Shown here: piece after piece, positions 1 to 64,000 of the stretch
Position numbering within the stretch: position 1 is the first letter of the stretch
How the letters are laid out: each line of letters starts with the position of its first letter
Origin: a virus
Lineage: Duplodnaviria > Caudoviricetes
Reading direction: 5' to 3' (one strand)
Virus record (IMG/VR): IMGVR_UViG_3300027991_000002
Coordinates: 1-64,000 of that record
Length of the DNA: 64,000 nucleotides
Made by a program: the position numbers and the translations under genes
Notes under the pieces: model-generated
The model's input: only the letters and a program-made list of their open reading frames with translations
Databases searched by the model: none
What the model was told of the DNA's origin: nothing

Positions 1-279
1 TTTGCCGTCAAGGTACTTGAAAATTTTATCGAAGTAATTATAACTTGGCTCGTCATCGTCATCGAATGAAACAATGTACTTTCCTTTTGCGGCTTTGATT
101 AATTCATTCCTTTTGTACCCAGTAGTCCCATCTCCTTCATTGACAATTATCTCAACTGCATGGTCGTTTACTTGAAGATACAACTGCCCTAAAAGACGTT
201 GCAGTTTCTCCGCCCTTTCAGGCAGATGACAAATCAGTACCGATAGTGTCGGCTTGCTATGTGGTAGAACTATCTGCAA
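1..279 (-). CDS. Glycosyltransferase family 2 (GT-A fold), 5' part; runs off the window
   Basis: Manual translation: ..KPTLSVLICHLPERAEKLQRLL..KRNELIKAAKGKYIVSFDDDDE.. (GT2 N-terminal strand and DxD motif). No in-frame ATG; TTG at 279 assumed as start. Confidence 0.7.
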   Translation of the reverse strand, partial: MQIVLPHSKPTLSVLICHLPERAEKLQRLLGQLYLQVNDHAVEIIVNEGDGTTGYKRNELIKAAKGKYIVSFDDDDEPSYNYFDKIFKYLDGK

Positions 280-290
280 GCCGACATGGT

Positions 291-935
291 TTAGGTTAAG
301 GAAACTTCGTCTCCGACTTCTGCTGAGGACAGGTCTTCTGATACAAGAACAACTCCGCCATCGTCAGTACAGGAACTTCCTACAACTGTAAATGTTCCTG
401 CGTCACCAATATCTATACTTGTGCCGGGAGTAAGGAAGTTATCCACGCAACACGCTATCGTGATAGCATTGATACATAGATTTATCGCTGTTACCAAAAG
501 AGGATAGGAACACCATTCCAGTTCTTTGTGCTTGGCTTGGTTTACATTTCCTAAATCGTAAAGCACTTTAGCTGGCTTGCTGGCTTCGGGATATTTGTTG
601 ACTACTGCGTCCGTGTTTAACAGAGAGAGTTTTCCCATCGGCTTGCGGTCTATCTTGTTCACAAAGATAGCGGCAGGGAACATCGCGGTGTTCTGTGCAG
701 TGTCGGCTGTTGCCTGAATAGCCGTTTTGAGCGCATCTGCTGTTTGACTTACAATGTACCTTTCGGTAATCATTGATTGATTGTTGTAATAAAGAATAAA
801 AGCATGGTCGTTAAAAAAGTCATAATGCTCTGACGTAATTAACTTGATGTTTTCGATTCCTAAAAATTTTTGATACGGTGTGTTAGACGTATCGTTGTTA
901 TTAAATTTCAACACTGTAACTGAAAGTAAGCTCAT
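291..935 (-). CDS. Hypothetical protein, possibly virion-associated (214 aa)
   Basis: Long ORF co-oriented with the late genes; no motif recognised. Confidence 0.5.
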   Translation of the reverse strand: MSLLSVTVLKFNNNDTSNTPYQKFLGIENIKLITSEHYDFFNDHAFILYYNNQSMITERYIVSQTADALKTAIQATADTAQNTAMFPAAIFVNKIDRKPMGKLSLLNTDAVVNKYPEASKPAKVLYDLGNVNQAKHKELEWCSYPLLVTAINLCINAITIACCVDNFLTPGTSIDIGDAGTFTVVGSSCTDDGGVVLVSEDLSSAEVGDEVSLT

Positions 936-1034
936 GATTTTTTTGAGTCCCCGACTTTGGTTTCTTCGGGGGCTTGGGACAAAAATACGTTATGAGTTTT
1001 ATTTAGTATCACGTTATTTTAAAAGTTTTCAACA

Positions 1035-1868
1035 CTAATAATATAAAGTTTTCGGCTTATCCCTTCCCTCACTTTGTACTCTCGCCCATTCCCTTTGGGC
1101 TTGTTCGATTTCTTCTCCGCTCATTTCCATGTCCTGATGCTTGACCTGTTTGGCGTTTTCTTTTAAAGTAACTTTTGATTTATCTTCAATTACACACCAC
1201 ATTCCGAAACGGTGCATGGCATAGAGTTCGCCTACAAAATTCTGCGTATCGTACATAATCGGTTTCGCGCACCATGATGGAAAGAAAACAAAATCATTTT
1301 CTTTAAGCCCGTACCCTGTGAATTGGCTTCCGTTCATTCGTGGCACTTCATCATCAAATTCTACTTCCTGTTTACCTGTTATCTTGGTATTGATTAGCGG
1401 AGTGCCGATGTGCTTTACTATGCCGTAGGTTTTGGACTTTTCTTTGATGTGTTCGGTTAAAAAATTGGTCGGGGTGTCTATCGGTTCTACAAGCACATAA
1501 CCATTGACAGGTATTATTTTTTCTTCCCTGATGACAAAGTAAATATTCTCGTACCTGATGAAAAAATAAACATCCTCTCCGTCAATCCAATATCTGCTTT
1601 TGTTCCATGCGTCATCGTTGAAGTAATAAACTGCTAAATCTCCTTCTTGGAGTTCGTTGGTGGTTTCCCATTTCATCTTGTCTTTATAAAGAACTCCAAC
1701 GCTTTTTACTATTCCTGTTTGACATTTATGCGCTCCTGACTGATTAGGTTTGTTTAAGGTAGCGTCTGAAATAAATAAGGTGTTGTCGCGGTTTTTGTAG
1801 ATGCCACTGATTAGCTCCTCGCGAGTGCGATTTACCTTTATCATCACATAGTTGATTCCTGCTTTCAT
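1035..1868 (-). CDS. Co-chaperonin GroES/Cpn10-like protein with two tandem domains
   Basis: Two GroES-like units: NYVMIK..QTGIVKSVG..LQEGDLAVY and IPVNGYVLVEPI..YGIVKHIG..LKENDFVFF. Confidence 0.7.
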   Translation of the reverse strand: MKAGINYVMIKVNRTREELISGIYKNRDNTLFISDATLNKPNQSGAHKCQTGIVKSVGVLYKDKMKWETTNELQEGDLAVYYFNDDAWNKSRYWIDGEDVYFFIRYENIYFVIREEKIIPVNGYVLVEPIDTPTNFLTEHIKEKSKTYGIVKHIGTPLINTKITGKQEVEFDDEVPRMNGSQFTGYGLKENDFVFFPSWCAKPIMYDTQNFVGELYAMHRFGMWCVIEDKSKVTLKENAKQVKHQDMEMSGEEIEQAQREWARVQSEGRDKPKTLYY

Positions 1869-2071
1869 TTATCCTTCCACATATCTATGAGTGTGTTGAA
1901 ATATATCTTGTCCTCTTTTTCGGGGTCATCTTCTGAAATTTCATACCTGTGATCTTCAAGTGATTTTCTGGAGTCAATCAAACTAAAAAATAAATCGTCA
2001 AATTCTTTAACAGATATTTCGTTGTTTCTTAATCTTATTCCCGCCTGACGGAGTTCGGATGCTATACTCAT
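1865..2071 (-). CDS. Hypothetical protein (68 aa)
   Basis: ORF with 4-nt start/stop overlaps to both neighbours. Confidence 0.55.
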   Translation of the reverse strand: MSIASELRQAGIRLRNNEISVKEFDDLFFSLIDSRKSLEDHRYEISEDDPEKEDKIYFNTLIDMWKDK

Positions 2072-2334
2072 ACTTCCCTGAATAAAATCTTATTTCTTTT
2101 TTCCTCGAACTCTCCTCTCATTTCTTCGTTCTTCAAAATAAACTTGTTGTTTTCTGTTTTGAAGTTTCCGTTTTCAATGACTACATACTCATTTAAGATT
2201 TTTGCTAATTCGTCATTGGCTCTTTTTATTGCAAATCCGAATTGCTTGTCGAAGTTTTTAACTTTACCTCTGTTTAAATAAACAAGGGCTGGCGTGAATC
2301 CGTTTTGGATTAAGAGAAGGTCTTGGACTGTCAT
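2068..2334 (-). CDS. Hypothetical protein (88 aa)
   Basis: ORF coupled to the downstream gene. Confidence 0.55.
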   Translation of the reverse strand: MTVQDLLLIQNGFTPALVYLNRGKVKNFDKQFGFAIKRANDELAKILNEYVVIENGNFKTENNKFILKNEEMRGEFEEKRNKILFREV

Positions 2335-2355
2335 TATACTTGGGGAGATGAGGGG

Positions 2356-2490
2356 TTATCTTTTTTTTCCACGCAAAAGTTTATCGAGCGCGATACGAAT
2401 AAGTTCTGATGCTGACCGCGCCCGATGGTTGATTTGCACCGTTCTGTTATTTATTTTTTCCGCGTGTTCGGGCGTGAATGTATGAGTCAT
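2356..2490 (-). CDS. Small ribbon-helix-helix/CopG-like DNA-binding protein
   Basis: MTHTFTPEHAEKINN..SASELIRIALDKLL; ATG at 2490 preferred over the longer track start. Confidence 0.45.
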   Translation of the reverse strand: MTHTFTPEHAEKINNRTVQINHRARSASELIRIALDKLLRGKKR

Positions 2491-2560
2491 TTTTATCACG
2501 GCACAAACATACATATAAATACCGACATCGCAATATATTTTATTTTCAATCTTTACTAAA

Positions 2561-2599
2561 AATATTTCTTGCATTATGTACGAGTATGTATTAAATTTG
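2561..2599 (+). promoter_or_regulatory. Bacteroidota-type promoter (-33/-7)
   Basis: AATATTTCTTGCAT 2561-2574 and TAAATTTG 2592-2599, just before ATG 2603. Confidence 0.65.
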
Positions 2600-2602
2600 C
2601 AA

Positions 2603-2995
2603 ATGTTTTTATCTAAAACCGCGCCTAATACTTATCGCGCAATTTATAATGAAGACATCTCGAAAGATAATGAGATTAAAATCGGCAGTGTCGGTAGGTG
2701 GACTAAATCTTCTCTGCGTAGCATTGAACAGAATCGCGGGTATTGGGCTGTTATCATCCCGCAGATTATCCGACAACTTGACGCGCGGGGAACGCAATTC
2801 CCGATTGGCTTCGAGAAAGAAGATGTGGTTCACGGACTGTTACACAAACTATTTTTGACCGCAGAGTTTATGGGAAAAGAAATTACAATCTCTACTGCTA
2901 AACTAAGTAAAGACCAAACATCTGAATATTGGGAGAGAATATCTTTATGGTACGCGGAAACTTTTCAAGAGGAATTAATCATGCCTAAGAAATAA
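2603..2995 (+). CDS. NinB-like recombination protein
   Basis: RSIEQNRGYWAVII matches the NinB RSxxQNxxxW motif; C-terminal STAKLSK..SEYWERI. Confidence 0.55.
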   Translation: MFLSKTAPNTYRAIYNEDISKDNEIKIGSVGRWTKSSLRSIEQNRGYWAVIIPQIIRQLDARGTQFPIGFEKEDVVHGLLHKLFLTAEFMGKEITISTAKLSKDQTSEYWERISLWYAETFQEELIMPKK

Positions 2996-3000
2996 TACCA

Positions 3001-3213
3001 ATGACAAAAGAAGCAGGTAAATTTTTTGCCGATTACTTTCATATAAAAGAAAGCGAAGCAGTTGACTGTAATCACATGACACTTGATTGCATGGACGAGT
3101 TCGATAAACAAGAAGCTATTGAATTTGCAGAGTGGATTCTTAGTAAAAGATATGTTCCTGAAATTTCAGCAGGAGATTTATACAATGAGTTCCTTAAACA
3201 GAAACAGAAATGA
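3001..3213 (+). CDS. Hypothetical protein (70 aa)
   Basis: ORF in a tightly packed operon. Confidence 0.55.
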   Translation: MTKEAGKFFADYFHIKESEAVDCNHMTLDCMDEFDKQEAIEFAEWILSKRYVPEISAGDLYNEFLKQKQK

Positions 3214-3464
3214 CAAACAACATGAAAAAGATTTGCAGAAATTGTAAACAGCCCGATTATAAATGTAGTTGTGGTGAAACTGATTTGGTTGATGCCGCGT
3301 TTGCGGTTGCCGAAGGAATTATCGAAGCGGAAATCATTTCTTCGCTGTTCGATTCATTCACATCTTCGAGCGACTCGTCAAGTTCATCCTCTGATTCTTC
3401 GTCAGGATTTGACGGCTTTGGTGGCGGGGATTTTGGCGGAGGCGGTGCGGACGGAAGTTGGTAA
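3210..3464 (+). CDS. Hypothetical protein with Cys-rich N-terminus and Ser/Gly-rich tail
   Basis: CRNCKQPDYKCSC; ends GFDGFGGGDFGGGGADGSW. Confidence 0.6.
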   Translation: MTNNMKKICRNCKQPDYKCSCGETDLVDAAFAVAEGIIEAEIISSLFDSFTSSSDSSSSSSDSSSGFDGFGGGDFGGGGADGSW

Positions 3465-3526
3465 TCAAAGAACAATTTTGAGAGAGTAAATATACAAAAA
3501 TAAATATTAAATTACTGTGAAGAAAA

Positions 3527-3627
3527 GCAGACGTGGTGAAACGGTAAACACACCTGAACACGAGTACCCAAAGACGTTTGGCGAAACTCAGTAAGGCACA
3601 CTGGAGGTTCGAGTCCTTCCGTCTGTA
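3527..3627 (+). ncRNA. tRNA-like RNA with an expanded anticodon-arm insert
   Basis: Acceptor GCAGACG/CGTCTGT, D arm GTG-AAACGGTAAA-CAC, T arm GGAGG-TTCGAGT-CCTTC. Stem CTGA/TCAG closes a 30-nt insert instead of a 7-nt loop. Confidence 0.65.
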
Positions 3628-3856
3628 CAAAATTTTCGACAACAGAAAGAAAGTGGACGATGAGTGAATTGAAATTGTTGATAAAATAGTTTTCAACATT
3701 TGTAACATTCGTGTTTTGTTGACGTAATATTGCAACGTAATTTTTAAATAGAATCTGTGATGCCAAAAAAATATTTAAGAAAAAGTCAGCACGATGGGGT
3801 TAGCGTTTCGTCACAGATTCCGCGCCCCGTTGTGTCTGATGATAAAATCTGTGACT

Positions 3857-5248
3857 ATGATTACTTTACGTCCCAACCAAGTTGAGCCAACCGATATAGG
3901 TATTCGGTTTTTCCAAAAGAGCGAGCCGCTCCCCTCTATTATTGTCGCGCCAACAGCTTTCGGAAAGTCAATAGTGATTGCAAAAATTGCCGAGAGCGTA
4001 GAAGATAATTTACTTATTCTGCAACCCTCAAAGGAATTGCTCGAACAAAATTTCGGGAAGTACATTGCGCTTGGCGGTCATGCCGCGATTTATTCCGCGT
4101 CTTTCAACTCTCGAAAAATCGGTGACGTCACTTACGCAACCATCGGTTCGATTAAAAAACTTGGCGCACACTTCAAAGAACTTGGCTTTACCAAAATGAT
4201 TATTGACGAGGCACATCTCTATCCGAGAGAGTCCGATTCGATGCTCGGAAAATTTTTAGCCGACAGTCAGATAACTCACGTGCTTGGTTTAACCGCAACC
4301 CCTTTAAAACTTCAAACTAATTTCGATGCAGGTGGAAATCCGTTTTCAAAATTAGTCATGCTTACGAGCAAGAGCAAGAAAGGAAACTTCTTCAAAGATA
4401 TAATTTACGTTTCACAAATACAAGAGATGGTTGAATTAAATTTTTGGAGTAAAATTGAATATGAGCAGTACGATATTGATGAATCAGGATTAGTTTACAA
4501 TTCCACCAAAGCTGAATTTACAGAGGAGAGTATTCGCGCTGTTTATAAATCCAACAACTTAGAAAAAATGATTCGGGCAAAGTTGGATGAGGTAAGCCAC
4601 AGGAAAAGCGTTGCTGTTTTTGTTCCGTCCGTTGCCGAAGCGCGGGAGCTTGCCGAAGCCATACCAAACTCCGTTGCTATATACGGAAATATGCCAGCCA
4701 AAGAAAGAACGGCAGCCGTTAAAGGATTTAAGTCAGGAAGCATAAAAACTGTTTTCAATGTCAATGTTTTGTCCGTTGGGTTCGACCATCCCGAACTCGA
4801 CACTATCATCTGCGCTCGTTCTACTGCCTCACTTGCGTGGTTCTATCAGGCAATGGGCAGAGGCACTCGTATCGCTCCGAACAAAAAGGATTGTTTGATT
4901 GTGGACTTCTCCGGCAACGTAAGGCGGTTCGGTAAAATTGAGAAGTTGTATTACAAAAAAGAAAATATCTGGAAGTTATACGGTGAGGGAGGTAAGCTGA
5001 TAACAGGATGCCCGATACACGAACTCGGTGAGCGAACAGAGTCATCCGAAGTATTGCGTGAAAAAGCAAAAACCGAACCGATACTAACCTTTGGGCAGCA
5101 CAAAGGCAAGCATATAGCCGATGTCCCCGAAGATTACCGTAAATGGATGATGTCTGATAGGTTTGAATGGAACAAGTGGAATATTCACATAAAAAAGTAC
5201 ATTGAAAAAAATCTTATGCCTAAAAAAGAGGAGGTTATCAATGGGTAA
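3857..5248 (+). CDS. SF2 (DEAH-type) DNA helicase with a C-terminal DUF3820-like domain
   Basis: APTAFGKS (I), IIDEAH (II), TAT (III), LSVGFDHP (V), QAMGRGTR (VI); C-terminal LTFGQHKGKHIADVPEDYRKW. Confidence 0.85.
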   Translation: MITLRPNQVEPTDIGIRFFQKSEPLPSIIVAPTAFGKSIVIAKIAESVEDNLLILQPSKELLEQNFGKYIALGGHAAIYSASFNSRKIGDVTYATIGSIKKLGAHFKELGFTKMIIDEAHLYPRESDSMLGKFLADSQITHVLGLTATPLKLQTNFDAGGNPFSKLVMLTSKSKKGNFFKDIIYVSQIQEMVELNFWSKIEYEQYDIDESGLVYNSTKAEFTEESIRAVYKSNNLEKMIRAKLDEVSHRKSVAVFVPSVAEARELAEAIPNSVAIYGNMPAKERTAAVKGFKSGSIKTVFNVNVLSVGFDHPELDTIICARSTASLAWFYQAMGRGTRIAPNKKDCLIVDFSGNVRRFGKIEKLYYKKENIWKLYGEGGKLITGCPIHELGERTESSEVLREKAKTEPILTFGQHKGKHIADVPEDYRKWMMSDRFEWNKWNIHIKKYIEKNLMPKKEEVING

Positions 5249-5990
5249 GGACAGTTATTGGTTCAGGCACGACTCAACCGCAGGACGCGGATTGCGCCTC
5301 CGAAAAATCGCTCATATCTACGGGCATTGGGGAAAGGGTATCTATTGGGACGTTATAGAAATATTGCGAGAACAGGATAATTATTGCCATTTAAAGGACG
5401 ATTCCTCACTTCAAATGTTATGTTCGTTAATTGGTTGTACTGACACCACAAAATTCGTAAATTGGTATAAAGATTGCATTAAAATTGACCTTTTGCAAGA
5501 AGATGCCAGTTCATTTTTTTCTTCTGTTTTGCGAAAAAATATGGGTTTTTGGGAAAAGCAAAAACGTAATGGAGGGCTATCGTCAGGAAATAAAGAGCCA
5601 AAGCATAGCCAAAGCATAGCCAAACTTAAGCCAACTAAAAGCCAAAGTAAAGCCAAAGTAAAGCCAAAGCATAACATAATAGGAGATAATATAATAATAA
5701 AGAATAAGATTAAAAAGGAGCAGTTGCTATTTTCTTCTTCTCCTTTTTTCGATAAGGTAGAGTTTGCGAAGGCGTTAGCGGGGTGGTCGAAGGACAAACT
5801 TAAGTACTACTACGACTCCGCGTTGACTTGGAGCAACGAAGGAAATAGCAAAAAGGATTGGATAGCTACGGTCAAAACTTGGGCAGCGCGGGACGAGAAG
5901 CTGGGAAAACTTAAATTCCAACCAGATAAAATAGAAACTCTAACAGCACCAGCGATTGACGCTGATGATTTTTACGACAGACGAAAATGA
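5241..5990 (+). CDS. Replication initiator (DUF4373/Lin1244-like N-terminus)
   Basis: YWFRHDS..GIYWDVIEILREQ, internal iterons, located next to the primase-helicase. Confidence 0.65.
   Translation: MGKDSYWFRHDSTAGRGLRLRKIAHIYGHWGKGIYWDVIEILREQDNYCHLKDDSSLQMLCSLIGCTDTTKFVNWYKDCIKIDLLQEDASSFFSSVLRKNMGFWEKQKRNGGLSSGNKEPKHSQSIAKLKPTKSQSKAKVKPKHNIIGDNIIIKNKIKKEQLLFSSSPFFDKVEFAKALAGWSKDKLKYYYDSALTWSNEGNSKKDWIATVKTWAARDEKLGKLKFQPDKIETLTAPAIDADDFYDRRK
5596..5672. repeat. Seven tandem 11-bp iterons (AGCCAAAGYAW-like); probable replication origin
   Basis: agccaaagcat x2, agccaaactta, agccaactaaa, agccaaagtaa x2, agccaaagcat, followed by an AT-rich tract. Confidence 0.75.
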
Positions 5991-7837
5991 AGGAAATAGC
6001 CGTAAAATATTATGAACTTGGGCTTTCGGTTATTCCGATAAGCGAAGATAAAATTCCTACTATCAAATGGAAAGTTAATACCGAGCAGTTAATTTCGCCA
6101 AACGGAAATTTTAATTCGGTGTATGGCGTTGGAATTGTAGCCGGAAGTGTTTCAGGAAACTTAGAGTGCATTGACATTGATTGCAAGTATGACCTGACAG
6201 GGACTTTGTATGAAGATTACAAAAACGCCATTAACGATGCTGACAATGAGTTATTAAAAAAACTTGTCGTTGTAAAAACTCCGAGTGGTGGCTATCACTT
6301 CATTTACAGGTGCGAAAAAATAGACGGAAATAAGAAATTAGCAAAAAGATACGCAAACGAAGAAGAAAAAAAACTTAAAGAAAAAGAAAAGGTTTTGATT
6401 GAAACAAGGGGAGAGGGAGGATATTTTGCCTGTTATCCAACCCCTAAATATGAGTTTATTTACAAAGATTTTACACAAATTTCAACGATAACGGCAGATG
6501 AAAGGGACACGTTAATTGAGTGTGCGAAGGTTTTTAACGAAGTGGTCACTCAATCCCGAACATCGAAAAGTTACACTTCTTCTGAAAACGTATTTACACG
6601 ATTTAACGCCACAGGTGATGTAGAAAAAATATTAGAAGAATCAGGATGGACTTTTAAGGGTATTTGCAGAGGAAACAGGATGTACTTGCGCCCGAATGGA
6701 GAAAAAAAGTGGAGCGCAGGGTATCATCCTGACTCAAAGTTATTCAGAGTTTTCACGCAATCAAGTGAATTTGATAATGATACGACTTACAATCCGAGTC
6801 AGGTATTGGCTTACATAAAATTCAATAAAGATTTTTCAGAAACAGCTAAATGGCTTCAAAACAATGGATATGGAGATAGATTTACAGAAACTACCATAAC
6901 TTCGGAATTAAATTTCTTGGCATCAAAATACGAAACCGATGCTTATATAGAGCAAATCCGCAACGGAACTTTTCAGATGGGACTTACCACAGGTCACGCT
7001 TCGCTTGATAAACATTGGCTTTTTAAGCCGTCACAACTTGTGATGATGCTTGGGCATGATAACATAGGAAAATCCGTTTGCGCGTGGTATTTTGCAGTAA
7101 AAAGCGCGAAACTCCATAATTGGAAATGGGTAATATGGTCAGGAGAGAACAAAACAGGCGGGATTAAAAAAAAAATGATTGAATATTACTTTGTAAAGAA
7201 AATTGAGGACTTGACCACATCAGAATTAGCGCAAGGCAGAAAATGGTTTGACGAACATTTTGCAATTATTGACAATGATAATATTTACACCTACAAAGAC
7301 ATGATTGCAATGGGTAAAAAGTTGATGGAGAAAGAACACTACGACTATTTTTTAATTGACCCGTACAATGGTCTTTTAAAAGAGGATGAAAACGAGCATC
7401 AATACGATTACAAGGCAATGTTGGAGTTTCGGTTATTCATAAAACAAACGCATTGTGGAATTTTCCTGAATGTTCACGCAATTACAGAGGCATTACGCAG
7501 AGTTTATCCGAAAGGACACCGATGGGAGGGACACCCGATGCCACCGCGAAAGTCAGACGCGGAAGGCGGAGGAAAGTTCTGTAATAAAGCAGACGATTTT
7601 ATAGTTGCTCACCGCATGGTTCAGCATCCCGACTTATGGATGGACATGGAACTGCACATAGTTAAAATCAAAGAGGCGGAGTCGGGCGGAAAACACACAA
7701 ATTTGGATAATCCTGTAATTTTAAAGATGATGCGCGGGTCGGTAGGATATGAAGAAACAACAAATTATTCTCCTCCGGCAATCCGAGATTATACCGAGCC
7801 AACACAACTTGAAGATTCACCCGAACCGCCATTCTAA
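5987..7837 (+). CDS. Primase-helicase (prim-pol N-terminus plus SF4 DnaB-like helicase)
   Basis: GNLECIDID, KTPSGGYHFIY, IETRGEGGY; Walker A GHDNIGKS; FLIDPYN. Confidence 0.8.
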   Translation: MKEIAVKYYELGLSVIPISEDKIPTIKWKVNTEQLISPNGNFNSVYGVGIVAGSVSGNLECIDIDCKYDLTGTLYEDYKNAINDADNELLKKLVVVKTPSGGYHFIYRCEKIDGNKKLAKRYANEEEKKLKEKEKVLIETRGEGGYFACYPTPKYEFIYKDFTQISTITADERDTLIECAKVFNEVVTQSRTSKSYTSSENVFTRFNATGDVEKILEESGWTFKGICRGNRMYLRPNGEKKWSAGYHPDSKLFRVFTQSSEFDNDTTYNPSQVLAYIKFNKDFSETAKWLQNNGYGDRFTETTITSELNFLASKYETDAYIEQIRNGTFQMGLTTGHASLDKHWLFKPSQLVMMLGHDNIGKSVCAWYFAVKSAKLHNWKWVIWSGENKTGGIKKKMIEYYFVKKIEDLTTSELAQGRKWFDEHFAIIDNDNIYTYKDMIAMGKKLMEKEHYDYFLIDPYNGLLKEDENEHQYDYKAMLEFRLFIKQTHCGIFLNVHAITEALRRVYPKGHRWEGHPMPPRKSDAEGGGKFCNKADDFIVAHRMVQHPDLWMDMELHIVKIKEAESGGKHTNLDNPVILKMMRGSVGYEETTNYSPPAIRDYTEPTQLEDSPEPPF

Positions 7838-8058
7838 TGCAACCAACCCTCCACCGCTGGTGGTATTGCAACCAAACATTTCGCGTAAAAGGACAGGAAT
7901 TTACCTATCTTGAAGCGGACTTTGACGACAACCGAGAATCAATAATCAGGTTCACAGACGGCAAGAAACGCTATACAATGCCAGAAACAGAGTTTTTTAA
8001 AAAAGTTTCAACATTAAAATTTGAATTACCTAAACCCGAACTCCTGCTAACCCGATGA
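7837..8058 (+). CDS. Hypothetical protein (73 aa)
   Basis: ORF coupled to the primase stop codon. Confidence 0.5.
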   Translation: MQPTLHRWWYCNQTFRVKGQEFTYLEADFDDNRESIIRFTDGKKRYTMPETEFFKKVSTLKFELPKPELLLTR

Positions 8059-8075
8059 ACTAAAAATAAAAAACT

Positions 8076-8471
8076 ATGAAAAAAAAAATCACAATTCTAT
8101 TCATGCTGACATTCAGCAGTTTGTTTGCGCAAATCAAACCTGAAAATATTGCTGTTGTTAGAAAGGTCGAATATTACACTTGGTACAAAGATACGACTAT
8201 TTGGACAACTGAAACAGTCACACATGGTGCAGGAAGCGGGGCGGTTGGCGGGGCGATACTTGGACATCTCTTGTTCGATATGCCTGTTACGGGCGCAATA
8301 ATCGGGGCTGCTGCCAATACCAAAATAGAAACATATCCCGTTCAAAAAGTCATACAAATTCCATTTAATGGCTATAAAGTTACTTTGAATGACGGATATT
8401 GGTTTAAAACATTTCATCAATATTCGCAATATGAAGTTGTGGATAAATCTAAACTTGATATTTGGAAGTGA
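8076..8471 (+). CDS. Exported glycine-zipper protein
   Basis: Signal peptide MKKKITILFMLTFSSLFA; GAVGGAILG..GAIIGAAA. Confidence 0.6.
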   Translation: MKKKITILFMLTFSSLFAQIKPENIAVVRKVEYYTWYKDTTIWTTETVTHGAGSGAVGGAILGHLLFDMPVTGAIIGAAANTKIETYPVQKVIQIPFNGYKVTLNDGYWFKTFHQYSQYEVVDKSKLDIWK

Positions 8472-8545
8472 AATTTAGGACGCACTCCTCCAAAGCACTT
8501 ATTCCACCACCCAAACATTTAAACTCCAAAATCGAAAGGAAAATC

Positions 8546-8908
8546 ATGTCAGTTAAAAGAATACAACGAAAGAGAACTCTTGGGTGGAAGATGCCCGAAA
8601 ATACTGTTTATGTCGGACGCGGGACGAAGTGGGGAAATCCGTTTGCGGTTGGGAAGTCCATTCCGAAACATTGGGAAAGTGTTTTTGACGATGCGGATAA
8701 ATTTCACTACTTCAAATGGATGGGCGATGTCGAAACAAATGAGGAGGCGGTTTATCTATTCAAAAAATATTGTATTCCATCGGTAGATGAACTCGAAATT
8801 AAGGAGTTACGCGGAAAAAATTTAGCTTGCTGGTGCAAAGAGAAAGAAAGATTTTGCCATGCAGATGAACTTTTAAAAATTGCCAATACTGAACTGACTG
8901 TTAAATGA
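8546..8908 (+). CDS. DUF4326-family protein
   Basis: VYVGRGTKWGNPF..LRGKNLACWC..CHAD. Confidence 0.7.
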   Translation: MSVKRIQRKRTLGWKMPENTVYVGRGTKWGNPFAVGKSIPKHWESVFDDADKFHYFKWMGDVETNEEAVYLFKKYCIPSVDELEIKELRGKNLACWCKEKERFCHADELLKIANTELTVK

Positions 8909-9046
8909 AACCCGAAGAAAGAAGATTAAAGCAATGGCGCAACGGAAAGCGAACATTTACCGAATGGTTGCGCGACCCAAAATGCACATTACTTATAAAC
9001 AACATGGATTTTCCTGAGCCAATAATTTTTAAAAAGCTAAAGTCGC

Positions 9047-9520
9047 GTGAAAACCTGTAAAGATTGTTCCCGCCCCGTTTTCACGCATGGCTACTGTAAA
9101 TCTCATGCGGCAAAATATTACTTGGGGAAGAAGAAAAAAACTCGCGGACAGTTGGTTAAGGAACTTGACCGCGTTTTCAGCATCTTCATTCGTCAGCGCG
9201 GTATGGACGCTCGCGGGTTCAATAGCTGTTATACCTGCGGGACTACCGCCCGATGGCAGGATTTACAATGCGGTCACTTCATTTCCCGCAGACACTACTC
9301 TACCCGTTGGGATGAGAAGAACTGCAAACCGCAGGATGCAAAATGCAACGTGTTCAATCAGGGCAACGCGCCCGTGTTCGCGGCAAAACTCATTGAGGAA
9401 TACGGGGCAAGTATTTTAAATCTTCTCATCGCCAAAAAAAATAACCTGATGAAAATTACCAATACTGAACTTGAAATTTTAATTAACGAATATAATTCAA
9501 AGAACGAGAGTGTAAAATAA
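9047..9520 (+). CDS. NinG/Rap-like recombination endonuclease
   Basis: LDRVFSIFIRQR..CYTCG..QCGHFISRRHYSTRWDEKNC..CN. Confidence 0.75.
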   Translation: MKTCKDCSRPVFTHGYCKSHAAKYYLGKKKKTRGQLVKELDRVFSIFIRQRGMDARGFNSCYTCGTTARWQDLQCGHFISRRHYSTRWDEKNCKPQDAKCNVFNQGNAPVFAAKLIEEYGASILNLLIAKKNNLMKITNTELEILINEYNSKNESVK

Positions 9521-9540
9521 CAAACTAAAATTAATTTTCT

Positions 9541-9741
9541 ATGAACGAAAACCAATTTAAAAATGATGCGAAATCCATCGTGGATTTGTTCTTCAACACG
9601 AAACTTTTCAAAGATGACGTAACTCGCGATGACATGAATGGCACAGAAGAATTTATCGCCTACTGTATGCAAAGCAGATTTGAAAGTTATCTGAAAATTC
9701 AAAAACTTTTAGAGTCAATAGAAAAAAACAAAATCAAATGA
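9541..9741 (+). CDS. Hypothetical protein (66 aa)
   Basis: ORF in operon. Confidence 0.5.
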   Translation: MNENQFKNDAKSIVDLFFNTKLFKDDVTRDDMNGTEEFIAYCMQSRFESYLKIQKLLESIEKNKIK

Positions 9742-10088
9742 CCGAACCCGAAATTATCCTATCTTTACTTTCTCAAAAGAAGATGACACAGGGAGAGATT
9801 TTTCATTCAATGAAAGGCAATGAGCATAAATCATACGATACAGCTTTGCGCCACATCCGCCAAGTCATCCGCGACCTACGCTTTCAAGGGCATAAAATTT
9901 TGTCTGACGATTCAGGATATTGGATTCCTAAACCTGAAAACGAAGAACGCGAAGCCAAAGAATACATCGAGAGGATGGAGAGAACGGCTAAGGCGCAAAG
10001 TCGCGCATGGATGACGACATATAATCAGATGAAAAAAATTCTTAATGTGTCGAGTGAATATTTTGAGGGGACGGCTAAATTATTTTGA
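9738..10088 (+). CDS. Winged-HTH-like hypothetical protein
   Basis: RHIRQVIRDLRFQGHKILSDDSGYW pattern. Confidence 0.5.
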   Translation: MTEPEIILSLLSQKKMTQGEIFHSMKGNEHKSYDTALRHIRQVIRDLRFQGHKILSDDSGYWIPKPENEEREAKEYIERMERTAKAQSRAWMTTYNQMKKILNVSSEYFEGTAKLF

Positions 10089-10742
10089 ATGATGGAACTG
10101 AACCAAGAAACTTTATTCGGGAAGAAGGTAATCTCTACCATTAGTTTTAATGAACAGGAGATTATCAGAGATATTCTGTTTCTTCATGCAGATGGAAAAT
10201 ATATTGATTGCGACCCGACTTATTCGGTAGGGAATTTTTATAAAGACGGATTGCCAAAGCCAAGATTAAAGTTTGACCTTGCGCCTCAAATAGCAGGGGT
10301 AGTTCAAGCCGATGCGCGGAATTTGCCTTTGGAAGATTTGAGTATAAATATTTTAATGTTCGACCCGCCTTTCATTTGCGGCATACCAGCCGAAGCACCT
10401 ACCGGAATTATTCGTGAACGGTTTGGGTTCTACAAAAACGTGCCGGAGTTGTGGCAATTCTACCTTGACGCTATAAGAGAATTTGAAAGAGTAATTGCGC
10501 CAAAAGGATTATTGATTTTCAAATGTCAGGATACTGTTGATGGAGGTAAAAATTATTTTACTCATTGTCAGGTTTTGAATATGGCGGTTGAAACAGGTTT
10601 TTATCCCAAAGACCTTTTCATACTTGCCGCAAAAAACAGAATCGTAGATGTGCCGATGGATTCACAGCAACACGCTCGTAAATTTCATTCTTACTTTTGG
10701 GTGTTTGAAAAAATAAAATCAAAAGTAAATTATGTCAAATAA
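10089..10742 (+). CDS. SAM-dependent DNA methyltransferase (amino-MTase)
   Basis: QADARNLPL..LMFDPPF (motif IV); LIFKCQD. Confidence 0.7.
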   Translation: MMELNQETLFGKKVISTISFNEQEIIRDILFLHADGKYIDCDPTYSVGNFYKDGLPKPRLKFDLAPQIAGVVQADARNLPLEDLSINILMFDPPFICGIPAEAPTGIIRERFGFYKNVPELWQFYLDAIREFERVIAPKGLLIFKCQDTVDGGKNYFTHCQVLNMAVETGFYPKDLFILAAKNRIVDVPMDSQQHARKFHSYFWVFEKIKSKVNYVK

Positions 10743-10941
10743 CTCCTCCCAAGATACCATTTCATAATGAAACTAAAGTGAAAACCAAATCCGAATCCGA
10801 CCTCTTCGCCATCATACAATACTGCAACTACGCAGAAGAAGAAATAGAGATGAGTGAGAGTTTCAGAAAAACCATTTACGAAGTCCGTGCAGAGGCGATT
10901 CGGGAGTTTGACAGGAGGATAAAAAACTTAAAACAAAAAAT

Positions 10942-11262
10942 ATGAAAGACTGGCAAAAAGAAATTCAACCCAAGTTAGAAAAACTTAATGAGTTGACAAC
11001 GGAAATTTTAAATCAACTTCCAAAAGTTGAACCCGAAACCGATGTGATTGATAAAATACGTTCAGCGTGTTTTGACGGCTCTCCTCATTCTATAAATATT
11101 TGTATGAAAAAATACGCCTCTCATATCCTGAGTGAAGCGATTCGCAAAACAGAACTTTATATGAGTGATAAATGTGTTGTATCAACAACCGATGAAGCCA
11201 TAAAAATAGGAATGGATAATGCGTTGCAAATTTTAAAAAACTTTCAAAAAGATTTGCAATAA
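10942..11262 (+). CDS. Hypothetical protein (106 aa)
   Basis: ORF with an AT-rich leader. Confidence 0.5.
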   Translation: MKDWQKEIQPKLEKLNELTTEILNQLPKVEPETDVIDKIRSACFDGSPHSINICMKKYASHILSEAIRKTELYMSDKCVVSTTDEAIKIGMDNALQILKNFQKDLQ

Positions 11263-11270
11263 TTCCTAAA

Positions 11271-11309
11271 AATATTTCTTGCATTTGGAAAAATAATTGT
11301 TTACATTTA
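11271..11309 (+). promoter_or_regulatory. Bacteroidota-type promoter, second copy of the 14-mer
   Basis: AATATTTCTTGCAT 11271-11284 and TACATTTA 11302-11309. Confidence 0.55.
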
Positions 11310-11330
11310 CACTCACAAAACTACACTCAC

Positions 11331-11501
11331 ATGGGATTTTTCTCAAACATAATTTCCGCCACCGTCAAAGTCGCGCTAACCCCTGTGGCGGTAGTGAAAG
11401 ACGTGGTGAACATCGCCACAGGCGAAGAAGCGGATGCTACAAAAGACTTACTCAAATCTGCGGGTGAAGACGCGGAAGAAGCAATGGAGGATATAACATG
11501 A
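11331..11501 (+). CDS. Small hypothetical protein (56 aa; not in the ORF track)
   Basis: MGFFSNIISATVKVALTPVAVVKDVV..; follows the promoter and overlaps the next ATG. Confidence 0.6.
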   Translation: MGFFSNIISATVKVALTPVAVVKDVVNIATGEEADATKDLLKSAGEDAEEAMEDIT

Positions 11502-11689
11502 AAAGACCTGTCCTCTCCCTGAGAAAAAAAATAATTTATCTCTACAACAACCTGATTCTCCGTGCCTGCTACGAACTCGCTCACATGAAAATAATCTCTA
11601 ACAAAACTTTTGCCAAATGGTCGGACTCTCCGCGTGAAATAAAATGCAATCTCCAAACTTTCGGCAACACAACAAGAAAATTTAACTGA
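11498..11689 (+). CDS. Hypothetical protein (63 aa)
   Basis: Coupled ORF. Confidence 0.45.
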   Translation: MKRPVLSLRKKIIYLYNNLILRACYELAHMKIISNKTFAKWSDSPREIKCNLQTFGNTTRKFN

Positions 11690-11703
11690 CCACATAAAAG
11701 AAC

Positions 11704-11925
11704 ATGGAAGAAACCCGAAACGAAATTCAAGATGGACAAGAAGTAAAACCGCAGTTTGAAACCGAACTCGCGGCACTCATCAACAAATTCTCCAAAGAGA
11801 ACGGCAGCAACACACCCGATTGGATTTTGGCGGAATACCTCCAACGATGCCTCGACAACTTTAACTACACTTCTCGCGCTCGTGAAAAATGGTACGGAAA
11901 AAGTTTATCAATAGGCGGAAACTAA
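11704..11925 (+). CDS. Hypothetical phage protein (73 aa)
   Basis: ENGSNTPDWILAEYL motif; function unknown. Confidence 0.55.
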   Translation: MEETRNEIQDGQEVKPQFETELAALINKFSKENGSNTPDWILAEYLQRCLDNFNYTSRAREKWYGKSLSIGGN

Positions 11926-11944
11926 TTCCTGACAAATCCCCAAG

Positions 11945-12169
11945 ATGAAAGACCCAATGACCGAAAAGGAAATCTACGATACCAACATAGCCGTCCTCGA
12001 ACGCATCATCCTCACTTTCGCCAAGCAAATGAGAGACGATGGCGCGGCAATCTTCAACGATGAAACACTAAAACTCTACGTCAAACAATTTGTCGGCAAC
12101 TTAGATAACACAGAAATAAATTACCCCCCTAACCACAATCACCAACACAGTAAGTGTCTTTTAAAATAG
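11945..12169 (+). CDS. Hypothetical protein (74 aa)
   Basis: ORF only. Confidence 0.45.
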   Translation: MKDPMTEKEIYDTNIAVLERIILTFAKQMRDDGAAIFNDETLKLYVKQFVGNLDNTEINYPPNHNHQHSKCLLK

Positions 12170-12689
12170 GTAAGTAAGTTGATGATAAAAGTAAGGGCTT
12201 ACACCCCATTTTTCGGGGCATACCTTTTCACTCAGGGAAATTCACTTTTAAACAACCCATCCCCCTTACTGAAATCTGACTTTTGAATTCTGAAAACAGA
12301 AATTAAATATCTGTTGCAGGATGACAACAGGACTGCATTACGTTGCGAATATCAAGCGCAAGAGATAAGAGAATGATAATGTGTGTTTGAACGGGTGAAA
12401 CGTTATTACGCAATGTTATTCTATTGGCTTGCCGATGTGAACATGACAACATAAAAAAGTGTTTACCCGTATTTCTGAGCATATTTGCCACTATTTGCCT
12501 ATGTTCAACACGGAAATAATAATAAATTCGATGGCTAAAAGTGATTTGAAAAAGACCGCGAAAACAGTTTTTAGTTTGTGGTTAGGGTGAAAAGGGGTTG
12601 ACCTCTTGTTAAATAAATTTGTTTTTAGTGTTAATTAGTTTTTACTTGTCAATATACAGGAGAATAAAAATAGTTTGTAATTTTGTCGT

Positions 12690-12875
12690 ATGACACGGGG
12701 GGCGATAGTACGTGAAAGATTGATAAATAATAGGCGTTTTGTGCCTTTGAGTGATTATGCGCGGCTTTGTCGTATCAGTAGGCAGGGGGCGCGACACCGG
12801 CTTTTAAACAGTTTGCCAAAGGATAAAGTTTATCAGGATGATTTTTCGGCTTTGTGGTGGGTTTGTGTTGAGTAG
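12690..12875 (+). CDS. Small HTH-like protein
   Basis: VPLSDYARLCRISRQGARHRL. Confidence 0.5.
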   Translation: MTRGAIVRERLINNRRFVPLSDYARLCRISRQGARHRLLNSLPKDKVYQDDFSALWWVCVE

Positions 12876-12882
12876 TTCCTGA

Positions 12883-13126
12883 CTATTGGCGGGCGTCTAA
12901 TAAAGTTTTTAGCTCTGTCAATCTGTTAAGGTAGGGCGCGAAAGTTATCTGGGTTGCGTTCGCAGTAGCTTAGATGGCTGTTGATGAATTGGCGGACGTT
13001 GGTAATTTTTGTTTCCTTGTTTAGCTGTATTTGTTCGGGCAGGTTTGCCGCCTCGAAGTATGCGCGAAGGTCGTTAAGGGCTGCCGCGTTTTTTGGTTGT
13101 GGTTCAGGTGAACTTTCGTTACTCAT
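12883..13126 (-). pseudogene. DUF6965-like small protein with an apparent 1-nt frameshift
   Basis: LPEQIQLNKETKITNVRQFINSHL..; the expected PYLNRLTELK tail lies in a shifted frame near 12935. Confidence 0.45.
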
Positions 13127-13338
13127 CTGCTTATTATTTCAGTGTGTGAAAGTAAACAAAAGTTAGTCAATATGCAAGACATTTTTAATATTTATTTTTT
13201 ATTTTCTCCTCTGTAAATGATAGTTTGGTATGATGTTTGTTTTAATCTTTTAACATTAAAATTTAAACTTTGAAAGATACAATAATATATTAGAATCGTC
13301 TATTGTTTTGCGTCCACAAATGAACGTAATTTGCACCC

Positions 13339-13488
13339 ATGAAACAAACAACTAAAAACGACCTGATGACAATAGCAGAATACGCAGCTACTAAAGGAGT
13401 AAGCGTACAAACTATATATAATTGGATTGAGAAGAAAGATTTGAAAACGCGCAAGGTTGGAAAAATCACCTTAGTAATAGTGAACTAA
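13339..13488 (+). CDS. Excisionase-like HTH protein (49 aa; not in the ORF track)
   Basis: LMTIAEYAATKGVSVQTIYNWI. Confidence 0.65.
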   Translation: MKQTTKNDLMTIAEYAATKGVSVQTIYNWIEKKDLKTRKVGKITLVIVN

Positions 13489-13535
13489 TTTTTTTGTCTT
13501 ATATATTGAAACTTTTAAACTTACAAACAGTAAAC

Positions 13536-13691
13536 ATGAAAAAGAAATATTCAACAGCCATTATGTTAGCTTGCTTAGGACTAACAAAAAATACATTCAG
13601 GAGCCATGCCGATTTAGTACAGGCATTTAAGAAACAGCAAGCGAAGATACAAAAGGCGCAAGCATCTATAAATAAAATCTTTAATAACTGA
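13536..13691 (+). CDS. Hypothetical protein
   Basis: MKKKYSTAIM..; AT-rich leader. Confidence 0.4.
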   Translation: MKKKYSTAIMLACLGLTKNTFRSHADLVQAFKKQQAKIQKAQASINKIFNN

Positions 13692-13742
13692 CAAGCCGAA
13701 CACAGTCAACCAAAGTAGGCAACAAATTTAAACTACTACAAA

Positions 13743-14021
13743 ATGAAAACTATTACAACAAATCTTTACTCATTCGATGAACTGAGCGAAGAAGCAAAAA
13801 ACAAGGCAATCATTGAACAGATTAACTTTGAGATTGAAGTAGCGGACGAAAATAGCCCGTTTATTCCAGTCTTTGAAGAAATGGAACGGATGCACACCCC
13901 GTGGTTCACTGCTGCAACAATTTTTCACACACCGGAATATAAAAACATCATCATTGAAAATCTAAGAGTGAATGAATATACATTCCTCTCTGATGGTACA
14001 ATGCAAAACTCCCGGTCGTAG
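13743..14021 (+). CDS. Hypothetical early protein (92 aa)
   Basis: MKTITTNLYSFDELSEEAK..NEYTFLSDG. Confidence 0.6.
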   Translation: MKTITTNLYSFDELSEEAKNKAIIEQINFEIEVADENSPFIPVFEEMERMHTPWFTAATIFHTPEYKNIIIENLRVNEYTFLSDGTMQNSRS

Positions 14022-14157
14022 TAGTACGGGCGGCATCCCTTGTCGCGTCTTACTTAACTGATAAGACAGGCGTAACGGGCAACCGGAGCAAGGGAGCAAA
14101 AAATACCTGCCAGCTTCAACAGGAACAAATGAAGCGTAACTATTAACACACAACACA

Positions 14158-14754
14158 ATGAACAACACACAAACAGCAGTAAAAGAAATTGAATTTACCC
14201 GCATCAACAATGATGTAAACGAAAATCCGCGCTTTGTCTGCCATTTCCTGAACTTTATTAACGAGCAAGACCGTAAGACCTTTTTCGGGTTTGAACTCGG
14301 TTACGACCTTGCTATTGCGAAATCCCGCGAACTGGGAGGGCGGAAATTCCATAACAGGCAGTACGGAGGCGGAATAGTATTCCAAATGTATGACGGTGAA
14401 ATTCCCGCAATGACGGAACGCGTCCGCGAAATTCAGAGCCGTACTATTAAATTCAAAACAGAATGGACGGACAAAGATTTTCGCAAAATGGAACGGGCAA
14501 TAGCTAAACACTTTAGCGGGCAAACCACCACAACGCGGGACGGGGTTTTCTATCTTGGCTCATTCAAAGAAATAGATAGCAACTTCGGGCTGGCTTACAC
14601 TTCTTCGGGCGTTCATGCTTGCTACGGAATATGCAACACCGAAGTAAAATATAATGAGAAATACAACTATCAATTTTTCATCATGTCAGAGGACGGCAAA
14701 CCGTATGCAGAACTTTGGGACACAAACGAAAACGAAAAATACATTCAACTATAA
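14158..14754 (+). CDS. Hypothetical early protein (198 aa)
   Basis: NNDVNENPRFV..GGRKFHNRQYGGGIVFQ. Confidence 0.6.
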   Translation: MNNTQTAVKEIEFTRINNDVNENPRFVCHFLNFINEQDRKTFFGFELGYDLAIAKSRELGGRKFHNRQYGGGIVFQMYDGEIPAMTERVREIQSRTIKFKTEWTDKDFRKMERAIAKHFSGQTTTTRDGVFYLGSFKEIDSNFGLAYTSSGVHACYGICNTEVKYNEKYNYQFFIMSEDGKPYAELWDTNENEKYIQL

Positions 14755-14855
14755 AAATGTGTGTTGCCTGTCAAACAACCCCGTAAGGTTTAAGATAGGA
14801 AGCAAAGAACGAACAAAAACAAAGTATAAATTTAACTATCAAAAATGAACAGACA

Positions 14856-15215
14856 ATGAAAAAAGAAACTCAAAATAATCAGCCGTTACCCTCGTACATT
14901 CTTAACCTTTTCGCCAAGTGCGAAGCACTGAAAGCGGAAGAAAGATTAACTACAACTTTTGGCGCGAATCATAGCTACGATATTTTTCGCTACGAAGGAA
15001 AATTTTTAATCCAACAAACGGGCAACTATTGGAAACGTGATGCAATTTATGAAAGTTTCAAATTTGCAACCGCAAAAGAACTTAATCAAAAACTGCGTAC
15101 TATTCCGTATTACGATTGGTACGCTAAAAATCATTTCACAGGTAAAACGCAACACATGGATAATATTTCTAACTTCTGTAATGCGTTCAAACTTGAAACT
15201 GTTGAAACTATCTAA
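14856..15215 (+). CDS. Hypothetical protein (119 aa)
   Basis: ORF in the early cluster. Confidence 0.55.
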   Translation: MKKETQNNQPLPSYILNLFAKCEALKAEERLTTTFGANHSYDIFRYEGKFLIQQTGNYWKRDAIYESFKFATAKELNQKLRTIPYYDWYAKNHFTGKTQHMDNISNFCNAFKLETVETI

Positions 15216-15265
15216 CCCTCATCAGCGAACACAAAAAACAAACTGATTTAAAACTGAAAAAAACA

Positions 15266-15493
15266 ATGACAACCCGAAAGATGATTTTTAAGAATCAAGC
15301 AGAACTCGACAACTTCTTGGAAAACCACATTGCGCGAGCCGGAACTATTGAGCCGTTCTTTGATGGCAAGCTGGTAGTGAATATGATTTGCGTAGGATGT
15401 GAGCATAAGCATCACCCCGTTAATTCTGCCGTTCATTTTGACAGCGTTAATATAGATGATGAGTATAATGACTTCATAATGCCTCTGCAATGA
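15266..15493 (+). CDS. Hypothetical protein (75 aa)
   Basis: ORF in the early cluster. Confidence 0.5.
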   Translation: MTTRKMIFKNQAELDNFLENHIARAGTIEPFFDGKLVVNMICVGCEHKHHPVNSAVHFDSVNIDDEYNDFIMPLQ

Positions 15494-15701
15494 GATACAG
15501 GCAACAGTATGAAGGCGAATGGGTTTACCCTCGAAGAAAAAGATATTTTATGCGCTGTTGCGATTGTGGCTTGGTTCATATTATTAATTTCAAACTTGTA
15601 AAACGCGGCAATGGAAAAGCAATTTTATTTCAGGCGTTCCGGCAACCAAAAAAGAAAAAATAAATTTCAATCTATCTAACTAATCCCTAAACACACCACA
15701 C

Positions 15702-15941
15702 ATGGAACACACAACATTTATTGAAACTAACAGCCACCGCGCTCACCAGCAGTTTTTAAATACCAACGTGCCGTTTGACCGCCACACGGATATAAAAACT
15801 AAGCACCCGAAAAATAAAAATTGGTTTATATGTACGCGGGTGATTTATGAAATTCCGCGCGAAGCCCTTTACAGAGTGAAGCCGATAAAAGGGATAACAA
15901 TATTTAAAAATAATCCTATCAAAGAACATAACAGACCGTAA
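15702..15941 (+). CDS. Hypothetical protein (79 aa)
   Basis: ORF in the early cluster. Confidence 0.45.
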   Translation: MEHTTFIETNSHRAHQQFLNTNVPFDRHTDIKTKHPKNKNWFICTRVIYEIPREALYRVKPIKGITIFKNNPIKEHNRP

Positions 15942-16173
15942 TCTGTAACCCGAAAATGTTTTTATGTGCCGTAACACATTAACATTTTTACCTCGATAAA
16001 CTTACAAATAAATTCTGAAAATAAGATGAAACAAACGCACCAATTAACTCCAAGTGATTTACGCCCCGTCCTTCCATCCATAGCGAGGCAAAACAAACTC
16101 AGACTCAATAGACCAGTTGAGTATTTGAAAGCAGTACGGATATTTATTAAAAGCATTAAACAAAACTAAAACT

Positions 16174-16650
16174 ATGAAAATCAAAATCGAAGATTACAAA
16201 GGGCAAGAAATTTTTTACGAGGAAGATTACGACAAATTTACTTGCGACATTTCTATTGAGGATAAATATAAAAACGCAAAACGCGGTTCGCTTATTGATA
16301 TGAGAAAAGAAATAGATGCTTTCATAAAACTAAATGTAAACTTTGTCCCGTTTAAAGCGATACGCAATCGATGGAGCGATTTTGAAATAGTAGAATTTGA
16401 ATCTATCCGTACTGATGGAAAGTTTTTAGCGCGGAGAGAAAAAGCGTCAAACCGCGACCAAATTGGCAAAGATGAACAGAAAGAATATTTTGAATATAAC
16501 CCTAAGTTAGTTGATGAATATAGGGAAGCGGAACGAATAAAAGATGAGGCGTATAAGGTTTATGAGAAAACAAAAAAAGATATTATTTCAAGATTGAAAC
16601 CGCAAAGTTTTGCCAAGTATGACAGCATTATTAATAAGAACAAACAATGA
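16174..16650 (+). CDS. Hypothetical protein (158 aa)
   Basis: ORF with an AT-rich leader. Confidence 0.6.
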   Translation: MKIKIEDYKGQEIFYEEDYDKFTCDISIEDKYKNAKRGSLIDMRKEIDAFIKLNVNFVPFKAIRNRWSDFEIVEFESIRTDGKFLARREKASNRDQIGKDEQKEYFEYNPKLVDEYREAERIKDEAYKVYEKTKKDIISRLKPQSFAKYDSIINKNKQ

Positions 16651-17027
16651 AAACAAAAATCCTAATCCTGTTATTTGCTTTTGCAAGTTGCAAGAAAGAT
16701 TTGCCCGAACCAATGGAAACAGAACCTGAAAACCTGATGTCGGTACAAGCGACACCAGCTACGTTCCACCTCGACTTCCAAACCGCAGGAGTAAACATAA
16801 CAAACTTACCCGCCACAAGCGTTCAGACGTTAGATAACAACGGAGATGTAGGTAAAATGATAACATTCACTCAGGACAATTTCATCGTCTGTTTTTGCCG
16901 TCTTTATTCAGGGGAGGTAATTCAGATAACAGGGAGTATAAATTCGCATCCGTTTGTGGTTATTAACGGAGCTATGAATATTTGTCACGGCAATCAACAA
17001 CAATCATTTACATATAAACTTTACTAA
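16647..17027 (+). CDS. Putative lipoprotein (126 aa)
   Basis: Lipobox-like MKTKILILLFAFASC. Confidence 0.6.
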   Translation: MKTKILILLFAFASCKKDLPEPMETEPENLMSVQATPATFHLDFQTAGVNITNLPATSVQTLDNNGDVGKMITFTQDNFIVCFCRLYSGEVIQITGSINSHPFVVINGAMNICHGNQQQSFTYKLY

Positions 17028-17028
17028 C

Positions 17029-17352
17029 ATGAAAAAAAGAAACAAATTTACCATTGACTACTTCATAAAGAAGTTTCAAAAAATCCCATCGTCCGAAATA
17101 GGAAAAGGAAAATTGGCTGACCATTGCGCCATGTGGCACGTAGGAATAAAAGAACTTCGCAGTGATTATGTTGCTAAAACCGTAGAAGCAAAAGCATTTG
17201 TAAAAATTTTCGGAAACTTTGAAAACATATATAATACAAATGACCGCGAAAGAAATTTCAACGGAATACACCTAACAGGAAGAACCCCGAAAGAGCGCAT
17301 TTTACGCGCACTAAAAATGATAAAAAGTAAAAAAATAATTGTTAAATATTAA
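17029..17352 (+). CDS. Hypothetical protein (107 aa)
   Basis: Coupled ORF. Confidence 0.55.
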   Translation: MKKRNKFTIDYFIKKFQKIPSSEIGKGKLADHCAMWHVGIKELRSDYVAKTVEAKAFVKIFGNFENIYNTNDRERNFNGIHLTGRTPKERILRALKMIKSKKIIVKY

Positions 17353-17492
17353 CAGCCATGAAAACTTATATTTTGTACAGCGACCACCATTCACCACACC
17401 ATTTACTCCCGCTTCTCCCTTGCTTATTTGAAAGCGAAATTTGAACGTGCAGGAATAAGAGTTATGGAAATTGCCAATACCTACCTGTACAG

Positions 17493-17717
17493 ATGAACGA
17501 AATTTACATTGTTCCGCAAAATGGACGCTGGTACTTATTTAAAAGCGATAAATCAATCGCAGGTTCAAAGACAGGATACAAGAGTAAGCAAGCAGCAGAA
17601 CGCGCAAAATGGTACTTAGAACAAGGCAGGGACACTATCAAGGCAACCTACGCTCAGAAAAGACAGATGAGCCAAGAGATGAGACACTTAAACCAAATCA
17701 GATATGAACAAAGATGA
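17493..17717 (+). CDS. Hypothetical protein (74 aa)
   Basis: ORF overlapping the next gene. Confidence 0.5.
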   Translation: MNEIYIVPQNGRWYLFKSDKSIAGSKTGYKSKQAAERAKWYLEQGRDTIKATYAQKRQMSQEMRHLNQIRYEQR

Positions 17718-18081
17718 ATTAATGAAACCGCGTTACAAGGTTATTGCGCTATATCCTGATTCGCCTAATAAAATTGGCGACATTATCCACGTTTACGGAC
17801 AGGGCTATATTTATCCTGATAAAGTAGAAGCAAATTTTGACCGCTATCCACATCTGTTTAAAAAACTCCAATGGTGGGAAGAGAGAGAAATTTCAGAGTT
17901 GCCTGAATATCTAAAGTGGAAAAACAATCCCGAAGTTTTTAAACCATACACTATTGAGATTTTAGGTTTCGGGCGATTTTATTTGTCCCGTGAAGATTAT
18001 ATTGCAAACAACGATTACGATTTGAGCCACACCCTCCCCTCCTCTGTTGAGGAGTTTAACAATTTAAAACATAAAAAATGA
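17704..18081 (+). CDS. Hypothetical protein (125 aa)
   Basis: PRYKVIALYP..YPHLFKKLQWWEER. Confidence 0.6.
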   Translation: MNKDELMKPRYKVIALYPDSPNKIGDIIHVYGQGYIYPDKVEANFDRYPHLFKKLQWWEEREISELPEYLKWKNNPEVFKPYTIEILGFGRFYLSREDYIANNDYDLSHTLPSSVEEFNNLKHKK

Positions 18082-18413
18082 AACACACTAAAAGCGAATG
18101 GAAAACCGAAAACAACGGAGATGGCTTTACGCTGTTCACGGGCGACACTGACGGTTATCACACAATGATTGGCGAAATTTATTTGGACGATGGCAGTAAC
18201 GGGATGCCTGATGTTCGCACAATCCCACCAGAGAAAGAAGCCGAAGCGAACGCGAAACTGATTTCCGCTGCCCCCGACCTGTTGCGCCTTGCGCTTGATT
18301 TTCAAACCGCATTCAATGAGCGCGTTCAAATGAAGCCCGAACCGGAACACCTTAAATGGTTTGTTGAAGTTACAAGGCGAATGACTGATATAATTGCAAA
18401 AGCTACCGAGTAA
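18078..18413 (+). CDS. Hypothetical protein (111 aa)
   Basis: MKHT..W..EANAKLISAAPDLL, a common phage motif. Confidence 0.6.
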   Translation: MKHTKSEWKTENNGDGFTLFTGDTDGYHTMIGEIYLDDGSNGMPDVRTIPPEKEAEANAKLISAAPDLLRLALDFQTAFNERVQMKPEPEHLKWFVEVTRRMTDIIAKATE

Positions 18414-18464
18414 ATCAAAGAACGATTTTACGAGTACAAAATAAAAAATCTAAATGAAACACAC

Positions 18465-18728
18465 ATGAAAGAAAATAACTGGATTCCTGTATCGGAGAGA
18501 TTGCCCGAATTTGAAACCGAAGTTTTACTTTTTGGGCGTACCCAACATTTAGAACCTGACGAGGACGGTCAGCGCATCCCTGACACAACTTGGATAGCGG
18601 TTGGCGAATTATCAGAAGTAAAAACATCTAAGTTGGGCAACAACTATTTATTTGAAGTAGATTTCACGGATGAGAAATGTGAAAACGTTACTCACTGGAT
18701 GGAACTCCCCGCGCCTCCCGCCAAATAA
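18465..18728 (+). CDS. DUF551-family protein
   Basis: NWIPVSERLPE..VTHWMELPAPP. Confidence 0.7.
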   Translation: MKENNWIPVSERLPEFETEVLLFGRTQHLEPDEDGQRIPDTTWIAVGELSEVKTSKLGNNYLFEVDFTDEKCENVTHWMELPAPPAK

Positions 18729-18784
18729 TTTCAATGAACTTACAGAGAGCAATTTACAAAACTCAAATTAAATTTTCGTGAACA

Positions 18785-19024
18785 ATGGGTAGACAACTCA
18801 CAAAAGAAAAGCAGGACGAAATCGCCTCCTTATATGAAAGAATAATGACAGGGGAAAAGCTGACAAGCAAACAGGTAAACGGCATAGCCGACAAACTCAA
18901 CATCTTAAAAGGACGCGGATATAAATTCTCCTCTGAAAGAAATTCGCACACGGTACTCAAGACGTATTTTTGTACGGAGGTGGATGTGGAGATGAATAAA
19001 CAAATAAGTAAAAATCGCAAATAA
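18785..19024 (+). CDS. Hypothetical protein (79 aa)
   Basis: ORF only. Confidence 0.5.
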   Translation: MGRQLTKEKQDEIASLYERIMTGEKLTSKQVNGIADKLNILKGRGYKFSSERNSHTVLKTYFCTEVDVEMNKQISKNRK

Positions 19025-19060
19025 TATTTCTTGCATATAGATAAACATTTACTATATTTG
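19023..19060 (+). promoter_or_regulatory. Bacteroidota-type promoter, third copy of the 14-mer
   Basis: AATATTTCTTGCAT 19023-19036 and TATATTTG 19053-19060. Confidence 0.7.
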
Positions 19061-19079
19061 CACTCACATTTTAATCCAC

Positions 19080-19313
19080 ATGGCAAAGCAAAAAAACATC
19101 GCAGAGCATAAATTAAAAATGCAGAAACTCTCGGAAGAACTGAAAGGGAATTTGCCACGCGTGGCAATGGAAGCGAAAGTAACAATTACCACCGTCATGC
19201 GCGTACTTAATAACGAGTATGTTAATTGGGAAGTAATCCGCGCAGCCATTAAAGTCAGAAACAAAATCATTCAGGAAAAACTGCAACAACAAAAACTGCT
19301 TTCAAAAATATGA
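19080..19313 (+). CDS. HTH-like regulator (77 aa)
   Basis: LPRVAMEAKVTITTVMRVLN. Confidence 0.55.
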   Translation: MAKQKNIAEHKLKMQKLSEELKGNLPRVAMEAKVTITTVMRVLNNEYVNWEVIRAAIKVRNKIIQEKLQQQKLLSKI

Positions 19314-19492
19314 CCTACTCCCGCGCCCTGCTGACAAACTACTTAGCCGAACATCAGAAATGGTACAAGATAGGCGAAGCTCTGCTAAACTCCAACACAG
19401 ACCGCAAAACAAAATCCGAAGTAAGAAAAGTTTTGAAAGTAAAAGAGAAGATAATTGCTGATTTGAAAACTTCTATAAAGAAACTGAAATAA
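19310..19492 (+). CDS. Hypothetical protein (60 aa)
   Basis: Coupled ORF. Confidence 0.5.
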   Translation: MTYSRALLTNYLAEHQKWYKIGEALLNSNTDRKTKSEVRKVLKVKEKIIADLKTSIKKLK

Positions 19493-19698
19493 TGGACACA
19501 ACTACTCCCGCTTTTCCGTTACCACAGGAAAGCGATAATACAGAGAGACAAGGTTTAACCAAACGCGAATACTTTGCGGGACTTGCTATGCAGGGGATGT
19601 TAGCATACGATAACCGACATGATATATCGGGATGGGATGCGATTGCAAAAGACGCGGTTAAATGTGCGGATGAACTTTTAAAAGAACTCGAACAATGA
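19492..19698 (+). CDS. Hypothetical phage protein (68 aa)
   Basis: PAFP..GLTKREYFAGLAMQG motif. Confidence 0.6.
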   Translation: MDTTTPAFPLPQESDNTERQGLTKREYFAGLAMQGMLAYDNRHDISGWDAIAKDAVKCADELLKELEQ

Positions 19699-19913
19699 AA
19701 GCCACAGGCAAGTACGAATCCGAATGTTGTAGTAAACCGGCAGTAAACGTAAAACTGCTAATCAACGAGCATTACGGCTGGTGCGTAGTTTGCGGGAAGT
19801 ATGGAAGAGTATTCGACACCGGACTAAGCCAACCCCTCACCCACGCAGAACTCATAGACGGATTTAAAAATAAAAAAGATGTGCACCCTGACACAAATCA
19901 TAAACAACTATAA
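19695..19913 (+). CDS. Hypothetical Cys-containing protein (72 aa)
   Basis: SECCSKP..CVVCGK. Confidence 0.5.
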   Translation: MKATGKYESECCSKPAVNVKLLINEHYGWCVVCGKYGRVFDTGLSQPLTHAELIDGFKNKKDVHPDTNHKQL

Positions 19914-20151
19914 CTACGTCAATGAACTTGACGACAAGCTGTTGGAAACAATGGAAACAATGAAAGTAGTCCCCGAAAGCGCAAGACGGCTTCACAGAAT
20001 CTACGGCTCTGCACTTCAGCGGATAGACAAAGAACGAATCGAATGTATCAATTTCCTGTTCACTAAGTTCCGCAAGGTCGCGGCAGAAACCCCAAGAATC
20101 TGCACCATCGAAGAAGATATGAGAATCACATACAATAAATCAAAACTATGA
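19879..20151 (+). CDS. Hypothetical protein (90 aa)
   Basis: ORF only. Confidence 0.45.
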   Translation: MCTLTQIINNYNYVNELDDKLLETMETMKVVPESARRLHRIYGSALQRIDKERIECINFLFTKFRKVAAETPRICTIEEDMRITYNKSKL

Positions 20152-20215
20152 TACAAATATCCATCCTCATCACCATCTTAATTTTCAAACTTCTCATCTT
20201 CGGGAGGAAAGCAAA

Positions 20216-20395
20216 ATGAAAAACATTTTTAAAACCTACACCGCAGGGGAGGCAATCAAAAAACTCCGCCAAGACCAAAACAACTTGTGGGAGTTCATCA
20301 TGAGGCATCCTGAAATCAACTGCGAGGAGCAGAAAAAAAGATATTACGAAATTGAAAATGAGATTGAAAAACTTCAACCAAAAACAGAGCTATGA
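20216..20395 (+). CDS. Hypothetical protein (59 aa; not in the ORF track)
   Basis: MKNIFKTYTAGEAIKKLRQ..; ATGA overlap with the next ORF. Confidence 0.45.
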   Translation: MKNIFKTYTAGEAIKKLRQDQNNLWEFIMRHPEINCEEQKKRYYEIENEIEKLQPKTEL

Positions 20396-20571
20396 AAACA
20401 GATTTTCAACGCTACATGGACTTCATGCTTGCCCAGCGCGTAAAACTCGACAAGGAAATCATCAAAACATATTACCACGAAGAACTCATAAACCGAGTGG
20501 TAGAAAAAAAACTTCCAAGTGAAATATTAAAAAGCACATGGGAAGAAATATTTAACAGAAGTAATAACTAA
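20392..20571 (+). CDS. Hypothetical protein (59 aa; not in the ORF track)
   Basis: MKTDFQRYMDFMLAQR.. Confidence 0.45.
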   Translation: MKTDFQRYMDFMLAQRVKLDKEIIKTYYHEELINRVVEKKLPSEILKSTWEEIFNRSNN

Positions 20572-20587
20572 CCTAAAACCTAAAACA

Positions 20588-21274
20588 ATGGGACTCAAAG
20601 ACAAATCACATGAAAAGACAACATTCCTGAATATCGTTCAGGGAGAATTTGCAAAGCGCGTATCCGAAGGAACGCCAAACGCAATACAAAGAGAAATTGA
20701 ATATGAAGATGTAAAGAAAACCGTATGGGAAACACGCCACGAATCTCTGTCGGGCATAATCAAAAGTATCGAAATAAAAGAAGATGGAAAGTTTGGCGAC
20801 CAGCTTCTCATCAACTTGCAGGACGGAATGGACGTATTTACGGTTTCGCTCGGACTTAGCTCCCGTGAAGCCAAAGGATTCATGCTATGCCTGCCCAACA
20901 TAGACGTATCGGAAGAACTCACTTTATCGCCCTACAATTATGAGCGCAAAAAAGACGGCAAAAAAATGATAGGGCTTGGCATCACCCAAGAATCAACAGG
21001 AGTAGGCGAGTTTAAAAATGTGCCATATTATTACACCAATGAAAACGGATTACCTCATGCTGATGTTGCCCCTGATGAAAAACTTGACAAGGATGAATTT
21101 AAAATCCTGATGGCGCAAATCACAATCTTCCTGAAAAAAGAAACTAAGAAATGGATTGCATTGCATGATGGAAAAGTTGAAGAACAGAAAGCCGTTGTTC
21201 CATCAGGCGGAAGCGAAACTACCGATGACCTCCCATTTAGATTTTCACCAAATCAGTTTAAGTTCAACCTATAA
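20588..21274 (+). CDS. Putative single-stranded DNA-binding protein
   Basis: Beta-rich body with a DDLPF acidic tip near the C-terminus; located in the recombination module. Confidence 0.55.
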   Translation: MGLKDKSHEKTTFLNIVQGEFAKRVSEGTPNAIQREIEYEDVKKTVWETRHESLSGIIKSIEIKEDGKFGDQLLINLQDGMDVFTVSLGLSSREAKGFMLCLPNIDVSEELTLSPYNYERKKDGKKMIGLGITQESTGVGEFKNVPYYYTNENGLPHADVAPDEKLDKDEFKILMAQITIFLKKETKKWIALHDGKVEEQKAVVPSGGSETTDDLPFRFSPNQFKFNL

Positions 21275-21283
21275 ACCTAACCT

Positions 21284-22315
21284 ATGCAAGCAACAGAAAC
21301 GAATGCCCTTGTTCAAGTAGTTGAAACAAGCGGACTCGAACAAACTAAAGGGCAAATCCTTTTAGGAATGTTCACCCCATACTTTAACCGTATGGCAGAA
21401 ATTGAGGGTAAAATTAATTTGCTCAATAAAGAAAATCCATCTCCTCAAGATGTGAGCGCGGCAAGAGATATTCGTATCTCTCTGATGAAAGAGGTTCGCA
21501 AGCCAGCCGAGCGCGTGAAGGATGAAGGAAAAAAGTCAATCCTTATTGAAGGTCGCCTGTATGACAATCTATACGGAGTGATTAACAACACCTCCAAAGG
21601 GCTTGAAATGCAATGTGAGCAAATTGAAAAGTTCGCTGAACTTCGAGATTTAAAAATGCGTGAAGAAAGAAAGGTTAAACGAGTAGAGCAACTTTCTCCC
21701 TATGTTCCTGATATTTCATTTTACGATTTACTCAATATGCCTGACGATGCTTTTAACTCATTACTTGCTACTCAAAAAGCAGGACAAGAGGCATTGTTAG
21801 CCCAACAAAAAAGAGAAGAAGAAGAAAGAATCGCAAAGGAAAAAGCTGATGCCGAAGCGCGTGAAGCACAGAGGGTAGAAAATGAACGGCTTAAAGCAGA
21901 GGCGGCAGAAAAGGAAAGGCAACTTGCCGAAGAACGCGCAAAAGTAGAAGCGGAGCGTAAAGCCGCAGAAGAAAAGTTACGCAAGGAAAGAGCCGAAGCC
22001 GATGCTAAAATAAAAGCCGCGCAGGAAGCGCAAGCCAAGGTTGAGGCAGAATTAAAAGCCAAAGCCGATGCAGAAGAAAAAGCGAAGCGTGAAGCCGAAG
22101 CAAAAGCAGCAGCCGAACTAAAAGCACAACAAGCCGCAGAAAAGAAAGCCGCGAAAGCACCTGACAAAGAAAAACTAAATAAATGGATTTCTGATTTTGA
22201 CTTGCAACCGCTTCTCACATTAAAAGATGCTGGCGCAAAACAAATTGAAGAAGATATAGTCAGAAAGTTTTCTGCATTTAAAACATGGGCATTGCAACAA
22301 ATCGAAACGCTATGA
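21284..22315 (+). CDS. Coiled-coil protein with an E/A/K/R-rich segment (343 aa)
   Basis: Long helical low-complexity region. Confidence 0.6.
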   Translation: MQATETNALVQVVETSGLEQTKGQILLGMFTPYFNRMAEIEGKINLLNKENPSPQDVSAARDIRISLMKEVRKPAERVKDEGKKSILIEGRLYDNLYGVINNTSKGLEMQCEQIEKFAELRDLKMREERKVKRVEQLSPYVPDISFYDLLNMPDDAFNSLLATQKAGQEALLAQQKREEEERIAKEKADAEAREAQRVENERLKAEAAEKERQLAEERAKVEAERKAAEEKLRKERAEADAKIKAAQEAQAKVEAELKAKADAEEKAKREAEAKAAAELKAQQAAEKKAAKAPDKEKLNKWISDFDLQPLLTLKDAGAKQIEEDIVRKFSAFKTWALQQIETL

Positions 22316-23322
22316 ACACAAAAGATTTTGAAGAAGTAAAAACCGTTTGGACGGATGACATTATCATTCACAAACAGCCGTATACCGTTTACAGAATAAA
22401 AGTTGGCGGAGGAAGAATTTACTATACGCTGGATGCAGACAATAATCCTACGTTCTATATTTCGCTCACCACCCTTACCAAGCATACGCTCCCAACGGGA
22501 GAACAATTAATAAAATGGATTGCTCAAACAGGGTACTATGAGTCTAAGAGATATATGAACGAAAGAGCAAACTACGGTACTTTAATGCACATGGCAATCG
22601 GACAATTCCTTATCTTAAAGTTTTGGAACTTTGAACAGTCCGAAGATTTTATTACCAACACTATTCAAGATGGGGCTATTGATGCTATTGAACCCGATAA
22701 GTATAATGATGACCTGAATCGTGACGTTGCCGCATTCGCTCAATTTTGTGTAGAGCATAAAGTAAGACCATTGGCAATAGAACTTGTACTTGTATCTAAT
22801 AAAGGGTACGCTACTTTAATTGACCTTGTGTGCAGAATGACTATTGAGGAGAAAGGGTACTTTGGAGAAACGTACAAGTCAGGAGTACAAAAAGGAAATC
22901 CGAAAGAATCAAAACGCGAAAAAGAAATCACCGCGCTGTTAAACTTTAAATCAGGCAAGAAAGGATTTTATGAGGAGAACGAAATTCAACTTGAGTTTGA
23001 AAAGAAATTGTTTGAAGAAAATTATCCTGAAATAAAAATTGACAAGATATTTAATTGGTCGCCTAAAGATTGGAACAACTCACCAACATATAATCTGAAA
23101 GACCAATCTGATTCATTGAACAAAGAAAAGGCAGATGCCCTACTTGCTATTGCCGCGATTGAGCTTATGAAAAAAACTCCGATGGAAAGAAAGTTAGTAG
23201 GCACACTTTCGCTTGGTCAAACTCCGCAAATTGAAGACAAAACTATTTATGATATTGTCAGGGAGCGAGCCGCGAAAAGGCACGTAGAGAATGTTCCGAA
23301 GAAAGAAGAAATGGCAATTTGA
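22312..23322 (+). CDS. PD-(D/E)XK-like exonuclease/recombination protein
   Basis: YYISLTT..ANYGTLMHMAI..AIELVL..YATLIDLVC..LNFKSG. Confidence 0.55.
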   Translation: MNTKDFEEVKTVWTDDIIIHKQPYTVYRIKVGGGRIYYTLDADNNPTFYISLTTLTKHTLPTGEQLIKWIAQTGYYESKRYMNERANYGTLMHMAIGQFLILKFWNFEQSEDFITNTIQDGAIDAIEPDKYNDDLNRDVAAFAQFCVEHKVRPLAIELVLVSNKGYATLIDLVCRMTIEEKGYFGETYKSGVQKGNPKESKREKEITALLNFKSGKKGFYEENEIQLEFEKKLFEENYPEIKIDKIFNWSPKDWNNSPTYNLKDQSDSLNKEKADALLAIAAIELMKKTPMERKLVGTLSLGQTPQIEDKTIYDIVRERAAKRHVENVPKKEEMAI

Positions 23323-23355
23323 AACAGTTGAATAGCCCCTCATGTAAACCAATAG

Positions 23356-23445
23356 ATAGAACGAAGAAGCACTAACGAATGTAAAATTTTTGCCATTGAA
23401 AACAGACAGATTAAAAATTTTATTTCGCTTTGTGCTGTGTTATGC
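23356..23445 (-). mobile_element. attC-like site 11 (90 bp, terminal)
   Basis: ATAGAAC..agcactaacgaatgtaaaattttt / aaaaattttatttcgctttgtgct..GTTATGC. Confidence 0.7.
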
Positions 23446-23531
23446 GAGTGCGCATGGATTTTATGCGGTGGGGTTCGTTCTTTTTTCTGTTTTCAATTTT
23501 TAGCGTTGGCATTAATTAAACAATCATAAAT

Positions 23532-23948
23532 ATGAAAAGGCAACAAACAATAGTATCGGAAAAAGAAATCCTGAAACTCGGTGGAGTTGATAAGGGATAT
23601 AAATTTGAACGCACCAAGCATGAACATGGGGATAGAGAAAAAATATTCTATAAGCAATGGAAGAAGGAAAATAAGCAGTTACGATGGCTAAACTTCGGGC
23701 AGGGAATATTGCAGGATTTATTTGCCATTACTGGTAATAATCCTTTCAACTTTATGAGGGGAGGATTGATAGGTTGGAAATTAATAATCAACAGGAGGGA
23801 TAGATACATTGTGGCAACAGTGATGCAATGGCTCGGAACAAATTGCGGTTGGTGCTGGCTTGAAGAAACACTTAGGAAGTGCGGGTACAGATTAGAAAAA
23901 ATTGAGCGGGAGGAAAAAATTGAAAACAGAAAAAAGAATGTCGCATAA
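23532..23948 (+). CDS. Cassette gene, hypothetical (138 aa)
   Basis: Stop TAA lies inside the GCATAAC core box. Confidence 0.65.
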   Translation: MKRQQTIVSEKEILKLGGVDKGYKFERTKHEHGDREKIFYKQWKKENKQLRWLNFGQGILQDLFAITGNNPFNFMRGGLIGWKLIINRRDRYIVATVMQWLGTNCGWCWLEETLRKCGYRLEKIEREEKIENRKKNVA

Positions 23949-24000
23949 CGGCAAACGCTTTATGCCGTTATTTTCAATGGCATTAAAGCGTATGTTCTAT
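23943..24000 (-). mobile_element. attC-like site 10 (58 bp)
   Basis: Minus strand: ATAGAAC-ATA-CGCTTTAATGCC-loop-GGCATAAAGCG-TTTGCC-GTTATGC. Confidence 0.85.
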
Positions 24001-24025
24001 TTAGGTTTTTAAAATTCTTTGAGCG

Positions 24026-24238
24026 ATGGCAAACAAAATATGCAGAATAACAATATTAGCTTTCATGTTCGGAGATATACCGAAAGGAATTGAGAACGGA
24101 TATGATGATTGGGACTTAGAAAACGGAATACAATATTGTGAAGAATTGATGCGCTATGAAGGAATGACACATGAACCGATGGATAAGTTTGAGTTGAAGA
24201 AATATATTGAATGGGCAAAACAGAAATTGAAAGAGTGA
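24026..24238 (+). CDS. Cassette gene, hypothetical (70 aa)
   Basis: ORF lies between matching cassette-end IRs. Confidence 0.6.
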   Translation: MANKICRITILAFMFGDIPKGIENGYDDWDLENGIQYCEELMRYEGMTHEPMDKFELKKYIEWAKQKLKE

Positions 24239-24261
24239 GTGTGGCAATTTTAAAAACTTGA

Positions 24262-24598
24262 ATAGAACGTTGCTCGGATTGAAGAATGTAAATTAAAATT
24301 ATAGCGATGCACAAGAACAGAACAGCAAACGGATTAAGGTTGCAAGAGCAACATAACCAACGTTACAAGAAAATGTTGATAGGAAAAAAAGCGAAGGACG
24401 GGCGAACGGTTATTAACACAGAATGGATTGGAAACAGCACATACGGATGTGTTCGATTATTTTTCGATAATCAAACCGATGATTTATGTAGTAGTACAAT
24501 GGGATTTAAACCGACAAGAGAGGATTTTACAGACAGGTACGGAATTACATGGTGAGCGATGGCAATTTTAATTTATTTCTTTCAATCTGGTGTTAGTT
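24262..24598 (-). mobile_element. attC-like site 9 (337 bp, gene in loop)
   Basis: ATAGAAC..ggattgaagaatgtaaattaaaatt / aattttaatttatttctttcaatct..GTTAGTT. Confidence 0.8.
24307..24555 (+). CDS. Cassette gene inside the attC loop, hypothetical (82 aa)
   Basis: ORF bracketed by AGCGATG direct repeats. Confidence 0.6.
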   Translation: MHKNRTANGLRLQEQHNQRYKKMLIGKKAKDGRTVINTEWIGNSTYGCVRLFFDNQTDDLCSSTMGFKPTREDFTDRYGITW

Positions 24599-24628
24599 TT
24601 AGTTTTTAACAGGCAAACAAAATAGAAA

Positions 24629-24820
24629 ATGGAAAAGTTATCAGACAAAGCAGAAAAGAGAATTAAGAAAATCTATCCTGATGCGAGGGCAGAGAGGGAT
24701 GGCGCAATGTTCTTTATAGTAACTGACTTACTTAAAGGAGAGGACAGAACTTTAGGTGGTGGATTTAGCAGAGATGGCGCGTGGTGTAGCGCGGGTTGCT
24801 CTGTGCCTGTTAAAAATTGA
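24629..24820 (+). CDS. Cassette gene, hypothetical (63 aa)
   Basis: Stop codon abuts the AACTAAC core box. Confidence 0.6.
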   Translation: MEKLSDKAEKRIKKIYPDARAERDGAMFFIVTDLLKGEDRTLGGGFSRDGAWCSAGCSVPVKN

Positions 24821-25166
24821 AACTAACGAGGAAGGATTTGTGAAGTAAAATTTTCGATTAAAAACTATAACCTTTAAAAACAGAAAAGCGATGGAAGTAA
24901 AAGGATTTTATATCAGAAGCAATGGCGACCCTTCGGTTGGTATATTCTCTGCTCAATGGGAATTGCGAAATGACTTCGTATTTGACGACATAGAAGATTT
25001 GGAATATTTCAGGTCGGGGCTTGCGCGTTTGCTCGGTGAGCATTGCGGGGAGAGGTGCTATGTGCAAACTTTTGAGGAGTGGGCTGAACAAATTAAATTA
25101 GAAGAAAAAATGTGTAGTGACGCACAGAAGGAAGAAAATTTTATTTCATCAAATCCTGTGTTGTCG
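24821..25166 (-). mobile_element. attC-like site 8 (346 bp)
   Basis: AACTAAC..aggatttgtgaagtaaaatt / aattttatttcatcaaatcct..GTTGTCG. Confidence 0.8.
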
Positions 25167-25253
25167 GATAGTTTGCCTTTTGATTTAGCAAGTCATCCTG
25201 ACACAGAAGCTGACGGACATGTATTCTGCGGTAAATGTGGAAAAGAAAAGTGA
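24891..25253 (+). CDS. Cassette gene, hypothetical (120 aa); starts in the attC loop and reads through the arm
   Basis: ORF track; ends 10 nt before CGACAAC. Confidence 0.6.
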   Translation: MEVKGFYIRSNGDPSVGIFSAQWELRNDFVFDDIEDLEYFRSGLARLLGEHCGERCYVQTFEEWAEQIKLEEKMCSDAQKEENFISSNPVLSDSLPFDLASHPDTEADGHVFCGKCGKEK

Positions 25254-25263
25254 GGCAAATTTC

Positions 25264-25795
25264 CGACAACGGGAAGGGGATTGAAGAATGTATTTTAATT
25301 TTTTAGCATGGGCAAACTAATGGTAACACCAATATTCCAAAACGAAGCGTTCGCGTTCATCGAACAACACCACAGGCATCATAGAAAGCCAGTAGGCAGC
25401 GTGTTTCAGATTGCAGTGAGCGAGGGTGAGCGTGTGGCAGGGGTGGCGGTTGTTGGCAGACCAAACGGACGAAAACAGCAGGACGGATTTACATTAGAAG
25501 TTACACGGCTATGCACAGACGGAACTAAAAATGCCTGCTCAATGCTTTATGCAGCTTGCTGGAGAGCAGCCAAAGAATTAGGTTATCGAAAACTGATTAC
25601 ATACATACTGAACACTGAGCCGGGGACATCATTAAAAGCAAGCGGGTGGAGATGCGTTGGGGAGCGCGGTGGCGGGAGTTGGAACGTACCGAGCCGCCCC
25701 CGTGTTGACAAACATCCGTTGCAGAAAAAATTGTTATTTGAAATCGAGTAGCGCGATGGGAAAATTAAAATATTTCTTTCAATCCCATGTTGTTG
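25264..25795 (-). mobile_element. attC-like site 7 (532 bp, gene in loop)
   Basis: CGACAAC..gggattgaagaatgtattttaatttt / aaaattaaaatatttctttcaatccc..GTTGTTG. Confidence 0.8.
25308..25751 (+). CDS. XF1762-family / Mom-like GNAT-fold protein (cassette gene in attC loop)
   Basis: FIEQHHRHH..GVAVVGRP..LEVTRLCTDG..NACSMLYAACWRAAKELGYRKLITY..SLKASGW. Confidence 0.75.
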   Translation: MGKLMVTPIFQNEAFAFIEQHHRHHRKPVGSVFQIAVSEGERVAGVAVVGRPNGRKQQDGFTLEVTRLCTDGTKNACSMLYAACWRAAKELGYRKLITYILNTEPGTSLKASGWRCVGERGGGSWNVPSRPRVDKHPLQKKLLFEIE

Positions 25796-25828
25796 GCAGC
25801 GTAGCTGAGTTTGCTTTTCGCAAATTGC

Positions 25829-26038
25829 CAACAACGTCACGCAGGATTTATGAAGGATTTTTTACGATTTTAAAACCAACAAATATGAAAACACCAAAAG
25901 AAATTTTAGAAGGAAAACAAGCATTCAAAGATTTCCTGTATAAAGCACCCGACTGGATTAGGGAAGACATTATTGCAGCAATGATGGAATACGCATTGGA
26001 GCAAGTAAAAAATCTTTCATTAAATCCTGTTGTTGTTG
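25829..26038 (-). mobile_element. attC-like site 6 (210 bp)
   Basis: CAACAAC..caggatttatgaaggattttttac / gtaaaaaatctttcattaaatcctg..GTTGTTG. Confidence 0.8.
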
Positions 26039-26145
26039 GGCGCAGCGAACAGTTAAAATCTGACTTGTACAAATTCAGGGATATGTATTGTCAAAATATT
26101 GACTTAGCTACCATAGATGAATATGTTGACGGCTTAGGATTTTAA
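25887..26145 (+). CDS. Cassette gene, hypothetical (MKTPKEILEG..)
   Basis: ATG 25887 follows an AT-rich leader; the upstream extension in the track crosses cassette boundaries and was rejected. Confidence 0.55.
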
Positions 26146-26149
26146 TTGC

Positions 26150-26280
26150 CAACAACGTTCATCGGATTTATTCTCGTTGCATTAAATGATAAAAACTTAA
26201 ACCATAAATAAAACTCATTATGAAAAACAAACCTACGATTAAAAAGAAAGCCAGCAATGGAATGAAATCCGTTGTTCATG
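26150..26280 (-). mobile_element. attC-like site 5 (131 bp)
   Basis: CAACAAC..cggatttattctcgttgc / gcaatggaatgaaatccg..GTTCATG. Confidence 0.75.
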
Positions 26281-26540
26281 GCAGTGCGGATAAATGGTCA
26301 AAAATTAAGTGGAGCAAAAAAGTTTTGCAAAAAGCGCAGGAAAATCATATCTGGTTGAACGCTTTTGATTGCGTAAGACCGACACCTGCATTCTGCGAAA
26401 GTCTTGGTAGGTCAATCATCAATAAATTACGGGATGAAGAAAATTTAATCCCGATGAGTGGCATTACATCGGATGTTGAAGCGATGCGAGAGATTGCAAA
26501 ACTTACCCCGATAATGTACATGAGCATTAACAAGAGCTAA
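26220..26540 (+). CDS. Cassette gene, hypothetical (106 aa)
   Basis: Starts in the attC loop and ends before CATGAAC. Confidence 0.6.
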   Translation: MKNKPTIKKKASNGMKSVVHGSADKWSKIKWSKKVLQKAQENHIWLNAFDCVRPTPAFCESLGRSIINKLRDEENLIPMSGITSDVEAMREIAKLTPIMYMSINKS

Positions 26541-26554
26541 GATGTGAGCATTGC

Positions 26555-26611
26555 CATGAACGGTAGAGATTGTTGCCGTTAATTTCAATGGCATACAATC
26601 TAATGTTATCT
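26555..26611 (-). mobile_element. attC-like site 4 (57 bp)
   Basis: Minus strand: AGATAAC-ATTA-GATTGTATGCC-loop-GGCAACAATC-TCTACC-GTTCATG. Confidence 0.85.
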
Positions 26612-26643
26612 GCCGTTTTGGATTAACTAAATAAATATAAATT

Positions 26644-26949
26644 ATGAAAGCAAAAGAGTATGCACAAAGGGTAACAAGTACAGAAAATGTTCAAGATGCA
26701 ATGACTGAGCTTGGCAAATGCGGAAAAGATTTTTTCAACGAATTTATCGCAATGAGAAAATCACGTAACATAAAAACCGATGATGGATTATTAACGCTGG
26801 TGAAAGAGTTCGATAATAAATTCAGAACATTTTCTGTACTTGTGGATTCACACTACAAAGGGATGGTTAAACCAAATGGATTCATTGAACTGCTTCGGGA
26901 GTTTGTTCCTGTACTTGCTAATGAATATGAAAGGAAAAATGGCAGATAA
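26644..26949 (+). CDS. Cassette gene, hypothetical (101 aa)
   Basis: Stop TAA lies inside the AGATAAC core box. Confidence 0.65.
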   Translation: MKAKEYAQRVTSTENVQDAMTELGKCGKDFFNEFIAMRKSRNIKTDDGLLTLVKEFDNKFRTFSVLVDSHYKGMVKPNGFIELLREFVPVLANEYERKNGR

Positions 26950-27778
26950 CGGTTACGGCTTTAAGCAGTGGGGATTATTAGCACAAATGTTCAATCGAAG
27001 CGATAAAAAAAATAAAGAAAAATTTTTAGGGAGGCATTTTTAATTTAATCATTTAATCATAAATAAAACAAAATGGAAAAAGTAACAAACACAGCAAAGA
27101 ACCCACGACTTGAATGGTTGATGGGTGGAAATCCTAATGCTATTGAAGCACAGGAAGTGCAAGGACAAAAGGAACTTGTGAAATCATCACAACTACCAGC
27201 GAAAGTAAATTCGCCAAGAGGAGTGAACATTGAGGAGCAATACGCCTTGATGGGAATAAAAGTAATTGGCAAAACCAAAGGAGATGAATTATTCCTTGAT
27301 GTGGAATTGCCAAATGGGTGGAAGAAGGAAGCAACCGACCATTCAATGTGGAATAAATTGGTTGATGATAAAGGAAGGGAAAGGGCAAGTTTCTTTTACA
27401 AAGCTGCATTTTATGACCGAGATGCTTTTGTGAATTTTAGCACACGGTATAATTGGAATGCCAATTACGAGGATAAGGACAATGTGAGCTACTTTGTAAA
27501 AGATAACTCCATAGGTGAAATTGTATTTGAAACAGAAAAGATGAGTAAAGATGTAAAACAGCCGAACTACTTTAAAATACAGGATGAGTTACAAAACCAA
27601 TGTAAACAATTTCTGAAAGACAAGTTCCCTGAACACGAAAACATAAATGCTTATTGGAATTAAATCATTTAATCATTAAGAGCGTGGGCAAAAATTTTTC
27701 TTTATTTTTTTTCGTTCATATCAGCACGAACTTAAATATGGAGCGATACACCCCATTGCTTTAAAGCCGATGTTATGC
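26944..27778 (-). mobile_element. attC-like site 3 (835 bp, gene in loop)
   Basis: AGATAAC..cggctttaagcagtgggg / ccccattgctttaaagccg..GTTATGC, plus inner arms aaaaaaataaagaaaaattttt / aaaaatttttctttattttttt. Confidence 0.8.
27073..27663 (+). CDS. Cassette gene in attC loop, conserved phage hypothetical (196 aa)
   Basis: GRERASFFYKAAFYDRDAF motif; flanked by a 14-bp direct repeat. Confidence 0.65.
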   Translation: MEKVTNTAKNPRLEWLMGGNPNAIEAQEVQGQKELVKSSQLPAKVNSPRGVNIEEQYALMGIKVIGKTKGDELFLDVELPNGWKKEATDHSMWNKLVDDKGRERASFFYKAAFYDRDAFVNFSTRYNWNANYEDKDNVSYFVKDNSIGEIVFETEKMSKDVKQPNYFKIQDELQNQCKQFLKDKFPEHENINAYWN

Positions 27779-27940
27779 GAAGTTGCCAATACCAAATTCA
27801 AAAAGACAAAAAACTCATTGGCAATTTTGCATAACGTTCGAGGATAAACGAAGTGCATGAGTAACCGAAAAATTAACTGAACAGCAAGTAAGAAATTTTA
27901 ATAAAAATATTTTTAGGGAGGGAATTTAAAAAACAACATT

Positions 27941-28099
27941 ATGAAAATAAACTTTGATGTGAACCTGCCGGATTGGTTTGTAATAACCGGACTTACTGTT
28001 TTTACAGTTTGGATGATTCTTGACATAATAAAAAACTGGCTCAAACTTATCATTTGGAATTATGAGAGGAAAATTAAAAAAATGGAAAACGAAAAGTAA
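27941..28099 (+). CDS. Small membrane protein (52 aa; not in the ORF track)
   Basis: MKINFDVNLPDWFVITGLTVFTVWMILDII..; TAATG coupling to the next gene. Confidence 0.5.
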   Translation: MKINFDVNLPDWFVITGLTVFTVWMILDIIKNWLKLIIWNYERKIKKMENEK

Positions 28100-28524
28100 T
28101 GGCAATCTTAAACTATACAACCTCCATTGATTCTGAAAAGACAATCGGAGAGATTCAAAAATGCTTAGTGAAGCACGGGGCAATGAAAATCACCACTGAT
28201 TATCAGAACGGGATTCCATGCGCTGTTACTTTCTGCCTAATCATCAAAGAGAATATGGTTGGGTTTGCATTGCCAGCAAATTATTCAGGCGTTCTCAGGG
28301 CAATGAAGCGAGATGGAAAAGTTCCGCGCTCAAAATGCACAGAGGAGCAGGCAATAAAAGTTTCATGGAGAATAGTGAAAGACTGGGTTGAAGCGCAGAT
28401 GGCAATAGTTGAAGCTGAACTTGCACAGATGGCGGAAGTGTTTTTGCCGTATGCAGTTACAAAGAATGGAAACACTCTTTGGAAACAGATGGAAGGAAAC
28501 GGAATGTTATTACTTAACTCTTAA
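28099..28524 (+). CDS. Cassette gene in attC loop, conserved phage hypothetical (141 aa)
   Basis: NYTTSID..WRIVKDWVEAQMA..EVFLPY. Confidence 0.65.
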   Translation: MAILNYTTSIDSEKTIGEIQKCLVKHGAMKITTDYQNGIPCAVTFCLIIKENMVGFALPANYSGVLRAMKRDGKVPRSKCTEEQAIKVSWRIVKDWVEAQMAIVEAELAQMAEVFLPYAVTKNGNTLWKQMEGNGMLLLNS

Positions 28525-28692
28525 CCTTTTTACAATTTGAAAAATTGTGATGAGCGTAGGCAAAATATTTTTATTAAAATTTCTCTAACCGTAATTGACA
28601 GTACAGATGGAAGCATTTCGTTTATCCTTTGTTATCAGATGAAAAATTATCCCTTTTGAGCGCGGGATGCTCGTAATTTAATAATTACAAAA

Positions 28693-28890
28693 ATGAAAAC
28701 ATGGGAATATAAAATTAATAGCGTAAATGAATATGATGCTTTTGAAAATGTTGGCGGCTCGGTTGCCGAAAGAATTTTAGATGGAGCGTCAAAAGACGGA
28801 TGGGAATTAGTGTCTGTTGTCGGAATAAACACAATGGTAATTTTTTACTTTAAAAGAGAATTAAATAATGGAGGTGCGGTGGCGGGATAA
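28693..28890 (+). CDS. DUF4177-like protein (cassette gene)
   Basis: WEYKI..GWELVSVV..FYFKRE. Confidence 0.6.
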   Translation: MKTWEYKINSVNEYDAFENVGGSVAERILDGASKDGWELVSVVGINTMVIFYFKRELNNGGAVAG

Positions 28891-28899
28891 TTTTTTTTC

Positions 28900-29027
28900 T
28901 GATAACGGATGAAGATAAAAGAAGCAGCCCTAAATAGAATGTTCAGCGGGTACGTAACCGATAGGGTAACTGAACTTAGGCAGACCTCCGATTTTGCTCG
29001 GCTGTTTCTTTTTATCTTGTGTTGTGT
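28900..29027 (-). mobile_element. attC-like site 1 (128 bp)
   Basis: TGATAAC..aagataaaagaagcagcc / ggctgtttctttttatctt..GTTGTGT. Confidence 0.8.
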
Positions 29028-29085
29028 GAGAGCATAGGGATTTCAGGCGATGGGCAGTTTTTAACTTAAAATAATTTTAAAGCGT

Positions 29086-29400
29086 ATGGCAAAGATTTAT
29101 TTCAGCAAATACAATGATGAGGAAGTGGCTTATACATTGGACTATTGGAAAACTTACATGGAAGAAAACCTCATTGAAGAAATGACATTGTTTGAAGGCA
29201 AGCGAATGACAGGCGAGGGCTATTTCTATTGTAAAGAATACTTTGAAGTTGGATTAGCGAGAGAGTCATGTGGAAAGATATGCGAGGGATATAAGCCGAA
29301 CAATGGCAAGAATGGCAGATGCAAACATTATGGATATTGCTATGAGCCAACAGATAAAAGGTTGGTGTTGCAAGCGGGCGGAAAAATTATTTTAAGTTAA
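29086..29400 (+). CDS. Cassette gene, Cys-rich hypothetical (104 aa)
   Basis: CKEY..CGKICEGYKP.NGKNGRCKHYGYCY. Confidence 0.6.
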   Translation: MAKIYFSKYNDEEVAYTLDYWKTYMEENLIEEMTLFEGKRMTGEGYFYCKEYFEVGLARESCGKICEGYKPNNGKNGRCKHYGYCYEPTDKRLVLQAGGKIILS

Positions 29401-29407
29401 AAATTTC

Positions 29408-29470
29408 ACACAACAAATATATGTATTTTTCTCTTACAACTATTTGAAACTTAAACCATAACACCATGCA
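29408..29470 (-). mobile_element. Candidate attI site
   Basis: Minus-strand G|TTGTGT core matches cassette 1 but has no attC arms; lies just upstream of the int-like gene. Confidence 0.55.
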
Positions 29471-29492
29471 AAATTTTTTGTATATTTAAAAC

Positions 29493-30062
29493 ATGAATAA
29501 CGCTCTCATTTATGCTTTAGCTTGTCCGGAAACAGGTCAAATAAAATATGTTGGCAAAACAAATCATTCATTAAAAAGAAGATTGCAAAATCATATAAAT
29601 AACAAGAGGTCAAAAAGCAGGTGCTCTTTTTGGATTAGAGAATTAAAAAGTAAAAATATCTATCCTGAAATAATATTACTTGAAACAGTAATTGATGGGC
29701 TATGGAGATTTAGAGAATCAGAATGGATAAAAAACTTTGGCAGAGATAATTTATTAAATGAAAACGCAGGCGGTGGAGGAATGGGGACATCTAAGATAAA
29801 TTATGTTTTTTCTTTTTCCGAATCTCTTTCACAATATTCTGAAAACACTAAGAGAAACTATTTAAGCATAGTAAAAATATTCTTACATGAACATGGATGC
29901 GTTTCAACATCAGCAGTTATTATTAATAAAAAAATGATTGAAAATTATATGATGAGATTTAAGAATAGACACAGTTATAATCAAACCTTGTCTGCATTAA
30001 AAAAATTCTTTTTATTTTTAGGTCAACCAAGAAAATTAAATGCAATTAAATATTGGTATTAA
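29493..30062 (+). CDS. GIY-YIG nuclease fused to an integron-type integrase N-terminal (SAM-like) domain; no catalytic recombinase domain
   Basis: LIYALACPETGQIKYVGKT..RL..H..E (GIY-YIG); YSENTKRNYLSIVKIFL..SYNQTLSALKKFF..QPRK (IntI-like core-binding domain). Confidence 0.7.
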   Translation: MNNALIYALACPETGQIKYVGKTNHSLKRRLQNHINNKRSKSRCSFWIRELKSKNIYPEIILLETVIDGLWRFRESEWIKNFGRDNLLNENAGGGGMGTSKINYVFSFSESLSQYSENTKRNYLSIVKIFLHEHGCVSTSAVIINKKMIENYMMRFKNRHSYNQTLSALKKFFLFLGQPRKLNAIKYWY

Positions 30063-30147
30063 CTCTCTCCTTGCAAACTTATATTCACATGAGTTCAAAG
30101 ATTGTAGCGAATGTGGTTACTCCGCTAAACTTTATCCGGCAGTCAGC

Positions 30148-30231
30148 TTAACCTTGTCCCCGATATTTTTTAAATGAATCGGACTTGTTACGGTGTTTTT
30201 TATGCTTCCCCCGCTTTCGTGATTTACTCAC
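30148..30231 (-). CDS. Tiny basic protein (27 aa)
   Basis: GTG start; MSKSRKRGKHKKHRNKSDSFKKYRGQG. Confidence 0.45.
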   Translation of the reverse strand: MSKSRKRGKHKKHRNKSDSFKKYRGQG

Positions 30232-30260
30232 ATACCCTTTTATCTTTTTTTCTTTTGCCA

Positions 30261-30656
30261 TCACTCAATAAATAAAACTTCTTGTTGGAAATTCTTATTC
30301 ATGCCAAAATGAATACTTTTATTTTTGAAATTTATTCCAATTCGTTGCATACCTAATTTTAAAGCTGATTTTACATATAGATATGCTTTATGGCTGTCCC
30401 AAGTTCCAGCAGGTCTTTTGCAAAGAATATCGGCTACCTCTGTGGGTATAAACGTATGCTCATCTGTGGCGAATCCCCCTACTGCAACTGAATGTTCAGG
30501 AGTGGAATAGGTTCGTGTGACAATTATCGGAACTCCTGCATCCTCGCGTATGTCATCCAATAGTTTTATGAATTCAAAAGTACACTTCTCAAAGTCAATG
30601 TTTTTATCATTGAGCGATGAGAAGTGCTTAAAAGAATTTGCTTGGTCAGGTGTCAA
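30261..30656 (-). CDS. Endolysin, peptidase M15-like
   Basis: LLDDIREDAGVPIIVT..H..ADI..RIGI..SIHFG. Confidence 0.7.
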   Translation of the reverse strand: MTPDQANSFKHFSSLNDKNIDFEKCTFEFIKLLDDIREDAGVPIIVTRTYSTPEHSVAVGGFATDEHTFIPTEVADILCKRPAGTWDSHKAYLYVKSALKLGMQRIGINFKNKSIHFGMNKNFQQEVLFIE

Positions 30657-30916
30657 GCAGGTGTGTTGGCTGTTACAGCATTTGCTAATTCCTGTGCTTT
30701 GTCATGCACTTGGGTTGCCAGCGCGTCAATAGCAGCTTGGTCGGGTTTGAGTTGCGCAATTTGCGCAGACAATCCATTGAGTAATGTGATGGCAGAATCA
30801 ATGACTGTGTTTTCTGCGGCTACTTCGTTTTGGTTTAAAATTATTAAATTTAGTTTGTTAAGAATTAAATTTTCTTTTGAGTGATGGTGATAAATGTGAA
30901 AGGATAGCCATTTCAT
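30653..30916 (-). CDS. Small coiled-coil protein in the lysis module
   Basis: TVIDSAITLLNGLSAQI..LANAVTANTPA. Confidence 0.55.
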   Translation of the reverse strand: MKWLSFHIYHHHSKENLILNKLNLIILNQNEVAAENTVIDSAITLLNGLSAQIAQLKPDQAAIDALATQVHDKAQELANAVTANTPA

Positions 30917-31170
30917 TTAACAGGTTCTTTTTTTCCGAACTCATCATTAGAATTTGTCCCTAACTGCTTTCCAAGATAAGATAAAAATCCTGTGGCAAAT
31001 CCAATTCCAACTGCTTTACCAATAAGTGCAATAGTAATTACAGGCGCGGATAATGCAGGTATTATTGCCGATACAACTCCGACAATGCCTGCAAGCACAA
31101 GTCCTTTTGAAAGGTCATGTGTGGACACCTTTCCGAGAGGTGCGGGTTCTGGTGCAAGTAATGTTGTCAT
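30913..31170 (-). CDS. Putative holin
   Basis: 85 aa, two hydrophobic segments, charged tail, next to the endolysin. Confidence 0.65.
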   Translation of the reverse strand: MTTLLAPEPAPLGKVSTHDLSKGLVLAGIVGVVSAIIPALSAPVITIALIGKAVGIGFATGFLSYLGKQLGTNSNDEFGKKEPVK

Positions 31171-31457
31171 TATTTGAGTTTTATGTTTACCTGAACATTT
31201 GCAGTGAGTGTGCTGTCGTGCGGAATCTGAATTTTAACTCCTCCGAATGTAGCCCATTCTCCGTTGATTAACTTTTGTGCTTCTGATGGAACATTAATAT
31301 GCGCATCAACTTTTAACTTACCCGTGACAACAATATTAGAATCAGTTTGAAGATAAGAGATTAATTCTCCTGATGCTGTTGGAGTTTTACAGGTTGGCGC
31401 AAGGCAGATAAACGTGGTTATCGCTCCTGCTGTAATTGTGAGTAATAGTTTTTTCAT
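31170..31457 (-). CDS. Exported/lipoprotein-like protein (95 aa)
   Basis: N-terminal hydrophobic segment followed by Cys. Confidence 0.5.
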   Translation of the reverse strand: MKKLLLTITAGAITTFICLAPTCKTPTASGELISYLQTDSNIVVTGKLKVDAHINVPSEAQKLINGEWATFGGVKIQIPHDSTLTANVQVNIKLK

Positions 31458-31470
31458 GGCTGTAAAGATA

Positions 31471-32346
31471 CTAATTAATTGTTATGTTTATTGATTGTGA
31501 TGATTCCTGATTGTTAAAATTAATCCCTGTGACAGTTATAATATGCTGACCGGGCGAAAGATTAGTTATCCAAAATTGTACTCCCGTAACAGGATTGAAA
31601 TAAGGACTTCTGTCGTGATTAGCCCAATATCCATTTGTTATTTTTTCCTGTCCATCCCAAAGAATTCTTACAACTTGTGCCTCTGCGGAAACATTTGCCG
31701 TTACCATCAATGACCCCATTGCATCGGTTGAATAGCCGTTGTAAGGTGAAGTGATTGTAACCGTTGGAAGATTAGCATTCATTGTCCCCGCCAAAGTGTT
31801 CATGGTTTGATTGATAGAAATATATTCGCTTAAAGAGTAAGTTACATTCCACATACATGCCCCGTGATTACATGATGACTGCATAAAATAACTTCCTGTA
31901 TGTTGGAAATACCATAATGTATGACTTATTTCATGTACTGCGCCCTCTCCCGAATTAATAGCATTATGATAACAAGCTCCACATAAACATACAGTTCCGC
32001 CTCCGCCTCCGCATATATTCTTTGACAACACAAGAATAAAATTAACATGGGGCAGATGAAAGGAATTTACCTCTGCCGCGACTTTTGAATCTGTGCAAGT
32101 GCCTCCGTCAAAGAATCCGCTTTCCTTGCATTGAAATTTATTTTGCCATGATAAAGGAATGAAGTTGAACTGTTGCTGCCGCTGACTGATTCTGATAAAT
32201 AATTCTGACTTTACATTTTGAAGGTCAGATAAGAATAATGCCTGCTCATTTCTGCCATAAGATTCCCCAACAACAGCGATGTCAATCGTTTGACTATAAC
32301 TTTTTATAGTCAATACAAGCGCAATAAATAAGATTATTTTTTTCAT
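31471..32346 (-). CDS. Secreted zinc metallopeptidase (M64-like start, HExxH) with C-terminal Ig-like domain
   Basis: Signal peptide; IDIAVVGESY; GAVHEISHTL; PTVTITSP..H.ITVT..SQSINITIN. Confidence 0.65.
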   Translation of the reverse strand: MKKIILFIALVLTIKSYSQTIDIAVVGESYGRNEQALFLSDLQNVKSELFIRISQRQQQFNFIPLSWQNKFQCKESGFFDGGTCTDSKVAAEVNSFHLPHVNFILVLSKNICGGGGGTVCLCGACYHNAINSGEGAVHEISHTLWYFQHTGSYFMQSSCNHGACMWNVTYSLSEYISINQTMNTLAGTMNANLPTVTITSPYNGYSTDAMGSLMVTANVSAEAQVVRILWDGQEKITNGYWANHDRSPYFNPVTGVQFWITNLSPGQHIITVTGINFNNQESSQSINITIN

Positions 32347-32350
32347 GGCT

Positions 32351-32617
32351 TTATGTATAAAATGTGAACTTTCCGTCTTCGTGTTTCACGTTGCTTTTTC
32401 GGGTGTTAGGAAAAAAATCGCTCCACTTAAACTCGTCAATTTTATGTCTCTTATTTTCGGTTGCTTTTATCTTTATCGTCTGTTTGATAATCTGCTCCGC
32501 CTGTTCTTTAGATGTGGCAGGTAAAGATACGTTTATTGTGCATCCTGAAACGGAGATGTTGACATTATAGTTTTTCAAGCCGTTCAATTTCTTTTTTGAG
32601 TTTTTTAATTTCTTCAT
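32351..32617 (-). CDS. Hypothetical protein (88 aa)
   Basis: ORF only. Confidence 0.45.
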   Translation of the reverse strand: MKKLKNSKKKLNGLKNYNVNISVSGCTINVSLPATSKEQAEQIIKQTIKIKATENKRHKIDEFKWSDFFPNTRKSNVKHEDGKFTFYT

Positions 32618-32697
32618 CGCTTAATGAGATAATTTCTTTTGCAGATTTCAATTCCGCTTCAAGCCGTTCAATGACTTTCATTAAGAATATGACAGGG

Positions 32698-33066
32698 CTA
32701 TTCTCCTCCATCTTTCTTCTTTTTGTAATCTTTTTTTATTGTTGCAACAATCTCTCCAATAACTTCCGCGATTGAGTTTTGAGACTTGGCATTTAAAGCC
32801 GCTTCATATACCGTTTCTGTTGGCACATCACCCTCTTTGAGTTGTCGCGGGCTTTGGGCTTCAAGTAAATCTTTCAGTACGTTTAACGTAGCCAAATCAA
32901 GTTGTCGTTGATTATATTGTGAGATTAAATTCTTCTGCTCTTGAATAAAGTTAATAAGTTCAATCTCCTGCTGGACAAGTCCTACAAGGTCTATCACCTT
33001 TACATTGTAGGCGTTTTCCAAACTGTCCATTATTTCAGGGGTTAGTTCATTAGACACTTCGCTCAT
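32698..33066 (-). CDS. Hypothetical protein (122 aa)
   Basis: Coupled ORF. Confidence 0.55.
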   Translation of the reverse strand: MSEVSNELTPEIMDSLENAYNVKVIDLVGLVQQEIELINFIQEQKNLISQYNQRQLDLATLNVLKDLLEAQSPRQLKEGDVPTETVYEAALNAKSQNSIAEVIGEIVATIKKDYKKKKDGGE

Positions 33067-34340
33067 TGTACGTTATAATAATAAGTTGCTCTTAATCCGT
33101 TATCTTTTCCATAAGCAAATGATTGCGCTGATTGTCTTTGACCTACATATCCCTGTCCTGTATGCCATGCGTCCGTACCACTCATTGAACACAGTGTCCT
33201 TAAAACTACTGTCTTGTTTTCTACTGTTGTGTTAAAAACTTTAATTCTTTCATGGTGTTTATCCCCTCTGTGAAACTCTCTGTATTTTGCTTTTGACCAC
33301 CATTCGGGAACTTCGCTTGCCATGAGTAAAGGTAAGTCATTTTCCTTTTCTAAATTGCCGTGCGTTAATCCGATTAACGTATTGCCATACAAAAAGTATT
33401 TTCTTGCCGTTGGCTTGTTATTCACATTAACATCCATGCAATTATGAAACCAACATTCAATGGCATCTCCGAGATAAAACTCTGCTTGGTTAGCATGGTT
33501 TCCATATATTCCAATGGCTTCCACAGGGGCTACCTGCGCGAGAGTTTCAATTCCCTTAACTAAAAGTTTCCTTCCGCCCGTAAACATTTTCTGCCATCTC
33601 GAATCGGTATCTTGCGGTGTGCCTGCGGTGGTGGCATTGCTCTTTCCTTCTGAATTAAAAAAGTCATTACCAAAAACAAAAAGTATTTTTTCAATATTGT
33701 AAACCGAAACAGCACGTGAAATCAAATCTTTGAGCGCATCGTTAAATCTTTGTTCGGCTATTTTAGTGTCGTAATCCTTCCCGCTTTCTTCATGCCAGCA
33801 TAACTTAGCGTAATGTAAGTCGTAAATTGAAATCTCAAGCATCACAGGTTCTTTGAAATTGTTTTTGTAAATTACCTTTGGGTATTTAGGTGCATAATTT
33901 TTTAAATCTTCTTTTAACTCATTTAAAACTTCTGCCTGCTGTTTGTTTTTTAAAGGGATAAAACAACACGACATAATATATCCACCACTTGACTTGTCTT
34001 TGAACCATACCATTGAAATGCGCCAATCCAAAGGGCTTCGTCCATACCGTTGAAATATTTCTTCATCTGTTAATTTTTTGTCAACAGTGTCTTTTATTTC
34101 TACCGAGCCGTCATTATTTCGTCTTTCAAAATACTCTACGGTATCTAATATTTCTTTTTTCAGGTTTTGCGTTCCTCCCTCAATTTCATCTCTATACCTA
34201 TACAACCCTGTTTTTAATGCAATAAAACTATACTCTCCTTTATAAAAACCTACCAGTCGCCTAATCCATTCATTATCTTGTTCGTCAGGGAATCTTCTCA
34301 ACACACTAAATATTTTATTCCAATCTTTTTTTGTACTCAT
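33063..34340 (-). CDS. Calcineurin-like metallophosphoesterase
   Basis: DLH, GND, GNH, HG and GDKHH motifs in the expected order. Confidence 0.75.
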   Translation of the reverse strand: MSTKKDWNKIFSVLRRFPDEQDNEWIRRLVGFYKGEYSFIALKTGLYRYRDEIEGGTQNLKKEILDTVEYFERRNNDGSVEIKDTVDKKLTDEEIFQRYGRSPLDWRISMVWFKDKSSGGYIMSCCFIPLKNKQQAEVLNELKEDLKNYAPKYPKVIYKNNFKEPVMLEISIYDLHYAKLCWHEESGKDYDTKIAEQRFNDALKDLISRAVSVYNIEKILFVFGNDFFNSEGKSNATTAGTPQDTDSRWQKMFTGGRKLLVKGIETLAQVAPVEAIGIYGNHANQAEFYLGDAIECWFHNCMDVNVNNKPTARKYFLYGNTLIGLTHGNLEKENDLPLLMASEVPEWWSKAKYREFHRGDKHHERIKVFNTTVENKTVVLRTLCSMSGTDAWHTGQGYVGQRQSAQSFAYGKDNGLRATYYYNVQ

Positions 34341-34483
34341 ACATACAATGGTGTTGAATTGTCAGGCGGTTTCGGTGGATTGAAAATACGATACAGTATT
34401 GCAACAGCCCAAATAGCAAATCCGAGTTTCCAACTCCATATTGCGATAATAAAAACTGTCAGGCAAAAAAGAAATATTTTCAT
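34337..34483 (-). CDS. Small membrane protein (48 aa; not in the ORF track)
   Basis: MKIFLFCLTVFIIAIWSWKLGFAIWAVAILY..; coupled on both sides. Confidence 0.5.
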   Translation of the reverse strand: MKIFLFCLTVFIIAIWSWKLGFAIWAVAILYRIFNPPKPPDNSTPLYV

Positions 34484-34710
34484 ACTGGAATCAGGGTTTT
34501 GTTATCAAGTATCTCACCTGACTGCCCGAAGGTGTGTGTAATATATTCCACACTTTCATGTTCTTCAAGTAAGTTATGTAAAAAAACTATCTCGTCATTG
34601 CCGTCTGTCCTTTGCTGGAAGCGGTCAGGGTTGCATAAACACTCTGCTTTCATCAGGTGTTTCTCCCATTCTTCTTTTGCGAGCGTATGGCGTATCACTA
34701 ACACTTCCAT
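34480..34710 (-). CDS. Hypothetical protein (76 aa)
   Basis: HLMKAECLCNP motif. Confidence 0.5.
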   Translation of the reverse strand: MEVLVIRHTLAKEEWEKHLMKAECLCNPDRFQQRTDGNDEIVFLHNLLEEHESVEYITHTFGQSGEILDNKTLIPV

Positions 34711-34775
34711 CTTTCTACAAAGGTTACGTTAGAAAGTGATAAAAGTCACATGGGTTTTGAAAAGTTTTAAACAAC

Positions 34776-34804
34776 AAAAAACCCCCACGTCAGGCAGGGG
34801 TTTC
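34776..34804 (-). terminator. Intrinsic terminator
   Basis: Minus strand: AAACCCC-tgcctgacgt-GGGGGTTT running into a T tract. Confidence 0.65.
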
Positions 34805-34949
34805 TAAAAACATCATCAACTCAACAAGAACTTAACATGAAAACTTTACAAAGATAACAGTTTTATTAAACCAAACAAGATAAATAAAAATAAAATTATC
34901 ACAAACCATACAAAGTTGCCTTTGTCATTGTGCATCACTCGTAGCCAAT

Positions 34950-35285
34950 TCATGGATTTAAAAATCTACTCTCAATCATACGGTCATTGTATTGTTTGTC
35001 ATAATCAACCCACCATTCTGCGCCTGTTTCAGAGTTTGATTTTGATGCTTCATATATAGAAGCTACTTTGATATTTAAAAGCTGGTCACCACGCTTTAAA
35101 GAGATAATATCTTTATTGTTTTTATTAATTGCCGTGTCATGTTCCGCAATGTAAGTTAATATTTGATTTTGATTAGTGACAAGTTTTGTTCCTACTGTTG
35201 AAAGATATGGAAGTCCAATTAACAGAAAAAAATTCACCAATGCTTTTACGGAATCTTTTGTAAAAAAAACTGTGGCTTTTGTCAT
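34950..35285 (-). CDS. Membrane-anchored coiled-coil protein (111 aa)
   Basis: One hydrophobic segment followed by heptads. Confidence 0.55.
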   Translation of the reverse strand: MTKATVFFTKDSVKALVNFFLLIGLPYLSTVGTKLVTNQNQILTYIAEHDTAINKNNKDIISLKRGDQLLNIKVASIYEASKSNSETGAEWWVDYDKQYNDRMIESRFLNP

Positions 35286-35337
35286 ATCGCAAAACTACCT
35301 ATTTGTAAGTTAATATGATTTTGGTCATGGGGAAGTT

Positions 35338-35721
35338 TTAAACATCAGTAAGATGTTCAAGGTAAGCGAATGTGGATTGGGCTGTCAGATATTTTACAAT
35401 TACAGGCGAAGCATCAGAATTTATTTTATGAACTTCTAATTCAACTGTCGTATCATATAACTTTTGCTTATCCTCTACAAGTTGCTTTAACAGTTTTGAT
35501 TTTTCTTCTTCTGTTGTTGCAGAGGGAATTGCTTCATTGTAAGCATTGTTCAACTCTATTTCCGCTTTGGAAAAACTTTCCATCAGCGGTTTTATTTTAT
35601 TACGCGTTTTGTTAGCGGCATACACTACCGAATATGCATCTTTTAACTCTGCCTTGAGTTCTTTTGAATCACATATTTCAGTGATGGCTTTTGAAATTGA
35701 AACGAGGTCTATGTTTGTCAT
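35338..35721 (-). CDS. Hypothetical protein after the tail fibre (127 aa)
   Basis: Helical ORF; position suggests a fibre chaperone. Confidence 0.5.
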   Translation of the reverse strand: MTNIDLVSISKAITEICDSKELKAELKDAYSVVYAANKTRNKIKPLMESFSKAEIELNNAYNEAIPSATTEEEKSKLLKQLVEDKQKLYDTTVELEVHKINSDASPVIVKYLTAQSTFAYLEHLTDV

Positions 35722-35728
35722 AAATTAT

Positions 35729-38700
35729 TTATTCTGCTTCCCAAAGGTAAACTTGCGCAGTAGGTGTTCCTACTTTTGTCCAAGCTATATCAAAGGTTGT
35801 TGATGTTACATTTTGAACTACTCCTTGTATTGTATTTCCTGATGAGGTGGCGACAAAAATAGTAAAAGTAGTCGAAGATTGCGGGGCTTGAGTAGTTGTT
35901 CCTGCCGATGTCATGTAAATACAAGTCTGTCCTCCTGCGGCTGTATAAACTCCCATTGAAACAGGTGTAGGTGTGGCAGAGGTGCTTGCTGTAAATGTTC
36001 CTATTCCATATAAACGAATGGTGGTAGGTATTCTGCTGACATTATGTGTTACTGTTGTGGTTGTGGTGGTCGTTGCGGTGGCTGCCACTCCTGAGCGTGA
36101 GTTGACACCTGAAATCCAATTTGTGCCATCGGATTTTAAAGTATTTCCTGATGTCCCCGGCACTGCCCATGTCTCTGTTGAATAAATATTGTTTGTGGCA
36201 TCAGATACAAGTATTGTTCTTGCTGCTCCACTTGCCGATGGATAGGTTGGCGTACTCCATGTAGGCACTGCACTTGCTCCACTTTGCAGAACCTTTCCTG
36301 CGGTTGCATTAACAGCTAAAACTCCCATTGCATTTGAACCTGTTGCAACAAATATATCCCCTGTGTTAGCCGTATCAGGAATAGTTAATGTAGATGCTAC
36401 AAAATTTGTAGCATTTCCTCTTGGGAATGTTCCTGCTGCTGCTGCGCTGCCAATTTGAAATCCCGCAAATGAATCAATACTTCCTGCTGTTGTTTTTATT
36501 CCGCTGCCAAACGAAAATATATCACTTGCGTTTAAATTGACTCCTAAGTTTGCACTGTTGGCAGCATTTCTCCAGTTTATTGCTCCAGTATTGGCAAGTC
36601 TAAATACTCCGGCAGAAGCTGAATTAGCCGCAGAGCTTGTGAAGTTACCGCCCTTAAAACTTGAAGATGCTAATTGAACAGCAGACGAATCAAAAGTTAA
36701 TGCTGAATTGGTTTTGATTGCATTATTCGTAGTTGCCTGAGAAGTAAAAAAAGCAATAAAGCAAGTAGTGTCTGTGGATTCAACAGCAGTGGACATTGAA
36801 TCTACTGTCATTACTGTTCCTGCGCCACTGACAGTAACATCTCCATAATCTGCATCTCCTAATACGGCTGTTGGAGCAGCCCATGTTGCATCTCCTCTCC
36901 AAAAAGTTGTATTGCTTGCGCTTGTTCCTGAGTTAAGATTTGCAACAGGAAGATTGCCTGAAACATCTGTTGCTAAAGCTACTTGTGCAAAAGATACTGT
37001 TGTCCCGTCTGTTCTTAAAACACGGTTGGCTACCGCTCCTGATGTAATAGACGGAACTCCTGTACTTGATGTCACCAAAGCTCCTGTATTAGCCGTTGCT
37101 AACGCTGAGATGACATTCGCTGCACTGGCATAAAGAATCGTGCTTATCGCGGCTGTATTAGGTAAGGTGAGAGTACTCCAAACGGGAGCAGTAGTCACTC
37201 CTCCGCTTCTTAAATAACTTCCCGCTGCCACATCTGCCAACGCTGAAAAGACATTAGTAGCAGAAGCATAAATAATATCTCCTGTGGTGTAAGTGTCAGG
37301 AATAGTAAACGTGCTGTAAACATTATTCGTTCCGTCACTTCTTAATACTTTCCCTGCTGTTCCGCTTGCGCTCGGATAAGTTGGGGTACTCCACGCAAGC
37401 CCTGTCGCTGCTGCGGAAGAAACCTGTAATATCTGCCCATCGGTTGCGCCTATCGCTAATCTTGTATTTACTGTGCTGAAAACAAAAATATCTCCTTTTG
37501 TGGTAAGTGGAGAAACATCGGCTGCTGTCACCGTACTCCATGCAGGAGCGGCACTCACCGCACCTGTTCCTGTCTGACTGAGGAACATTTTGGTAGTGGT
37601 GATGTTTCCCGCAAGTGCCAATAATTGTCCTGACGCGGGAGGCGTTGAGCCATAAAGTATATCTCCAAGTACATAAGAAACTAATCCTGTGCCTCCGTGA
37701 TTAGCTGAGAGTGTTCCCGCGATGTCATTAGCTAAAGATACTGCTGCCCAACTTGGATTACCTGCTGCATTACCGTGTAAAACTGTTGTTGTTGTCCCTT
37801 GATTAACAAAGTCTGCACTTGCAAGTGTAGGTGCTGCCCATGAAGTTATTCCACTTCCATCTGTCTTAAAAAACTCATTCGCATTACCATCACTATCAGG
37901 CAAAGTCAATGTCCATGTTCCTGCAATGGCTTTGGGTTGTATAGTCACAAGTCCCGATGTAGAGCCATAAAAACCTGCATTGCCGAGTGTGGTGTTTAAA
38001 GTGCCGAGTAAAAGTCCAACAGGTAACCTGACTTTTCCTGTTGAATCCCATTGTAAAGTAGTGGTGTGTGCGTGTGGTGCGCCTGCCAAGACGTTACTTT
38101 CAAGATACATCGAAAATGTCCCTGTGGCGTTGTCAAGTTGCATTAATGCTCCATAACCATTTACCCCCGCTAAATATGCTCCGTCCGGTGTTGAATTGAA
38201 TCCGATACCTCCTACTCCTGCTCCTGCTGCTGATGCGTAAAAACCACCTACGCCTCCTGCTATATCCATTCCTGCGTTTAAAAGGATGTTGGTAGCATCG
38301 TTAAAAGTCAAATCAGCACTTGTCGTACCACCTGCTGTCACTCCATCGCCAAAGGGTATTCTTGTGGCTGCATAGATTGGTGCGCCTGCGCTTGCCGTCC
38401 AACTTAAATTGCCTGCTCCGTCATTAGTCAACGCTCCTGCCGCGTTTGCAGGAATAGTATTTCCGTTTATCTTGGCTACCGTTGGATTTACATACGTTCC
38501 TGACAGGTCGCCCCCTGCGGCTATGCCCGCTATGGTGGTTAAATATCCTGAATCGTTGACAAATTGGGAAATGTTGGTTGAAGTCAGGTTAGCTGTCAAA
38601 ACTCCTGCTGCTACATTTAAAGTAACGTCATTGCCTACGTTGCTTATCGAAGTAATAAATGCTGCTCCCCCTGCCGTAAATTCAAGTCCTGATTCATCGG

Positions 38701-38998
38701 CTTTTACACTGACTACTTTTGTTGCTTGTCCTACATAAGAATTGGGAACATCGGTTAATTGAGTGAACTTTGTTGCTCCGTATTTATTTATTAATCCTTC
38801 GGGTAAAAAATCAGTAGTCGCTAAAACTATCTGTTCTATTGCTTTCCATACATTTCCTGTGGGTTGGCGTTGCTGTTCGTAAAGAATCGAGGTGGCTAAA
38901 TCAATCGCCTGAACACCTTTTTGAGCAGTTACTTCTGATGGTATTCCTGAATGAAGAAAGTCATTCGTGGCAACAGGATTTATTTTCTTTACCGCCAT
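35729..38998 (-). CDS. Tail fibre protein (1089 aa)
   Basis: G/A/T/S-rich with repeated modules (GDI..A..G.VL.S.G..P.W; PTYPSASG..x2). Confidence 0.8.
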
Positions 38999-39622
38999 TT
39001 CGCAAACTTAACTCAAATAGTAGCGGTTTCTACATGGAAGAAAAAAATATTTTTAACAAAATGTTGGAAGTGAATAAAAAGGTATTATCTTTGCATCGGC
39101 TTTTAGGTTTACGTTCTGTATCACATATCAATTATAAAAATAGTTATCGGGAAACCGAGCAACAAACCCTAACACCCTAAAAGCCCATTCTAACGTTTGG
39201 GTTTTTGTGTTTTAGGAAAATGAAGAATTGCAATATTGAAAATAGTTTCACGGGAGGTGTTCCGACTCAAGGAGGTGATGCGCTAACACGAAAGTGGAGG
39301 ATGCAGGGTGTCGGAGGTATTGTAACATAAAAGAGTTACTTACTTTTGTAACTCAAAGCAAAATGAAAACGAGCAAACTTTTAAGATACTTAATTGGAAC
39401 GCGCAAAAGCCCCCTGTTAGGGCGGAGCAATTTTGTTTTTCAGAGGGGGACTTTTTCTTTTCTTTTTAAGCTTCTTTGTAGTTGTTGCTTTTCTCTCTTT
39501 CTTTTCTTTTATTGCTGGTAGTTTAAGGTTGGTAGCATTAACTTAAATTATAGGTAACACAGAAGTAAATAATTCATATTCACCCCCAAAAAACTTTTTT
39601 TAACTTTACAAAAATCTCTCCC

Positions 39623-40021
39623 ATGAAAAGTATATCGCTTTATTTGAAATACCTTTTGTTGTTATTGGCTTTGGGAGGGATGTGTTCGTGTGAGAAGTAT
39701 GAACTGCGGAAAGAACAACGGGCAAAAAGTGTTCAGTCTCATCTTTACATCAGCGAAGGATTTGACATGCCTAATCAGATAACGCATCAGGATATTGTTA
39801 ATATTTGTCAGCAATTAATAAACGAAAATCCGCAATATGATTCACTCTACATTAATAAACTACCCCCCGATGGAGAGCCAAGTACTTATACTGTTGTAGG
39901 TCATGTCAGGTTTATTTTTCATTTTTGGAGTGTGAAAGCAACTAACAATACTTCGATAAATATTCAATATGATTCTACAAATTACGACCTGACTAATTTA
40001 GGTCGTATGCACGATGATTAG
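39623..40021 (+). CDS. Lipoprotein moron on the opposite strand (132 aa)
   Basis: LLLLLALGGMCSC lipobox; the only + strand gene accepted in the late module. Confidence 0.6.
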   Translation: MKSISLYLKYLLLLLALGGMCSCEKYELRKEQRAKSVQSHLYISEGFDMPNQITHQDIVNICQQLINENPQYDSLYINKLPPDGEPSTYTVVGHVRFIFHFWSVKATNNTSINIQYDSTNYDLTNLGRMHDD

Positions 40022-41730
40022 TAGTTGGCGCGATTGGTTTCGTAACTGTCAACACCTGCGCCTGTAATCAGAAAATCAATAAAATCAAAGTTCGCACCGA
40101 CTCCTACAAAAGCTATTGCCCCTTTTAGTCGAGGATTATTTGCCGCAAGTCCTGAGTTGATTGTAAGCGTTATTCCTGTGTCAGGAATCAATCTGAAATT
40201 TCTTGTAAGAGTGGCGGGTGCAGATGGTTTAACGATAGAATTAATGGTATAGGTGGGATTTGCCCCTTGTAAAACAAATGCGCCTGCAATAGTATATTTT
40301 TGAGGAATCGTTAAAACATTTGCCGCAAAAATCGCTGCATCATCTAAGTCAAGATTAACTTTTAGAGTTGAAGTGTTGTTATCATTGGAATTGCTACTTC
40401 CGATAGTTTGTCCTGAAAAAGAATAATCAATCGTTGCGTTTATTCCACCACCTAAAAAAATATTTGAACTTAAATTATTTCCATTGGTAATATCAATAGT
40501 ACCTCCTGCATCTATTATTGTTTGATTGTAAAAAACACCTTCATTAAGATTAGTAAAATAAAGAGTCGAACTCCCAATTAAATTATTGTCAGCTATAAAT
40601 CCTCTTTGATTTAAACATGAAAGAGTTGAACCACTTTCAACAAAGTTTCCTGATACATTATCATTGCCCCATTGAAATACTGCAATAACTCCTGCATTAT
40701 TCCCATCTGAAACTTTATTCTGTCTTTTGTCTGCACGGTAAACTAAAATGTCATCAGCAAATTTGTATTGTATGTCATCAACTTCATTTATGTAGCCGTT
40801 AGTCACAGACGGAGTAAGCAACTGATAAGCGGTATTGTTAGTAACGGGGTCTGTACCGTTGAAAGCTGTTTCATCAATCACCACGTAATGACTCCCATTC
40901 CAAAAAACAACATTGCCATTTACAAGTATTGCAGGTGCAGGATAAGTAACCGTCAATTCATTTGCTGAAACTCCTGTCCCATTATCTATCGTATTGCCCG
41001 GCACGTAAAAGTTCGCAGGTGTCGTTCTGAATATCGTTATCGTGCTTCCGTCATCCGAGATACAAGTTCCTACTGCTCCGTTGGCGGCTTCCGTTATCGT
41101 CTCGCCTGCTACGAAATTACCGCCTATTAAAGTGTCGTAGGTTATCGTAACAAGTTCAAGTCCTGTATGCCATACGCCTGCATTGGCTGATGCTCCGTTG
41201 TAAAGAACATAACCCGCAACTCCGCTATAATCACCTGCGCCTTGAAAATCGGGATTAAGAGCGTTCAACCATCCGTTTAAAAGAGGAGTATGAGTAGGGT
41301 TAGTTGATGTATCAATAGGCAATAAAATACTGCGGTCTGTGATGTAGATTTTGTCGTAAAGAGTGGTATTGATTCCATTTGACAGCGCATTTGAAATATT
41401 GGTATAAGTATCTATCAACGTCCCGCCCCCTCCTGTACGAGCATGCCATTGGCGAACTCCGAAAGCGTCTGTGCCGTAATCATAATTAGGAGGTACTGTG
41501 GAAAGGTCATTCATTAATTCAAATGGTGCGCCCTGAGAACCGATACCTACTATTGAATTGCGAGTGAATAACTGACTGCCGAGCCATTTTAGGAAACCTG
41601 TAAAATCAGTTTGAAAATTCTCCCACAACTTTTGCCCTGTGGTTTGCCTTTGGGAAATACGCACTCTCTCTTTGCCTGTGATTTGCGAGGCATTGAGGAA
41701 CTTTTCAGAACTTGTGGGTTTAGAACTCAT
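40018..41730 (-). CDS. Tail fibre/spike-like virion protein (570 aa)
   Basis: N/G/T-rich, beta-helix-like C-terminal half. Confidence 0.65.
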   Translation of the reverse strand: MSSKPTSSEKFLNASQITGKERVRISQRQTTGQKLWENFQTDFTGFLKWLGSQLFTRNSIVGIGSQGAPFELMNDLSTVPPNYDYGTDAFGVRQWHARTGGGGTLIDTYTNISNALSNGINTTLYDKIYITDRSILLPIDTSTNPTHTPLLNGWLNALNPDFQGAGDYSGVAGYVLYNGASANAGVWHTGLELVTITYDTLIGGNFVAGETITEAANGAVGTCISDDGSTITIFRTTPANFYVPGNTIDNGTGVSANELTVTYPAPAILVNGNVVFWNGSHYVVIDETAFNGTDPVTNNTAYQLLTPSVTNGYINEVDDIQYKFADDILVYRADKRQNKVSDGNNAGVIAVFQWGNDNVSGNFVESGSTLSCLNQRGFIADNNLIGSSTLYFTNLNEGVFYNQTIIDAGGTIDITNGNNLSSNIFLGGGINATIDYSFSGQTIGSSNSNDNNTSTLKVNLDLDDAAIFAANVLTIPQKYTIAGAFVLQGANPTYTINSIVKPSAPATLTRNFRLIPDTGITLTINSGLAANNPRLKGAIAFVGVGANFDFIDFLITGAGVDSYETNRANY

Positions 41731-42170
41731 CGTACAATAGCCACTTTAAACACTCCTCCGTCTAATACTAACGGGTCAACTGGTTTAGTATCCTGACCTG
41801 TAAATACCGTAGGAGAAGCAGATACCGATTGTGCCGCCCCGTTGATATTTCCTGAACCGCTTGCAAGCTGTACAGAAATCTCTTTCGCGGCTGGCTTTAA
41901 AGTCCTTCGTAACGCTTGCGCTATCGTTATATCAGCCGTAAATTTTTCTTTGATGATACAATGAGTGTCATCCTGAACGGAAACTACCTGATGAGCTTCT
42001 TTGTTAGTGGTAGCATCAAGCAGCCAGTCGTAATTATGCAGTTCTGTTAGAAAAGCTGTTGCGATTCCAGTTACATACACTCCGCTTGTGGTGGCTGTGC
42101 CTGTTAAGGTGGTTGAGCGTGGAGCGGTGTCCACCCCTGATGCTTGTGAATAAAATTCTGAATTTGCCAT
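41727..42170 (-). CDS. Virion structural protein (147 aa)
   Basis: LTGTATTSG..VTG..TAF fibre-like motif. Confidence 0.55.
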   Translation of the reverse strand: MANSEFYSQASGVDTAPRSTTLTGTATTSGVYVTGIATAFLTELHNYDWLLDATTNKEAHQVVSVQDDTHCIIKEKFTADITIAQALRRTLKPAAKEISVQLASGSGNINGAAQSVSASPTVFTGQDTKPVDPLVLDGGVFKVAIVR

Positions 42171-42402
42171 AGTAAGTGTTTTTACAAATATAGATTATTG
42201 ATTAATTGATTTTATGTTTTGTCAGATTTCTTTTTAACTTTTTTGTGCATGGAAGCGTAACCACTTGCGTGAGCGGGAAGTTTTTTCCCTTTACTTGCAG
42301 CGTTCCATTCGTCAACGTCCACACCTTGTTTTTCAAGTTCTTTTTTATGGATGTTAAAGTATGCGGCTTGGGCAGCAGATTTGTACGGCATAGTATTTAG
42401 TT

Positions 42403-45400
42403 TTAACGGTTTCTGTTTTCTGTTCGGGTTTCTTGACGGTCTGTGGTTCTTGAAGATTGATTTTTAACAGGTGGCGCAACTCCTATTCTTGTTCCTGTAA
42501 ATCCTGAAACCATTCCAATCCATAGTCCTGTAAAATAATCTTCTATCTGTGGCTCACTTACCCCCTTGTCGTGCATTTCAGTATAAACATCTCTTGCCCC
42601 CTCCGATACCGGAATAGGGGCTTGTGAAAATAAATATTCTTTCCACGTCATCTTATGATTGTATTTATGCGCAGGCGGAGCATCGGAAAATGGCAATGTA
42701 TTTCCCGCGAAATCATGTTGTGTTAATACATCTGCTCCTGTGGATGCAAAAGGAGAAAGTTTGCCTCTTAAATACTTACCTGTTGTTTCATATAATTTAT
42801 CTGCTTGCGTTTCCCCTTTTAATTCTTTCTTATCTAAAAATGGAAGTGAAATTAATACAGACAACAAGTGCATAGATGAAACAAGTCCTCCTGTTACATC
42901 TATTGTCTTATCTCCGATTTTATGTTTCATCCAATCGGATTCTAACGGATGAGTGAAGTTTATTTTTTTATCTGAACCTGATGCAGAAAGTAATCCTTGA
43001 TTGACAGCAAGTGAAGCGATATATGTTGCTGACATTGCTCCAATTCCTTTTGCGATTATTTTCGCTGCGGCTTTTTCAGACGGAGTTGCGTTCTTCCAAT
43101 TTGTAAATGTTGTTACGGCTTTTGTCGGCTCTCCGATTAGTCTCGCCCATCGTGATGCTTCAAGACGCGGGGCGAATATCGCTGTGCCTACTGTTTCAGG
43201 AATAGGAACTTTACTCGTTCCTGTGGAATGATTTACAAGTGTTGCAATTTCTTTTGCGGTATTAGGGTCTGCTTTTTCTACATCTGAAAGTTTATTATAA
43301 AAATTATCAAACAAATCCTGACGAAAAACTTTTAATGCAAAAAATCCTCTGTCCCCTGCTGTACCGAATTTTCCAAAAAACTTTTTTAAGCCACCATAAT
43401 CATCATAAATAGAATTAGGGTCATTGGCAAGTCCCGAACGTTTGGCTAAAATAAAATTAGGTCTGCTTTGCAAATCTTCTTTTGCCATTTCGTAGTCGGA
43501 TGGCTTGAACATATATCGAAATTGTTTCCCAAAATCTGTCCAATAAGATTTCCATGTTGAGGGACGAAATATATTTGTTCCCGCGTGTGTAACCATTCCT
43601 ACCGTTCCGTGACCTGCGATAGCTTTTTCAAAAAAGAACTTAGGGATGGCTTTGAATATCTTTGTCAGTCGCGGTGTATTGGTTGTCTTAACCCATTCTT
43701 TTGCTCTGCCGATTGCTTGATTTCGTTTGTATTGAGTGCGATACATTTCATCGGTGATTGCGCGTACTGCTTTGGGTTGTGAGATTGCATTACGAACCTG
43801 CTCCCTTGTTAATCCTAAATCTTTAGAAACACCGTTGAGCATATTTTCATAGATACCGTCTTTGTCGAGATAATTTTCTTTTGCATAATTCCAAATATCT
43901 CTGACCTCCTGTGTGGTAAACTTAGAATCTTTTTTATCTACAAACTTGGTCAGAATATCATCATTTGTAAATTCATTAAAGTGGTTTTTAAATGCGCTTT
44001 CTGCTTCATCTTTTTTGTCAAAGTTTTTATACCAATCACTTGCTTTGATATGTGCAAGTCCGTCTGCGATTGCTTGCGCAACTGTTCCGCCTGCTTCAAC
44101 AGTTTTTGCGGCAACTTCCAGTGCCCCGTCCCAAACTATTGATGCGGGCGAAGCGGCTGAAAAAACAGACGGTCGTGAAGTTTTCCCCTGACGAATTATG
44201 TTGGCAATTTCTTTTGCTCTCTCCTTAATGTTCTTTGGAGTTTCTTCAACGGCTGCATTGAGAGCATCGGTTAATTTTTGTTTTAACTTTTCAACTTGAT
44301 TTGTCAGAGTTTTTACTTTGCCCGAAAGTTCTTTTGCTTCTGCAATTTGTTTTGGAGTGGCTTTTTTACCATCCGCCTCTACCGCCCTGACAAGTCCTGT
44401 CCAACTACCTGTATCAATATCTACTTCGCCTTGATGTGCCGCAAATGCTTTGTGCGCAAGAGTTGAAAGTGGTTTGACTTTTGCTAAATAATCATTCTCT
44501 TTTTGTTTTGCCACCTCGTATTCTTTACTGTTACTACCAAATTTATCTCCTGCTGCATTTGTTTCTCTGCCTAACTCATTAGCATAACTTTGAGCGATAG
44601 CAACTTTGTCGTGGAGTGGAATTGATTCATCGTTAATCATTGCGATAGGGTCTGCGCCTTTTGCTCGTAACTCATTGCCTCTTGCAAGGGCTTCTTCGCC
44701 TGTCCATCCGACACCTGATTCGGCAGGTTCGTTTCCTAATGTTCCTGCTCGTTGCTCTCTTGCTTTAATGGAGATTCCTGTTGTTCCACTTGGGGGTTCG
44801 CCTGATTCTGCGGGAGGTTCTGGTGGATTCTGCGAAGTTGTTCTATCTCCAACATTCGTCTCGCTTTCTGCTTGGTGGTCAGATGCGGGTTTTGATGCTT
44901 CAAGTTCTGTTGCTCGTTGTTCATCTGTTAATGAATTAAACCAGTTATCGTAATCATTGGATAAAGTATTTTCGTTTCTTGTATCGTGCGGAATGTGTTC
45001 AAGTTCTTTTCCTATTGACTGCATGAAGTCATTGATAGGTACTTGAATATTTTCTCCGCTGTCGGGGTGTTTTAAAATTACTGTTCCGTTTTTTGCCTGC
45101 TCATCTAATTGAGTTAAGAGTTCGTGCGCTCCGTTAGTAGGTCTGTCATTCACTACATCGCCCATTGCGGTTCTTATCTGTCTTTCAGACATCCGCTTGC
45201 CATCCATTCCTACTATGACAGGAAACGCATGACTGCCAACTTCGTTCAGTTTATTAAATACCTCCTGCGTCTGCAAATCACGCCTCTCCAAAGGTACGAA
45301 ATCTTCTTTGATTCCTTTGTTGTTAATATCAGTATTTACTGCACTTACTTTTTTGCCATTTTTATTTCTTAAAGTAATTCCGTTTTGCTTCTCGTCAATA

Positions 45401-46851
45401 GTCAATCCTAATTCTTGTGCTTTGATGACAATATCGTTTCTTGCTTTTGCGCCTTCGGAAGTTTTCTTTCCTAACCTTCCGTTTTTCATATCATTGTAAT
45501 CGGCAATTTGATTTACAAGATTGTTGATTTGTTTTTGACGAGGGGAAATTTGACTTGTTGTTTCTTCCGCTTGAGCATTTTCTGTCTTGTCAGATTTTGT
45601 CAAGTCAGGTTGTGGCTTAATGGCATCAATATTTTGCTGAATGTTATCAATAGCGGGCTGAACCACTTCTTTGCTTGCATCACTTAATCCGTTGGTTGCT
45701 TTTTCTAATTCTGCTTTTGTGTCTTGGAGATGTGTTAGAGTTGCCGCGTCCTGTGCTTTACCTAACTGTTCATCGGCAACGCTTTTGTGTAGGTTGTCGG
45801 ATTCGGCTTTTAAAACAGGTGCGAGTGGTGAGTCGGGATTTTTCTTAATATCCTCGTCTATCGCTGTGGCTTTTTCTTCTGCGGGATGCGGAGTGAAATT
45901 AGCTTCTGTTTTTTGTTCTGCCTTTTGTCTTTCTTCGGGAGTGGAATTGTCAATGACTTCTTTAGGAGTGAATTTTCCTTCTGCATATTTCGCGCCTCCG
46001 AACACCACAAGGTTAGCTACAAAATCCGCTACGGCTGCCGCATTTTCTTTCCACTTAGGAACAGGAATATTTGCTTCCTTATATTTATCTTCAATTATTT
46101 TTTTTGTTGGCGACATCCACTCTGCTGCCTGCGGATTGGTTTCTTCAAGTCCCTGCGAAGCGATATTAAACGCGGCAAGTTCGGGAACTACGGCACTCGC
46201 CACTCCCAATGCTGTTTTGCCTAACCCAACTCCGACATTTAATAATCCTGATGCCATTCCTTCTTTAGCGTCTATGGCTTCGGTCTTTCCTAACTGTTCT
46301 ATGCCTCCTTTTATGCCCTGTACGGCTGCGGTGGCTGCCGTTGGAATAGTTTCCCCTAAAGGATTAATCCCCTCTAAAATCCCTGATTGTGCTTCTTGCT
46401 TGGCATAAGGGTCAACCTGCATTAAAGCGGCTTGGACTTTCATATAATCCCTGCCACTGTATGGTTCTGCTAACTTATCCTTATACGCTTTTCTTACATT
46501 GGGATTAGCGAACATCGGGTCTTTAAAAGTTTCTGATGCTTGCTGTTGTAAGTAAGGCAGTTGTCTGTCTAAGCTGACAGATTTAATATCTCTTGTCGCA
46601 CCACTCGGCTGCTCTTGTGAGCCATCTTGAACAGGCGGAGAAGAAATGTCTTCGGTAGGTGTAGTAGATTGATTTTGCTCTTGTGTAGAATTTTTTTTTA
46701 CGTCCACCTGTGAAGCGTAATCGGGATATTTGGCAATAATCTTATCCGTTAATACATCGTCAGGAATATCTTTATAGTCGGGGTATTTCGCTTTGATTTT
46801 GGCTGCGAAATCCTTAACTGATAGTTTGGGTTGGTCTATTACTTCGTCCAT
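42403..46851 (-). CDS. Large internal virion/ejection-type protein (1482 aa)
   Basis: Helical A/K/E-rich; third of three tandem genes after the tail stabilisation protein. Confidence 0.65.
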   Translation of the reverse strand: MDEVIDQPKLSVKDFAAKIKAKYPDYKDIPDDVLTDKIIAKYPDYASQVDVKKNSTQEQNQSTTPTEDISSPPVQDGSQEQPSGATRDIKSVSLDRQLPYLQQQASETFKDPMFANPNVRKAYKDKLAEPYSGRDYMKVQAALMQVDPYAKQEAQSGILEGINPLGETIPTAATAAVQGIKGGIEQLGKTEAIDAKEGMASGLLNVGVGLGKTALGVASAVVPELAAFNIASQGLEETNPQAAEWMSPTKKIIEDKYKEANIPVPKWKENAAAVADFVANLVVFGGAKYAEGKFTPKEVIDNSTPEERQKAEQKTEANFTPHPAEEKATAIDEDIKKNPDSPLAPVLKAESDNLHKSVADEQLGKAQDAATLTHLQDTKAELEKATNGLSDASKEVVQPAIDNIQQNIDAIKPQPDLTKSDKTENAQAEETTSQISPRQKQINNLVNQIADYNDMKNGRLGKKTSEGAKARNDIVIKAQELGLTIDEKQNGITLRNKNGKKVSAVNTDINNKGIKEDFVPLERRDLQTQEVFNKLNEVGSHAFPVIVGMDGKRMSERQIRTAMGDVVNDRPTNGAHELLTQLDEQAKNGTVILKHPDSGENIQVPINDFMQSIGKELEHIPHDTRNENTLSNDYDNWFNSLTDEQRATELEASKPASDHQAESETNVGDRTTSQNPPEPPAESGEPPSGTTGISIKAREQRAGTLGNEPAESGVGWTGEEALARGNELRAKGADPIAMINDESIPLHDKVAIAQSYANELGRETNAAGDKFGSNSKEYEVAKQKENDYLAKVKPLSTLAHKAFAAHQGEVDIDTGSWTGLVRAVEADGKKATPKQIAEAKELSGKVKTLTNQVEKLKQKLTDALNAAVEETPKNIKERAKEIANIIRQGKTSRPSVFSAASPASIVWDGALEVAAKTVEAGGTVAQAIADGLAHIKASDWYKNFDKKDEAESAFKNHFNEFTNDDILTKFVDKKDSKFTTQEVRDIWNYAKENYLDKDGIYENMLNGVSKDLGLTREQVRNAISQPKAVRAITDEMYRTQYKRNQAIGRAKEWVKTTNTPRLTKIFKAIPKFFFEKAIAGHGTVGMVTHAGTNIFRPSTWKSYWTDFGKQFRYMFKPSDYEMAKEDLQSRPNFILAKRSGLANDPNSIYDDYGGLKKFFGKFGTAGDRGFFALKVFRQDLFDNFYNKLSDVEKADPNTAKEIATLVNHSTGTSKVPIPETVGTAIFAPRLEASRWARLIGEPTKAVTTFTNWKNATPSEKAAAKIIAKGIGAMSATYIASLAVNQGLLSASGSDKKINFTHPLESDWMKHKIGDKTIDVTGGLVSSMHLLSVLISLPFLDKKELKGETQADKLYETTGKYLRGKLSPFASTGADVLTQHDFAGNTLPFSDAPPAHKYNHKMTWKEYLFSQAPIPVSEGARDVYTEMHDKGVSEPQIEDYFTGLWIGMVSGFTGTRIGVAPPVKNQSSRTTDRQETRTENRNR

Positions 46852-48408
46852 TTAAAAGAGTCCTAACGGGTCGGTTTTTTTAACAGGGGATGTTGTAGTA
46901 TTTTTTCTACTTGCATATCCTTTTCTTTGTGGAAATGTGTCTTCTAATTTTTGTCTTACCAATGTGTTATACTTAGATTCAAGTGCTGCGTCTATTGGGG
47001 CAAGGTATTGAACTGTTTCTGAACCTTTGGTAAATTTGCCTGTATCAATTAACTTTTGCTTAGTGTTCTCGTAAGCATCTTCTGATTTTTTAATATCATC
47101 CGCGCTTGCATCAGGGACTTGACCTGCAAGATAAGTTGCTTTGTCCGCCTCAGACATATTGCTTGTTATTTCTTTATTAGTCGGCTCGGTAGCTTTAGGA
47201 TTTGGCGCGGTCATCATAAGGGCTGCATTGCCGTTTTTATCTATCGTCACCCCTGTCGGATGAAATGCCGCTTTCTCATCTGCTGAAACAGATGTAGTTT
47301 CATAATTGCCTTTTTTGTTTGACTCTACCTTATACACTTCATTGACAGGTAAATTTTTAAGTGCTTGTTCGTTCTGAAAAGTCAAAGGCGCATATTGGGA
47401 ATAGTAAACTTTCTTTCCTCCGTATTCCAGCGGAACATATTTCTCTCCTTCTTTGTTTGTTTCAGGAGCGGTGACGATAGCATCTATATTTACGGGCTGT
47501 CCTACTTCGCCTTTGGTTTTTTCAAATGCTCCTGATGCTTGGTCAGGAACACTTGAAGCAGTTGTTGATGTTCCTAAATGTGTGTCCCAAAGTTTTTTTG
47601 TATAATCAATAGCCGCCTGTCCTTTGATGCCTTGTCGCTCCAAATCTTTTAATCCGTACTGCCCTTCGGGACTTATAAGAAATGCGTGGAAGTTAGTGTC
47701 TGATGCTTCGGGAGGAACACCCTTGTAAGAGTACCCTGTTATCATTCCGTTTTTATCTGTAACTGTTTTTACATAGGTGGCAGCCGTAGTCTTTGCCATC
47801 TGCGCCATCTTGGTCTGCCATTCAGGGTATGCTTCTTGCAACATCGGTCTGTCGCCTTCCTGTGAAAACTGTTGGTATGAATCCGCTAATGGCTTTTTAT
47901 AAAAGTCAGAATTTGCTTTCATGCTTTCAGGGTCTATTTTATCTTCCTTCCCTTTGTAAGCATTTACATCTTGCGAGTGCCATTGTTTCACCTGCTCAGA
48001 GAAATTCTCCATCTCTTTTAACTGACTTAAATTTTTCTGAATGTCGAGGGCTTCCTTGGCTTGCTGCGCGTTACGCGGGTCAAATTCTTCCCAACTTCTG
48101 CCTCTGTATTTTTGAAGATATGCACTTGCCTTGTCTAATAAATCGCTTTTTTGTTGATTGAGTTCAGTCAGGTGGTTAGCCCAGCCGTTTATCTTAATAT
48201 CGTTTAAATCTGATAGTGCTTTCCGCGCTGCCTGCTGATTTCTTTTTCTGTTTAAGTCCTCCTGTTGGATAGCGTGCCACAACACCTTTTGCGGAGTGAG
48301 TTCGCCTTGTGGTAAGACAATAGCCGAGCCAGTCGTGTCAATAGGTTTGCTATTAACAAGTCCCTCAGCGGTTGACCCTGCTACGTCTGTATTTAATACT
48401 TCATCCAT
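46852..48408 (-). CDS. Internal virion/ejection-type protein (518 aa)
   Basis: Q/K/A-rich; TAAATG-coupled. Confidence 0.6.
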   Translation of the reverse strand: MDEVLNTDVAGSTAEGLVNSKPIDTTGSAIVLPQGELTPQKVLWHAIQQEDLNRKRNQQAARKALSDLNDIKINGWANHLTELNQQKSDLLDKASAYLQKYRGRSWEEFDPRNAQQAKEALDIQKNLSQLKEMENFSEQVKQWHSQDVNAYKGKEDKIDPESMKANSDFYKKPLADSYQQFSQEGDRPMLQEAYPEWQTKMAQMAKTTAATYVKTVTDKNGMITGYSYKGVPPEASDTNFHAFLISPEGQYGLKDLERQGIKGQAAIDYTKKLWDTHLGTSTTASSVPDQASGAFEKTKGEVGQPVNIDAIVTAPETNKEGEKYVPLEYGGKKVYYSQYAPLTFQNEQALKNLPVNEVYKVESNKKGNYETTSVSADEKAAFHPTGVTIDKNGNAALMMTAPNPKATEPTNKEITSNMSEADKATYLAGQVPDASADDIKKSEDAYENTKQKLIDTGKFTKGSETVQYLAPIDAALESKYNTLVRQKLEDTFPQRKGYASRKNTTTSPVKKTDPLGLF

Positions 48409-49143
48409 TTATAGCGAAGATAATTCCCATGAATAAGGGTAGCGTCCGTTTTTAATTTTGAACTGCTCCATCTTTTGTTGAGTATTTAATCCTTGTATCG
48501 GAACGTTTTTTTGTGACATATCCAATGTGGTATTTGTATTGTTCGGCTGAATTGGTGTTTTATTTCCACCTCCCGTATCATTCTGCCCCATTCCGTAATA
48601 TCCTGCTGCGGCTGCGCCAAGTAAATCTTGTGTTGCTCCGTACTTATTAGCTTCTGAACCATATCTCAATGCTGATTCAGCTTGCTTGGCTTGGGTGTAT
48701 GGTTGGTATTTATTCCATTCGCTTGCCTGATTCTGCCACGAAGCAAATGCTCCTAACTGTCCTGTTAGATTCTGTATGTTTTGATTTTGATTCTCTGCGC
48801 CTTTGATTGCTAAATCTCCTAACTGATTTTGCTCGTTGCCTATCATCGCTGAACCTGTCGCAAGTGCATCCACAGGGCTTCCTGCGGTCTCGGTGGCATA
48901 TCGTAATCCTCCTGCGGTGGCTGCTCCGATTTTTTGTTCCATAAGTGGCTGACCGGGGAGTGTCGTTGCTAACGCTCTGTATTTAGCTATCTGTAATGCT
49001 TGTTTTGCCGCATCAGGGATTTCAAAAGGTGGACGCTTGATATGAGATAGCGCATCAGCTTCTCTTTTCTGTTTGTTAGCAAGCTCATTCTTTTGATATG
49101 CGCTGTACGCTGCTAATGCTGCAAGGACGATTGGGAATGGCAT
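48409..49143 (-). CDS. Ejection/pilot-like protein (244 aa)
   Basis: Hydrophobic N-terminus MPFPIVLAALAAY; A/Q/G-rich. Confidence 0.6.
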   Translation of the reverse strand: MPFPIVLAALAAYSAYQKNELANKQKREADALSHIKRPPFEIPDAAKQALQIAKYRALATTLPGQPLMEQKIGAATAGGLRYATETAGSPVDALATGSAMIGNEQNQLGDLAIKGAENQNQNIQNLTGQLGAFASWQNQASEWNKYQPYTQAKQAESALRYGSEANKYGATQDLLGAAAAGYYGMGQNDTGGGNKTPIQPNNTNTTLDMSQKNVPIQGLNTQQKMEQFKIKNGRYPYSWELSSL

Positions 49144-49166
49144 GGGTTATAGTTTTGCAAATGTAA

Positions 49167-52100
49167 TCATTGACGAATATTGTCTGACAACGGTGAATAG
49201 ATAGTTATTAAGTCCACCGCGTACATCTCTACAAGATTTGTATTGCTGTTGGTTAGTTTTACTGTTGCTACTGCTGAACGCATTTTATCTCCGTTGATTC
49301 TTGCTTCATCCGCGCTTGGAAAGTTAGGCGTATTCATGTCGCGTAAAATTGCTCCATACAATATACCTTCCTTTTTTATGAACATATTTTTTCCGAGAAT
49401 AGTCATTTGTCCGAGTGGACGAGTGACATCAGGAGCGATAGTCATTTCCATTTCCCAAACATCGGTTGACTCTTCCGATATTGCCTGCCAACTCTTCACT
49501 TCAGATGGATTGTCGTTTGCTACAACTGTAATTACAGAATCATATTGTACTCCGTAGAAATTATTTTTTATCGGTGAATCATGCACCCACAACTCTCCAT
49601 TCTTAAAACTTAAAAATGTATTTCCGATTTTTCCGTAACACTCTGGTATAAATGGAAAGAATTGCGTCCACCGTGTCTTTCCCCCTTCTTCTGCACCCTC
49701 GTTGAAAGCAATAGTTTCTCCATCTATATTCGGTAAATCTCCCCACGTTACAACTAACAGGTTGTGGTAGGCATCGTATCCCGCAATGATATTAGGATTT
49801 GTTTTCATCCCTCTGTCGTTAAAAAAACTCTGTACTTTGTAATTTGAAATAGGAAAAAGTCCGTTGCTTGAATATCTTATCTCCGCACCTTTACTTTGGT
49901 CGTTCCACCAAGCGTTGTTGTTGTAGTCATCACAACTTAATTTATGCTGCGTCCCCCATGAGCCAATAAGCGTATCGGCTGTATTTAAAACTGAATCTGC
50001 TAACGCAAGTATTAATTCTCCCTGTGGGCTTCTCACCATTTGTTTTTTAACATAAAACGTTTGAGTCTTATGCTCACATATAACAAGCAAAACGGATTGC
50101 GCCATAAGTCGCATCCACATGATTTTTCCGAATGAAACTTCAATGTCATAATTTTGATTGAGTGCTTCAAAGGAACTGAATCCGTTGGTTTGTGTGCCGA
50201 CAAAGAACTGATTTGAAAATCTTATTTGTCCTTCTTGAAATATTTGTTTTGAATTTTTGTCAAGTATCTGCGGGCGACCTGTCTGTGTAGTAAACGATTC
50301 GTAAAAATCATTCACACTTGAATCTTCAATGTATTTTGCTCCGCCTAAAACAAAGTTTCGGAATCTGTAATACACATCTCCTGACTTGAATGTTCCTGTG
50401 GCGGGTTGGGTTGCGGTTTGGTCTTGCGTGCTTCCTCTGTGATACTTTACTCCGTTTAACTCGTAGATTTCATAACATTCTCCGAACTCGTAGTACCTTG
50501 TTTGGTCTGCTGGTTTAGGGGTGTAGATTTCAAACAGAGTGCCTACATCGGGGCGGAAATTAACATTGTTAATCAACACTTCAATAAAACTACCATCAGG
50601 TTCTTGGTAAACGATTTCAGCGTCTTGGTAAGTGGTGAAAAGGTTGCCTGCTCCGTTGCTTATTAATCGTATTCTGTCGCCTTGTTCCCATGTGTAATTA
50701 AGTTGTGCATTGGGATAACGAGTATGATAATCGGCTATTGATGTTGTTGTGATTCTGACTTTAGTAAAATTATTAAGATATGTTACTCCGTGAGTATTGA
50801 TTTGTAAGAAACTCGGTACAGTATGTTTTCGCACTATCTGATAATGCGTAGCCCAACTTGGGGGCAGAGAAGAAATCGCCCAACTTATTTCTGCAAATCC
50901 TGTCAGGTGATTCTCTGTGTAAAACGGAACGTATAAATCTCTGATATGTTCTTGTACGGTTGTCTGACGGTTTTCTCTGTCGTAATAGATAACTGCAAAT
51001 GTTTCGTTGAGCCCGCGTTTCCATGCGGAGATGGATTGAAATTCTTCGAGTAAGTCAGCAAGTAAATTTAACAGGTGATACCACTTTGATTTGATAGAAA
51101 AATCTACATTGTTATAATTTACCGCATCAATAGTTAATGCAAGGAAAAAAGAATCTTGCGCAAAATTGTAAACGATAAAATTATTTACTGAACTAAAAAC
51201 TACATCTGAATTTCTATCAGTGACGGGAAATCCTGCAATAAATGTTCCCGCGAAAGTGTCTATGTAATCAGGAACATAAAAATACCCTTGTTGGTCAGTA
51301 GATACCCAAGAGCCAAGAGAATTTATTACCGAGACATTTGCCTGTGGAATATTTCCGTCTAAAACAAATCCATCAATAAAAGTTCTCGACAATGTTTTTA
51401 CTTGTGAACTACCATTGCGAAACGCTATTTTATTAAAAGAACCACCACCAAAGTTAGTGGTAAAATCTATAATTGTTGTACCATTAAATGCCTGTGCAAT
51501 AGATAAAAGATTTCCGCCAACAGTTATTCCTTCGATTCTGTTAAATGGCGGATTCACATTCGCTACATAATAAAAAAATCCATTGTGGTCTGTCACAGCC
51601 ATGTGGTTTACCCATGCTCTCTGTGACCAATTAGGTTGTAGTCCGTTGAAAGTGCAATGAGTAGGAATTATCGCTGGCGATGATAAAGAAAAAGACAATA
51701 ACGCCCTTTCTATTCGTGTGTCTTCCAATATCTGAGTAGAACTTGTCGGAGTGATTGGTAAATCCGAATCACAAACATTACCCTCGAATACAGTTACATT
51801 TTGCGAAAGTATTCCGGCAAACCATGTCTGTATAGACGAATGATTAAATTTTATTGTCCATAAGTCCGCGATTGCGCTACATCCCACATAAATTGTGTTG
51901 TCAGCATTTTGCGCCTGTACTGCATCATGTGATATTTCAGTCGCCCCTACCTTTATTTTCATCTCAAATCCCTGCGGAACATTGCCTGAATAGGTATTTG
52001 AAGCAGAGCCGACAGATATAACAGGAGCAGATGTTTTTTGATACCCTCTATTGCTTAAATCACCTGCCGTTGTTTCTGCGCCTGCTATTCTGATAATATA

Positions 52101-53936
52101 TTCTCCTTCGGGAACTCCATCAATTTCAAATGTGCTATAAATATTATTCCCAAATGCAGAATCGTTTGCAGTATCTCCGATATAATTTCCATTTTGGTCA
52201 CGTGAGGCAGAACCAAGATTAAAAGGATTTCTTGACCTGTATGCGTAGTCATTATTTGTATTGGAAAAGTTTTCTGAAAAAGCATCGTTTATTCCAGCAG
52301 GCATATTCCATGTACCATCGGAGTTTTGATGATTACTCCAACTCGACATATTCTGCTTAGATACTCCGTAAAAATCTGTCCCTGCTAAATAAAATACAAA
52401 CCCCGGCAATCCCATTATTTGTCCTGTCATTGCGGTGGGAACTCCAAACGATAATCCGCCAAAAAAAGGAATCCCGTCAACGGGGTCTGCGCTTCCCCTC
52501 CATATAGGAGTATTAACTCCAAAACTTGTGTTACCTCCGTCATTAAGAAACAACGGTCTTATCACCACTATCCCTTTTATCTTATAAAGCTGTGGCGGTT
52601 TTTTAAAACTCAAACTTAAACTTAAATCTACGCACTCTGAATCATACCCTTCTTTATTTCCTCCGTACATCATCCTGTTGTCAGCGACTTCCTGTGCTTC
52701 GCTTGTAATAGGAATGGCTTCAAAAAGTTTTACTGCAAACGCATCATCAACTGCATTGTACGCTTGGTCGTTATAGAATTTAAAAACATTTGTTCGTGAT
52801 GGCGATAATGGATTGTAGCCGAACTGAAATCTTTCCAACTCTGTTACAAAACACCACTTGCCTAACTCTCCTTGTTTGACATAAATCTGTACTCCTTTTA
52901 TTATCGTCAGGTTCTCATCGTTTAATCTTGAATCAGTGAAATCTATTTCTACATAATTACCCACTCCGTTTGAAACAATAGAAATCGGAGAGAGGGATGA
53001 CTGTTGCGCGTCAACTCCTTTGTATGCAAGTCTGAACTGAAATATCTTGCTGACAATAAAATTTGTGTTCTTAGTTGTATCAGTCAACACTCTTATTGCA
53101 GGTTCGCATATCGGTGGATTGAAATCCGCGTTGATAAAGGTTTCTAAGAATCCGTCAGGATAAATGTTAATAAAAACTCTTACCGCTGGCGAACTCGGAA
53201 GTCCCGTGTTTATATTCGTTTCAACTTGTAGGGTGACATCGTAAATCCCCGCCACATCAAACTCCACTTCAATAAACTGCTCACATGACTTAGCGTGAAA
53301 GTCTGTTTGGTTGTTATTAATCGCATCAACAAAATTCGCTATCCCTTGCTCTAAAGTCTGGTCTGTCGGTGATACATATAATAGCGTATTGATATTCGAG
53401 TATAATAAGCTATATGCGTCACCTGCTCTGAAATTAACAAAGTCAAAGTAAATATTAAATTTTACTTTTTTGAATACTCCGTTTTCATCCTGCCGTTGTG
53501 CGCGGTCAATATTTATTGACCTCTGCGGGACTGTGCCTTCTGTCCAGCTCAGTAAATCATCAACTAAATTTACCGAACCTATTTTACTGTTGAGGTCAAA
53601 CTTTAAAAGTGGCTCATTCTTTACTATCGGTACTATTAAATTAGTTGACTTGTAATACCTGAGTATGTTATGATTGAGATTAGAGTTCCATACAAGATAA
53701 ATGCACGTTTCTTTTTTTGTGTCTTCAAATCTGCCGATGACTTCATTTGTCCCTGCGGGGAGTGTGTAAGGAACTAACCTGTTCCCGTCTGCGTTCTGAA
53801 CGATGTTATGCTTCTGAACTTTGGAAACTCCGTTGTAAATAGAAGAAGCGTAGATGTAATCTTCGGGCGGAACTATTTTAATGGAATCATCCAAATTTAA
53901 TCCGCCCTGCGCGATGCGCTTCGTTTCTCTTATCAT
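49167..53936 (-). CDS. Tail stabilisation/nozzle-like protein (1589 aa)
   Basis: GGLNLDDS..; NRMMYGGNKEGYD; FIPECYGKIGNTFLSFKNGELWVHD; size and position. Confidence 0.7.
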   Translation of the reverse strand: MIRETKRIAQGGLNLDDSIKIVPPEDYIYASSIYNGVSKVQKHNIVQNADGNRLVPYTLPAGTNEVIGRFEDTKKETCIYLVWNSNLNHNILRYYKSTNLIVPIVKNEPLLKFDLNSKIGSVNLVDDLLSWTEGTVPQRSINIDRAQRQDENGVFKKVKFNIYFDFVNFRAGDAYSLLYSNINTLLYVSPTDQTLEQGIANFVDAINNNQTDFHAKSCEQFIEVEFDVAGIYDVTLQVETNINTGLPSSPAVRVFINIYPDGFLETFINADFNPPICEPAIRVLTDTTKNTNFIVSKIFQFRLAYKGVDAQQSSLSPISIVSNGVGNYVEIDFTDSRLNDENLTIIKGVQIYVKQGELGKWCFVTELERFQFGYNPLSPSRTNVFKFYNDQAYNAVDDAFAVKLFEAIPITSEAQEVADNRMMYGGNKEGYDSECVDLSLSLSFKKPPQLYKIKGIVVIRPLFLNDGGNTSFGVNTPIWRGSADPVDGIPFFGGLSFGVPTAMTGQIMGLPGFVFYLAGTDFYGVSKQNMSSWSNHQNSDGTWNMPAGINDAFSENFSNTNNDYAYRSRNPFNLGSASRDQNGNYIGDTANDSAFGNNIYSTFEIDGVPEGEYIIRIAGAETTAGDLSNRGYQKTSAPVISVGSASNTYSGNVPQGFEMKIKVGATEISHDAVQAQNADNTIYVGCSAIADLWTIKFNHSSIQTWFAGILSQNVTVFEGNVCDSDLPITPTSSTQILEDTRIERALLSFSLSSPAIIPTHCTFNGLQPNWSQRAWVNHMAVTDHNGFFYYVANVNPPFNRIEGITVGGNLLSIAQAFNGTTIIDFTTNFGGGSFNKIAFRNGSSQVKTLSRTFIDGFVLDGNIPQANVSVINSLGSWVSTDQQGYFYVPDYIDTFAGTFIAGFPVTDRNSDVVFSSVNNFIVYNFAQDSFFLALTIDAVNYNNVDFSIKSKWYHLLNLLADLLEEFQSISAWKRGLNETFAVIYYDRENRQTTVQEHIRDLYVPFYTENHLTGFAEISWAISSLPPSWATHYQIVRKHTVPSFLQINTHGVTYLNNFTKVRITTTSIADYHTRYPNAQLNYTWEQGDRIRLISNGAGNLFTTYQDAEIVYQEPDGSFIEVLINNVNFRPDVGTLFEIYTPKPADQTRYYEFGECYEIYELNGVKYHRGSTQDQTATQPATGTFKSGDVYYRFRNFVLGGAKYIEDSSVNDFYESFTTQTGRPQILDKNSKQIFQEGQIRFSNQFFVGTQTNGFSSFEALNQNYDIEVSFGKIMWMRLMAQSVLLVICEHKTQTFYVKKQMVRSPQGELILALADSVLNTADTLIGSWGTQHKLSCDDYNNNAWWNDQSKGAEIRYSSNGLFPISNYKVQSFFNDRGMKTNPNIIAGYDAYHNLLVVTWGDLPNIDGETIAFNEGAEEGGKTRWTQFFPFIPECYGKIGNTFLSFKNGELWVHDSPIKNNFYGVQYDSVITVVANDNPSEVKSWQAISEESTDVWEMEMTIAPDVTRPLGQMTILGKNMFIKKEGILYGAILRDMNTPNFPSADEARINGDKMRSAVATVKLTNSNTNLVEMYAVDLITIYSPLSDNIRQ

Positions 53937-54697
53937 CTGCGCGGTGTGCTTCTAACGGAACTTAGGTACGAATCAACAGCTTCCGAACCTGTAAACGAAT
54001 TTACAAACGTCACCACCTTTTCGTATTCTACTAAGTAATCTCTGCGGGCTGTTTCCCTACCCTCGTCATCAGTCAGCGAGTGCCATACAATAAATGCTGT
54101 AATCGCTTCGGTAGTGTAATCAGGAACATTAGTCTGTCCGCAAAGATTCTTCCCGCTCGAAGTGTATTCGAGAACTATTTCTGTTGCAGGAAATACGCTT
54201 GATAATTGAATGACTCCTGCGTTGTAATCGAATCGGTAATATCCTCTTAGGTTTTGTCCGGCAGGAATACCATATTGCTCTCCTACCCATTGTCCGTTTC
54301 GCCACGCGGGAAGAAAGAAATATCCTAATGCTAACGGCTCTACCCCTTTTGGAAGGTCTGTCTGTGTCTGTCCTGAAATCGGATTGCCACAAGAATCGCA
54401 TCCGTGCGCTAAACAAATATCTTCGCACAGAGTCAGCGTTACCATCTGTCCGTTTATACAAACTCCTACGGCTCGGTAGTCAACAAAATCTTTCGGAAGT
54501 TTAACTTGCAGTAAATCATTCGGAGTCAGATAAACCGTTCTGTAATTAGTCCTTACTCCTGCAAATCGGTTCATGTCACCGTTATAACAGCGATATGCTC
54601 TCTGTAAGCACCTTTGATAGTTAGTCGTAGTGTGATAGTCAAGACGAGGGTCTTGCATCGCTTGTTTTACTGCGTAATCTAACGGATAGCTTCTCAT
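53933..54697 (-). CDS. Tail ring/tubular protein (254 aa)
   Basis: VKLPKDFVDY..IVLEYTSSG..VPDYTTEAI; position. Confidence 0.6.
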   Translation of the reverse strand: MRSYPLDYAVKQAMQDPRLDYHTTTNYQRCLQRAYRCYNGDMNRFAGVRTNYRTVYLTPNDLLQVKLPKDFVDYRAVGVCINGQMVTLTLCEDICLAHGCDSCGNPISGQTQTDLPKGVEPLALGYFFLPAWRNGQWVGEQYGIPAGQNLRGYYRFDYNAGVIQLSSVFPATEIVLEYTSSGKNLCGQTNVPDYTTEAITAFIVWHSLTDDEGRETARRDYLVEYEKVVTFVNSFTGSEAVDSYLSSVRSTPRR

Positions 54698-55281
54698 TAC
54701 GGTTTCTCTTCGTCTTTAAGTGGTACGGTTTCCTGAATCTGTAATTTACTCAACACATAATCCAAAATCTCCTGTTCGAACATTTGCGGTACAGGAAAAG
54801 TGTCGGTGTCCGATAAATTAGATATGTTGGCAATCATCTTAACAAGAACTTCTGAGTTGTGATATTGCGATTCTAAACCTTTAAATATAACTTTTTTATT
54901 TTCCACCTTGTACGATGTCTGTCCTTCCATATTCTCCGCGTCAAGTCCTTTAAACAACCACTCATCCCCCGAAAGAGTGTGAATGAATTGTACGCTGTCA
55001 TTTTGAACAGGAGAGATAATTATAAATGATTCTCTCAGTTTAACGAACCCTGCGGGTAAATTCAAATACCACTTGCTTCTTATCGGGTCAAATTTTGTCT
55101 TGACATAAAATGGCGAATAAAATTCTGCCATCAAATCGTGATGCGATTCAAGATACCGTCCCATTGCTCCGTTACGGGCAATGTCAGCAAGTATATCTAC
55201 CTCGCGGAAGTCAGGGCGTTTGAGAGAATTGGTATTCCCTGCCTGCCATAAACTGACCGCCAACTCATGGAATTCTGCCAC
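54697..55281 (-). CDS. Tail ring protein (194 aa)
   Basis: YLNLPAGFV..FPVPQMFEQEI; position. Confidence 0.55.
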   Translation of the reverse strand: MAEFHELAVSLWQAGNTNSLKRPDFREVDILADIARNGAMGRYLESHHDLMAEFYSPFYVKTKFDPIRSKWYLNLPAGFVKLRESFIIISPVQNDSVQFIHTLSGDEWLFKGLDAENMEGQTSYKVENKKVIFKGLESQYHNSEVLVKMIANISNLSDTDTFPVPQMFEQEILDYVLSKLQIQETVPLKDEEKP

Positions 55282-55300
55282 TAAAATGGTGTTACTCCTT

Positions 55301-55969
55301 TCATATTACTTGTTTAGATTGTGCCGCATAATTTTGCAACATTTCACTGCTGAGGTTCACGCCTATTTTTCTCAAGAGAATATCACATACCGATTCATGT
55401 GTTATGTCCGGTAGCTCAAGTTGAACTGAATTAGCCGAATCATACACAGGAACTCCGTTGACTATCGTGTAAGCAAACACAGGAGTTACAGGATACCTTA
55501 AATAATAAAGTTTATAATTCCCTTGTGGGTTAAATTCTATCTGTGTTCCGTGCCACTTGCATATCGGATATTCAATGGTTGGTTTTTTTATTTGAGCGAT
55601 ACTTCTGAATGTCCACTCATCGTCATCCACTACTTCGACAGGAAACTCTACTTTCTTTTTGTTATCACAGTCATCGGTTATAGTAGCAGGAAGTCCAAGT
55701 GCTGTGGTATACATATAATCCACAGGGACAGTCGCTAATCCGTTGGTGACTGTAAGTGTAACTGATGTCTTAAATATCCTTAGATTGTTTGGGATTAGAA
55801 GTATAGGTCTGCCATCATTCTTTTCAGGTGAGATACCAAGTGAGTTGGTGATGTAATCGAGTTGGGCAGTAGGAATTAATAAGTTTGCCTCCGATGGCGA
55901 CAGTGTATTTCCGCTCTGTTCCTTATTGGCGCAAAAATTTACGAAGGCGATGACTTGAAAAATATTCAT
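55301..55969 (-). CDS. Head-tail adaptor/ring protein (222 aa)
   Basis: NKEQSG..SPSEANL..YLRYP..VQLELP. Confidence 0.6.
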   Translation of the reverse strand: MNIFQVIAFVNFCANKEQSGNTLSPSEANLLIPTAQLDYITNSLGISPEKNDGRPILLIPNNLRIFKTSVTLTVTNGLATVPVDYMYTTALGLPATITDDCDNKKKVEFPVEVVDDDEWTFRSIAQIKKPTIEYPICKWHGTQIEFNPQGNYKLYYLRYPVTPVFAYTIVNGVPVYDSANSVQLELPDITHESVCDILLRKIGVNLSSEMLQNYAAQSKQVI

Positions 55970-56051
55970 ACATAAATATTATCTTCAAATACCTCTATTG
56001 TTGTCATGGTCGAAACAAATTCGTAATCAAGAGGGGCTGCCGTGTTATTCA

Positions 56052-57161
56052 TTAATCTTGTTTTTGATAGATAAGTGAACCGCTTGCTGTCGCTGTTTCT
56101 GCTCCACCTAATGTGAAGATGAAATTAACCACATCTCCCGCGCTGCCCGAAGCATTTGCCGTGATTGCCGTTCCTTGATTGTTAGTATTAGCCGGGTCGG
56201 CTGCGGTGAAACTTACTACTCCGCCTGTTACTGGTGTACCGTTAATGTCCATTGCGACTGAAATATTATTTGCTGCCGCGCTATCTAAGTTCAACCAAAT
56301 ATCTGTGAGAGTGAAATTATCTCCCATTGTGATTGAGAACTTTCCTGTGCTTAACGCAAAGTCAAGATAGACAGGGAGTGATTGAGTATTGGCGTTTGCA
56401 GATTCTTTACTTGGAGTGATTGCATTTGTTTGAATTGTCAACGCACCTGTATTAGCGATTGCTCCGTCAGAACTCAAAGTTTTTATTTGAGCTATGCTTC
56501 CCGCGCCTGTGTTTCCTGTTATCACTTGCCCGTCAGTCATTGCTTCAAGTTTCTTAACTTCTATTCCTGCCGTGTCACTTATGTCCGCATTGGTAATTAC
56601 TTTAGATGCAAAAGTTGAATTGCCTGCTTTGTCAACATCTACAACTCCTGTAATGACGTTTGCTGCAACGACTCCACCTGCCTGACCCATTGGGATTACT
56701 GAGTCTGCGCTTATGTCTAAAGGAGCAGGGCGATTTGAAACTCCAACTAAAATACTCCCGCTTGCAAGGTCAGCCATCTTACCTACTGTAACTGCTTTAT
56801 CCGTAATGTCTGTCGTTCCTAAATTTGCGTTGCCGTTGATACTTGGTTTTATAACCGTTGCCAGTGAACCTCCTAATTTATATCCTGTCACTTCAAAGTT
56901 ATTTGATGCTACTCCACTTGTGATGTTGTTTCCAAATATGGTGAAGTTGTGACCGTTGAGAATCACCGAACCTAAAAATACCATAGGAAACTCTGCGTAG
57001 TCAGGTGTAGTTCCGTCTGCTGTGATAGTCCAGTCGGCAGCTAACGTCACCGTTCCTGTTGTCTTTAGAAAATATTTTTGCTTGCCATCAGAAGGAAGTA
57101 ACGTTGCCGTCCCGCCTCCTGCGGTGATGTCTATGACTCGTCCACTTGGATATATTGCCAT
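56052..57161 (-). CDS. Virion structural/fibre-like protein (369 aa)
   Basis: G/A/T-rich; ITDKAVTVGKM and ITNADIS repeats. Confidence 0.6.
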   Translation of the reverse strand: MAIYPSGRVIDITAGGGTATLLPSDGKQKYFLKTTGTVTLAADWTITADGTTPDYAEFPMVFLGSVILNGHNFTIFGNNITSGVASNNFEVTGYKLGGSLATVIKPSINGNANLGTTDITDKAVTVGKMADLASGSILVGVSNRPAPLDISADSVIPMGQAGGVVAANVITGVVDVDKAGNSTFASKVITNADISDTAGIEVKKLEAMTDGQVITGNTGAGSIAQIKTLSSDGAIANTGALTIQTNAITPSKESANANTQSLPVYLDFALSTGKFSITMGDNFTLTDIWLNLDSAAANNISVAMDINGTPVTGGVVSFTAADPANTNNQGTAITANASGSAGDVVNFIFTLGGAETATASGSLIYQKQD

Positions 57162-57163
57162 GA

Positions 57164-57880
57164 TTAGAAGTTATAAAGTGTTACTGTGAAAAATCTTGCC
57201 GTTCCTGTCCCTGCGCATTTTAATTTTATCGGAATGATGTTCGCGCTTAAATCAGATACCGCTTGTGATGAGTTTTGAAAGTCGCTGATGCCATATCCCA
57301 TAATGTTGAAGAATCCTAACGAAGTTGCATCTCTCCAAATCTGAATAGTGGTAGCGTCAATCCTGAATACTCTTAGCTTTCCTTTTGCTCCGTAAGTGTT
57401 TACGTCTGCGCCTAAAATGATTGTTGTAGAAACACTCTCAACATCTATCTTTACTTGGTCAGATGAATCAGTGGTTGAAATGTTTAAGAAGAAATCAATA
57501 TCAATATAATCTCCGTCTGACTTTAAAGAATTGGCAGGCATTTGGAATGTAAACACATCGGCTAATGCTCCTGAAAACGCTACTCCTGCGGGAGATGCTA
57601 TTAAACTATTATAGATTACTGCCGAACCACTTGCGCCTGTTGCACCGGGGTCGCCTTGCATGGCAAATCCTTCATCCACCCATCCCGCTCCGCTAAAACT
57701 CCACATTTCCCCTGCGGGAGTGGAATCTCTTTGGATATAAACATCTCCTGCTTTATCAGTGGAGATTATTGTTGGTAGTCCATCGCCAAAACGTGTGGTT
57801 GAACCGTCCACGCCAGCAGGACAGGTGCAAGTTTCTTCTGTTTCGGATGCGCCGCATCCACATGGATTTGTTTCGATCAT
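57164..57880 (-). CDS. Virion protein with a short collagen-like segment (238 aa)
   Basis: GDVYIQRD..MQGDPGATGASG. Confidence 0.55.
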   Translation of the reverse strand: MIETNPCGCGASETEETCTCPAGVDGSTTRFGDGLPTIISTDKAGDVYIQRDSTPAGEMWSFSGAGWVDEGFAMQGDPGATGASGSAVIYNSLIASPAGVAFSGALADVFTFQMPANSLKSDGDYIDIDFFLNISTTDSSDQVKIDVESVSTTIILGADVNTYGAKGKLRVFRIDATTIQIWRDATSLGFFNIMGYGISDFQNSSQAVSDLSANIIPIKLKCAGTGTARFFTVTLYNF

Positions 57881-58476
57881 TTGCAGTTGCAGATATTTTG
57901 CAAGACGGATAAAGTGTACTCCGCTTGCTTTGTTAATTTATTTTTTACTTGTTGTTTTAAGCCGTACAGAAGCACAAATGCCTGCATAGCTTTAAATGAT
58001 TTTCCTTTGTTTGAACAAGAGCAATCACAGATATTCGGGCATTTACACATCACTTCCAAAGCTGCATCTGCCATCAGTTGTGACACGCAACATTCAAGTG
58101 CGCATCCTACTAATATTAAGCACCAAACTTTATAGGTAAATGGATTTCCTGCATCATCAATCCCTGTCACCGTGTAAATAATCTTCAACACCTGTGTTGG
58201 AATACTTGTGGTGTATCCTATCATCGCAGGTGTTACTGTGAATATCGCTCCTGTAATATTTGGTAAAGTCGGATACACATCAACCACATAGGGTATTGCG
58301 GTGTCTTTTGTGGTGATGGTTAAAGTTGCGGTAACGGAATTTCCTATTGTAACATTAGGTAGCCCCCACCCTGTTAAGTTGGTTGGATTTACGTTTGAGT
58401 AAACGCCACTAACGTCCGTTACTTTTAACGAAGCGCAATCACCTGTCGCTACTGCGAATTTGAGTTGTAGAGCCAT
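57877..58476 (-). CDS. Structural protein with a Cys-rich tail
   Basis: Probable start MALQLKF at 58476; CALECC..CKCPNICDCSC. Confidence 0.55.
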   Translation of the reverse strand: MALQLKFAVATGDCASLKVTDVSGVYSNVNPTNLTGWGLPNVTIGNSVTATLTITTKDTAIPYVVDVYPTLPNITGAIFTVTPAMIGYTTSIPTQVLKIIYTVTGIDDAGNPFTYKVWCLILVGCALECCVSQLMADAALEVMCKCPNICDCSCSNKGKSFKAMQAFVLLYGLKQQVKNKLTKQAEYTLSVLQNICNCK

Positions 58477-59666
58477 TAGAATGGTACAAAAGGAATTATA
58501 TCGGATGGTGCGCATACCGTATTAAACGGAGGCGAACCACATTGCGTATTTACAATCTGAACTATGTAGGTTTGCGCTGTTGACAATCCTGTAAGGTCAT
58601 AAAAACTAACTCCGCTTACAGGAACTACTGTCCATGTAGGGCTTCCGAGTAAACGGTATTGAACATTGTTATTTGTTACTCCACCAAAACAGGGCGCAAC
58701 AAAATTCCAATTAACACGCACTGATGTTGGCAATACGTTTGTAATTGTTACAATAGGTGCTTCGCACTCAAATGGAAATGGAGGAGGCAAAGTGTCGTGA
58801 TAAGCAATATCCATAGCCCAAAGAATGTTGGTTAAATTAGGAGGTGCTGTTGCGTCAAAGTTTAACGTGAAAAATGTCGCTTGATTTGCTATCAACGCTT
58901 TTATGTCGCTTAATACATCCAGTCCTGCCATCGTCTGTAAGGCATTACAATTTGCAAGTGCTGTCAGTGTAGAATTAAAATAAGTAAAATTCCCTCTTGA
59001 AGAGAGATACCCTGCTCCCGCACAATTTCCGTTTCCTGTCGTACTTCTAATGGTTGTACCCAATGTAGTTCCATTTACTTTTATCGTTGCAGCGTCACTG
59101 CTTATATTGCAGATATGCGATGTGTCTAACCCTACCGCAACAGGAACTGTATTGTCAATGGGAATAACAAAGTTTAAAGGATATTGCAAAGTCGTACTTG
59201 TCATATTGTACGCATTGAGAAACATACAGTAATTAACTAAATCCATTGCAGGATTTTCATATTCTACCACAAGAGTAAAAGAGGCAAACCTTGCATTTGT
59301 AGTTGATACGGTTTGCGCTGGAACAATAAGCGTATAGTTGTTTATTAAAGGAGATATGTCATTGGTGATGTCTATAACATGAACTGCTGACGTTGAACCG
59401 TATCCATTTGACCAACTATTAGTGACTTGATTGCTTGCGTCAAATGTATAGTTAAATGCGGATGCGCCATTTAAAGTCACCGTTATTGGAGGGCAAACTA
59501 AGAATGGCGCAGATATTTTACCTGCTCGTAAATATGCTTTTCTAATCGTACACCCTGCGGGAATGGAAATAGAAAACGCCCCTGTAGTTGGCAGTATGTC
59601 ACACGGAGGCGTATAGCCGCCTACGGACACACCTCCTTTCCATCTGTCTATAACGTAGAATGCCAT
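58476..59666 (-). CDS. Virion protein with a C-terminal fibronectin type III domain (396 aa)
   Basis: ITNVLPTSVRVNW..VQYRLLGSPTW..YDLTGLSTAQTYIVQI. Confidence 0.65.
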   Translation of the reverse strand: MAFYVIDRWKGGVSVGGYTPPCDILPTTGAFSISIPAGCTIRKAYLRAGKISAPFLVCPPITVTLNGASAFNYTFDASNQVTNSWSNGYGSTSAVHVIDITNDISPLINNYTLIVPAQTVSTTNARFASFTLVVEYENPAMDLVNYCMFLNAYNMTSTTLQYPLNFVIPIDNTVPVAVGLDTSHICNISSDAATIKVNGTTLGTTIRSTTGNGNCAGAGYLSSRGNFTYFNSTLTALANCNALQTMAGLDVLSDIKALIANQATFFTLNFDATAPPNLTNILWAMDIAYHDTLPPPFPFECEAPIVTITNVLPTSVRVNWNFVAPCFGGVTNNNVQYRLLGSPTWTVVPVSGVSFYDLTGLSTAQTYIVQIVNTQCGSPPFNTVCAPSDIIPFVPF

Positions 59667-60392
59667 TTAATTACCTCCCTCCCTTTCTTCTATATTGCCA
59701 GTTTCGCGCAATTCGACATTGGAATCTCCCGACAAATCTTCACAATCATCAACAGCAGGAATAGGGTGAACTTTGTCGCAACATTTCACATTCTTTGTCA
59801 TCCACGTACTCGTTTCAACCATTTGGTCGTACTGGGTTGTAGTGATGCAGTTATCAGATTCAGTTTGGTATTTCGCTGGAATCTCAGGTGCTATGCCACC
59901 ACTCATGGTAACATTCATTTCAATATTACCTAACAGAAACTCTTGTGTGACCGTAACAACTAAGTTTACCGTGTCTCCGTTTTGTGTATAAGGAGCGCAA
60001 AATAAAGCCCCCCATTGGCTTGTCGGAGTGTAACTCCATTGTACTCCGCTTGCTTGTGTTAAAGCATCTACCACTGCGTCCTCTAAATCAGAGAAAGATG
60101 TATAAATCTCTCCTAAGATTATCGGGTTGCCGTTGTAGGTAAAAGTGATGGCATCGAAATCCGTAGGGAGATTCGGGTCTATCGGAGCGAACAGTAATAC
60201 CGAATTAGTATTCCCGCAAGCGTTCTGTCCGGGGTCGCTGATTAGCGTACCAACGGGTATGTAAGCATTAAATGTCGGCTGGGATGCTACAAGCCATGAG
60301 AGTTTACAAAATAAGTTATCCGCACATTCTCTGCCGTTTTTTAACAGGTATGCGTATTCATACGTTAATACTCCGATTTGGCATCCATTCAT
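59667..60392 (-). CDS. Structural protein (241 aa)
   Basis: ORF in the late operon. Confidence 0.55.
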   Translation of the reverse strand: MNGCQIGVLTYEYAYLLKNGRECADNLFCKLSWLVASQPTFNAYIPVGTLISDPGQNACGNTNSVLLFAPIDPNLPTDFDAITFTYNGNPIILGEIYTSFSDLEDAVVDALTQASGVQWSYTPTSQWGALFCAPYTQNGDTVNLVVTVTQEFLLGNIEMNVTMSGGIAPEIPAKYQTESDNCITTTQYDQMVETSTWMTKNVKCCDKVHPIPAVDDCEDLSGDSNVELRETGNIEEREGGN

Positions 60393-61291
60393 CCCACTGT
60401 TTCAGTTTCAAGAAATGAGGTTAATTGCTTTCGCCAATCTCCGCTTTTTACGGATTGCAGCCATATTATAAGCGATTCTTCGGGTTGCTCGGATGCGTTG
60501 TGAACAAAGATTTTTTCTCCTGTTTCTTTTTTTCCGTTGCCTAAATCAATCTGAACATACCACGCTCTTTCTACGGGTTGGTAGATAATCTTTCCTTTTT
60601 CTTTTGCTTCGTAAACAAGTGAAGTGACTTTGAATTGGTCAGTTTTCATCTTTGCCAAGAAATTGGTCGGATTGGCTTTTGCCATCGTCATCAACTCATC
60701 TCTCAACACAACTTCTTTTTTATTTTCGGTATCGGCAATCTGAAATCCTCTTGCAGTGACTCTTAACTGTTCGATGCCTGTAATGTCTTCGATAGACATA
60801 ATGGCTCTTGCTTCTGCGCGTTGACGGTCAACTTTTTCCTGTGATTCTTTTTCTGCATCAAAAACATAGAACAAGTATTCACCTTTGGGTTTTCTTATCT
60901 TATTTAACTCACTGCCTTTTAAATCAGGATGCTCAAGTAAATAAAATGCCGCGTCAAAATCGGTTATCACAATAGGTCGTGTGTAATAAAACTTTAATTC
61001 GTGTCGTGTGTGAACGGCTTTCTCGCCACCTACGGCTGGTGTGTAGTTAAGAACATACGCTACCTGCCTATTGTCTTTGTCCCAATATCTCCATGACACT
61101 CCTTTAGAAGCTGACGCGCTTAATCTCTTATCTCCTTTTTCGTTTTCCTGCATGAAGAAGTCCGCAGGATTCCTTCGGAGTTCAATATTTATATTTCCTT
61201 CTTGCAAGTTGTGTTTTTCCAAAAATGTTTTTTTCATCTTTAGACCGTCACCTTTGGTGAAGTCTATAATCTGGTCGTTAATTACTATCAT
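60389..61291 (-). CDS. Capsid-associated protein (300 aa)
   Basis: Directly downstream of the major capsid gene. Confidence 0.55.
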   Translation of the reverse strand: MIVINDQIIDFTKGDGLKMKKTFLEKHNLQEGNINIELRRNPADFFMQENEKGDKRLSASASKGVSWRYWDKDNRQVAYVLNYTPAVGGEKAVHTRHELKFYYTRPIVITDFDAAFYLLEHPDLKGSELNKIRKPKGEYLFYVFDAEKESQEKVDRQRAEARAIMSIEDITGIEQLRVTARGFQIADTENKKEVVLRDELMTMAKANPTNFLAKMKTDQFKVTSLVYEAKEKGKIIYQPVERAWYVQIDLGNGKKETGEKIFVHNASEQPEESLIIWLQSVKSGDWRKQLTSFLETETVG

Positions 61292-61374
61292 TGTTTTAGC
61301 TATTATTAAGGATGGAAAGACTTATTACTCCTCACCCTGTTATCTGTAAATCGGTACAGACACCGTATTGTAGA

Positions 61375-61405
61375 AATAAGAGGGGGTATCGCTCCCCCTC
61401 TTATT
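61375..61405 (-). terminator. 12-bp perfect hairpin after the capsid gene
   Basis: AATAAGAGGGGG-tatcgct-CCCCCTCTTATT, 10 nt downstream of the stop codon. Confidence 0.65.
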
Positions 61406-61415
61406 GGAATTTTAA

Positions 61416-62795
61416 TTAGACACTGAATAATCCAAACAACTGATTACCTGCGGTGAACTCAAATCCGCCTTCTGCGCGGATATTGTGTTTCGCTATATCA
61501 TTGTCGGTCACGTACTGCGAGGAATTTCCTCCGCTACCTGACGTATCCCATATTTCCATCATACGGTTGTTGCCCGCATAATTTCTGTAACGGTAACGGA
61601 TGGTAGGCAGGTATCCTTCCTGTGACTGTGATGAACCCATCGGCATAAAGAGCATGGTGAAACGGTCTTTAAAGCCCGGTGCGCCTCCTTGTTTTGGATT
61701 CCAGAACAATGGCTGTTGTTGGAAATAATAATTGCGTTCGTTGAACACAATCGCGTTGAATCCGAGATTAGCCACAAGTTTTGAGTTACCTGCGAAATAC
61801 TGTTCTTTCAAATGCTCTGTCGCATATTGAACGTTGGTATTTTTGAGGTAGTTTTGAAGCACTTGGTCTTTTTCGTTGGATGCTTTGTCGCCAATCCAAA
61901 CCATGATGTCATTGCCCGTGAACTCTTGGATGATGGTTTCATCAACTCCATAGAAATCAAGGATTGACATCAGACCCGGTGTGTAGGTGTCTGTGTGTCC
62001 TTTTCTTTTAATGTAGTTAATGTAACCTTCTCCTGTGATGTACGGAGCAGGGTTGCCGTTGGCTGTGGTGTCGGGGTCAGTGATTGACACGGTGTTGCTC
62101 TGTCCATATAATCCTGATGCTGATTGAGCAAGTGCCATTCGGATACTTGCTTCCCATACACCGAGAATATAAGGGGTCATTGCATTTTGTCCAAGCGAAG
62201 TAGTTGTCCACCAAAGGGCTTCTGAACCACCTGCTTGTTGTACGGCTTCTGACCAAATCTGAGTTTTGAAGTTGTCTTTGTCGTACAAACGGAAAACTCC
62301 GGGAGGGGTCTTACCACCCGAGCCTGAGATGTGACCGATAATCGTTATGGTCTCACCTGCTACAAGGGCTGGTAAGTTAGTCGCTGTCAGCGAACGGACT
62401 GTCACCGTTGACAGAGGACTTGAAAGTGCTGTTACAACACCTGTTACGTCTGCTGAAAGAGGGGTTGCGTTAGGATACCTGACAACATCACCTATTCTTA
62501 CATAAGACGAACCTGATACTATATCGGCTGCCTGCAAGGTGATAACCTGCGTTGCGCCTGCGGCTACAACACCGTTTGAGTGAAATGTTTCATAAATAAA
62601 CCCTGCCGTGAACGTTGAAAATATCGGTTGGGTAGTTGGGGCTTTGGCGTTCATCGCTAAAAGCGTGTCGAACATCTTGCCTCCTTGGTCTCCGCGGGCT
62701 TCGATAAGCTGTGCGAGGATTTCGGGTTTTAAGGAATCGGGGATGAGTAAGGCGTTGACCGCATCACTACTCATCGCTACTATTGTATCTGCCAT
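61416..62795 (-). CDS. Major capsid protein (459 aa)
   Basis: Size, position after a scaffold-like gene, downstream hairpin, C-terminal D..KHNIRAEGGFEFTAGN pattern. Confidence 0.75.
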   Translation of the reverse strand: MADTIVAMSSDAVNALLIPDSLKPEILAQLIEARGDQGGKMFDTLLAMNAKAPTTQPIFSTFTAGFIYETFHSNGVVAAGATQVITLQAADIVSGSSYVRIGDVVRYPNATPLSADVTGVVTALSSPLSTVTVRSLTATNLPALVAGETITIIGHISGSGGKTPPGVFRLYDKDNFKTQIWSEAVQQAGGSEALWWTTTSLGQNAMTPYILGVWEASIRMALAQSASGLYGQSNTVSITDPDTTANGNPAPYITGEGYINYIKRKGHTDTYTPGLMSILDFYGVDETIIQEFTGNDIMVWIGDKASNEKDQVLQNYLKNTNVQYATEHLKEQYFAGNSKLVANLGFNAIVFNERNYYFQQQPLFWNPKQGGAPGFKDRFTMLFMPMGSSQSQEGYLPTIRYRYRNYAGNNRMMEIWDTSGSGGNSSQYVTDNDIAKHNIRAEGGFEFTAGNQLFGLFSV

Positions 62796-62817
62796 TTGAG
62801 TTTAGTTTAAAGTTAAA

Positions 62818-63948
62818 TTAACGACCATTTCTTATTGCTTTCACGGTGTTAAAGAACTGCGTGGTCACTGCGTCAGGTTCTTTACCCTTGTTTTCGGTTT
62901 TTTCTCCTGCTTTATTAGGAGAATGAATTGCTGTCTTAACCCTTTCTCTCTCTGCTGCTATGGCTGTATTTACCATGCGGGTTGCTATCGCTTCAAAGTT
63001 TTCTCCCAAAATTTTTGTCCTTACTTCACTCGGTATGGTATCCATTGCATTTTTTTCATTGTAAGGGATGCCTTGCGATGTGAAGTATTCCACCGTTCCG
63101 TCAATAAATTGATTCACCTTTTGGGTTGCTTCACCCTCAACAGCGAACTTGACGTTTAATTCAGTCACGCTTTTGTCGGGGTTTTCAACTTTAAAAGGAA
63201 TAGTGATGTCTTTAGGAACAAACTTGGATGCGTGAGGTTTCCATGTCTCGCGGATTTCGTTTTGTACCTTTTGAACATCGGGAACTTGAGGTACTTCTTG
63301 GGATTTTACTTTAAGAGTTGATAGAAACTCTTTGGCTTTTTTGCCATTGGCTTTCAGTTCACCTTGCGCTAAATAGATATTCTCTAATTCTTCTTCAAGG
63401 CGCGATTTTTCATCGGGGTCAACAGATTCATTTATCTTACCTTGCAAAGCGTTGATGTCTTTTCCTGTTTTGTAGAGAATTTTAACCTTGCGGTCAGCGT
63501 CTTGAGATGTCAGACCATCTTGGAATTGCCACATGAGTTTTACCGCGTCAGCTTCCGTAAGTGATTGCGGGTCTATTCCTCTCATTTGCAAAAACAGGTC
63601 AACATTTCCTTTTGACTGCTTCATCTCGTTGAACTTGATGACTTCTTCGTCTGCGGGCTTGATATAACCGTTGTAATCAGAAAGTTTCTTTTTGGCTTCC
63701 TCTAATTCAACTTGATACTTGTCTCTTTCAGAGAGGAAGATTTTAATGTCTTCAGGCGTAGCGATACGCTCGTCTATGGTCTTGAAATCAAAAACAGGGG
63801 TTTCAACTTTTGGTTGCTCCGCAGGAGTTTCAACTATCGGTGTTTTCACTTCAGGTTGTTCTAATGGAGTTTCAATTTTCGGCTGTTCCGATTTTACTTC
63901 GGGTTTGGCTTCTAATGCTTCTGTGATAAAAGTTGGAATACCTTGCAT
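62818..63948 (-). CDS. Scaffold-like protein (376 aa)
   Basis: Acidic/Pro-rich N-terminus, coiled-coil, directly upstream of the capsid gene. Confidence 0.55.
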   Translation of the reverse strand: MQGIPTFITEALEAKPEVKSEQPKIETPLEQPEVKTPIVETPAEQPKVETPVFDFKTIDERIATPEDIKIFLSERDKYQVELEEAKKKLSDYNGYIKPADEEVIKFNEMKQSKGNVDLFLQMRGIDPQSLTEADAVKLMWQFQDGLTSQDADRKVKILYKTGKDINALQGKINESVDPDEKSRLEEELENIYLAQGELKANGKKAKEFLSTLKVKSQEVPQVPDVQKVQNEIRETWKPHASKFVPKDITIPFKVENPDKSVTELNVKFAVEGEATQKVNQFIDGTVEYFTSQGIPYNEKNAMDTIPSEVRTKILGENFEAIATRMVNTAIAAERERVKTAIHSPNKAGEKTENKGKEPDAVTTQFFNTVKAIRNGR

Positions 63949-64000
63949 AGATTTTTATTTAGGTTACAAAATTGTTCACAAGTTATACGGAATCAAAATA

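What the first reader, a model, noticed from the sequence alone, without database searches (positions are those of the whole stretch)
23356..30062. Integron-like cassette array carried inside a phage genome
Seen: 11 imperfect hairpins, each opening with nnnnAAC and closing with GTTnnnn. Every closing heptamer is the exact reverse complement of the next opening one: GTTATGC 23439/GCATAAC 23943; GTTCTAT 23994/ATAGAAC 24262; GTTAGTT 24592/AACTAAC 24821; GTTGTCG 25160/CGACAAC 25264; GTTGTTG 25789/CAACAAC 25829; GTTGTTG 26032/CAACAAC 26150; GTTCATG 26274/CATGAAC 26555; GTTATCT 26605/AGATAAC 26944; GTTATGC 27772/GCATAAC 27829; GTTATCA 28631/TGATAAC 28900; GTTGTGT 29021/ACACAAC 29408. Two sites are 57-58 bp. 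Established: this cassette-specific core complementarity is the signature of IntI recombination at G|TT in integron attC sites. Inference: the phage captures and shuffles small accessory genes with an integron-type system placed between its exonuclease and lysis genes. Integrons are normally described on chromosomes, plasmids and transposons, so an array embedded in a phage replication/early region is unusual.
Basis: partly seen in the sequence, partly recalled or inferred. Interest (0 to 1): 0.95.

Follow-up and report, generated by a model that had tools for sequence, protein, structure and literature searches.

The report
Integron-like gene-cassette array in phage
About 6 kb of this Bacteroidota phage is a row of eleven swappable gene cassettes bounded by folding hairpin sites; related phages run this integron-like system with a Xer-type recombinase, of which this phage keeps only a truncated remnant.

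Summary
All 11 closing GTTnnnn are exact reverse complements of the next nnnnAAC. Every segment between junctions is closed by its own inverted repeat.

The integron-type reading is supported, with four corrections.
1. The enzyme is not IntI. A relative of similar size, G001, ends the same kind of array with a 394-aa protein: GIY-YIG, core-binding domain, then a Xer-like tyrosine recombinase domain that lacks the IntI-specific insertion. The window's ORF 29493-30062 is a truncated copy with no catalytic domain, so this array is CALIN-like.
2. In cultured relatives, crossover maps to the + strand AAC. Polaribacter phages Freya_1, 5, 6, 8, 9 and 10 are otherwise 99.7-100% identical and differ only by whole cassettes joined exactly at nnnnAAC|.
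3. The cassette genes lie on the strand that resembles the attC bottom strand and point toward the recombinase. Six hairpins carry part or all of a gene in the loop.
4. attC clusters in virulent phages were already published (Qi et al. 2023), including this hairpin type in Polaribacter phage P12002L.

Earlier agents of this scan reached the same reading on other Bacteroidota phage genomes. The GIY-YIG fusion clade did not turn up among the scan's notes.

The parts
22285..23322 (+). Left flank: exonuclease gene. The array starts 34 nt after its stop.
   Evidence: phrog_298 exonuclease, 2.6e-19. Homologues only in Bacteroidota phages.
23363..23949 (+). Cassette 1. B hairpin 23356-23445 (90 bp, no gene). 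A body 23439-23949 holds gene 23532-23948 (138 aa). Ends GCATAAC|.
   Evidence: Perfect 24-nt inverted repeat 23478-23501 / 23915-23938.
23950..24268 (+). Cassette 2. 58-bp B hairpin 23943-24000 with loop TGCCGTTATTTTCAATGGCAT. A body 23994-24268 holds gene 24026-24238 (70 aa).
   Evidence: DNA fold -12.1 kcal/mol, z -4.0. 23-nt inverted repeat. Covariation with relatives.
24269..24827 (+). Cassette 3. B hairpin 24262-24598 holds gene 24307-24555 (82 aa) in its loop. A body 24592-24827 holds gene 24629-24820 (63 aa).
   Evidence: Arms 24277-24300 / 24564-24587 and 24592-24615 / 24804-24827. Duplex energies -22.7 and -32.1 kcal/mol.
24828..25270 (+). Cassette 4. B hairpin 24821-25166 and A body 25160-25270. 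One gene, 24891-25253 (120 aa), starts in the B loop and reads through the closing arm into A.
25271..25835 (+). Cassette 5. B hairpin 25264-25795 holds a Mom-like DNA-modification gene 25308-25751 (147 aa) in its loop. A body 25789-25835 is an empty 47-bp hairpin.
   Evidence: phrog_1384 1.4e-38, Pfam Mom 2.6e-7. Arms 25277-25302 / 25761-25786. The A hairpin folds with z -3.7.
25836..26156 (+). Cassette 6. B hairpin 25829-26038 and A body 26032-26156. Gene 25885-26145 (86 aa) spans both.
26157..26561 (+). Cassette 7. B hairpin 26150-26280 and A body 26274-26561. Gene 26220-26540 (106 aa) spans both.
26562..26950 (+). Cassette 8. 57-bp B hairpin 26555-26611. A body 26605-26950 holds gene 26644-26949 (101 aa).
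   Evidence: z -4.0. 85% identical to G001 4906-4960, while the neighbouring genes are unrelated.
26951..27835 (+). Cassette 9. B hairpin 26944-27778 holds gene 27073-27663 (196 aa) in its loop. A body 27772-27835 is an empty 64-bp hairpin.
   Evidence: Perfect 23-nt inverted repeat 27005-27027 / 27690-27712. The A hairpin folds with z -4.4.
27836..28906 (+). Cassette 10. B hairpin 27829-28637 holds genes 27941-28099 (52 aa) and 28099-28524 (141 aa). A body 28631-28906 holds gene 28693-28890 (65 aa).
   Evidence: Perfect 23-nt inverted repeat 27891-27913 / 28562-28584, and 28631-28653 / 28884-28906. phrog_17260.
28907..29414 (+). Cassette 11. 128-bp B hairpin 28900-29027. A body 29021-29414 holds gene 29086-29400 (104 aa). 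Ends ACACAAC|.
   Evidence: 28-nt inverted repeat 29051-29078 / 29383-29410. B fold z -3.0.
29408..29492 (+). Last, unpaired nnnnAAC plus the spacer upstream of the recombinase gene. Candidate attI-like site, diverged in this phage.
   Evidence: Aligns with the conserved AACGGTAWATATACGCAAT...TATAACTAATTGA upstream of full-length recombinase genes in G001, L145, L146 and L147. In the Freya phages all cassette junctions join to this position.
29493..30062 (+). Truncated recombinase gene (189 aa). It keeps the GIY-YIG nuclease domain and a SAM-like core-binding domain. The tyrosine-recombinase catalytic domain is deleted.
   Evidence: PF01541 1.3e-7, PF02899 1.1e-4. 39% identity to aa 1-87 of the 394-aa G001 protein. 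Alignment A2 ends at the linker between the core-binding and catalytic domains. No catalytic remnant in the genome. No other roughly 190-aa homologue. The model is confident for aa 1-88 only, and its best PDB matches are I-TevI, T4 EndoII and UvrC.
30261..30656 (-). Right flank: convergent endolysin gene.
   Evidence: Peptidase_M15_3. phrog_894 endolysin.

Best explanation
Window 23356-29414 is an array of eleven mobile gene cassettes. It belongs to an integron-like system native to phages of Bacteroidota.

Anatomy. On the + strand each cassette consists of an imperfect attC-like hairpin (type B: AAC-G, an unpaired spacer, a stem, a variable loop, the stem again, T-GTT) followed by a body (type A). 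The body's two ends, GTTnnnn... and ...nnnnAAC, are complementary. The cassette ends at nnnnAAC|.

Enzyme. In relatives, a phage-encoded Xer-type tyrosine recombinase gene sits directly downstream of the last AAC. In this clade it carries an N-terminal GIY-YIG nuclease domain. Whole cassettes are excised, inserted or replaced by exchange at the AAC triplet.

Inferred mechanism. By analogy with integrons, the + strand folds as single-stranded DNA and plays the role of the attC bottom strand. Four features point that way: the AACG...TGTT signature, the bulge in the 3' arm, the excess of G.T pairs, and crossover in the 5' arm. This step is not shown.

Expression (inferred). The genes lie on that same strand and point toward the recombinase. 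They would therefore be read from upstream early promoters, not from a promoter at the integrase end.

State of this phage. The recombinase gene is cut off after the core-binding domain. The array is most likely a frozen, CALIN-like copy that could move only with a recombinase supplied by a co-infecting relative.

Cargo. It is accessory: one Mom-like anti-restriction gene, and otherwise small proteins of unknown function.
For: In the window:
- Chain rule met 11 of 11 times. Cognate arm pairing about -24 kcal/mol against about -10 for non-cognate arms, for all 22 segments.
- The opening AAC is followed by G in 11 of 12 sites, and the closing GTT is preceded by T in 11 of 11.
- Of 14 ORFs, 0 cross an nnnnAAC| boundary, while 3 read across a GTT site.
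- The + strand stems hold 54 G.T pairs against 8 on the minus strand, and the + strand is the more stable in 21 of 22 segments.
- The 57-58-bp hairpin keeps one fold in three phages. 5 of 15 stem pairs show compensatory change, and 91% of cells pair against 47% or less when the partner is slid.

Enzyme in relatives:
- G001 (74.7 kb, direct terminal repeats, like this 75-kb phage) has the same chained array. It ends at a 394-aa ORF with PF13495 (2e-11), PF00589 (8.9e-28) and a GIY-YIG N-terminus homologous to the window ORF.
- Sixteen such proteins were found. Those with readable DNA upstream (G001, L145) sit beside hairpin arrays; one more has only small upstream genes on record, and two contigs start at the attI-like site.
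- Shorter Xer-like recombinases without the GIY-YIG domain end similar arrays: L127 read in full, L128 and L136 by site scan only, and Polaribacter phages Leef and Freya.

Natural recombination:
- Freya_9 lacks 307 bp of Freya_10.
- Freya_8 lacks 902 bp.
- Freya_5 lacks 3,198 bp.
- Freya_1 lacks 4,942 bp (12 genes).
- Freya_6 carries a different 472-bp cassette.
- Every junction is nnnnAAC| joined to the next unit or to ACCCCT upstream of the integrase, in otherwise 99.7-100% identical DNA.
- The Danklef/Freya mosaic blocks also begin and end at AAC.

Published support: a hairpin of this design in Polaribacter phage P12002L was predicted as an attC site (PMC9892861). That phage has the same chained array at the same genomic position.
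Against: - No recombination event is documented for this phage itself. It has no catalytic tyrosine recombinase. Near-identical genomes are not on hand.
- The cultured phages that show cassette indels belong to other families, and their integrases are only 26-32% identical to the G001 enzyme.
- The recombinase lacks the IntI insertion (I2 helix) that published work ties to single-strand attC recombination (PMC7790495 abstract). The folded-ssDNA mechanism is therefore an analogy, not a finding.
- The P12002L site of this design was the one site IntI1 did not recombine.
- Six B hairpins have loops of roughly 150-750 nt, far beyond known attC sizes.
- The G.T excess lies on the sense strand, which is equally what an mRNA structure would give. 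Part of it follows from G>C skew: non-cognate controls also favour the + strand, by 2.1-2.7 kcal/mol.
- The 57-bp hairpin is shared between G000 and G001 although the adjoining bodies are unrelated. Exchange at AAC alone does not explain this.
Confidence: 0.8

Rival explanations
1. The inverted repeats work mainly in RNA. Each cistron of a long early transcript is enclosed by a stem that directs processing (for example RNase III) or protects the message. On this view the AAC/GTT regularity is a by-product.
For: All genes are on the + strand. Stems of 19-28 bp bracket the ORFs. G.U-compatible pairs number 54 on the sense strand against 8 on the antisense strand. No promoter-like motif lies between the genes.
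Against: - It does not explain why every stem ends in the same AAC/GTT triplet shared by two alternative pairings.
- It does not explain why a tyrosine recombinase gene closes the array in several phage lineages.
- It does not explain why near-identical isolates differ by whole units cut exactly at AAC.
- It may still be a second, added function.
Confidence: 0.07
2. The hairpins are passive hot spots. Cassettes are shuffled by general or microhomology-mediated recombination, or by gene conversion after cuts by the associated homing-type nucleases (GIY-YIG here, HNH in Freya and P12002L). This would resemble the promoter-stem-loop (PeSL) shuffling of T4-type phages, and the tyrosine recombinase would serve lysogeny only.
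For: - A nuclease gene or domain accompanies the arrays looked at for one.
- The GIY-YIG catalytic residues are invariant in the family.
- Freya junction sites share up to 13 nt (TTGTTnCnAAC).
- Bartlau et al. read the integrase as a marker of lysogeny.
Against: - Junctions share as little as the 3-nt AAC and are exact in every case.
- The recombinase gene always abuts the last AAC, with a conserved site upstream.
- The GIY-YIG domain is fused to the recombinase, not free-standing.
- The sites vary in sequence but keep their structure, as attC sites do, rather than being conserved direct repeats like PeSL.
Confidence: 0.1
3. The array is a fragment of an ordinary bacterial chromosomal integron (a CALIN) that the phage picked up from its host.
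For: Qi et al. 2023 describe phage CALINs and discuss capture from hosts. Close relatives of the recombinase are common in Bacteroidota chromosomes.
Against: - The same architecture sits at the same place, at the end of the early genes before the convergent lysis genes, in this phage and in P12002L. It lies beside a phage-encoded recombinase in Freya, Leef, G001, L127 and L145.
- Gene orientation is reversed relative to classical cassettes.
- Composition and gene style are those of the phage.
- The recombinase remnant is homologous to those of phage relatives.
Confidence: 0.03

Closest known systems
Classical integrons and CALINs (IntI, attI, attC cassette arrays)
   Same: - Imperfect hairpin sites that open nnnnAAC and close GTTnnnn.
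- Cassette-specific complementarity of the cores.
- An unpaired spacer and a bulged base.
- Site sequences that vary while the structure is kept.
- A tyrosine recombinase gene next to the insertion end.
- Whole-cassette gain and loss at the conserved triplet.
- Here, as in a CALIN, no working integrase.
   Different: - The recombinase is Xer-like, without the IntI insertion, and falls below the IntI model cut-off.
- It is fused to a GIY-YIG domain in this clade.
- It is transcribed in the same direction as the cassette genes and lies downstream of them.
- The genes lie on the bottom-strand-like strand.
- Cassette ends pair over 19-28 nt.
- Six sites carry part or all of a gene in the loop (about 200-835 bp against the usual 57-141 bp).
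- A site of this design was not recombined by IntI1 (PMC9892861).
CALIN of Polaribacter phage P12002L (Qi et al. 2023, PMC9892861)
   Same: - The hairpin design is the same. P12002L_attC1 reads TGCTAAC-G-GCTAC-GGCTAAACGG...CCGTTTTAGCC-AT-T-GTTAGGC.
- Genes are co-oriented.
- The genomic position is the same, before the convergent endolysin.
- There is no integrase.
- The cargo is of the anti-restriction type, DNA methylases there and a Mom-like gene here.
   Different: - The paper reports two predicted sites and treats them as bacterial integron components carried by a phage.
- It does not describe the chained A/B architecture, or genes inside loops.
- It does not link the sites to a phage-encoded Xer-like recombinase.
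- It does not report cassette polymorphism among isolates.
Xer-dependent elements: pdif modules of Acinetobacter plasmids, and CTX-phi-type IMEX that use a folded ssDNA site (from my own knowledge, not tested here)
   Same: - A Xer-family recombinase.
- Modules bounded by sites in alternating orientation (pdif).
- A folded single-strand hairpin as substrate for a Xer enzyme (CTX-phi).
   Different: - No 11-6-11 dif-like duplex site is evident at the junctions.
- The recombinase is encoded by the element itself.
- The units form long ordered arrays beside one attI-like site.
PeSL (promoter-early stem-loop) cassettes in hyperplastic regions of T4-type phages (from my own knowledge)
   Same: Small accessory genes in a phage early region, separated by stem-loops and shuffled as modules.
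   Different: PeSLs are conserved direct repeats with a promoter and recombine by homology. Here the sites are cassette-specific inverted repeats with a fixed AAC/GTT core, a dedicated recombinase and exact junctions.

Membership tests
Integron | Integrase of the IntI clade, carrying the IntI-specific additional domain (I2 helix) | tested here: not met
   The window ORF has no catalytic domain. Its full-length relative scores TIGR02249 at 131.8 bits against a cut-off of 265. Its best model is XerA at 162 bits. Residues 208-245 of VchIntIA (2a3v) have no counterpart.
Integron | attC sites: imperfect hairpins that open RYYYAAC and close GTTRRRY | tested here: met
   11 of 11 hairpins have the AAC/GTT cores, with cognate arm pairing and z-scores. 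The four outer bases do not follow RYYY strictly.
Integron | Cassette-specific complementarity: the core at the start of a cassette complements the core that opens its own attC | tested here: met
   11 of 11 exact 7-mers. 0 of 200,000 permutations reach this.
Integron | Unpaired central spacer and extrahelical bases that mark one strand | tested here: inconclusive
   The spacer is asymmetric (AAC-G plus 4-7 nt on one side, 1-3 nt plus T-GTT on the other). The + strand has a conserved G.T pair next to the triplet. The short hairpins have one bulged base in the 3' arm. The number and position of bulges differ from attC sites.
Integron | attC length of about 57-141 bp, with no gene inside | tested here: not met
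   Five sites measure 57-131 bp. Six measure about 200-835 bp and carry part or all of one or two ORFs between the arms.
Integron | Detection by the attC covariance model (IntegronFinder) and recombination by an IntI | not testable with these tools
   Rfam 15 gives no hit and the IntegronFinder model is not on hand. In print, HattCI predicted the homologous P12002L_attC1, but it gave no attC x attI1 product with IntI1.
Integron | Whole-cassette gain and loss by exchange at the conserved triplet, next to an attI site beside the integrase gene | tested here: met
   Met in relatives, not in this genome. Five Freya variants and the Danklef mosaic break exactly at nnnnAAC|. A conserved site lies upstream of the recombinase genes.
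Integron | Cassette ORFs on the top strand, reading away from attI and intI, expressed from Pc | tested here: not met
   The ORFs lie on the strand that reads AACG...TGTT and point toward the recombinase gene, which is co-directional and downstream.
CALIN (cluster of attC sites lacking an integrase) | Two or more attC sites with no functional integrase nearby | tested here: met
   Eleven attC-like sites. The only recombinase gene is truncated, and the genome has no PF00589 domain. The formal definition rests on the attC model, which could not be run.
Xer/dif systems | Xer-family recombinase acting on a 28-bp duplex site made of two 11-bp arms and a 6-bp spacer | tested here: inconclusive
   The recombinase is Xer-like by best hit but below all curated cut-offs. 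Inspection of the 23 junctions showed no dif-like inverted 11-mers around AAC. No formal search was run.
GIY-YIG homing endonuclease (I-TevI / Seg type) | GIY-YIG catalytic residues, in a free-standing nuclease with its own DNA-binding domain | tested here: inconclusive
   The catalytic set Y7, Y19, R30, H34, E75, N91 is invariant in 17 sequences. The fold matches I-TevI, EndoII and UvrC. However, the domain is the N-terminus of a tyrosine recombinase in all full-length relatives, so this is not a classical free-standing homing enzyme.

The most novel reading that the evidence does not exclude
Phages of Bacteroidota own an integron analogue of independent design. Its enzyme is a Xer-type recombinase without the I2 helix thought necessary for single-strand attC recombination. 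In this clade the enzyme is fused to a conserved, apparently active GIY-YIG nuclease. That nuclease might make the second-strand cut, or resolve the half-exchanged junction, a step classical integrons leave to replication. The cassettes are two-hairpin units that can carry genes inside the attC-like loop. If so, this is a second, natural solution to cassette capture, and a possible window on how integrons and their cassettes arose.
Probability: 0.3. Interest if true: 0.9.

Novelty: new variant of a known kind. Interest (0 to 1): 0.8.

Why it matters
- It gives phages of a major bacterial phylum a dedicated machine for swapping accessory genes, many of them probably anti-defence genes. Here the cargo includes a Mom-like gene, and relatives carry DNA methylases. 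Cultured isolates show that the machine is active in nature.
- It changes how "integrase" genes in lytic-looking flavobacterial phages should be read. They need not indicate lysogeny.
- It bears on the origin of integrons. A Xer-like enzyme without the IntI-specific helix sits beside attC-like hairpins. The current account is that this helix was the innovation that allowed single-strand recombination.
- The GIY-YIG fusion suggests a testable way to complete an exchange without replication.
- In practice, such arrays break metagenomic assemblies. Several contigs start exactly at the attI-like site. The arrays also account for the genome-size variation among near-identical Freya phage isolates.

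Tried and rejected
- Rfam scan of the window: no family at gathering score. On G001 only a chance miRNA hit.
- Megablast of 20-32 kb against isolated phages: no match.
- A 15-mer from the hairpin arm (GGATTGAAGAATGTA) scanned in viral contigs: 118 or more chance hits, useless.
- The search for related loci with the truncated ORF: nothing.
- The other TGTT...AACG pairs in the genome (12621/13359, 15958/16275, 36557/37241) have no hairpin arms. They are chance matches.
- The Bacteroidota -7 promoter motif TAnnTTTG is not enriched (84 against 77 expected). The array's only two + strand copies lie inside ORFs, so there is no evidence for cassette promoters.
- Contexts of homologues of cassette protein 28099-28524: tightly packed phage or chromosomal genes, not obviously arrays, so they give no junction information. 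The 196-aa cassette protein also belongs to a very large family.
- Comparison of the genes next to the shared 57-bp hairpin in G000 and G001: unrelated.
- Structure model of the 189-aa ORF: confident only for the GIY-YIG domain. The core-binding part is helical but has pLDDT below 60, so the fold search says nothing about it.
I tried no other route.
- L001 is cut at the contig end after three cassettes.

Full report
**What is in the sequence**

Each closing heptamer is the exact reverse complement of the next opening one, 11 of 11 times. Non-neighbouring pairs match in 5 of 121 cases, all from duplicated cores. No permutation in 200,000 reaches 11.

Essentially every small + strand gene between 23.3 and 29.4 kb sits between its own inverted repeat of 19-28 nt, and three of these repeats are perfect over 23-24 nt. 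These 6 kb hold 13 of the 23 inverted repeats of 18 nt or more in the 64-kb window. They also hold 12 of the 23 TGTT...AACG pairs in the 75-kb genome, where shuffles give about 9 per genome.

**Two classes of segment**

The region is a chain of 22 segments of two alternating kinds.
- Type B segments open AAC and close GTT. They are imperfect hairpins.
- Type A segments open GTTnnnn and close nnnnAAC, with near-perfect ends.

Cognate arms pair at -24.5 kcal/mol (B) and -23.6 kcal/mol (A), against -9.8 and -10.5 for non-cognate arms. Short segments fold as DNA with z-scores of -2.6 to -4.4.

Either kind can be empty. The B hairpins measure 57, 58, 90, 128 and 131 bp (the 131-bp one holds only a gene start), and the empty A hairpins 47 and 64 bp. 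Either kind can also hold genes. Six B hairpins carry part or all of one or two ORFs between their arms.

**The enzyme**

The ORF right after the array (29493-30062, 189 aa) has a GIY-YIG domain and a marginal SAM-like core-binding domain. The phage is a 75,207-bp record with direct terminal repeats, and it has no tyrosine-recombinase catalytic domain anywhere.

A loop motif of the 57-bp hairpin led to G001, a 74.7-kb phage with direct terminal repeats. G001 has the same chained array. That array ends at a 394-aa ORF with these features:
- Its first 87 residues are 39% identical to the window ORF.
- The rest is Phage_int_SAM_4 (2e-11) plus Phage_integrase (8.9e-28).
- It is Xer-like. XerA scores 162 bits and the IntI model 132 bits, both below cut-off.
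- The alignment to VchIntIA skips that protein's residues 208-245, the IntI-specific insertion.

Sixteen such fusion proteins exist in public data. In their alignment the GIY-YIG catalytic set (Y7, Y19, R30, H34, E75, N91) is invariant. The window protein stops at the linker before the catalytic domain. No other roughly 190-aa form exists. The window gene is therefore a truncated remnant.

A conserved sequence lies between the last AAC and the start codon in full-length members. It is diverged in the window.

**Spread**

The same arrays, co-oriented with and directly upstream of a Xer-like recombinase gene, occur in several places:
- L145, which carries a fusion-type enzyme.
- L127, read in full, with a 279-aa enzyme lacking GIY-YIG. 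L128 and L136 were seen by site scan only.
- The cultured Polaribacter phages Leef and Freya.

L001 and Polaribacter phage P12002L have arrays without a recombinase in the stretch held. In P12002L the array sits just before the convergent endolysin, as it does here.

The window phage is distantly related to Cellulophaga phages phi38:1 and Calle. Its exonuclease has homologues only in Bacteroidota phages.

**The decisive comparison**

Ten Freya isolates range from 43,978 to 48,920 bp. Measured against Freya_10, in DNA that is otherwise 99.7-100% identical:
- Freya_9 lacks 307 bp (one gene).
- Freya_8 lacks 902 bp.
- Freya_5 lacks 3,198 bp.
- Freya_1 lacks 4,942 bp (12 genes).
- Freya_6 has a different 472-bp unit.

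Every junction is ...nnnnAAC| joined either to the G that opens the next hairpin or to ACCCCT just upstream of the integrase. Blocks shared by Danklef and Freya at 99.6% also start and stop at AAC. The Danklef integrase is itself truncated.

It places the exchange on the AAC side of the + strand.

**Polarity**

Five observations agree that the + strand corresponds to the attC bottom strand:
- Crossover lies in the 5' arm at AAC.
- AAC is followed by G, and GTT is preceded by T, which gives a G.T pair on this strand only. The attC strands cloned in PMC9892861 read the same way.
- The single bulge lies in the 3' arm.
- Stems hold 54 G.T pairs on the + strand against 8 on the minus strand. Non-cognate controls show a smaller bias, 2.1-2.7 against about 4.1-4.4 kcal/mol.
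- With cassettes defined from AAC to AAC, 0 of 14 ORFs cross a boundary, while three ORFs read across a GTT site.

So each cassette is a hairpin followed by a body. The genes lie on the bottom-like strand and point toward the recombinase. That is the reverse of classical integron cassettes.

**Structure conservation**

The 57-58-bp hairpin occurs twice in the window, once in G001 (85% identity) and in L145. It keeps one fold: 7 bp, a bulge, 8 bp and a 6-nt loop. Five of 15 stem pairs have changed on both sides, and 91% of cells pair against 47% or less when the partner is slid. The genes beside it in G000 and G001 are unrelated. Exchange at AAC alone does not explain this, and I leave it open.

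**Comparison with what is known**

Qi et al. 2023 (PMC9892861) reported attC clusters in virulent phages. One of their sites, P12002L_attC1, has exactly this design, and it was the one site that IntI1 failed to recombine.

Bartlau et al. 2021 (PMC8776804) read the Freya, Leef and Ingeline integrases as signs of lysogeny and do not mention arrays.

Further searches of the held papers found no description of four things:
- a phage-encoded Xer-like recombinase tied to such arrays;
- the GIY-YIG fusion;
- genes inside the hairpin loops;
- the Freya cassette polymorphism.

Earlier agents of this scan reached the same general reading on other Bacteroidota phage genomes. I saw their notes only after my own analysis. 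No note on the GIY-YIG clade turned up.

**Verdict**

The feature is real and far beyond chance. It works like an integron, but it is not a member of the IntI/attC family in the strict sense. In this genome it is a recombinase-dead copy.

Shown:
- the anatomy of the array;
- the truncation of the window's recombinase gene;
- the link between arrays and recombinase genes in relatives;
- exact AAC junctions in natural variants.

Inferred:
- the folded single-strand mechanism;
- trans-mobilisation of this array by a recombinase from another phage;
- any role of the GIY-YIG domain;
- expression of the cassettes from upstream promoters.

Noticed in passing
L123 (G001) 22-122, 1792-1892, 3231-3331, 3812-3912, 4809-4909; L145 450-598, 2854-3000, 3281-3423: G001 carries five copies of a 101-bp GC-rich 'empty' module, GTTCCCC...GGGGAAC (identical over the 25-32 nt printed at each end). 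It folds at -29.9 kcal/mol with z -4.25. The four copies with upstream sequence visible are preceded by the same 25 nt. L145 has a comparable composite repeat of about 145 bp. These could be selfish or regulatory empty cassettes.
   Followed up: partly
window 24020, 24553, 25750, 27680, 28550, 29050: A motif close to GAGCGATGGCAA(A/T)TTT recurs at gene starts and just after stop codons. It looks like leftover gene starts (ATGGCA encodes Met-Ala), perhaps scars of earlier gene loss inside cassettes.
   Followed up: no
window 28099-28524: This 141-aa cassette protein belongs to a family of more than 1,500 clusters; the 120 best listed are 71-83% identical. It is found in phage contigs and in what look like Bacteroidota chromosomes. 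That is unusually conserved for a small phage accessory gene of unknown function.
   Followed up: partly
window 26674-26692 / 26825-26843: A perfect 19-nt inverted repeat lies inside the coding sequence of gene 26644-26949.
   Followed up: no
L139 (Freya_10) 4969-5592; L144 (Danklef_1) 5999-6622; L157 (P12002L) 7544-8029: A nuclease keeps company with the recombinase end of these arrays. An HNH gene follows the integrase directly in Freya and Danklef. An HNH gene lies near the array end in P12002L. In the window's clade the GIY-YIG domain is fused to the recombinase.
   Followed up: no
L144 (Danklef_1) record 40978-41491: The Danklef integrase is cut down to 44 aa. A copy of a hairpin 5' arm (AACGTGCGATTGTAAGG..., also present at 39176) is joined to the middle of the integrase gene. 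This is a second, independent case of recombinase loss next to an array.
   Followed up: partly
L146 1-92; L147 1-63: Two metagenomic contigs that carry the fusion recombinase begin close to the attI-like site. This suggests that population heterogeneity or repeats in these arrays break assemblies.
   Followed up: no

Follow-up and report, generated by a model that had tools for sequence, protein, structure and literature searches.

In the analyzed stretch of phage DNA (64,000 nucleotides, here termed the window), the + strand carries at positions 23355-29028 an array of 11 hairpin sites with cassette-like units. The reading favored here, with a probability of about 0.6 and with a mechanism that is inferred, is that these are 11 mobile units of an integron-like hairpin recombination system which is spread among Bacteroidota phages. 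A unit, read along the coding strand, begins at the C of an xxxxxAA|C box, ends with the AA of the following box and has its own imperfect hairpin at the start. This hairpin comprises a spacer of 5-6 nt, an arm, a loop in which a whole gene may lie, a second arm with a T bulge, another spacer of 2-3 nt and finally the GTT box. As each unit opens with its own hairpin, the unit order is [site][gene], versus the classical [gene][site]. The features of the array and its flanks are:

22285..23322, + strand: exonuclease gene (phrog_298, E = 2.6e-19), left flank and last backbone gene ahead of the array, on the same strand as the cargo
23362..23948, + strand: unit 1; AAC box 23355-23362, arms 23368-23392 and 23412-23436, GTT box 23439-23446, ORF 23532-23948
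23949..24267, + strand: unit 2, compact 60-nt site; AAC box 23942-23949, arms 23955-23969 and 23976-23991 (T bulge in the 3' arm 8 bp above the base), GTT box 23994-24001, ORF 24026-24238
24268..24826, + strand: unit 3; arms 24274-24300 and 24564-24590 around ORF 24307-24555, GTT box 24592-24599, second ORF 24629-24820 past the GTT box
24827..25269, + strand: unit 4; arms 24833-24855 and 25134-25157, GTT box 25160-25167, ORF 24891-25253 continuing across the 3' arm and GTT box
25270..25834, + strand: unit 5; arms 25277-25304 and 25759-25786 around a Mom-like gene 25308-25751 (PF25680 and phrog_1384 matches, E = 1.4e-38), GTT box 25789-25796
25835..26155, + strand: unit 6; arms 25841-25865 and 26005-26030, GTT box 26032-26039, ORF 25885-26145 continuing across the GTT box
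26156..26560, + strand: unit 7; arms 26163-26180 and 26254-26271, GTT box 26274-26281, ORF 26220-26540 beginning in the loop and continuing across the box
26561..26949, + strand: unit 8, compact site; arms 26567-26580 and 26587-26601, GTT box 26605-26612, ORF 26644-26949
26950..27834, + strand: unit 9; arms 26956-26988 and 27736-27769 around ORF 27073-27663, GTT box 27772-27779
27835..28905, + strand: unit 10; arms 27840-27856 and 28613-28629 without bulge, around ORFs 27941-28099 and 28099-28524, GTT box 28631-28638, ORF 28693-28890
28906..29413, + strand: unit 11; arms 28912-28940 and 28991-29018, GTT box 29021-29028, ORF 29086-29400
29407..29414, + strand: terminal orphan AAC box CACACAAC, without downstream arm partner; proposed junction to the attI-like side
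29414..29492, + strand: candidate attI-like spacer from the orphan box to the recombinase gene, inferred only, without functional data
29493..30062, + strand: truncated gene with a GIY-YIG and a recombinase core-binding (SAM-like) domain (PF01541, PF02899), catalytic domain absent

Unit boundaries at the AAC boxes

Comparative evidence supports AA|C in the left-hand box of the + strand as crossover and unit boundary, with no crossover having been mapped. The first-pass annotation had claimed that cuts at AA|C spare all ORFs while cuts at G|TT would split three, and this held: all 12 boundaries are present in the sequence at the coordinates it gave (12/12), cutting there interrupts no ORF of the array, and the GTT boxes at 25160, 26032 and 26274 fall within ORFs 24891-25253, 25885-26145 and 26220-26540, respectively. 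In five phages taken together, GTT boxes are crossed by ORFs 11 times and AAC boxes never. The TAA of an AAC box serves as the stop codon of five ORFs, among them those of units 1 and 8, which end in the box that follows.

In one of the other array-bearing phages, G001, five identical 145-nt units with base-exact ends sit at sites of differing sequence; they read ..TAA|T...GGGGAA|C, with different neighbors each time. The homology between units G6 and G8 begins exactly at AAC and continues over the GTT box, and that between G2 and G10 terminates at the next AAC box. The box that closes a unit is the complement of the unit's own GTT box: on average 7.3/8 positions of a GTT box match the next AAC box, versus 4.8/8 for its own hairpin partner. 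Complementarity is complete (8/8) for the GTT box of unit 1 (GTTATGCG) with the next AAC box (CGCATAAC) and for that of unit 11 (GTTGTGTG) with the terminal box. In unit 9 a 19-bp hairpin (27772-27835) links the GTT box with the next AAC box. The analysis saw neither recombination products nor circles nor empty sites, and it found no close relative of this phage whose array could be compared directly.

All cargo ORFs are on the + (bottom-like) strand and read toward the orphan box and the recombinase gene. The ORF of unit 4 ends in 26 residues which are encoded past the GTT box and form a widespread phage tail motif. The ORF of unit 7 has 85 homologs, and their conserved domain matches its residues 29-106, all of them encoded past the GTT box. 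A motif after the GTT box of unit 6, GCGCAGCGAACAGTT, is common to G001 and a further phage, L100. The occurrence of one motif after the GTT box (GCGAAGCGAAC) together with differing arms in three phages speaks against the favored reading, as it may mean long-term exchange near GTT boxes.

Hairpin geometry and strand bias

All 11 sites of the window have the same order on the + strand, namely xxxxxAAC, a G-rich spacer of 5-6 nt, arm, loop, arm, a spacer of 2-3 nt and GTTxxxxx, with paired boxes and unpaired spacers (11/11). For the first site, AAC 23360 pairs with GTT 23439 (site length about 90 nt), and GTTCGTTC at 23474 was rejected as its partner. The geometry was evaluated in 23 sites, 11 from the window, 10 from G001 and two from another phage, L089. 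Their 5' spacers measure 5-6 nt, always start with G and contain 56 G versus 11 C overall, and their 3' spacers measure 2-3 nt. In 16 of the 23 sites the 3' arm has a bulge of one base, nearly always T, at a height of 7-9 bp from the base of the stem, while a lone 5'-arm bulge at this height was found in none of them (0/23); four sites have no bulge. Within the window, 10 of 11 sites show a 3'-arm bulge, the exception being the site 27833/28631 of unit 10. It had been claimed that the + strand has the longer spacer on the left and an extra T on the right arm, which held, although not at every site; the arm pair given as example is that of unit 9. The loops measure 73-756 nt in 7/11 window sites and contain whole or partial ORFs; such lengths are far beyond those of known attC sites and speak against the favored reading.

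This geometry is commoner in the array than expected by chance: at a score of at least 15, the 75-kb genome has nine AAC positions (eight distinct sites) on the + strand of the array, only one elsewhere on the + strand and one on the - strand. An Rfam scan of the window gave no matches; the attC covariance model of IntegronFinder is absent from Rfam. A motif GnGCGnTGGc, which is array- and strand-specific, follows ORFs ahead of the 3' arms.

Folding of 21 sites from this phage and G001 gave 35 G:T pairs on the + strand and three on the - strand. The + strand was the more stable one in 20 of the 21 sites, with a mean gap of 2.07 kcal/mol (Wilcoxon p = 7e-5). The bottom strands of attC sites are purine-rich, have extrahelical bases on the arm opposite 5'-AAC, contain 1.24 versus 0.39 G:T pairs and are 2.12 kcal/mol more stable (PMC5027507). 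In geometry, G:T bias and stability the + (coding) strand of the array thus matches the published marks of the attC bottom strand. The earlier claim of G.T wobbles on the + strand held (35 vs 3). However, the mRNA has the sequence of the + strand too, so that G:U pairs formed in RNA or a transcription-linked C-to-T change would give an equal bias, and the bias is no independent proof of ssDNA folding. Moreover, the bulge rule was established for IntI and may not transfer to a recombinase without the IntI-specific insert. The strand marks support the claim that + is the folding, recombinogenic bottom strand; that it is the reacting strand is only inferred, there being no recombination data.

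The recombinase and the relation to known systems

The ORF next to the array has the architecture of GIY-YIG/tyrosine recombinase fusions, with an N-terminal GIY-YIG domain followed by a SAM-like core-binding domain. It aligns with residues 1-190 of the 394-aa fusion of G001 and 15 homologs, a family (P0001-P0016) with 28-33% identity and 31 invariant alignment columns, but ends at residue 189 without any counterpart to columns 204-380. The C-terminal catalytic domain with the active-site tyrosine is thus missing from this ORF, and PF00589 had no match anywhere in the 75-kb genome. The full-length G001 enzyme aligns with XerA/Xer-like structures, and the alignment covers the conserved motifs of the active site, HxLRH and the tyrosine among them. 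Its recombinase domain scores best with XerA (NF040815, 162 bits) and the structures 4a8e (XerA) and 5hxy (Xer-like), every family score being under its cut-off. TIGR02249 reached 131.8 bits on the G001 homolog versus a cut-off of 265, and the alignment with VchIntIA (2a3v) falls into two pieces that skip chain residues 208-245. The enzyme is a fusion of the GIY-YIG/Xer-like type that lacks the IntI insert, and the array is no integron proper.

In both phages which carry the recombinase (this one and G001) the right end of the array consists of an orphan AAC box followed by the recombinase gene. This gene reads away from the array, and relative to the minus-strand polarity it is divergent like its counterpart in classical integrons. 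Orphan AAC boxes also terminate the arrays of G001, L089 and Polaribacter phage P12002L, and a TATATA-rich stretch comes after the AAC in G001 and L089 as well as in the window. The first-pass annotation had proposed a minus-strand array polarity with all cassette genes facing attI; the observation is confirmed and the polarity reading supported, while attI itself is only inferred. Its suggestion that the cargo is expressed by read-through from the left and not from a Pc promoter at attI stays an inference as well, as does any Pc promoter; promoter scans yielded nothing above chance.

The layout was found in at least four other phages (G001, L089, L100 and P12002L), always on the coding strand, and most phages with arrays have no recombinase. 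Between the site of unit 8 and a site of G001 (L004 4906-4960) identity is 85%, and the arms show compensatory changes. P12002L carries two arrays which together hold at least 12 sites with matched boxes; the phage had been assigned only two sites, whose 'divergent directions' were left unexplained (Qi et al., 2023; PMC9892861). One of them, P12002L_attC1, is a member of the site family (AAC-GGCTA-CGGCTAAA-CGG...CCGTTTTAGCC..GTTAGGC) and is located on the coding strand between two methyltransferase genes, and the published classifier HattCI placed its bottom strand on the coding strand. With IntI1 it gave no recombinants, while the five other phage sites recombined (1/6 failed; PMC9892861).

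Like the attC sites of classical integrons (IntI1, VchIntIA; Nivina et al., 2016; PMC5027507), the phage sites are imperfect hairpins in which the RYYYAAC/GTTRRRY boxes pair, the central spacer stays unpaired and the arm opposite 5'-AAC has an extrahelical base. They share the G:T and stability bias toward one strand and the AA|C boundary, and here too an orphan box lies beside a divergently oriented recombinase gene. The array satisfies the integron criterion of attC architecture, which asks for R boxes that pair, a spacer that does not and L boxes with an extrahelical base in one arm, albeit with spacers of 5-6 versus 2-3 nt where classical ones have 6 versus 5 nt. The length criterion is not met, as classical attC sites are intergenic and measure about 57-141 nt, whereas the phage loops reach 756 nt and hold genes. 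Neither is that of an IntI-type recombinase with the IntI-specific additional domain, the array recombinase lacking this insert and having a GIY-YIG domain, nor the criterion that the ORFs of the cassettes use the top strand and point away from attI. The phage genes are on the bottom-like strand and face the attI-like end, an orientation never seen in mobile or chromosomal integrons (PMC5027507). Unlike classical cassettes, the phage units also have perfectly matched 8-nt end boxes and often a second hairpin. With the attC clusters of phages (CALINs; PMC9892861) the array shares DNA methyltransferase and Mom-like cargo.

Some Xer elements work via folded single strands, as in CTX phage integration, so that a folded single strand can be a Xer substrate. 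Compared to the XerA/XerC/XerD systems, however, the array enzyme carries a fused GIY-YIG nuclease, the sites do not resemble dif, and there are multiple units instead of a single integration site. The PeSL modules of T4-type phages are small ORFs of unknown function which are flanked by repeated stem-loops and shuffled as modules, and their exchange depends on homology of the repeats. The array resembles them in its small unknown-function ORFs, flanking stem-loops and modular shuffling, but its units share only a core of 3-4 nt and have base-exact ends, and a tyrosine recombinase is present.

Possible readings and their significance

In the mechanism inferred for the favored reading, the coding strand would fold as single-stranded DNA and a GIY-YIG/Xer-like fusion tyrosine recombinase, intact in G001 and truncated here, would cut at AA|C. 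The orphan box beside the recombinase gene would be the equivalent of attI, and the cargo would be transcribed from the rightward gene block of the phage or from motifs within the units instead of a promoter at the attI end. As this phage has no catalytic domain, its array could move only with an enzyme supplied in trans. A bolder version, which is less likely than not, sees a separate phage-borne hairpin-cassette system parallel to integrons and run by the GIY-YIG/Xer-like fusions. Here the coding strand would fold and react, the units would be excised as rod-shaped ssDNA circles with genes in the end loops, and for Bacteroidota phages the system would serve as one of the main routes for exchanging anti-defence genes (methyltransferases, Mom-like). 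Since transcription or phage replication would be what exposes the reacting coding strand, the excision and capture of units would be tied to one of these processes.

An unlikely alternative is that the AA|C boundaries are real while the strand marks reflect + sense mRNA structure (processing, stability, termination) or transcription-linked C-to-T change, recombination acting on dsDNA or on either strand. In its favor, + is the coding strand for every unit, so that G:U pairs could be selected in RNA too; the recombinase is closest to XerA/XerD, which use duplex sites; and four sites have no bulge. Against it, the AAC boxes show no core site of the duplex type, in which two inverted binding sites flank a center of 6-8 bp, the boxes pair solely when folded, and conserved unpaired spacers with a bulge at fixed height typify a protein-bound hairpin. 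Still less credible is the idea that the palindromes are terminators or PeSL-like promoter-stem-loop modules which seed homologous or illegitimate recombination, without any site-specific recombination and with the polarity coming from transcription. The position of the GnGCGnTGGc motif and the absence of the recombinase from most array phages would fit this idea. However, the units share only AAC/GTT and a G, which is too little for homologous exchange, each keeps a private, perfectly matched pair of end boxes, G001 has a dedicated tyrosine recombinase at its array end, and its five identical copies have base-exact ends at differing sites. The classical polarity, with + as top strand, a crossover at the right-hand G|TT and [gene][site] cassettes, is disfavored and very unlikely. 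It would give the genes their usual orientation, and as the AAC and GTT boxes are mirror images the sequence alone permits it at first sight. Yet it splits three ORFs in the window and 11 across the five phages, the repeated unit of G001 and the homology blocks are bounded at AAC and not at GTT boxes, the orphan box beside the recombinase gene is of the AAC type, and bulge, G:T bias and stability are all opposite.

According to integron biology, bottom-strand selectivity serves to place promoterless genes correctly behind Pc, and the opposite orientation is never seen. The array family is a counter-example to this rule in which a whole family is oppositely oriented, and it separates site polarity from cargo direction, which are always coupled in bacteria. 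It also accounts for the 'divergent' site of P12002L and the failure of IntI1 there. Integron search tools tuned to short-loop [gene][attC] units will miss or mis-orient such arrays. It now becomes testable whether these hairpin marks can be read even by a recombinase that lacks the IntI insert, and whether the choice of strand is set by its exposure in the phage (transcription, replication) and not by the needs of expression.

Unit boundaries

The units of the array (23356-29414) are very likely bounded at AA|C on the + strand, a reading to which we assign a probability of about 0.85, and very likely carry the site ahead of the gene, in the order [site][gene]. The first-pass annotation had already cut the array at AA|C, and its list held, with every boundary being found in the sequence. 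The parent virus record, of which the window is the first 64 kb, comprises 75,207 bp with terminal repeats, and the array forms the closing part of a long rightward gene block:

22285-23322, exonuclease gene, directly before the array ORFs
23356-29414, + strand throughout, about 14 small ORFs of the array
25308-25751, Mom-like DNA modification gene, the sole cargo gene with a clear name
29493-30062, 189-aa ORF combining GIY-YIG and recombinase core-binding domains, after the array ORFs and followed by leftward late/lysis genes

Starting a stem search at each AAC box, the 8-nt box at the left foot of a hairpin site, recovered the partner arm and the GTT box, its 8-nt counterpart at the right foot. 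The sites follow a constant + strand plan: xxxxxAAC, a 5-6 nt spacer with G as first base, arm, loop, arm, a 2-3 nt spacer and GTTxxxxx. Four window sites have compact or moderate loops (6-50 nt), including the compact sites 23942-24001 and 26554-26612, four have loops of 263-756 nt with arms enclosing whole ORFs, and in three the 3′ arm and GTT box lie inside an ORF. A geometry search found such sites almost only in the array and almost only on the + strand.

The crossover position could be narrowed down in G001 (74,657 bp), a second phage found through the loop motif of one compact window site and, except for one site, not related to the window at the DNA level. Its array is of the same type, and after it, on the same strand, positions 5690-6874 of L004, the G001 locus, encode a 394-aa fusion of a GIY-YIG domain and a full tyrosine recombinase. 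Five identical copies of a non-coding, strongly structured 145-nt unit are present, in one orientation and in the array only (positions in L004):

1748-1892, copy of the 145-nt unit
3187-3331, copy of the 145-nt unit
3768-3912, copy of the 145-nt unit
4765-4909, copy of the 145-nt unit
contig ends, copy of the 145-nt unit

The copies are bounded by ..TAA|T...GGGGAA|C, and both neighbours differ from copy to copy. The base 3′ of AA travels with the downstream unit and the base 5′ of AA with the upstream unit, which places the crossover within AA or at its edge and is consistent with AA|C. The circle junction expected of this unit would join GGGGAA to TGCGATCC; for the window phage itself the sequence data searched showed neither a circle nor an empty site, nor any recent gain or loss. 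In one pair of G001 units homology extends from exactly the AAC box via the arms and the GTT box up to the start codon, and in another pair it begins at the 3′ arm, includes the GTT box and stops at the AAC box that follows. The 145-nt unit is GC-rich, has a DNA fold of -47 kcal/mol (z = -6.95) and has no match in Rfam. The 104-nt 'terminal repeat' of the G001 record sits within this element, so the G001 contig ends may be an assembly artefact.

The classical-polarity alternative would cut at G|TT in the right-hand box. In its favour, the tail of ORF 24891-25253, common to proteins with other N-termini, had suggested a crossover at the GTT box. This candidate was dropped because the tail belongs to a C-terminal motif that is widespread, varies at many silent positions and occurs mostly in box-free contexts. 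GTT boxes match the complement of the next AAC box at 7.3 of 8 positions, versus 4.8 of 8 for their own hairpin partner. With each GTT box exactly complementary to the AAC box that follows, every unit has private, matched ends; these indicate unit mobility and not polarity, since both cut models predict them, and were therefore left out of the choice between the models. Against G|TT stands the placement of the ORFs. Three window ORFs run over GTT boxes, AAC boxes are crossed by none, and two ORFs take their stop codon from an AAC-box TAA; by the RefSeq gene calls of Polaribacter phage P12002L, the corresponding gene counts are six for GTT-box crossings, zero for AAC-box crossings and three for stops on an AAC-box TAA. 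Over five phages the total is 11 to 0. ORF 26220-26540, a member of a real protein family, has its conserved domain entirely 3′ of the GTT box and its start codon in the loop, so that a [site][gene] unit is complete in itself, and cutting at G|TT would leave the unit without a start codon. AA|C remains the preferred boundary.

As a separate observation, the peptide (L/I)PFDLASHPDTEADGxVFCGKCGKxK closes many unrelated small phage proteins (window 25173-25253; further loci L089, at 4025-4084, and L090-L094). It is conserved at the protein level, since many silent changes separate the copies in DNA. In the window and L089 its code lies in the interval that separates a GTT box from the following AAC box, into which ORFs from upstream continue.

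Strand marks and the reacting strand

In 16 of 23 sites from three phages a single base, a T in nearly all cases, bulges out of the 3′ arm at a height of 7-9 bp from the base of the stem; a lone 5′-arm bulge at this height was found in none of the 23. When 21 sites were folded as DNA, G:T pairs numbered 35 on the + strand versus 3 on the - strand, and the + strand fold was the more stable one in 20 of them (mean gain 2.07 kcal/mol). For integron sites, Nivina et al. 2016 (PMC5027507) described the recombining bottom strand as having 5′-AAC in R′ with extrahelical bases on the opposite arm, more G:T pairs (1.24 vs 0.39), a fold better by 2.12 kcal/mol and a purine-rich composition. By analogy, all four published marks make the window + strand the bottom-like strand. 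The first-pass argument that + is the folding, recombinogenic strand is therefore sound, but as an analogy.

It appears possible that the G:T and stability bias arose at the mRNA level, because the folding strand is the sense strand too, and the bulge rule is taken over from IntI by analogy. The evidence leans towards the + strand as the reacting one. Qi et al. give phage site sequences in Table S3, and their aadA7 control identifies the forward primer as bottom strand. P12002L_attC1 is a plain member of the window's site family, and its HattCI bottom strand is the one that codes for the methyltransferases on either side. It was the only one of six sites that IntI1 failed to recombine (Qi et al.).

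Related arrays, expression and internal motifs

The same array family is present in the loci L089 and L100 and in P12002L, every time on the coding strand. The published study of P12002L lists two sites only; the phage carries two arrays with at least 12 sites:

NC_028924 (L102) 41000-37265, minus strand, array of the same family
NC_028924 (L102) 32924-29239, minus strand, array of the same family

The array cargo of this isolated phage includes four DNA methyltransferases, a Mom-like gene and an HNH endonuclease. A search of viral contigs and metagenomes with the exonuclease, and of phage records with 7.8 kb of DNA, yielded no close relative with a comparable array; the relatives recovered had 35-40% protein identity, plus one short DNA match (70% identical) to the Mom-like gene. 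A scan of genome contigs did not find a relative either. An arm-pattern search gave six new loci, with an array in L100 only, and G001 itself as seventh match. An exact loop-motif match, L002, was rejected as chance, as the contig, 354 kb long, is unrelated and the match falls within one of its ORFs.

The first-pass annotation had proposed that the cargo is expressed by read-through from the left. This is inferred from gene direction alone, since promoter and terminator scans, a Bacteroidetes-type pattern included, stayed at chance level and were uninformative. An Rfam scan gave nothing for the window and only a chance miRNA-like match for G001. Several motifs recur in the arrays:

Window 24021, 24554, 25751, 27680, 28552, 28874; L004, 10 sites from 464 to 5242: GnGCGnTGG(C/G)A
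Window 26040-26055; L004 1006-1021; L100 8625-8640: GCG(A/C)AGCGAAC(A/C)GTT
Window 27027-27035, 27914-27922; L004 3438: TAGGGAGG(C/G)A and ATCATTTAATCAT

GnGCGnTGG(C/G)A is nearly exclusive to arrays and to the coding strand, lies mostly directly 3′ of a stop codon and directly 5′ of a 3′ arm, and occasionally provides an ORF's ATG. Being array- and strand-specific, GnGCGnTGGc could possibly be a signal borne by the units themselves. GCG(A/C)AGCGAAC(A/C)GTT is conserved 3′ of GTT boxes with different arms adjoining in three otherwise unrelated phages, and gives GRSEQ where an ORF reads through it. TAGGGAGG(C/G)A is found 25-45 nt 5′ of several in-loop ORFs, and ATCATTTAATCAT is a direct repeat flanking ORF 27073-27663 and likewise a different ORF in G001.

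Array ends, recombinase and relation to integrons

The platform layout was checked in the window and G001 only, without the contigs of the 15 metagenomic fusion recombinases. In both, the right array end is an AAC box without arm partner, and the recombinase gene begins 65-80 nt past it on the + strand; on the left, the window's array opens with a complete site. Seen from the minus strand, the arrangement is the classical one, with a recombinase gene facing away, an attI-like G|TT and units each closed by a complete site; the sole departure is the reversed gene direction. The balance tips towards an attI equivalent at the right end, where attI is an inferred position and not a demonstrated site.

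TATATA-rich stretches follow the terminal orphan AAC box in three phages:

Window 29415-29430, TATATA-rich stretch
L004 5624-5637, TATATA-rich stretch
L089 4112-4128, TATATA-rich stretch

The left array edge in G001 reads TATATAGTAAC; together with these stretches, it raises the possibility that the ancestral empty site was a short AT-rich palindrome around AA|C. In L089 a 68-aa ORF (3086-3292), whose start, judged from its sequence, resembles a RuvC-type resolvase N-terminus, reads into the AAC box that opens the mini-array, so that the left edge perhaps cut a backbone gene.

According to the alignment, the window's recombinase copy has lost its catalytic domain, and a domain search detected no tyrosine-recombinase catalytic domain anywhere in the 75,207-bp record. 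Among GIY-YIG matches from 62 viral loci, G001 itself was the only one that was not a stand-alone nuclease. For the G001 recombinase XerA is the best-scoring family, yet under the family cut-off. Unlike IntI, it omits residues 208-245 in the alignment to VchIntIA, the place of the IntI-specific insert. We regard the array system as a novel form of the integron principle that stands outside the integron family.

Follow-up and report, generated by a model that had tools for sequence, protein, structure and literature searches.

In CTX phage and similar elements, the host XerC/XerD recombinases act on a hairpin that is folded from one DNA strand and that mimics the duplex core site. The genes of pdif modules in Acinetobacter plasmids lie between inversely oriented XerC/XerD sites with conserved 28-bp duplex sequences, and the promoter/stem-loop (PeSL) cassettes in the hyperplastic regions of T4-type phages have direct repeats and rely on homologous recombination. 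The canonical attC site of integrons has the same parts as the sites analyzed here, among them the G that follows AAC and the extrahelical bases (PMC2727003), and attC clusters without an integrase (CALINs) are present in virulent phages, according to the abstract and CALIN section of Qi et al. (2023, PMC9892861).

We analyzed a window of 64,000 nucleotides of phage DNA, in which an array of 11 cassettes (K0-K10) occupies positions 23375-29414 on the + strand. The cassettes are delimited at AA|C (the bar marks the proposed crossover), with the C of the junction AAC at 23375, 23949, 24268, 24827, 25270, 25835, 26156, 26561, 26950, 27835, 28906 and 29414. An inverted-repeat scan (9-nt seed, minimum length 16 nt, complementarity 85% or higher, gap of 10-1500 nt) returned 10 pairs in the 6.06-kb array, whereas dinucleotide shuffles of the array (n = 200) averaged 0.44 pairs and never exceeded 3; for pairs of at least 19 nt the count was 8 versus 0.07. 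The pairs are nested and never cross, and AT-rich inverted pairs also surround g3, g5, g6 and g7. Outside the array, 69 kb of phage sequence contain five pairs of at least 16 nt, or 0.44 per 6 kb, in line with the original prediction that such repeats are special to cassettes. In the comparison with bacterial integrons that it called for, the gene-spanning repeats of two class 1 arrays (six cassettes, 5.9 kb) were only 11-12 nt long, and no repeat reached 16 nt. These results confirmed that the long inverted repeats in the array are real and far above chance. All of the repeats first quoted are present, including the 21/23, 22/24 and 21/23 pairs, and pairs far longer than the proposed 7-bp core do occur at the cassette ends, although not uniformly, as stems of 9-15 bp are mixed with stems of 19-27 bp (class 1 cassettes, 7-12 bp). 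Short-stem cassettes (9-11 bp) share arrays with long-stem ones, so that membership does not depend on a long stem. The same architecture is found in two other phage arrays, and nearly every small gene of the array analyzed here is in the loop of a 9-27 bp hairpin stem of a probable integron-type recombination site.

In our view, the long repeats probably represent the stems formed when attC-like sites fold single-stranded, in an integron-like array carried by a Bacteroidota phage. Each cassette consists, in + strand order, of AA|C, a spacer of 6-8 nt, the L stem-loop, a 3-4 nt spacer, GTT, the R stem-loop and AA|. The spacer after AA|C usually begins with G, such that AAC is followed by G at 10 of the 11 junctions. 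When circularized at AA|C, all 11 cassettes fold as + strand ssDNA into adjacent R and L stems with two loops, and these circular folds are far more stable than those of shuffles. The R stems (GTT...AAC arms, the repeats originally noticed) are 9-24 bp and the L stems 13-26 bp long; L stems recurrently have a bulged T and one G.T, and form either small hairpins of ~40 nt or gene-bearing loops. Cargo genes lie in either loop or span both. The excised dumbbell that had been predicted from these repeats was thus recovered in 11/11 circular folds, with two loops and genes in either, but its long central stem resolved into separate R and L stems. These are separated by an asymmetric unpaired spacer, which is the ordinary attC plan with long stems and with genes in the terminal loop.

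All cassette features are given on the + strand. The K0 R stem-loop (23439-23949; cargo g1, 23532-23948) has 9-nt outer arms (GTTATGCGA and TCGCATAAC) and inner arms at 23476-23501 and 23915-23940 that form 26 bp in the fold; 24 nt of these are perfect (23478-23501 / 23915-23938) and correspond to the extra perfect repeat of about 20 bp that had been described. K1 begins with a gene-free L hairpin (23955-23991; helices of 8 and 7 bp, core TGCCGTTATTTTCAATGGCA), which has a paralogue in the gene-free K7 L hairpin (26567-26601; helices of 7 and 7 bp) and an orthologue in a relative, G001, its outer stem covarying. The K1 R stem-loop (23994-24268) holds g2 (24026-24238) between arms at 23994-24016 and 24246-24268 that match at 21 of 23 positions, both mismatches, at positions 9 and 11, being G.T/T.G. 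In K2, the arms of the L stem-loop (24274-24590; arms 24274-24300 / 24564-24590; cargo g3, 24307-24555) pair as two helices (10 and 12 bp) and have an internal bulge. The K2 R stem-loop (24592-24827; arms 24592-24615 / 24804-24827, 22/24 matched; cargo g4, 24629-24820) has T.G and G.T mismatches at positions 9 and 11, and its right arm contains the g4 stop codon. The K3 L stem-loop (24833-25157), with arms of 23 and 24 nt (22 matches, one G.T and one bulged T in the right arm), encloses the 5' three-quarters of g5 (24891-25253). The g5 3' end and stop codon lie in the K3 R stem-loop (25160-25270), whose arms GTTGTCGGATAGTTTGCCT and AGGCAAATTTCCGACAAC (25160-25178 / 25253-25270) form two 8-bp helices.

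The K4 L stem-loop (25277-25786; 26-nt arms, 22/26 matched) contains g6 (25308-25751), which is Mom-like (PF25680), and the K4 R stem-loop (25789-25835) is gene-free; its 11-nt arms, GTTGTTGGCAG and TTGCCAACAAC, pair over 9 bp in the fold and close a loop of 25 nt. The g7 gene (25876-26145) is divided between the K5 L stem-loop (25841-26030; arms of 24 and 25 nt with 23 matches, a bulged T and one G.T), which encloses its 5' half, and the K5 R stem-loop (26032-26156; arms of ~10 nt, with a 12-bp helix further in), which encloses its 3' half. Likewise, the K6 L stem-loop (26163-26271; helices of 7 and 6 bp) encloses the start of g8 (26220-26540) and the K6 R stem-loop (26274-26561) its body, the R arms GTTCATGGCAGTGC and GCATTGCCATGAAC (26274-26287 / 26548-26561) forming a 13-bp helix with one G.T. 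The K7 R stem-loop (26605-26950; 15-nt arms, 14/15 matched, one G.T) carries g9 (26644-26949), whose stop TAA is the TAA of the K7 end, ...TAA|C; g9 also contains a perfect 19-nt repeat (26674-26692 / 26825-26843).

The loop of the K8 L stem-loop (26956-27769; helices of 9 and 9 bp, CGGCTTTAAGCAGTGGGG / CCCCATTGCTTTAAAGCCG) contains a nested GTTC...GAAC unit (26990-27731), in which perfect 23-nt arms at 27005-27027 and 27690-27712 enclose g10 (27073-27663). The K8 R stem-loop (27772-27835) is gene-free, with 19-nt arms matched at 17 of 19 positions, both mismatches G.T, and a 26-nt loop. The K9 L stem-loop (27840-28629) pairs over an outer 17 bp and a perfect 23-nt inner pair (27891-27913 / 28562-28584), and carries g11 (27941-28099) and g12 (28099-28524). 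The K9 R stem-loop (28631-28906; arms 28631-28653 / 28884-28906, 21/23 matched, one T.T and one G.T) carries g13 (28693-28890), with the stop codon within the right arm. In K10, the last cassette, the L stem-loop (28913-29017; helices of 8 and 9 bp) is ORF-less and shows the bulge-plus-G.T pattern of other L stems. The K10 R stem-loop (29021-29414; cargo g14, 29086-29400) has 9-nt outer arms (GTTGTGTGA and TCACACAAC) and inner arms at 29057-29078 and 29383-29404 that form 22 bp, including a 21-nt perfect pair. The array end reads AAC|AAATATAT. K0, K8 and K10 each have one arm pair nested within another, and the perfect pairs at 27005/27690, 27891/28562 and 29058/29383 are further to those first listed.

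To compare the two strands, we folded both for each cassette. The + strand was the more stable in 11/11 cassettes, by -2.4 kcal per 100 nt, against differences of -0.46 and +0.92 kcal per 100 nt in control regions. A mismatch census over 37 stems in three arrays counted 36 G.T/T.G versus 3 A.C/C.A on the + strand (p = 3.6e-8), which identifies it as the best-folding strand, and ORF-less cassettes likewise have long wobble-bearing stems (27772-27835). The array + strand is G-rich over C (23% vs 14%), and strand-biased C-to-T mutation could be the source of part of the G.T excess. Every cargo gene has the + strand as its sense strand as well, so that the wobble bias is equally compatible with a role in RNA. 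In that case the arms would pair within a polycistronic sense transcript, each ORF being enclosed by a helix of some two turns that would serve in RNase III-like processing, in stability or in translational insulation, and only the outer few bp would be recombination boxes proper. Besides these G.U-compatible mismatches, the uniform length of the long arms (21-27 nt), their position in leaders and gene ends, where they supply stop codons, and a strand-specific G-rich motif adjoining both arms would fit such a role. Nevertheless, the arms are continuous with the GTT/AAC boxes, the same stems occur in ORF-less cassettes (27772-27835 and the GC-rich element of G001) and some lie within coding sequence (g5, g7, g8 and g9). 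Rfam matched none of them, and promoter/terminator signals are not in excess. No array with cargo orientation opposing the favored strand was found. Altogether, we regard the RNA role as unlikely.

The K1 R arms belong to a family, GTTNTATTTAGGTTTTTAAA, in which a 23-bp pair recurs in 10 phage contigs (nine plus this phage) around at least seven unrelated ORFs. Positions 1-23 are paired in all 10 contigs and pairing stops after positions 23-26; two wobbles, T.G (position 9) and G.T (position 11), are invariant. Compensatory changes occur at positions 4, 21 and 22, the search pattern having fixed left-arm positions 1-20, such that independent covariation comes from positions 4 and 21-23 only. 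These data show that the stems are conserved via compensatory changes, independent of the enclosed gene, as had been anticipated for homologous cassettes. The cargo exchange breakpoints coincide with the strand-specific G-rich motif, which lies immediately inside both arms. One arm pair around unrelated ORFs, with breakpoints inside the arms, suggests that cargo enters or is swapped within pre-existing hairpin cassettes, and hints that new cassettes form by gene entry into ready-made hairpins. The original prediction had instead proposed hairpin-capped intermediates as the origin of cassettes, which we found unsupported, as there is no sign of covalently closed hairpin ends and the arms enclose unrelated ORFs. 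More broadly, the terminal repeats might be non-functional scars, by-products of an origin from hairpin-capped linear pieces or snap-back copying, as the several inner arm pairs that are perfect across 23-24 nt, the nesting in K0, K8 and K10, and the GIY-YIG nuclease domain encoded at the array end could suggest. Scars would be expected to decay randomly, yet the 10 phages show compensatory changes, fixed wobbles and a sharp pairing end at 23-26 nt. Identical arms around unrelated cargo further indicate that the arms predate the cargo rather than derive from it, and we find a scar origin quite improbable.

In the window, no ORF crosses AA|C, whereas three (g5, g7 and g8) cross T|GTT. In G001, one ORF-less cassette is present in five copies that are 100% identical, and every copy is inserted in the form ...TAA|T...GGGGAA|CGG, which shows that cassettes in this relative move with crossover at AA|C. 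In one pair of homologous R units (L236 and L240), homology covers GTT...AAC +/- 5 nt with unrelated flanks on both sides, such that T|GTT may be an exchange point too; in another comparison (L232 and L233), it covers 45 nt upstream plus the unit, i.e., the whole AA|C cassette. For this phage, neither excised circles nor empty sites were observed. The G001 array terminates at a GIY-YIG domain joined to a complete Xer/IntI-like recombinase (PF00589, 98 bits; XerA-type NF040815, 162 bits), and the L138 array at a 271-aa Xer-like recombinase. The recombinase of this family is Xer-type, scoring under the integron-integrase cut-off, with the GIY-YIG fusion in one branch. In this phage, g15 (29493-30062, + strand) encodes the GIY-YIG nuclease domain and, from a Xer/IntI-type recombinase, just the N-terminal core-binding (SAM-like) domain. 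The full-length fusion is found in G001; a tyrosine recombinase catalytic domain is absent from g15, with no remnant downstream, and no such domain occurs elsewhere in this phage.

An Xer-type enzyme, together with an unbroken chain in which every gene lies between inverted sites in two alternating unit types, could also point to pdif-like modules. Double-stranded sites in alternating orientation would then have both AAC| and |GTT as crossovers, and each GTT...AAC unit and each intervening unit would be its own mobile module, as the confined L236/L240 homology might imply. This is very unlikely, since the arms vary from unit to unit without a conserved 28-bp sequence, three ORFs span T|GTT, the five G001 copies mark AA|C only, L232/L233 homology is that of a whole AA|C cassette, and strand-asymmetric wobbles favor a folded single strand. 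Chance repeats in AT-rich intergenic DNA, for which one could cite a G+C content of 37% and the many arms that are A/T runs, are already refuted by the excess over shuffles, the nested, non-crossing pairs and the recurrence of the architecture in two other arrays.

If the repeats are attC-like stems, the + strand would be equivalent to the integron bottom strand, and its R and L stems, when single-stranded, would provide two duplex binding sites flanking the unpaired spacer. A Xer-type tyrosine recombinase would cleave between A and C. Since relatives have this enzyme intact while the present phage has a truncated copy, it would need to be supplied in trans, by the host or by a co-infecting phage. 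The long R stem may keep the cassette ends together over 200-700 nt of cargo, and the fixed G.T wobbles and bulged T's may set strand choice by disfavoring the complementary strand. A + strand circle, once excised, would take the form of a dumbbell with two stems and two loops. In this reading, the arm pairs behave like reusable hairpin 'vessels', with cargo swapped between two direct copies of the G-rich motif immediately inside the arms.

Like PeSL cassettes, the array may shuffle small accessory phage genes via short repeated structured elements, but PeSL cassettes lack gene-spanning inverted repeats with GTT/AAC boxes near a tyrosine recombinase gene. It shares with pdif modules the chaining of small modules bracketed by inverted sites of two alternating types; in contrast, the phage arms vary per unit and have strand-specific wobbles and bulges. 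The CTX-type system likewise pairs an Xer-type enzyme with a strand-specific folded hairpin, although there the hairpin is the one attachment site of an entire phage genome and not part of a cassette array. The CALINs share the combination of a phage attC-type array and no working integrase in the genome, Bacteroidota-host phages included; their sites are of ordinary size and found with standard attC models, and the abstract and CALIN section make no mention of gene-spanning 20-27 bp stems, genes in loops or arm reuse (PMC9892861). With the integron attC site (R''-L''-loop-L'-R' on the bottom strand), the phage sites share the order of R box, unpaired spacer, L box and terminal loop, the invariant AAC/GTT, the G after AAC, the AA|C crossover on the folding strand, bulged L-stem bases, variable sequence with conserved structure, and a recombinase gene at one array end. 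They differ in that R stems are up to 27 bp long, as opposed to 7-12 bp for class 1 cassettes, terminal loops contain whole genes or gene front halves, cargo reads toward the recombinase end, the enzyme is Xer-type, below the integron-integrase cut-off and GIY-YIG-fused in one branch, and one arm pair is reused around unrelated cargo.

The array lies in a phage genome of 75,207 bp (39% G+C, with a 127-bp terminal overlap), whose first 64 kb make up the window, bordered on the left by a recombination-type exonuclease gene (g0, 22285-23322) and on the right by a GIY-YIG nuclease gene (g15, 29493-30062), with approximately 15 small ORFs between the two, all on the + strand. Among the homologues of g0 (closest, P0001 and P0002) are proteins of distant cultured Bacteroidota phages, 31-46% identical, that carry an exonuclease annotation, and a search for related loci based on g0 returned distant ones only (L001, L002), without arrays of this type. 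Megablast of positions 20.5-30.1 kb of the window against 50,697 phage records gave zero matches. A Pfam search left nearly all cargo ORFs without a match, g6 being Mom-like; no Rfam family was detected within the array, and no cargo protein is common to the window and the arrays of the related phages G001 and L138.

Within the 6.06-kb array, inverted repeats of 16 nt or longer numbered 10, compared with an average of 0.44, and never more than 3, among 200 dinucleotide shuffles; at 19 nt or more the corresponding values were 8 and 0.07. Every repeat pair named in the original prediction was recovered in place, together with additional pairs. Extended repeats are not equally common outside the cassettes, as the same fixed criteria gave 5 in the remaining 69 kb of the phage genome. 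The repeats are genuine and array-specific: a chance origin is ruled out by the shuffle comparison, and transposon-type terminal repeats are rejected because the arms differ between units. In two class 1 integron arrays used as controls (aadB-cmlA6 and blaVIM-blaVIM-aadA1-aac(6')), gene-spanning repeats were just 11-12 nt, so the prediction that the repeats far exceed a 7-bp core holds in that they are longer than those of textbook cassettes, but the class 1 reference is already 11-12 nt rather than 7.

The repeat pairs are nested, with none crossing, and form two kinds of unit in alternation. R units begin with GTT, end with AAC and have unit-specific arms of 9, 23, 24, 19, 11, 10, 14, 15, 19, 23 and 9 nt. 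L units occupy the stretch from each AAC to the following GTT, either as hairpins of about 40 nt or as long stems (13-26 bp) whose arms are related to one another (GGATTGAAG / CTTTCAATCC type). The unpaired spacers between R and L are unequal, with 6-8 nt after AAC and 3-4 nt ahead of GTT. Canonical attC sites of integrons consist of an R box, an unpaired central spacer, an L box with extrahelical bases and a variable terminal structure, with a G after AAC on the recombined strand (PMC2727003). The same plan was found here, in both sequence and folds, at all 11 junction sites, each having nested imperfect R''/R' and L''/L' repeats, unpaired spacers and a variable loop; G follows AAC at 10 of the 11 junctions, and extrahelical L-stem bases are present, one imperfection recurring as a G.T pair combined with an additional T in the right arm (24833, 25842, 28913 and, in G001, 9947). 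The attC core is the 7-bp RYYYAAC / GTTRRRY; AAC and GTT never vary at the 11 unit ends, and the four adjoining bases often violate the R/Y pattern (e.g., ATAGAAC and CGACAAC). Sites depart from the attC size range of approximately 57-141 bp, with seven in the window holding 100-790 nt in the loop, whole genes included, while small sites fall within it (about 60 nt at 23941-24002).

With the crossover set at AA↓C on the + strand (arrow, point of exchange), the array (23375-29414) divides into 11 cassettes, K0-K10, whose borders are crossed by no ORF; g5, g7 and g8 span T↓GTT and each therefore lies within one cassette in this phase. Right arms carry cargo stop codons (23946-23948, 26947-26949, 24818-24820 and 28888-28890), and in g1 and g9 the TAA stop coincides with that of ...TAA↓C, ending precisely at the crossover. 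A perfect 19-nt inverted repeat (26674-26692 / 26825-26843), with inner arm ends GTTC and GAAC, lies entirely in the g9 coding sequence. A direct repeat, AATCATTTAATCAT, brackets g10 inside its arms (27046-27060 and 27663-27677), and the same 15-mer, AATCATTTAATCAT, stands beside an unrelated gene in G001 (joined coordinates 11502-11517) with a similar AT-rich leader (AGGGAGGCATTTTTAATTTAATCAT...).

Each cassette was then circularised at AA↓C and folded with DNA parameters. R and L stems were both present in the minimum-energy fold of the + strand in 11 of 11 cassettes, so that the dumbbell circles originally predicted are sound as two-stem, two-loop structures, although their geometry is that of an ordinary attC with longer stems. 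Genes do occupy either loop (R loop in K0, K1, K7 and K10; L loop in K4 and K8; both loops in K2 and K9), and the cargo of K3, K5 and K6 runs from one loop into the other. The + strand fold was more stable than the - strand fold in every cassette, by -2.4 kcal per 100 nt, compared with -0.46 in other + strand gene regions and +0.92 in - strand gene regions. Mismatches on the + strand, across 37 stems in the three arrays, were G.T or T.G in 36 cases versus A.C or C.A in 3 (p = 3.6e-8), and these wobbles, together with the bulges, would favour the + strand. Its layout, 5'-...AA↓C-G-spacer-L-loop-L-spacer-GTT...-3', is that of the integron bottom strand; as the recombinase gene stands at the right end of the array, the - strand runs from there into the array and corresponds to the integron top, the + strand to the bottom. 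The + strand is also the sense strand of the cargo, so that the wobble bias would agree just as well with a rival explanation in which the stem extensions act at the RNA level. G and C make up 23.0% and 14.3% of the array + strand, versus 20.2% and 18.9% in the other + strand gene region, a skew that fits frequent single-strandedness or selection for G.T pairing; given this excess of G over C, strand-biased C-to-T change could add to the wobble bias.

Related arrays were sought with short queries. Searching with a 15-mer from the L box produced about 118 chance matches, none of them a repeat-rich locus, and a 20-mer from a small L hairpin gave two, one of which (L121) was discarded as a chance match within a gene. 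The other is G001 (IMGVR_UViG_3300027819_000009), a 74,657-bp phage whose array is built alike, with about 10 units, arm lengths of 21-27 nt and a shared wobble pattern. At the end of this array lies a gene for a 394-aa fusion protein (L124:5690-6874), in which a GIY-YIG domain 39% identical to g15 is joined to a complete Xer/IntI-like tyrosine recombinase; about 15 clusters of further full-length fusions (P0122-P0136) are present in the protein database. The g15 of the window is a truncated version, comprising the nuclease and core-binding domain and then a stop, with no remnant of the catalytic domain after it, and a search of the 75-kb phage genome for PF00589 (tyrosine recombinase) gave no match. 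The window accordingly lacks the adjacent IntI-type integrase with the integron-specific extra domain that marks a complete integron. The recombinase of the relatives scored 131.8 bits on TIGR02249, in two stretches and below the cut-off of 265; its best family is the XerA-type NF040815, its alignment to IntI4 (2a3v) stops at residue 207, and XerA structures are closest to it, with IntI4 next. Its nearest cellular kin are Bacteroidota chromosomal enzymes.

Mobility is recorded in G001, where an ORF-less, GC-rich cassette of about 147 nt (TGCGATCCGC...CTTTTGGGGAA) is present in five copies, 100% identical, within joined coordinates 8875-13805 (L123/L124). It consists of an L hairpin and an R hairpin, has no Rfam match and looks like a selfish or regulatory element that spread recently. 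The copies stand at the right ends of five different R units, all inserted with the boundaries ...TAA↓TGCG...GGGGAA↓CGG, and these five identical insertions fix the crossover at AA↓C and show recent activity where the enzyme is intact. The exchange expected of integron cassettes, between A and C of AAC on the folded strand and once per site, is thus evident in G001 and not in the window, where the ORF layout agrees with it.

The third array, L138, stands immediately upstream of a 271-aa Xer-like recombinase without GIY-YIG. Its sites resemble ordinary attC (about 95 nt, within the attC size range), and its cassette-end repeats measure 9, 10, 9, 27, 22, 10 and 25 nt, hence short and long stems coexist in one array. 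Both the window array (29412-29440) and that of L138 (9893-9915) end in AAC followed by A(T)AAATATAT, just before a recombinase-type gene, and this common end may be a shared attI-like insertion site. Among 80 Bacteroidota chromosomal loci with related recombinases, screened for repeat density only, L151 and a few others were repeat-rich. L151, on a Saprospiraceae MAG contig, has three copies of a hairpin with 21-nt arms and a 113-nt loop, 237 nt apart (7958-8885), upstream of a related chromosomal Xer-type recombinase, and may represent this system's array on the host side.

The R arm pair of K1 (23994-24016 / 24246-24268), which encloses g2, recurs nearly unchanged in L138 around an unrelated ORF, with one compensatory change of C.G to A.T. 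A pattern search with the K1 left arm identified nine more phage contigs, whose source phages, where complete, measure 50 to 288 kb; some have a Xer-like recombinase and others do not. At least seven unrelated ORFs (50-73 aa) are found inside the ten instances of this arm family, and these ORFs differ in ending on TAA or TGA within the arm. Positions 1-23 are paired in all ten and pairing ends after positions 23-26; two-sided changes occur at positions 4, 21 and 22, and T.G at position 9 and G.T at position 11 are invariant. Left-arm positions 1-20 were set by the search pattern, therefore the independent evidence comes from position 4, positions 21-23 and the right arms. Where the cargo is homologous (contigs L236/L240 and L232/L233/L237) the arms are conserved, and the small L hairpins covary between paralogues and against G001.

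In all three arrays, most long pairs have a directly oriented G-rich motif, GCGNNGG(C/G)A, immediately interior to each arm (in the window at 23502, 24022, 24555, 25753, 27681, 28553, 29046 and other positions), the left copy often including the cargo ATG. The genome has nine copies of the motif on the + strand, seven of which are within the array, and six on the - strand, none of which is. Between K1 and the phage contig L230 the arm and motif are common on both sides and the sequence between them differs; cargo-swap breakpoints fall at motif copies.

Altogether, the best interpretation of the repeats is one of functional stems, belonging to recombination sites that fold, and not of scars. 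The long R stem would tie both cassette ends together across the cargo and could give a Xer-type enzyme without the integron-specific insert a binding site that is duplex throughout. The suggestion that cassettes originate from hairpin-capped intermediates found no support; arm reuse points to another route, in which hairpin cassettes that already exist would receive cargo or have it exchanged. The T↓GTT junction may serve as a second point of exchange. It is tempting to speculate, although we think it improbable, that the array works in two tiers, a Xer-type recombinase moving whole cassettes at AA↓C and cargo being loaded or swapped inside conserved hairpin 'vessels' at GCGNNGG(C/G)A. This strand-specific motif sits one arm length (21-27 bp) within each stem, the fused GIY-YIG nuclease could cut CNNNG in the motif, with subsequent repair, and ORF-less hairpin cassettes would be precursors for new gene cassettes. 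How a gene first gains its site is an open question for integron cassettes, to which two tiers, if true, would give a concrete and testable answer.

CALINs and attC sites have already been published for phages (PMC9892861). Our full-text literature search found no account of gene-spanning stems of 20-27 bp, arm reuse or a GIY-YIG-recombinase fusion. The arrays provide a structural variant that tests the site needs (stem length, wobbles and bulges) of a Xer-type, insert-less recombinase, sequence evidence for strand choice encoded in G.T pairs, and a lead on cassette formation, with empty hairpin cassettes as vessels and exchange breakpoints at a defined motif, as well as a practical annotation rule for accessory-gene exchange in Bacteroidota phages.

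T4-type PeSL cassettes are ORFs flanked by direct repeats of a promoter and stem-loop, whereas the flanking repeats of the window are inverted and unit-specific, and a scan of the array for sigma-70 promoters and intrinsic terminators, of a type that covers Bacteroidota poorly, gave no excess. Xer (pdif) modules have a conserved 11-6-11 duplex XerC/XerD site at each junction; the window array has no such site, its junctions sharing just AAC/GTT and a loose GGATTGAAG-type box, with unit-specific arms, and a reading as pdif-like duplex sites was rejected. With integron attC sites the plan is the same, but the stems of the window are long and the terminal structure is able to hold genes. An integron cassette is usually described as a gene with a short local hairpin, whereas here the site has grown around the gene, with both stems able to reach 20-27 bp and genes lying in either loop or spanning both.
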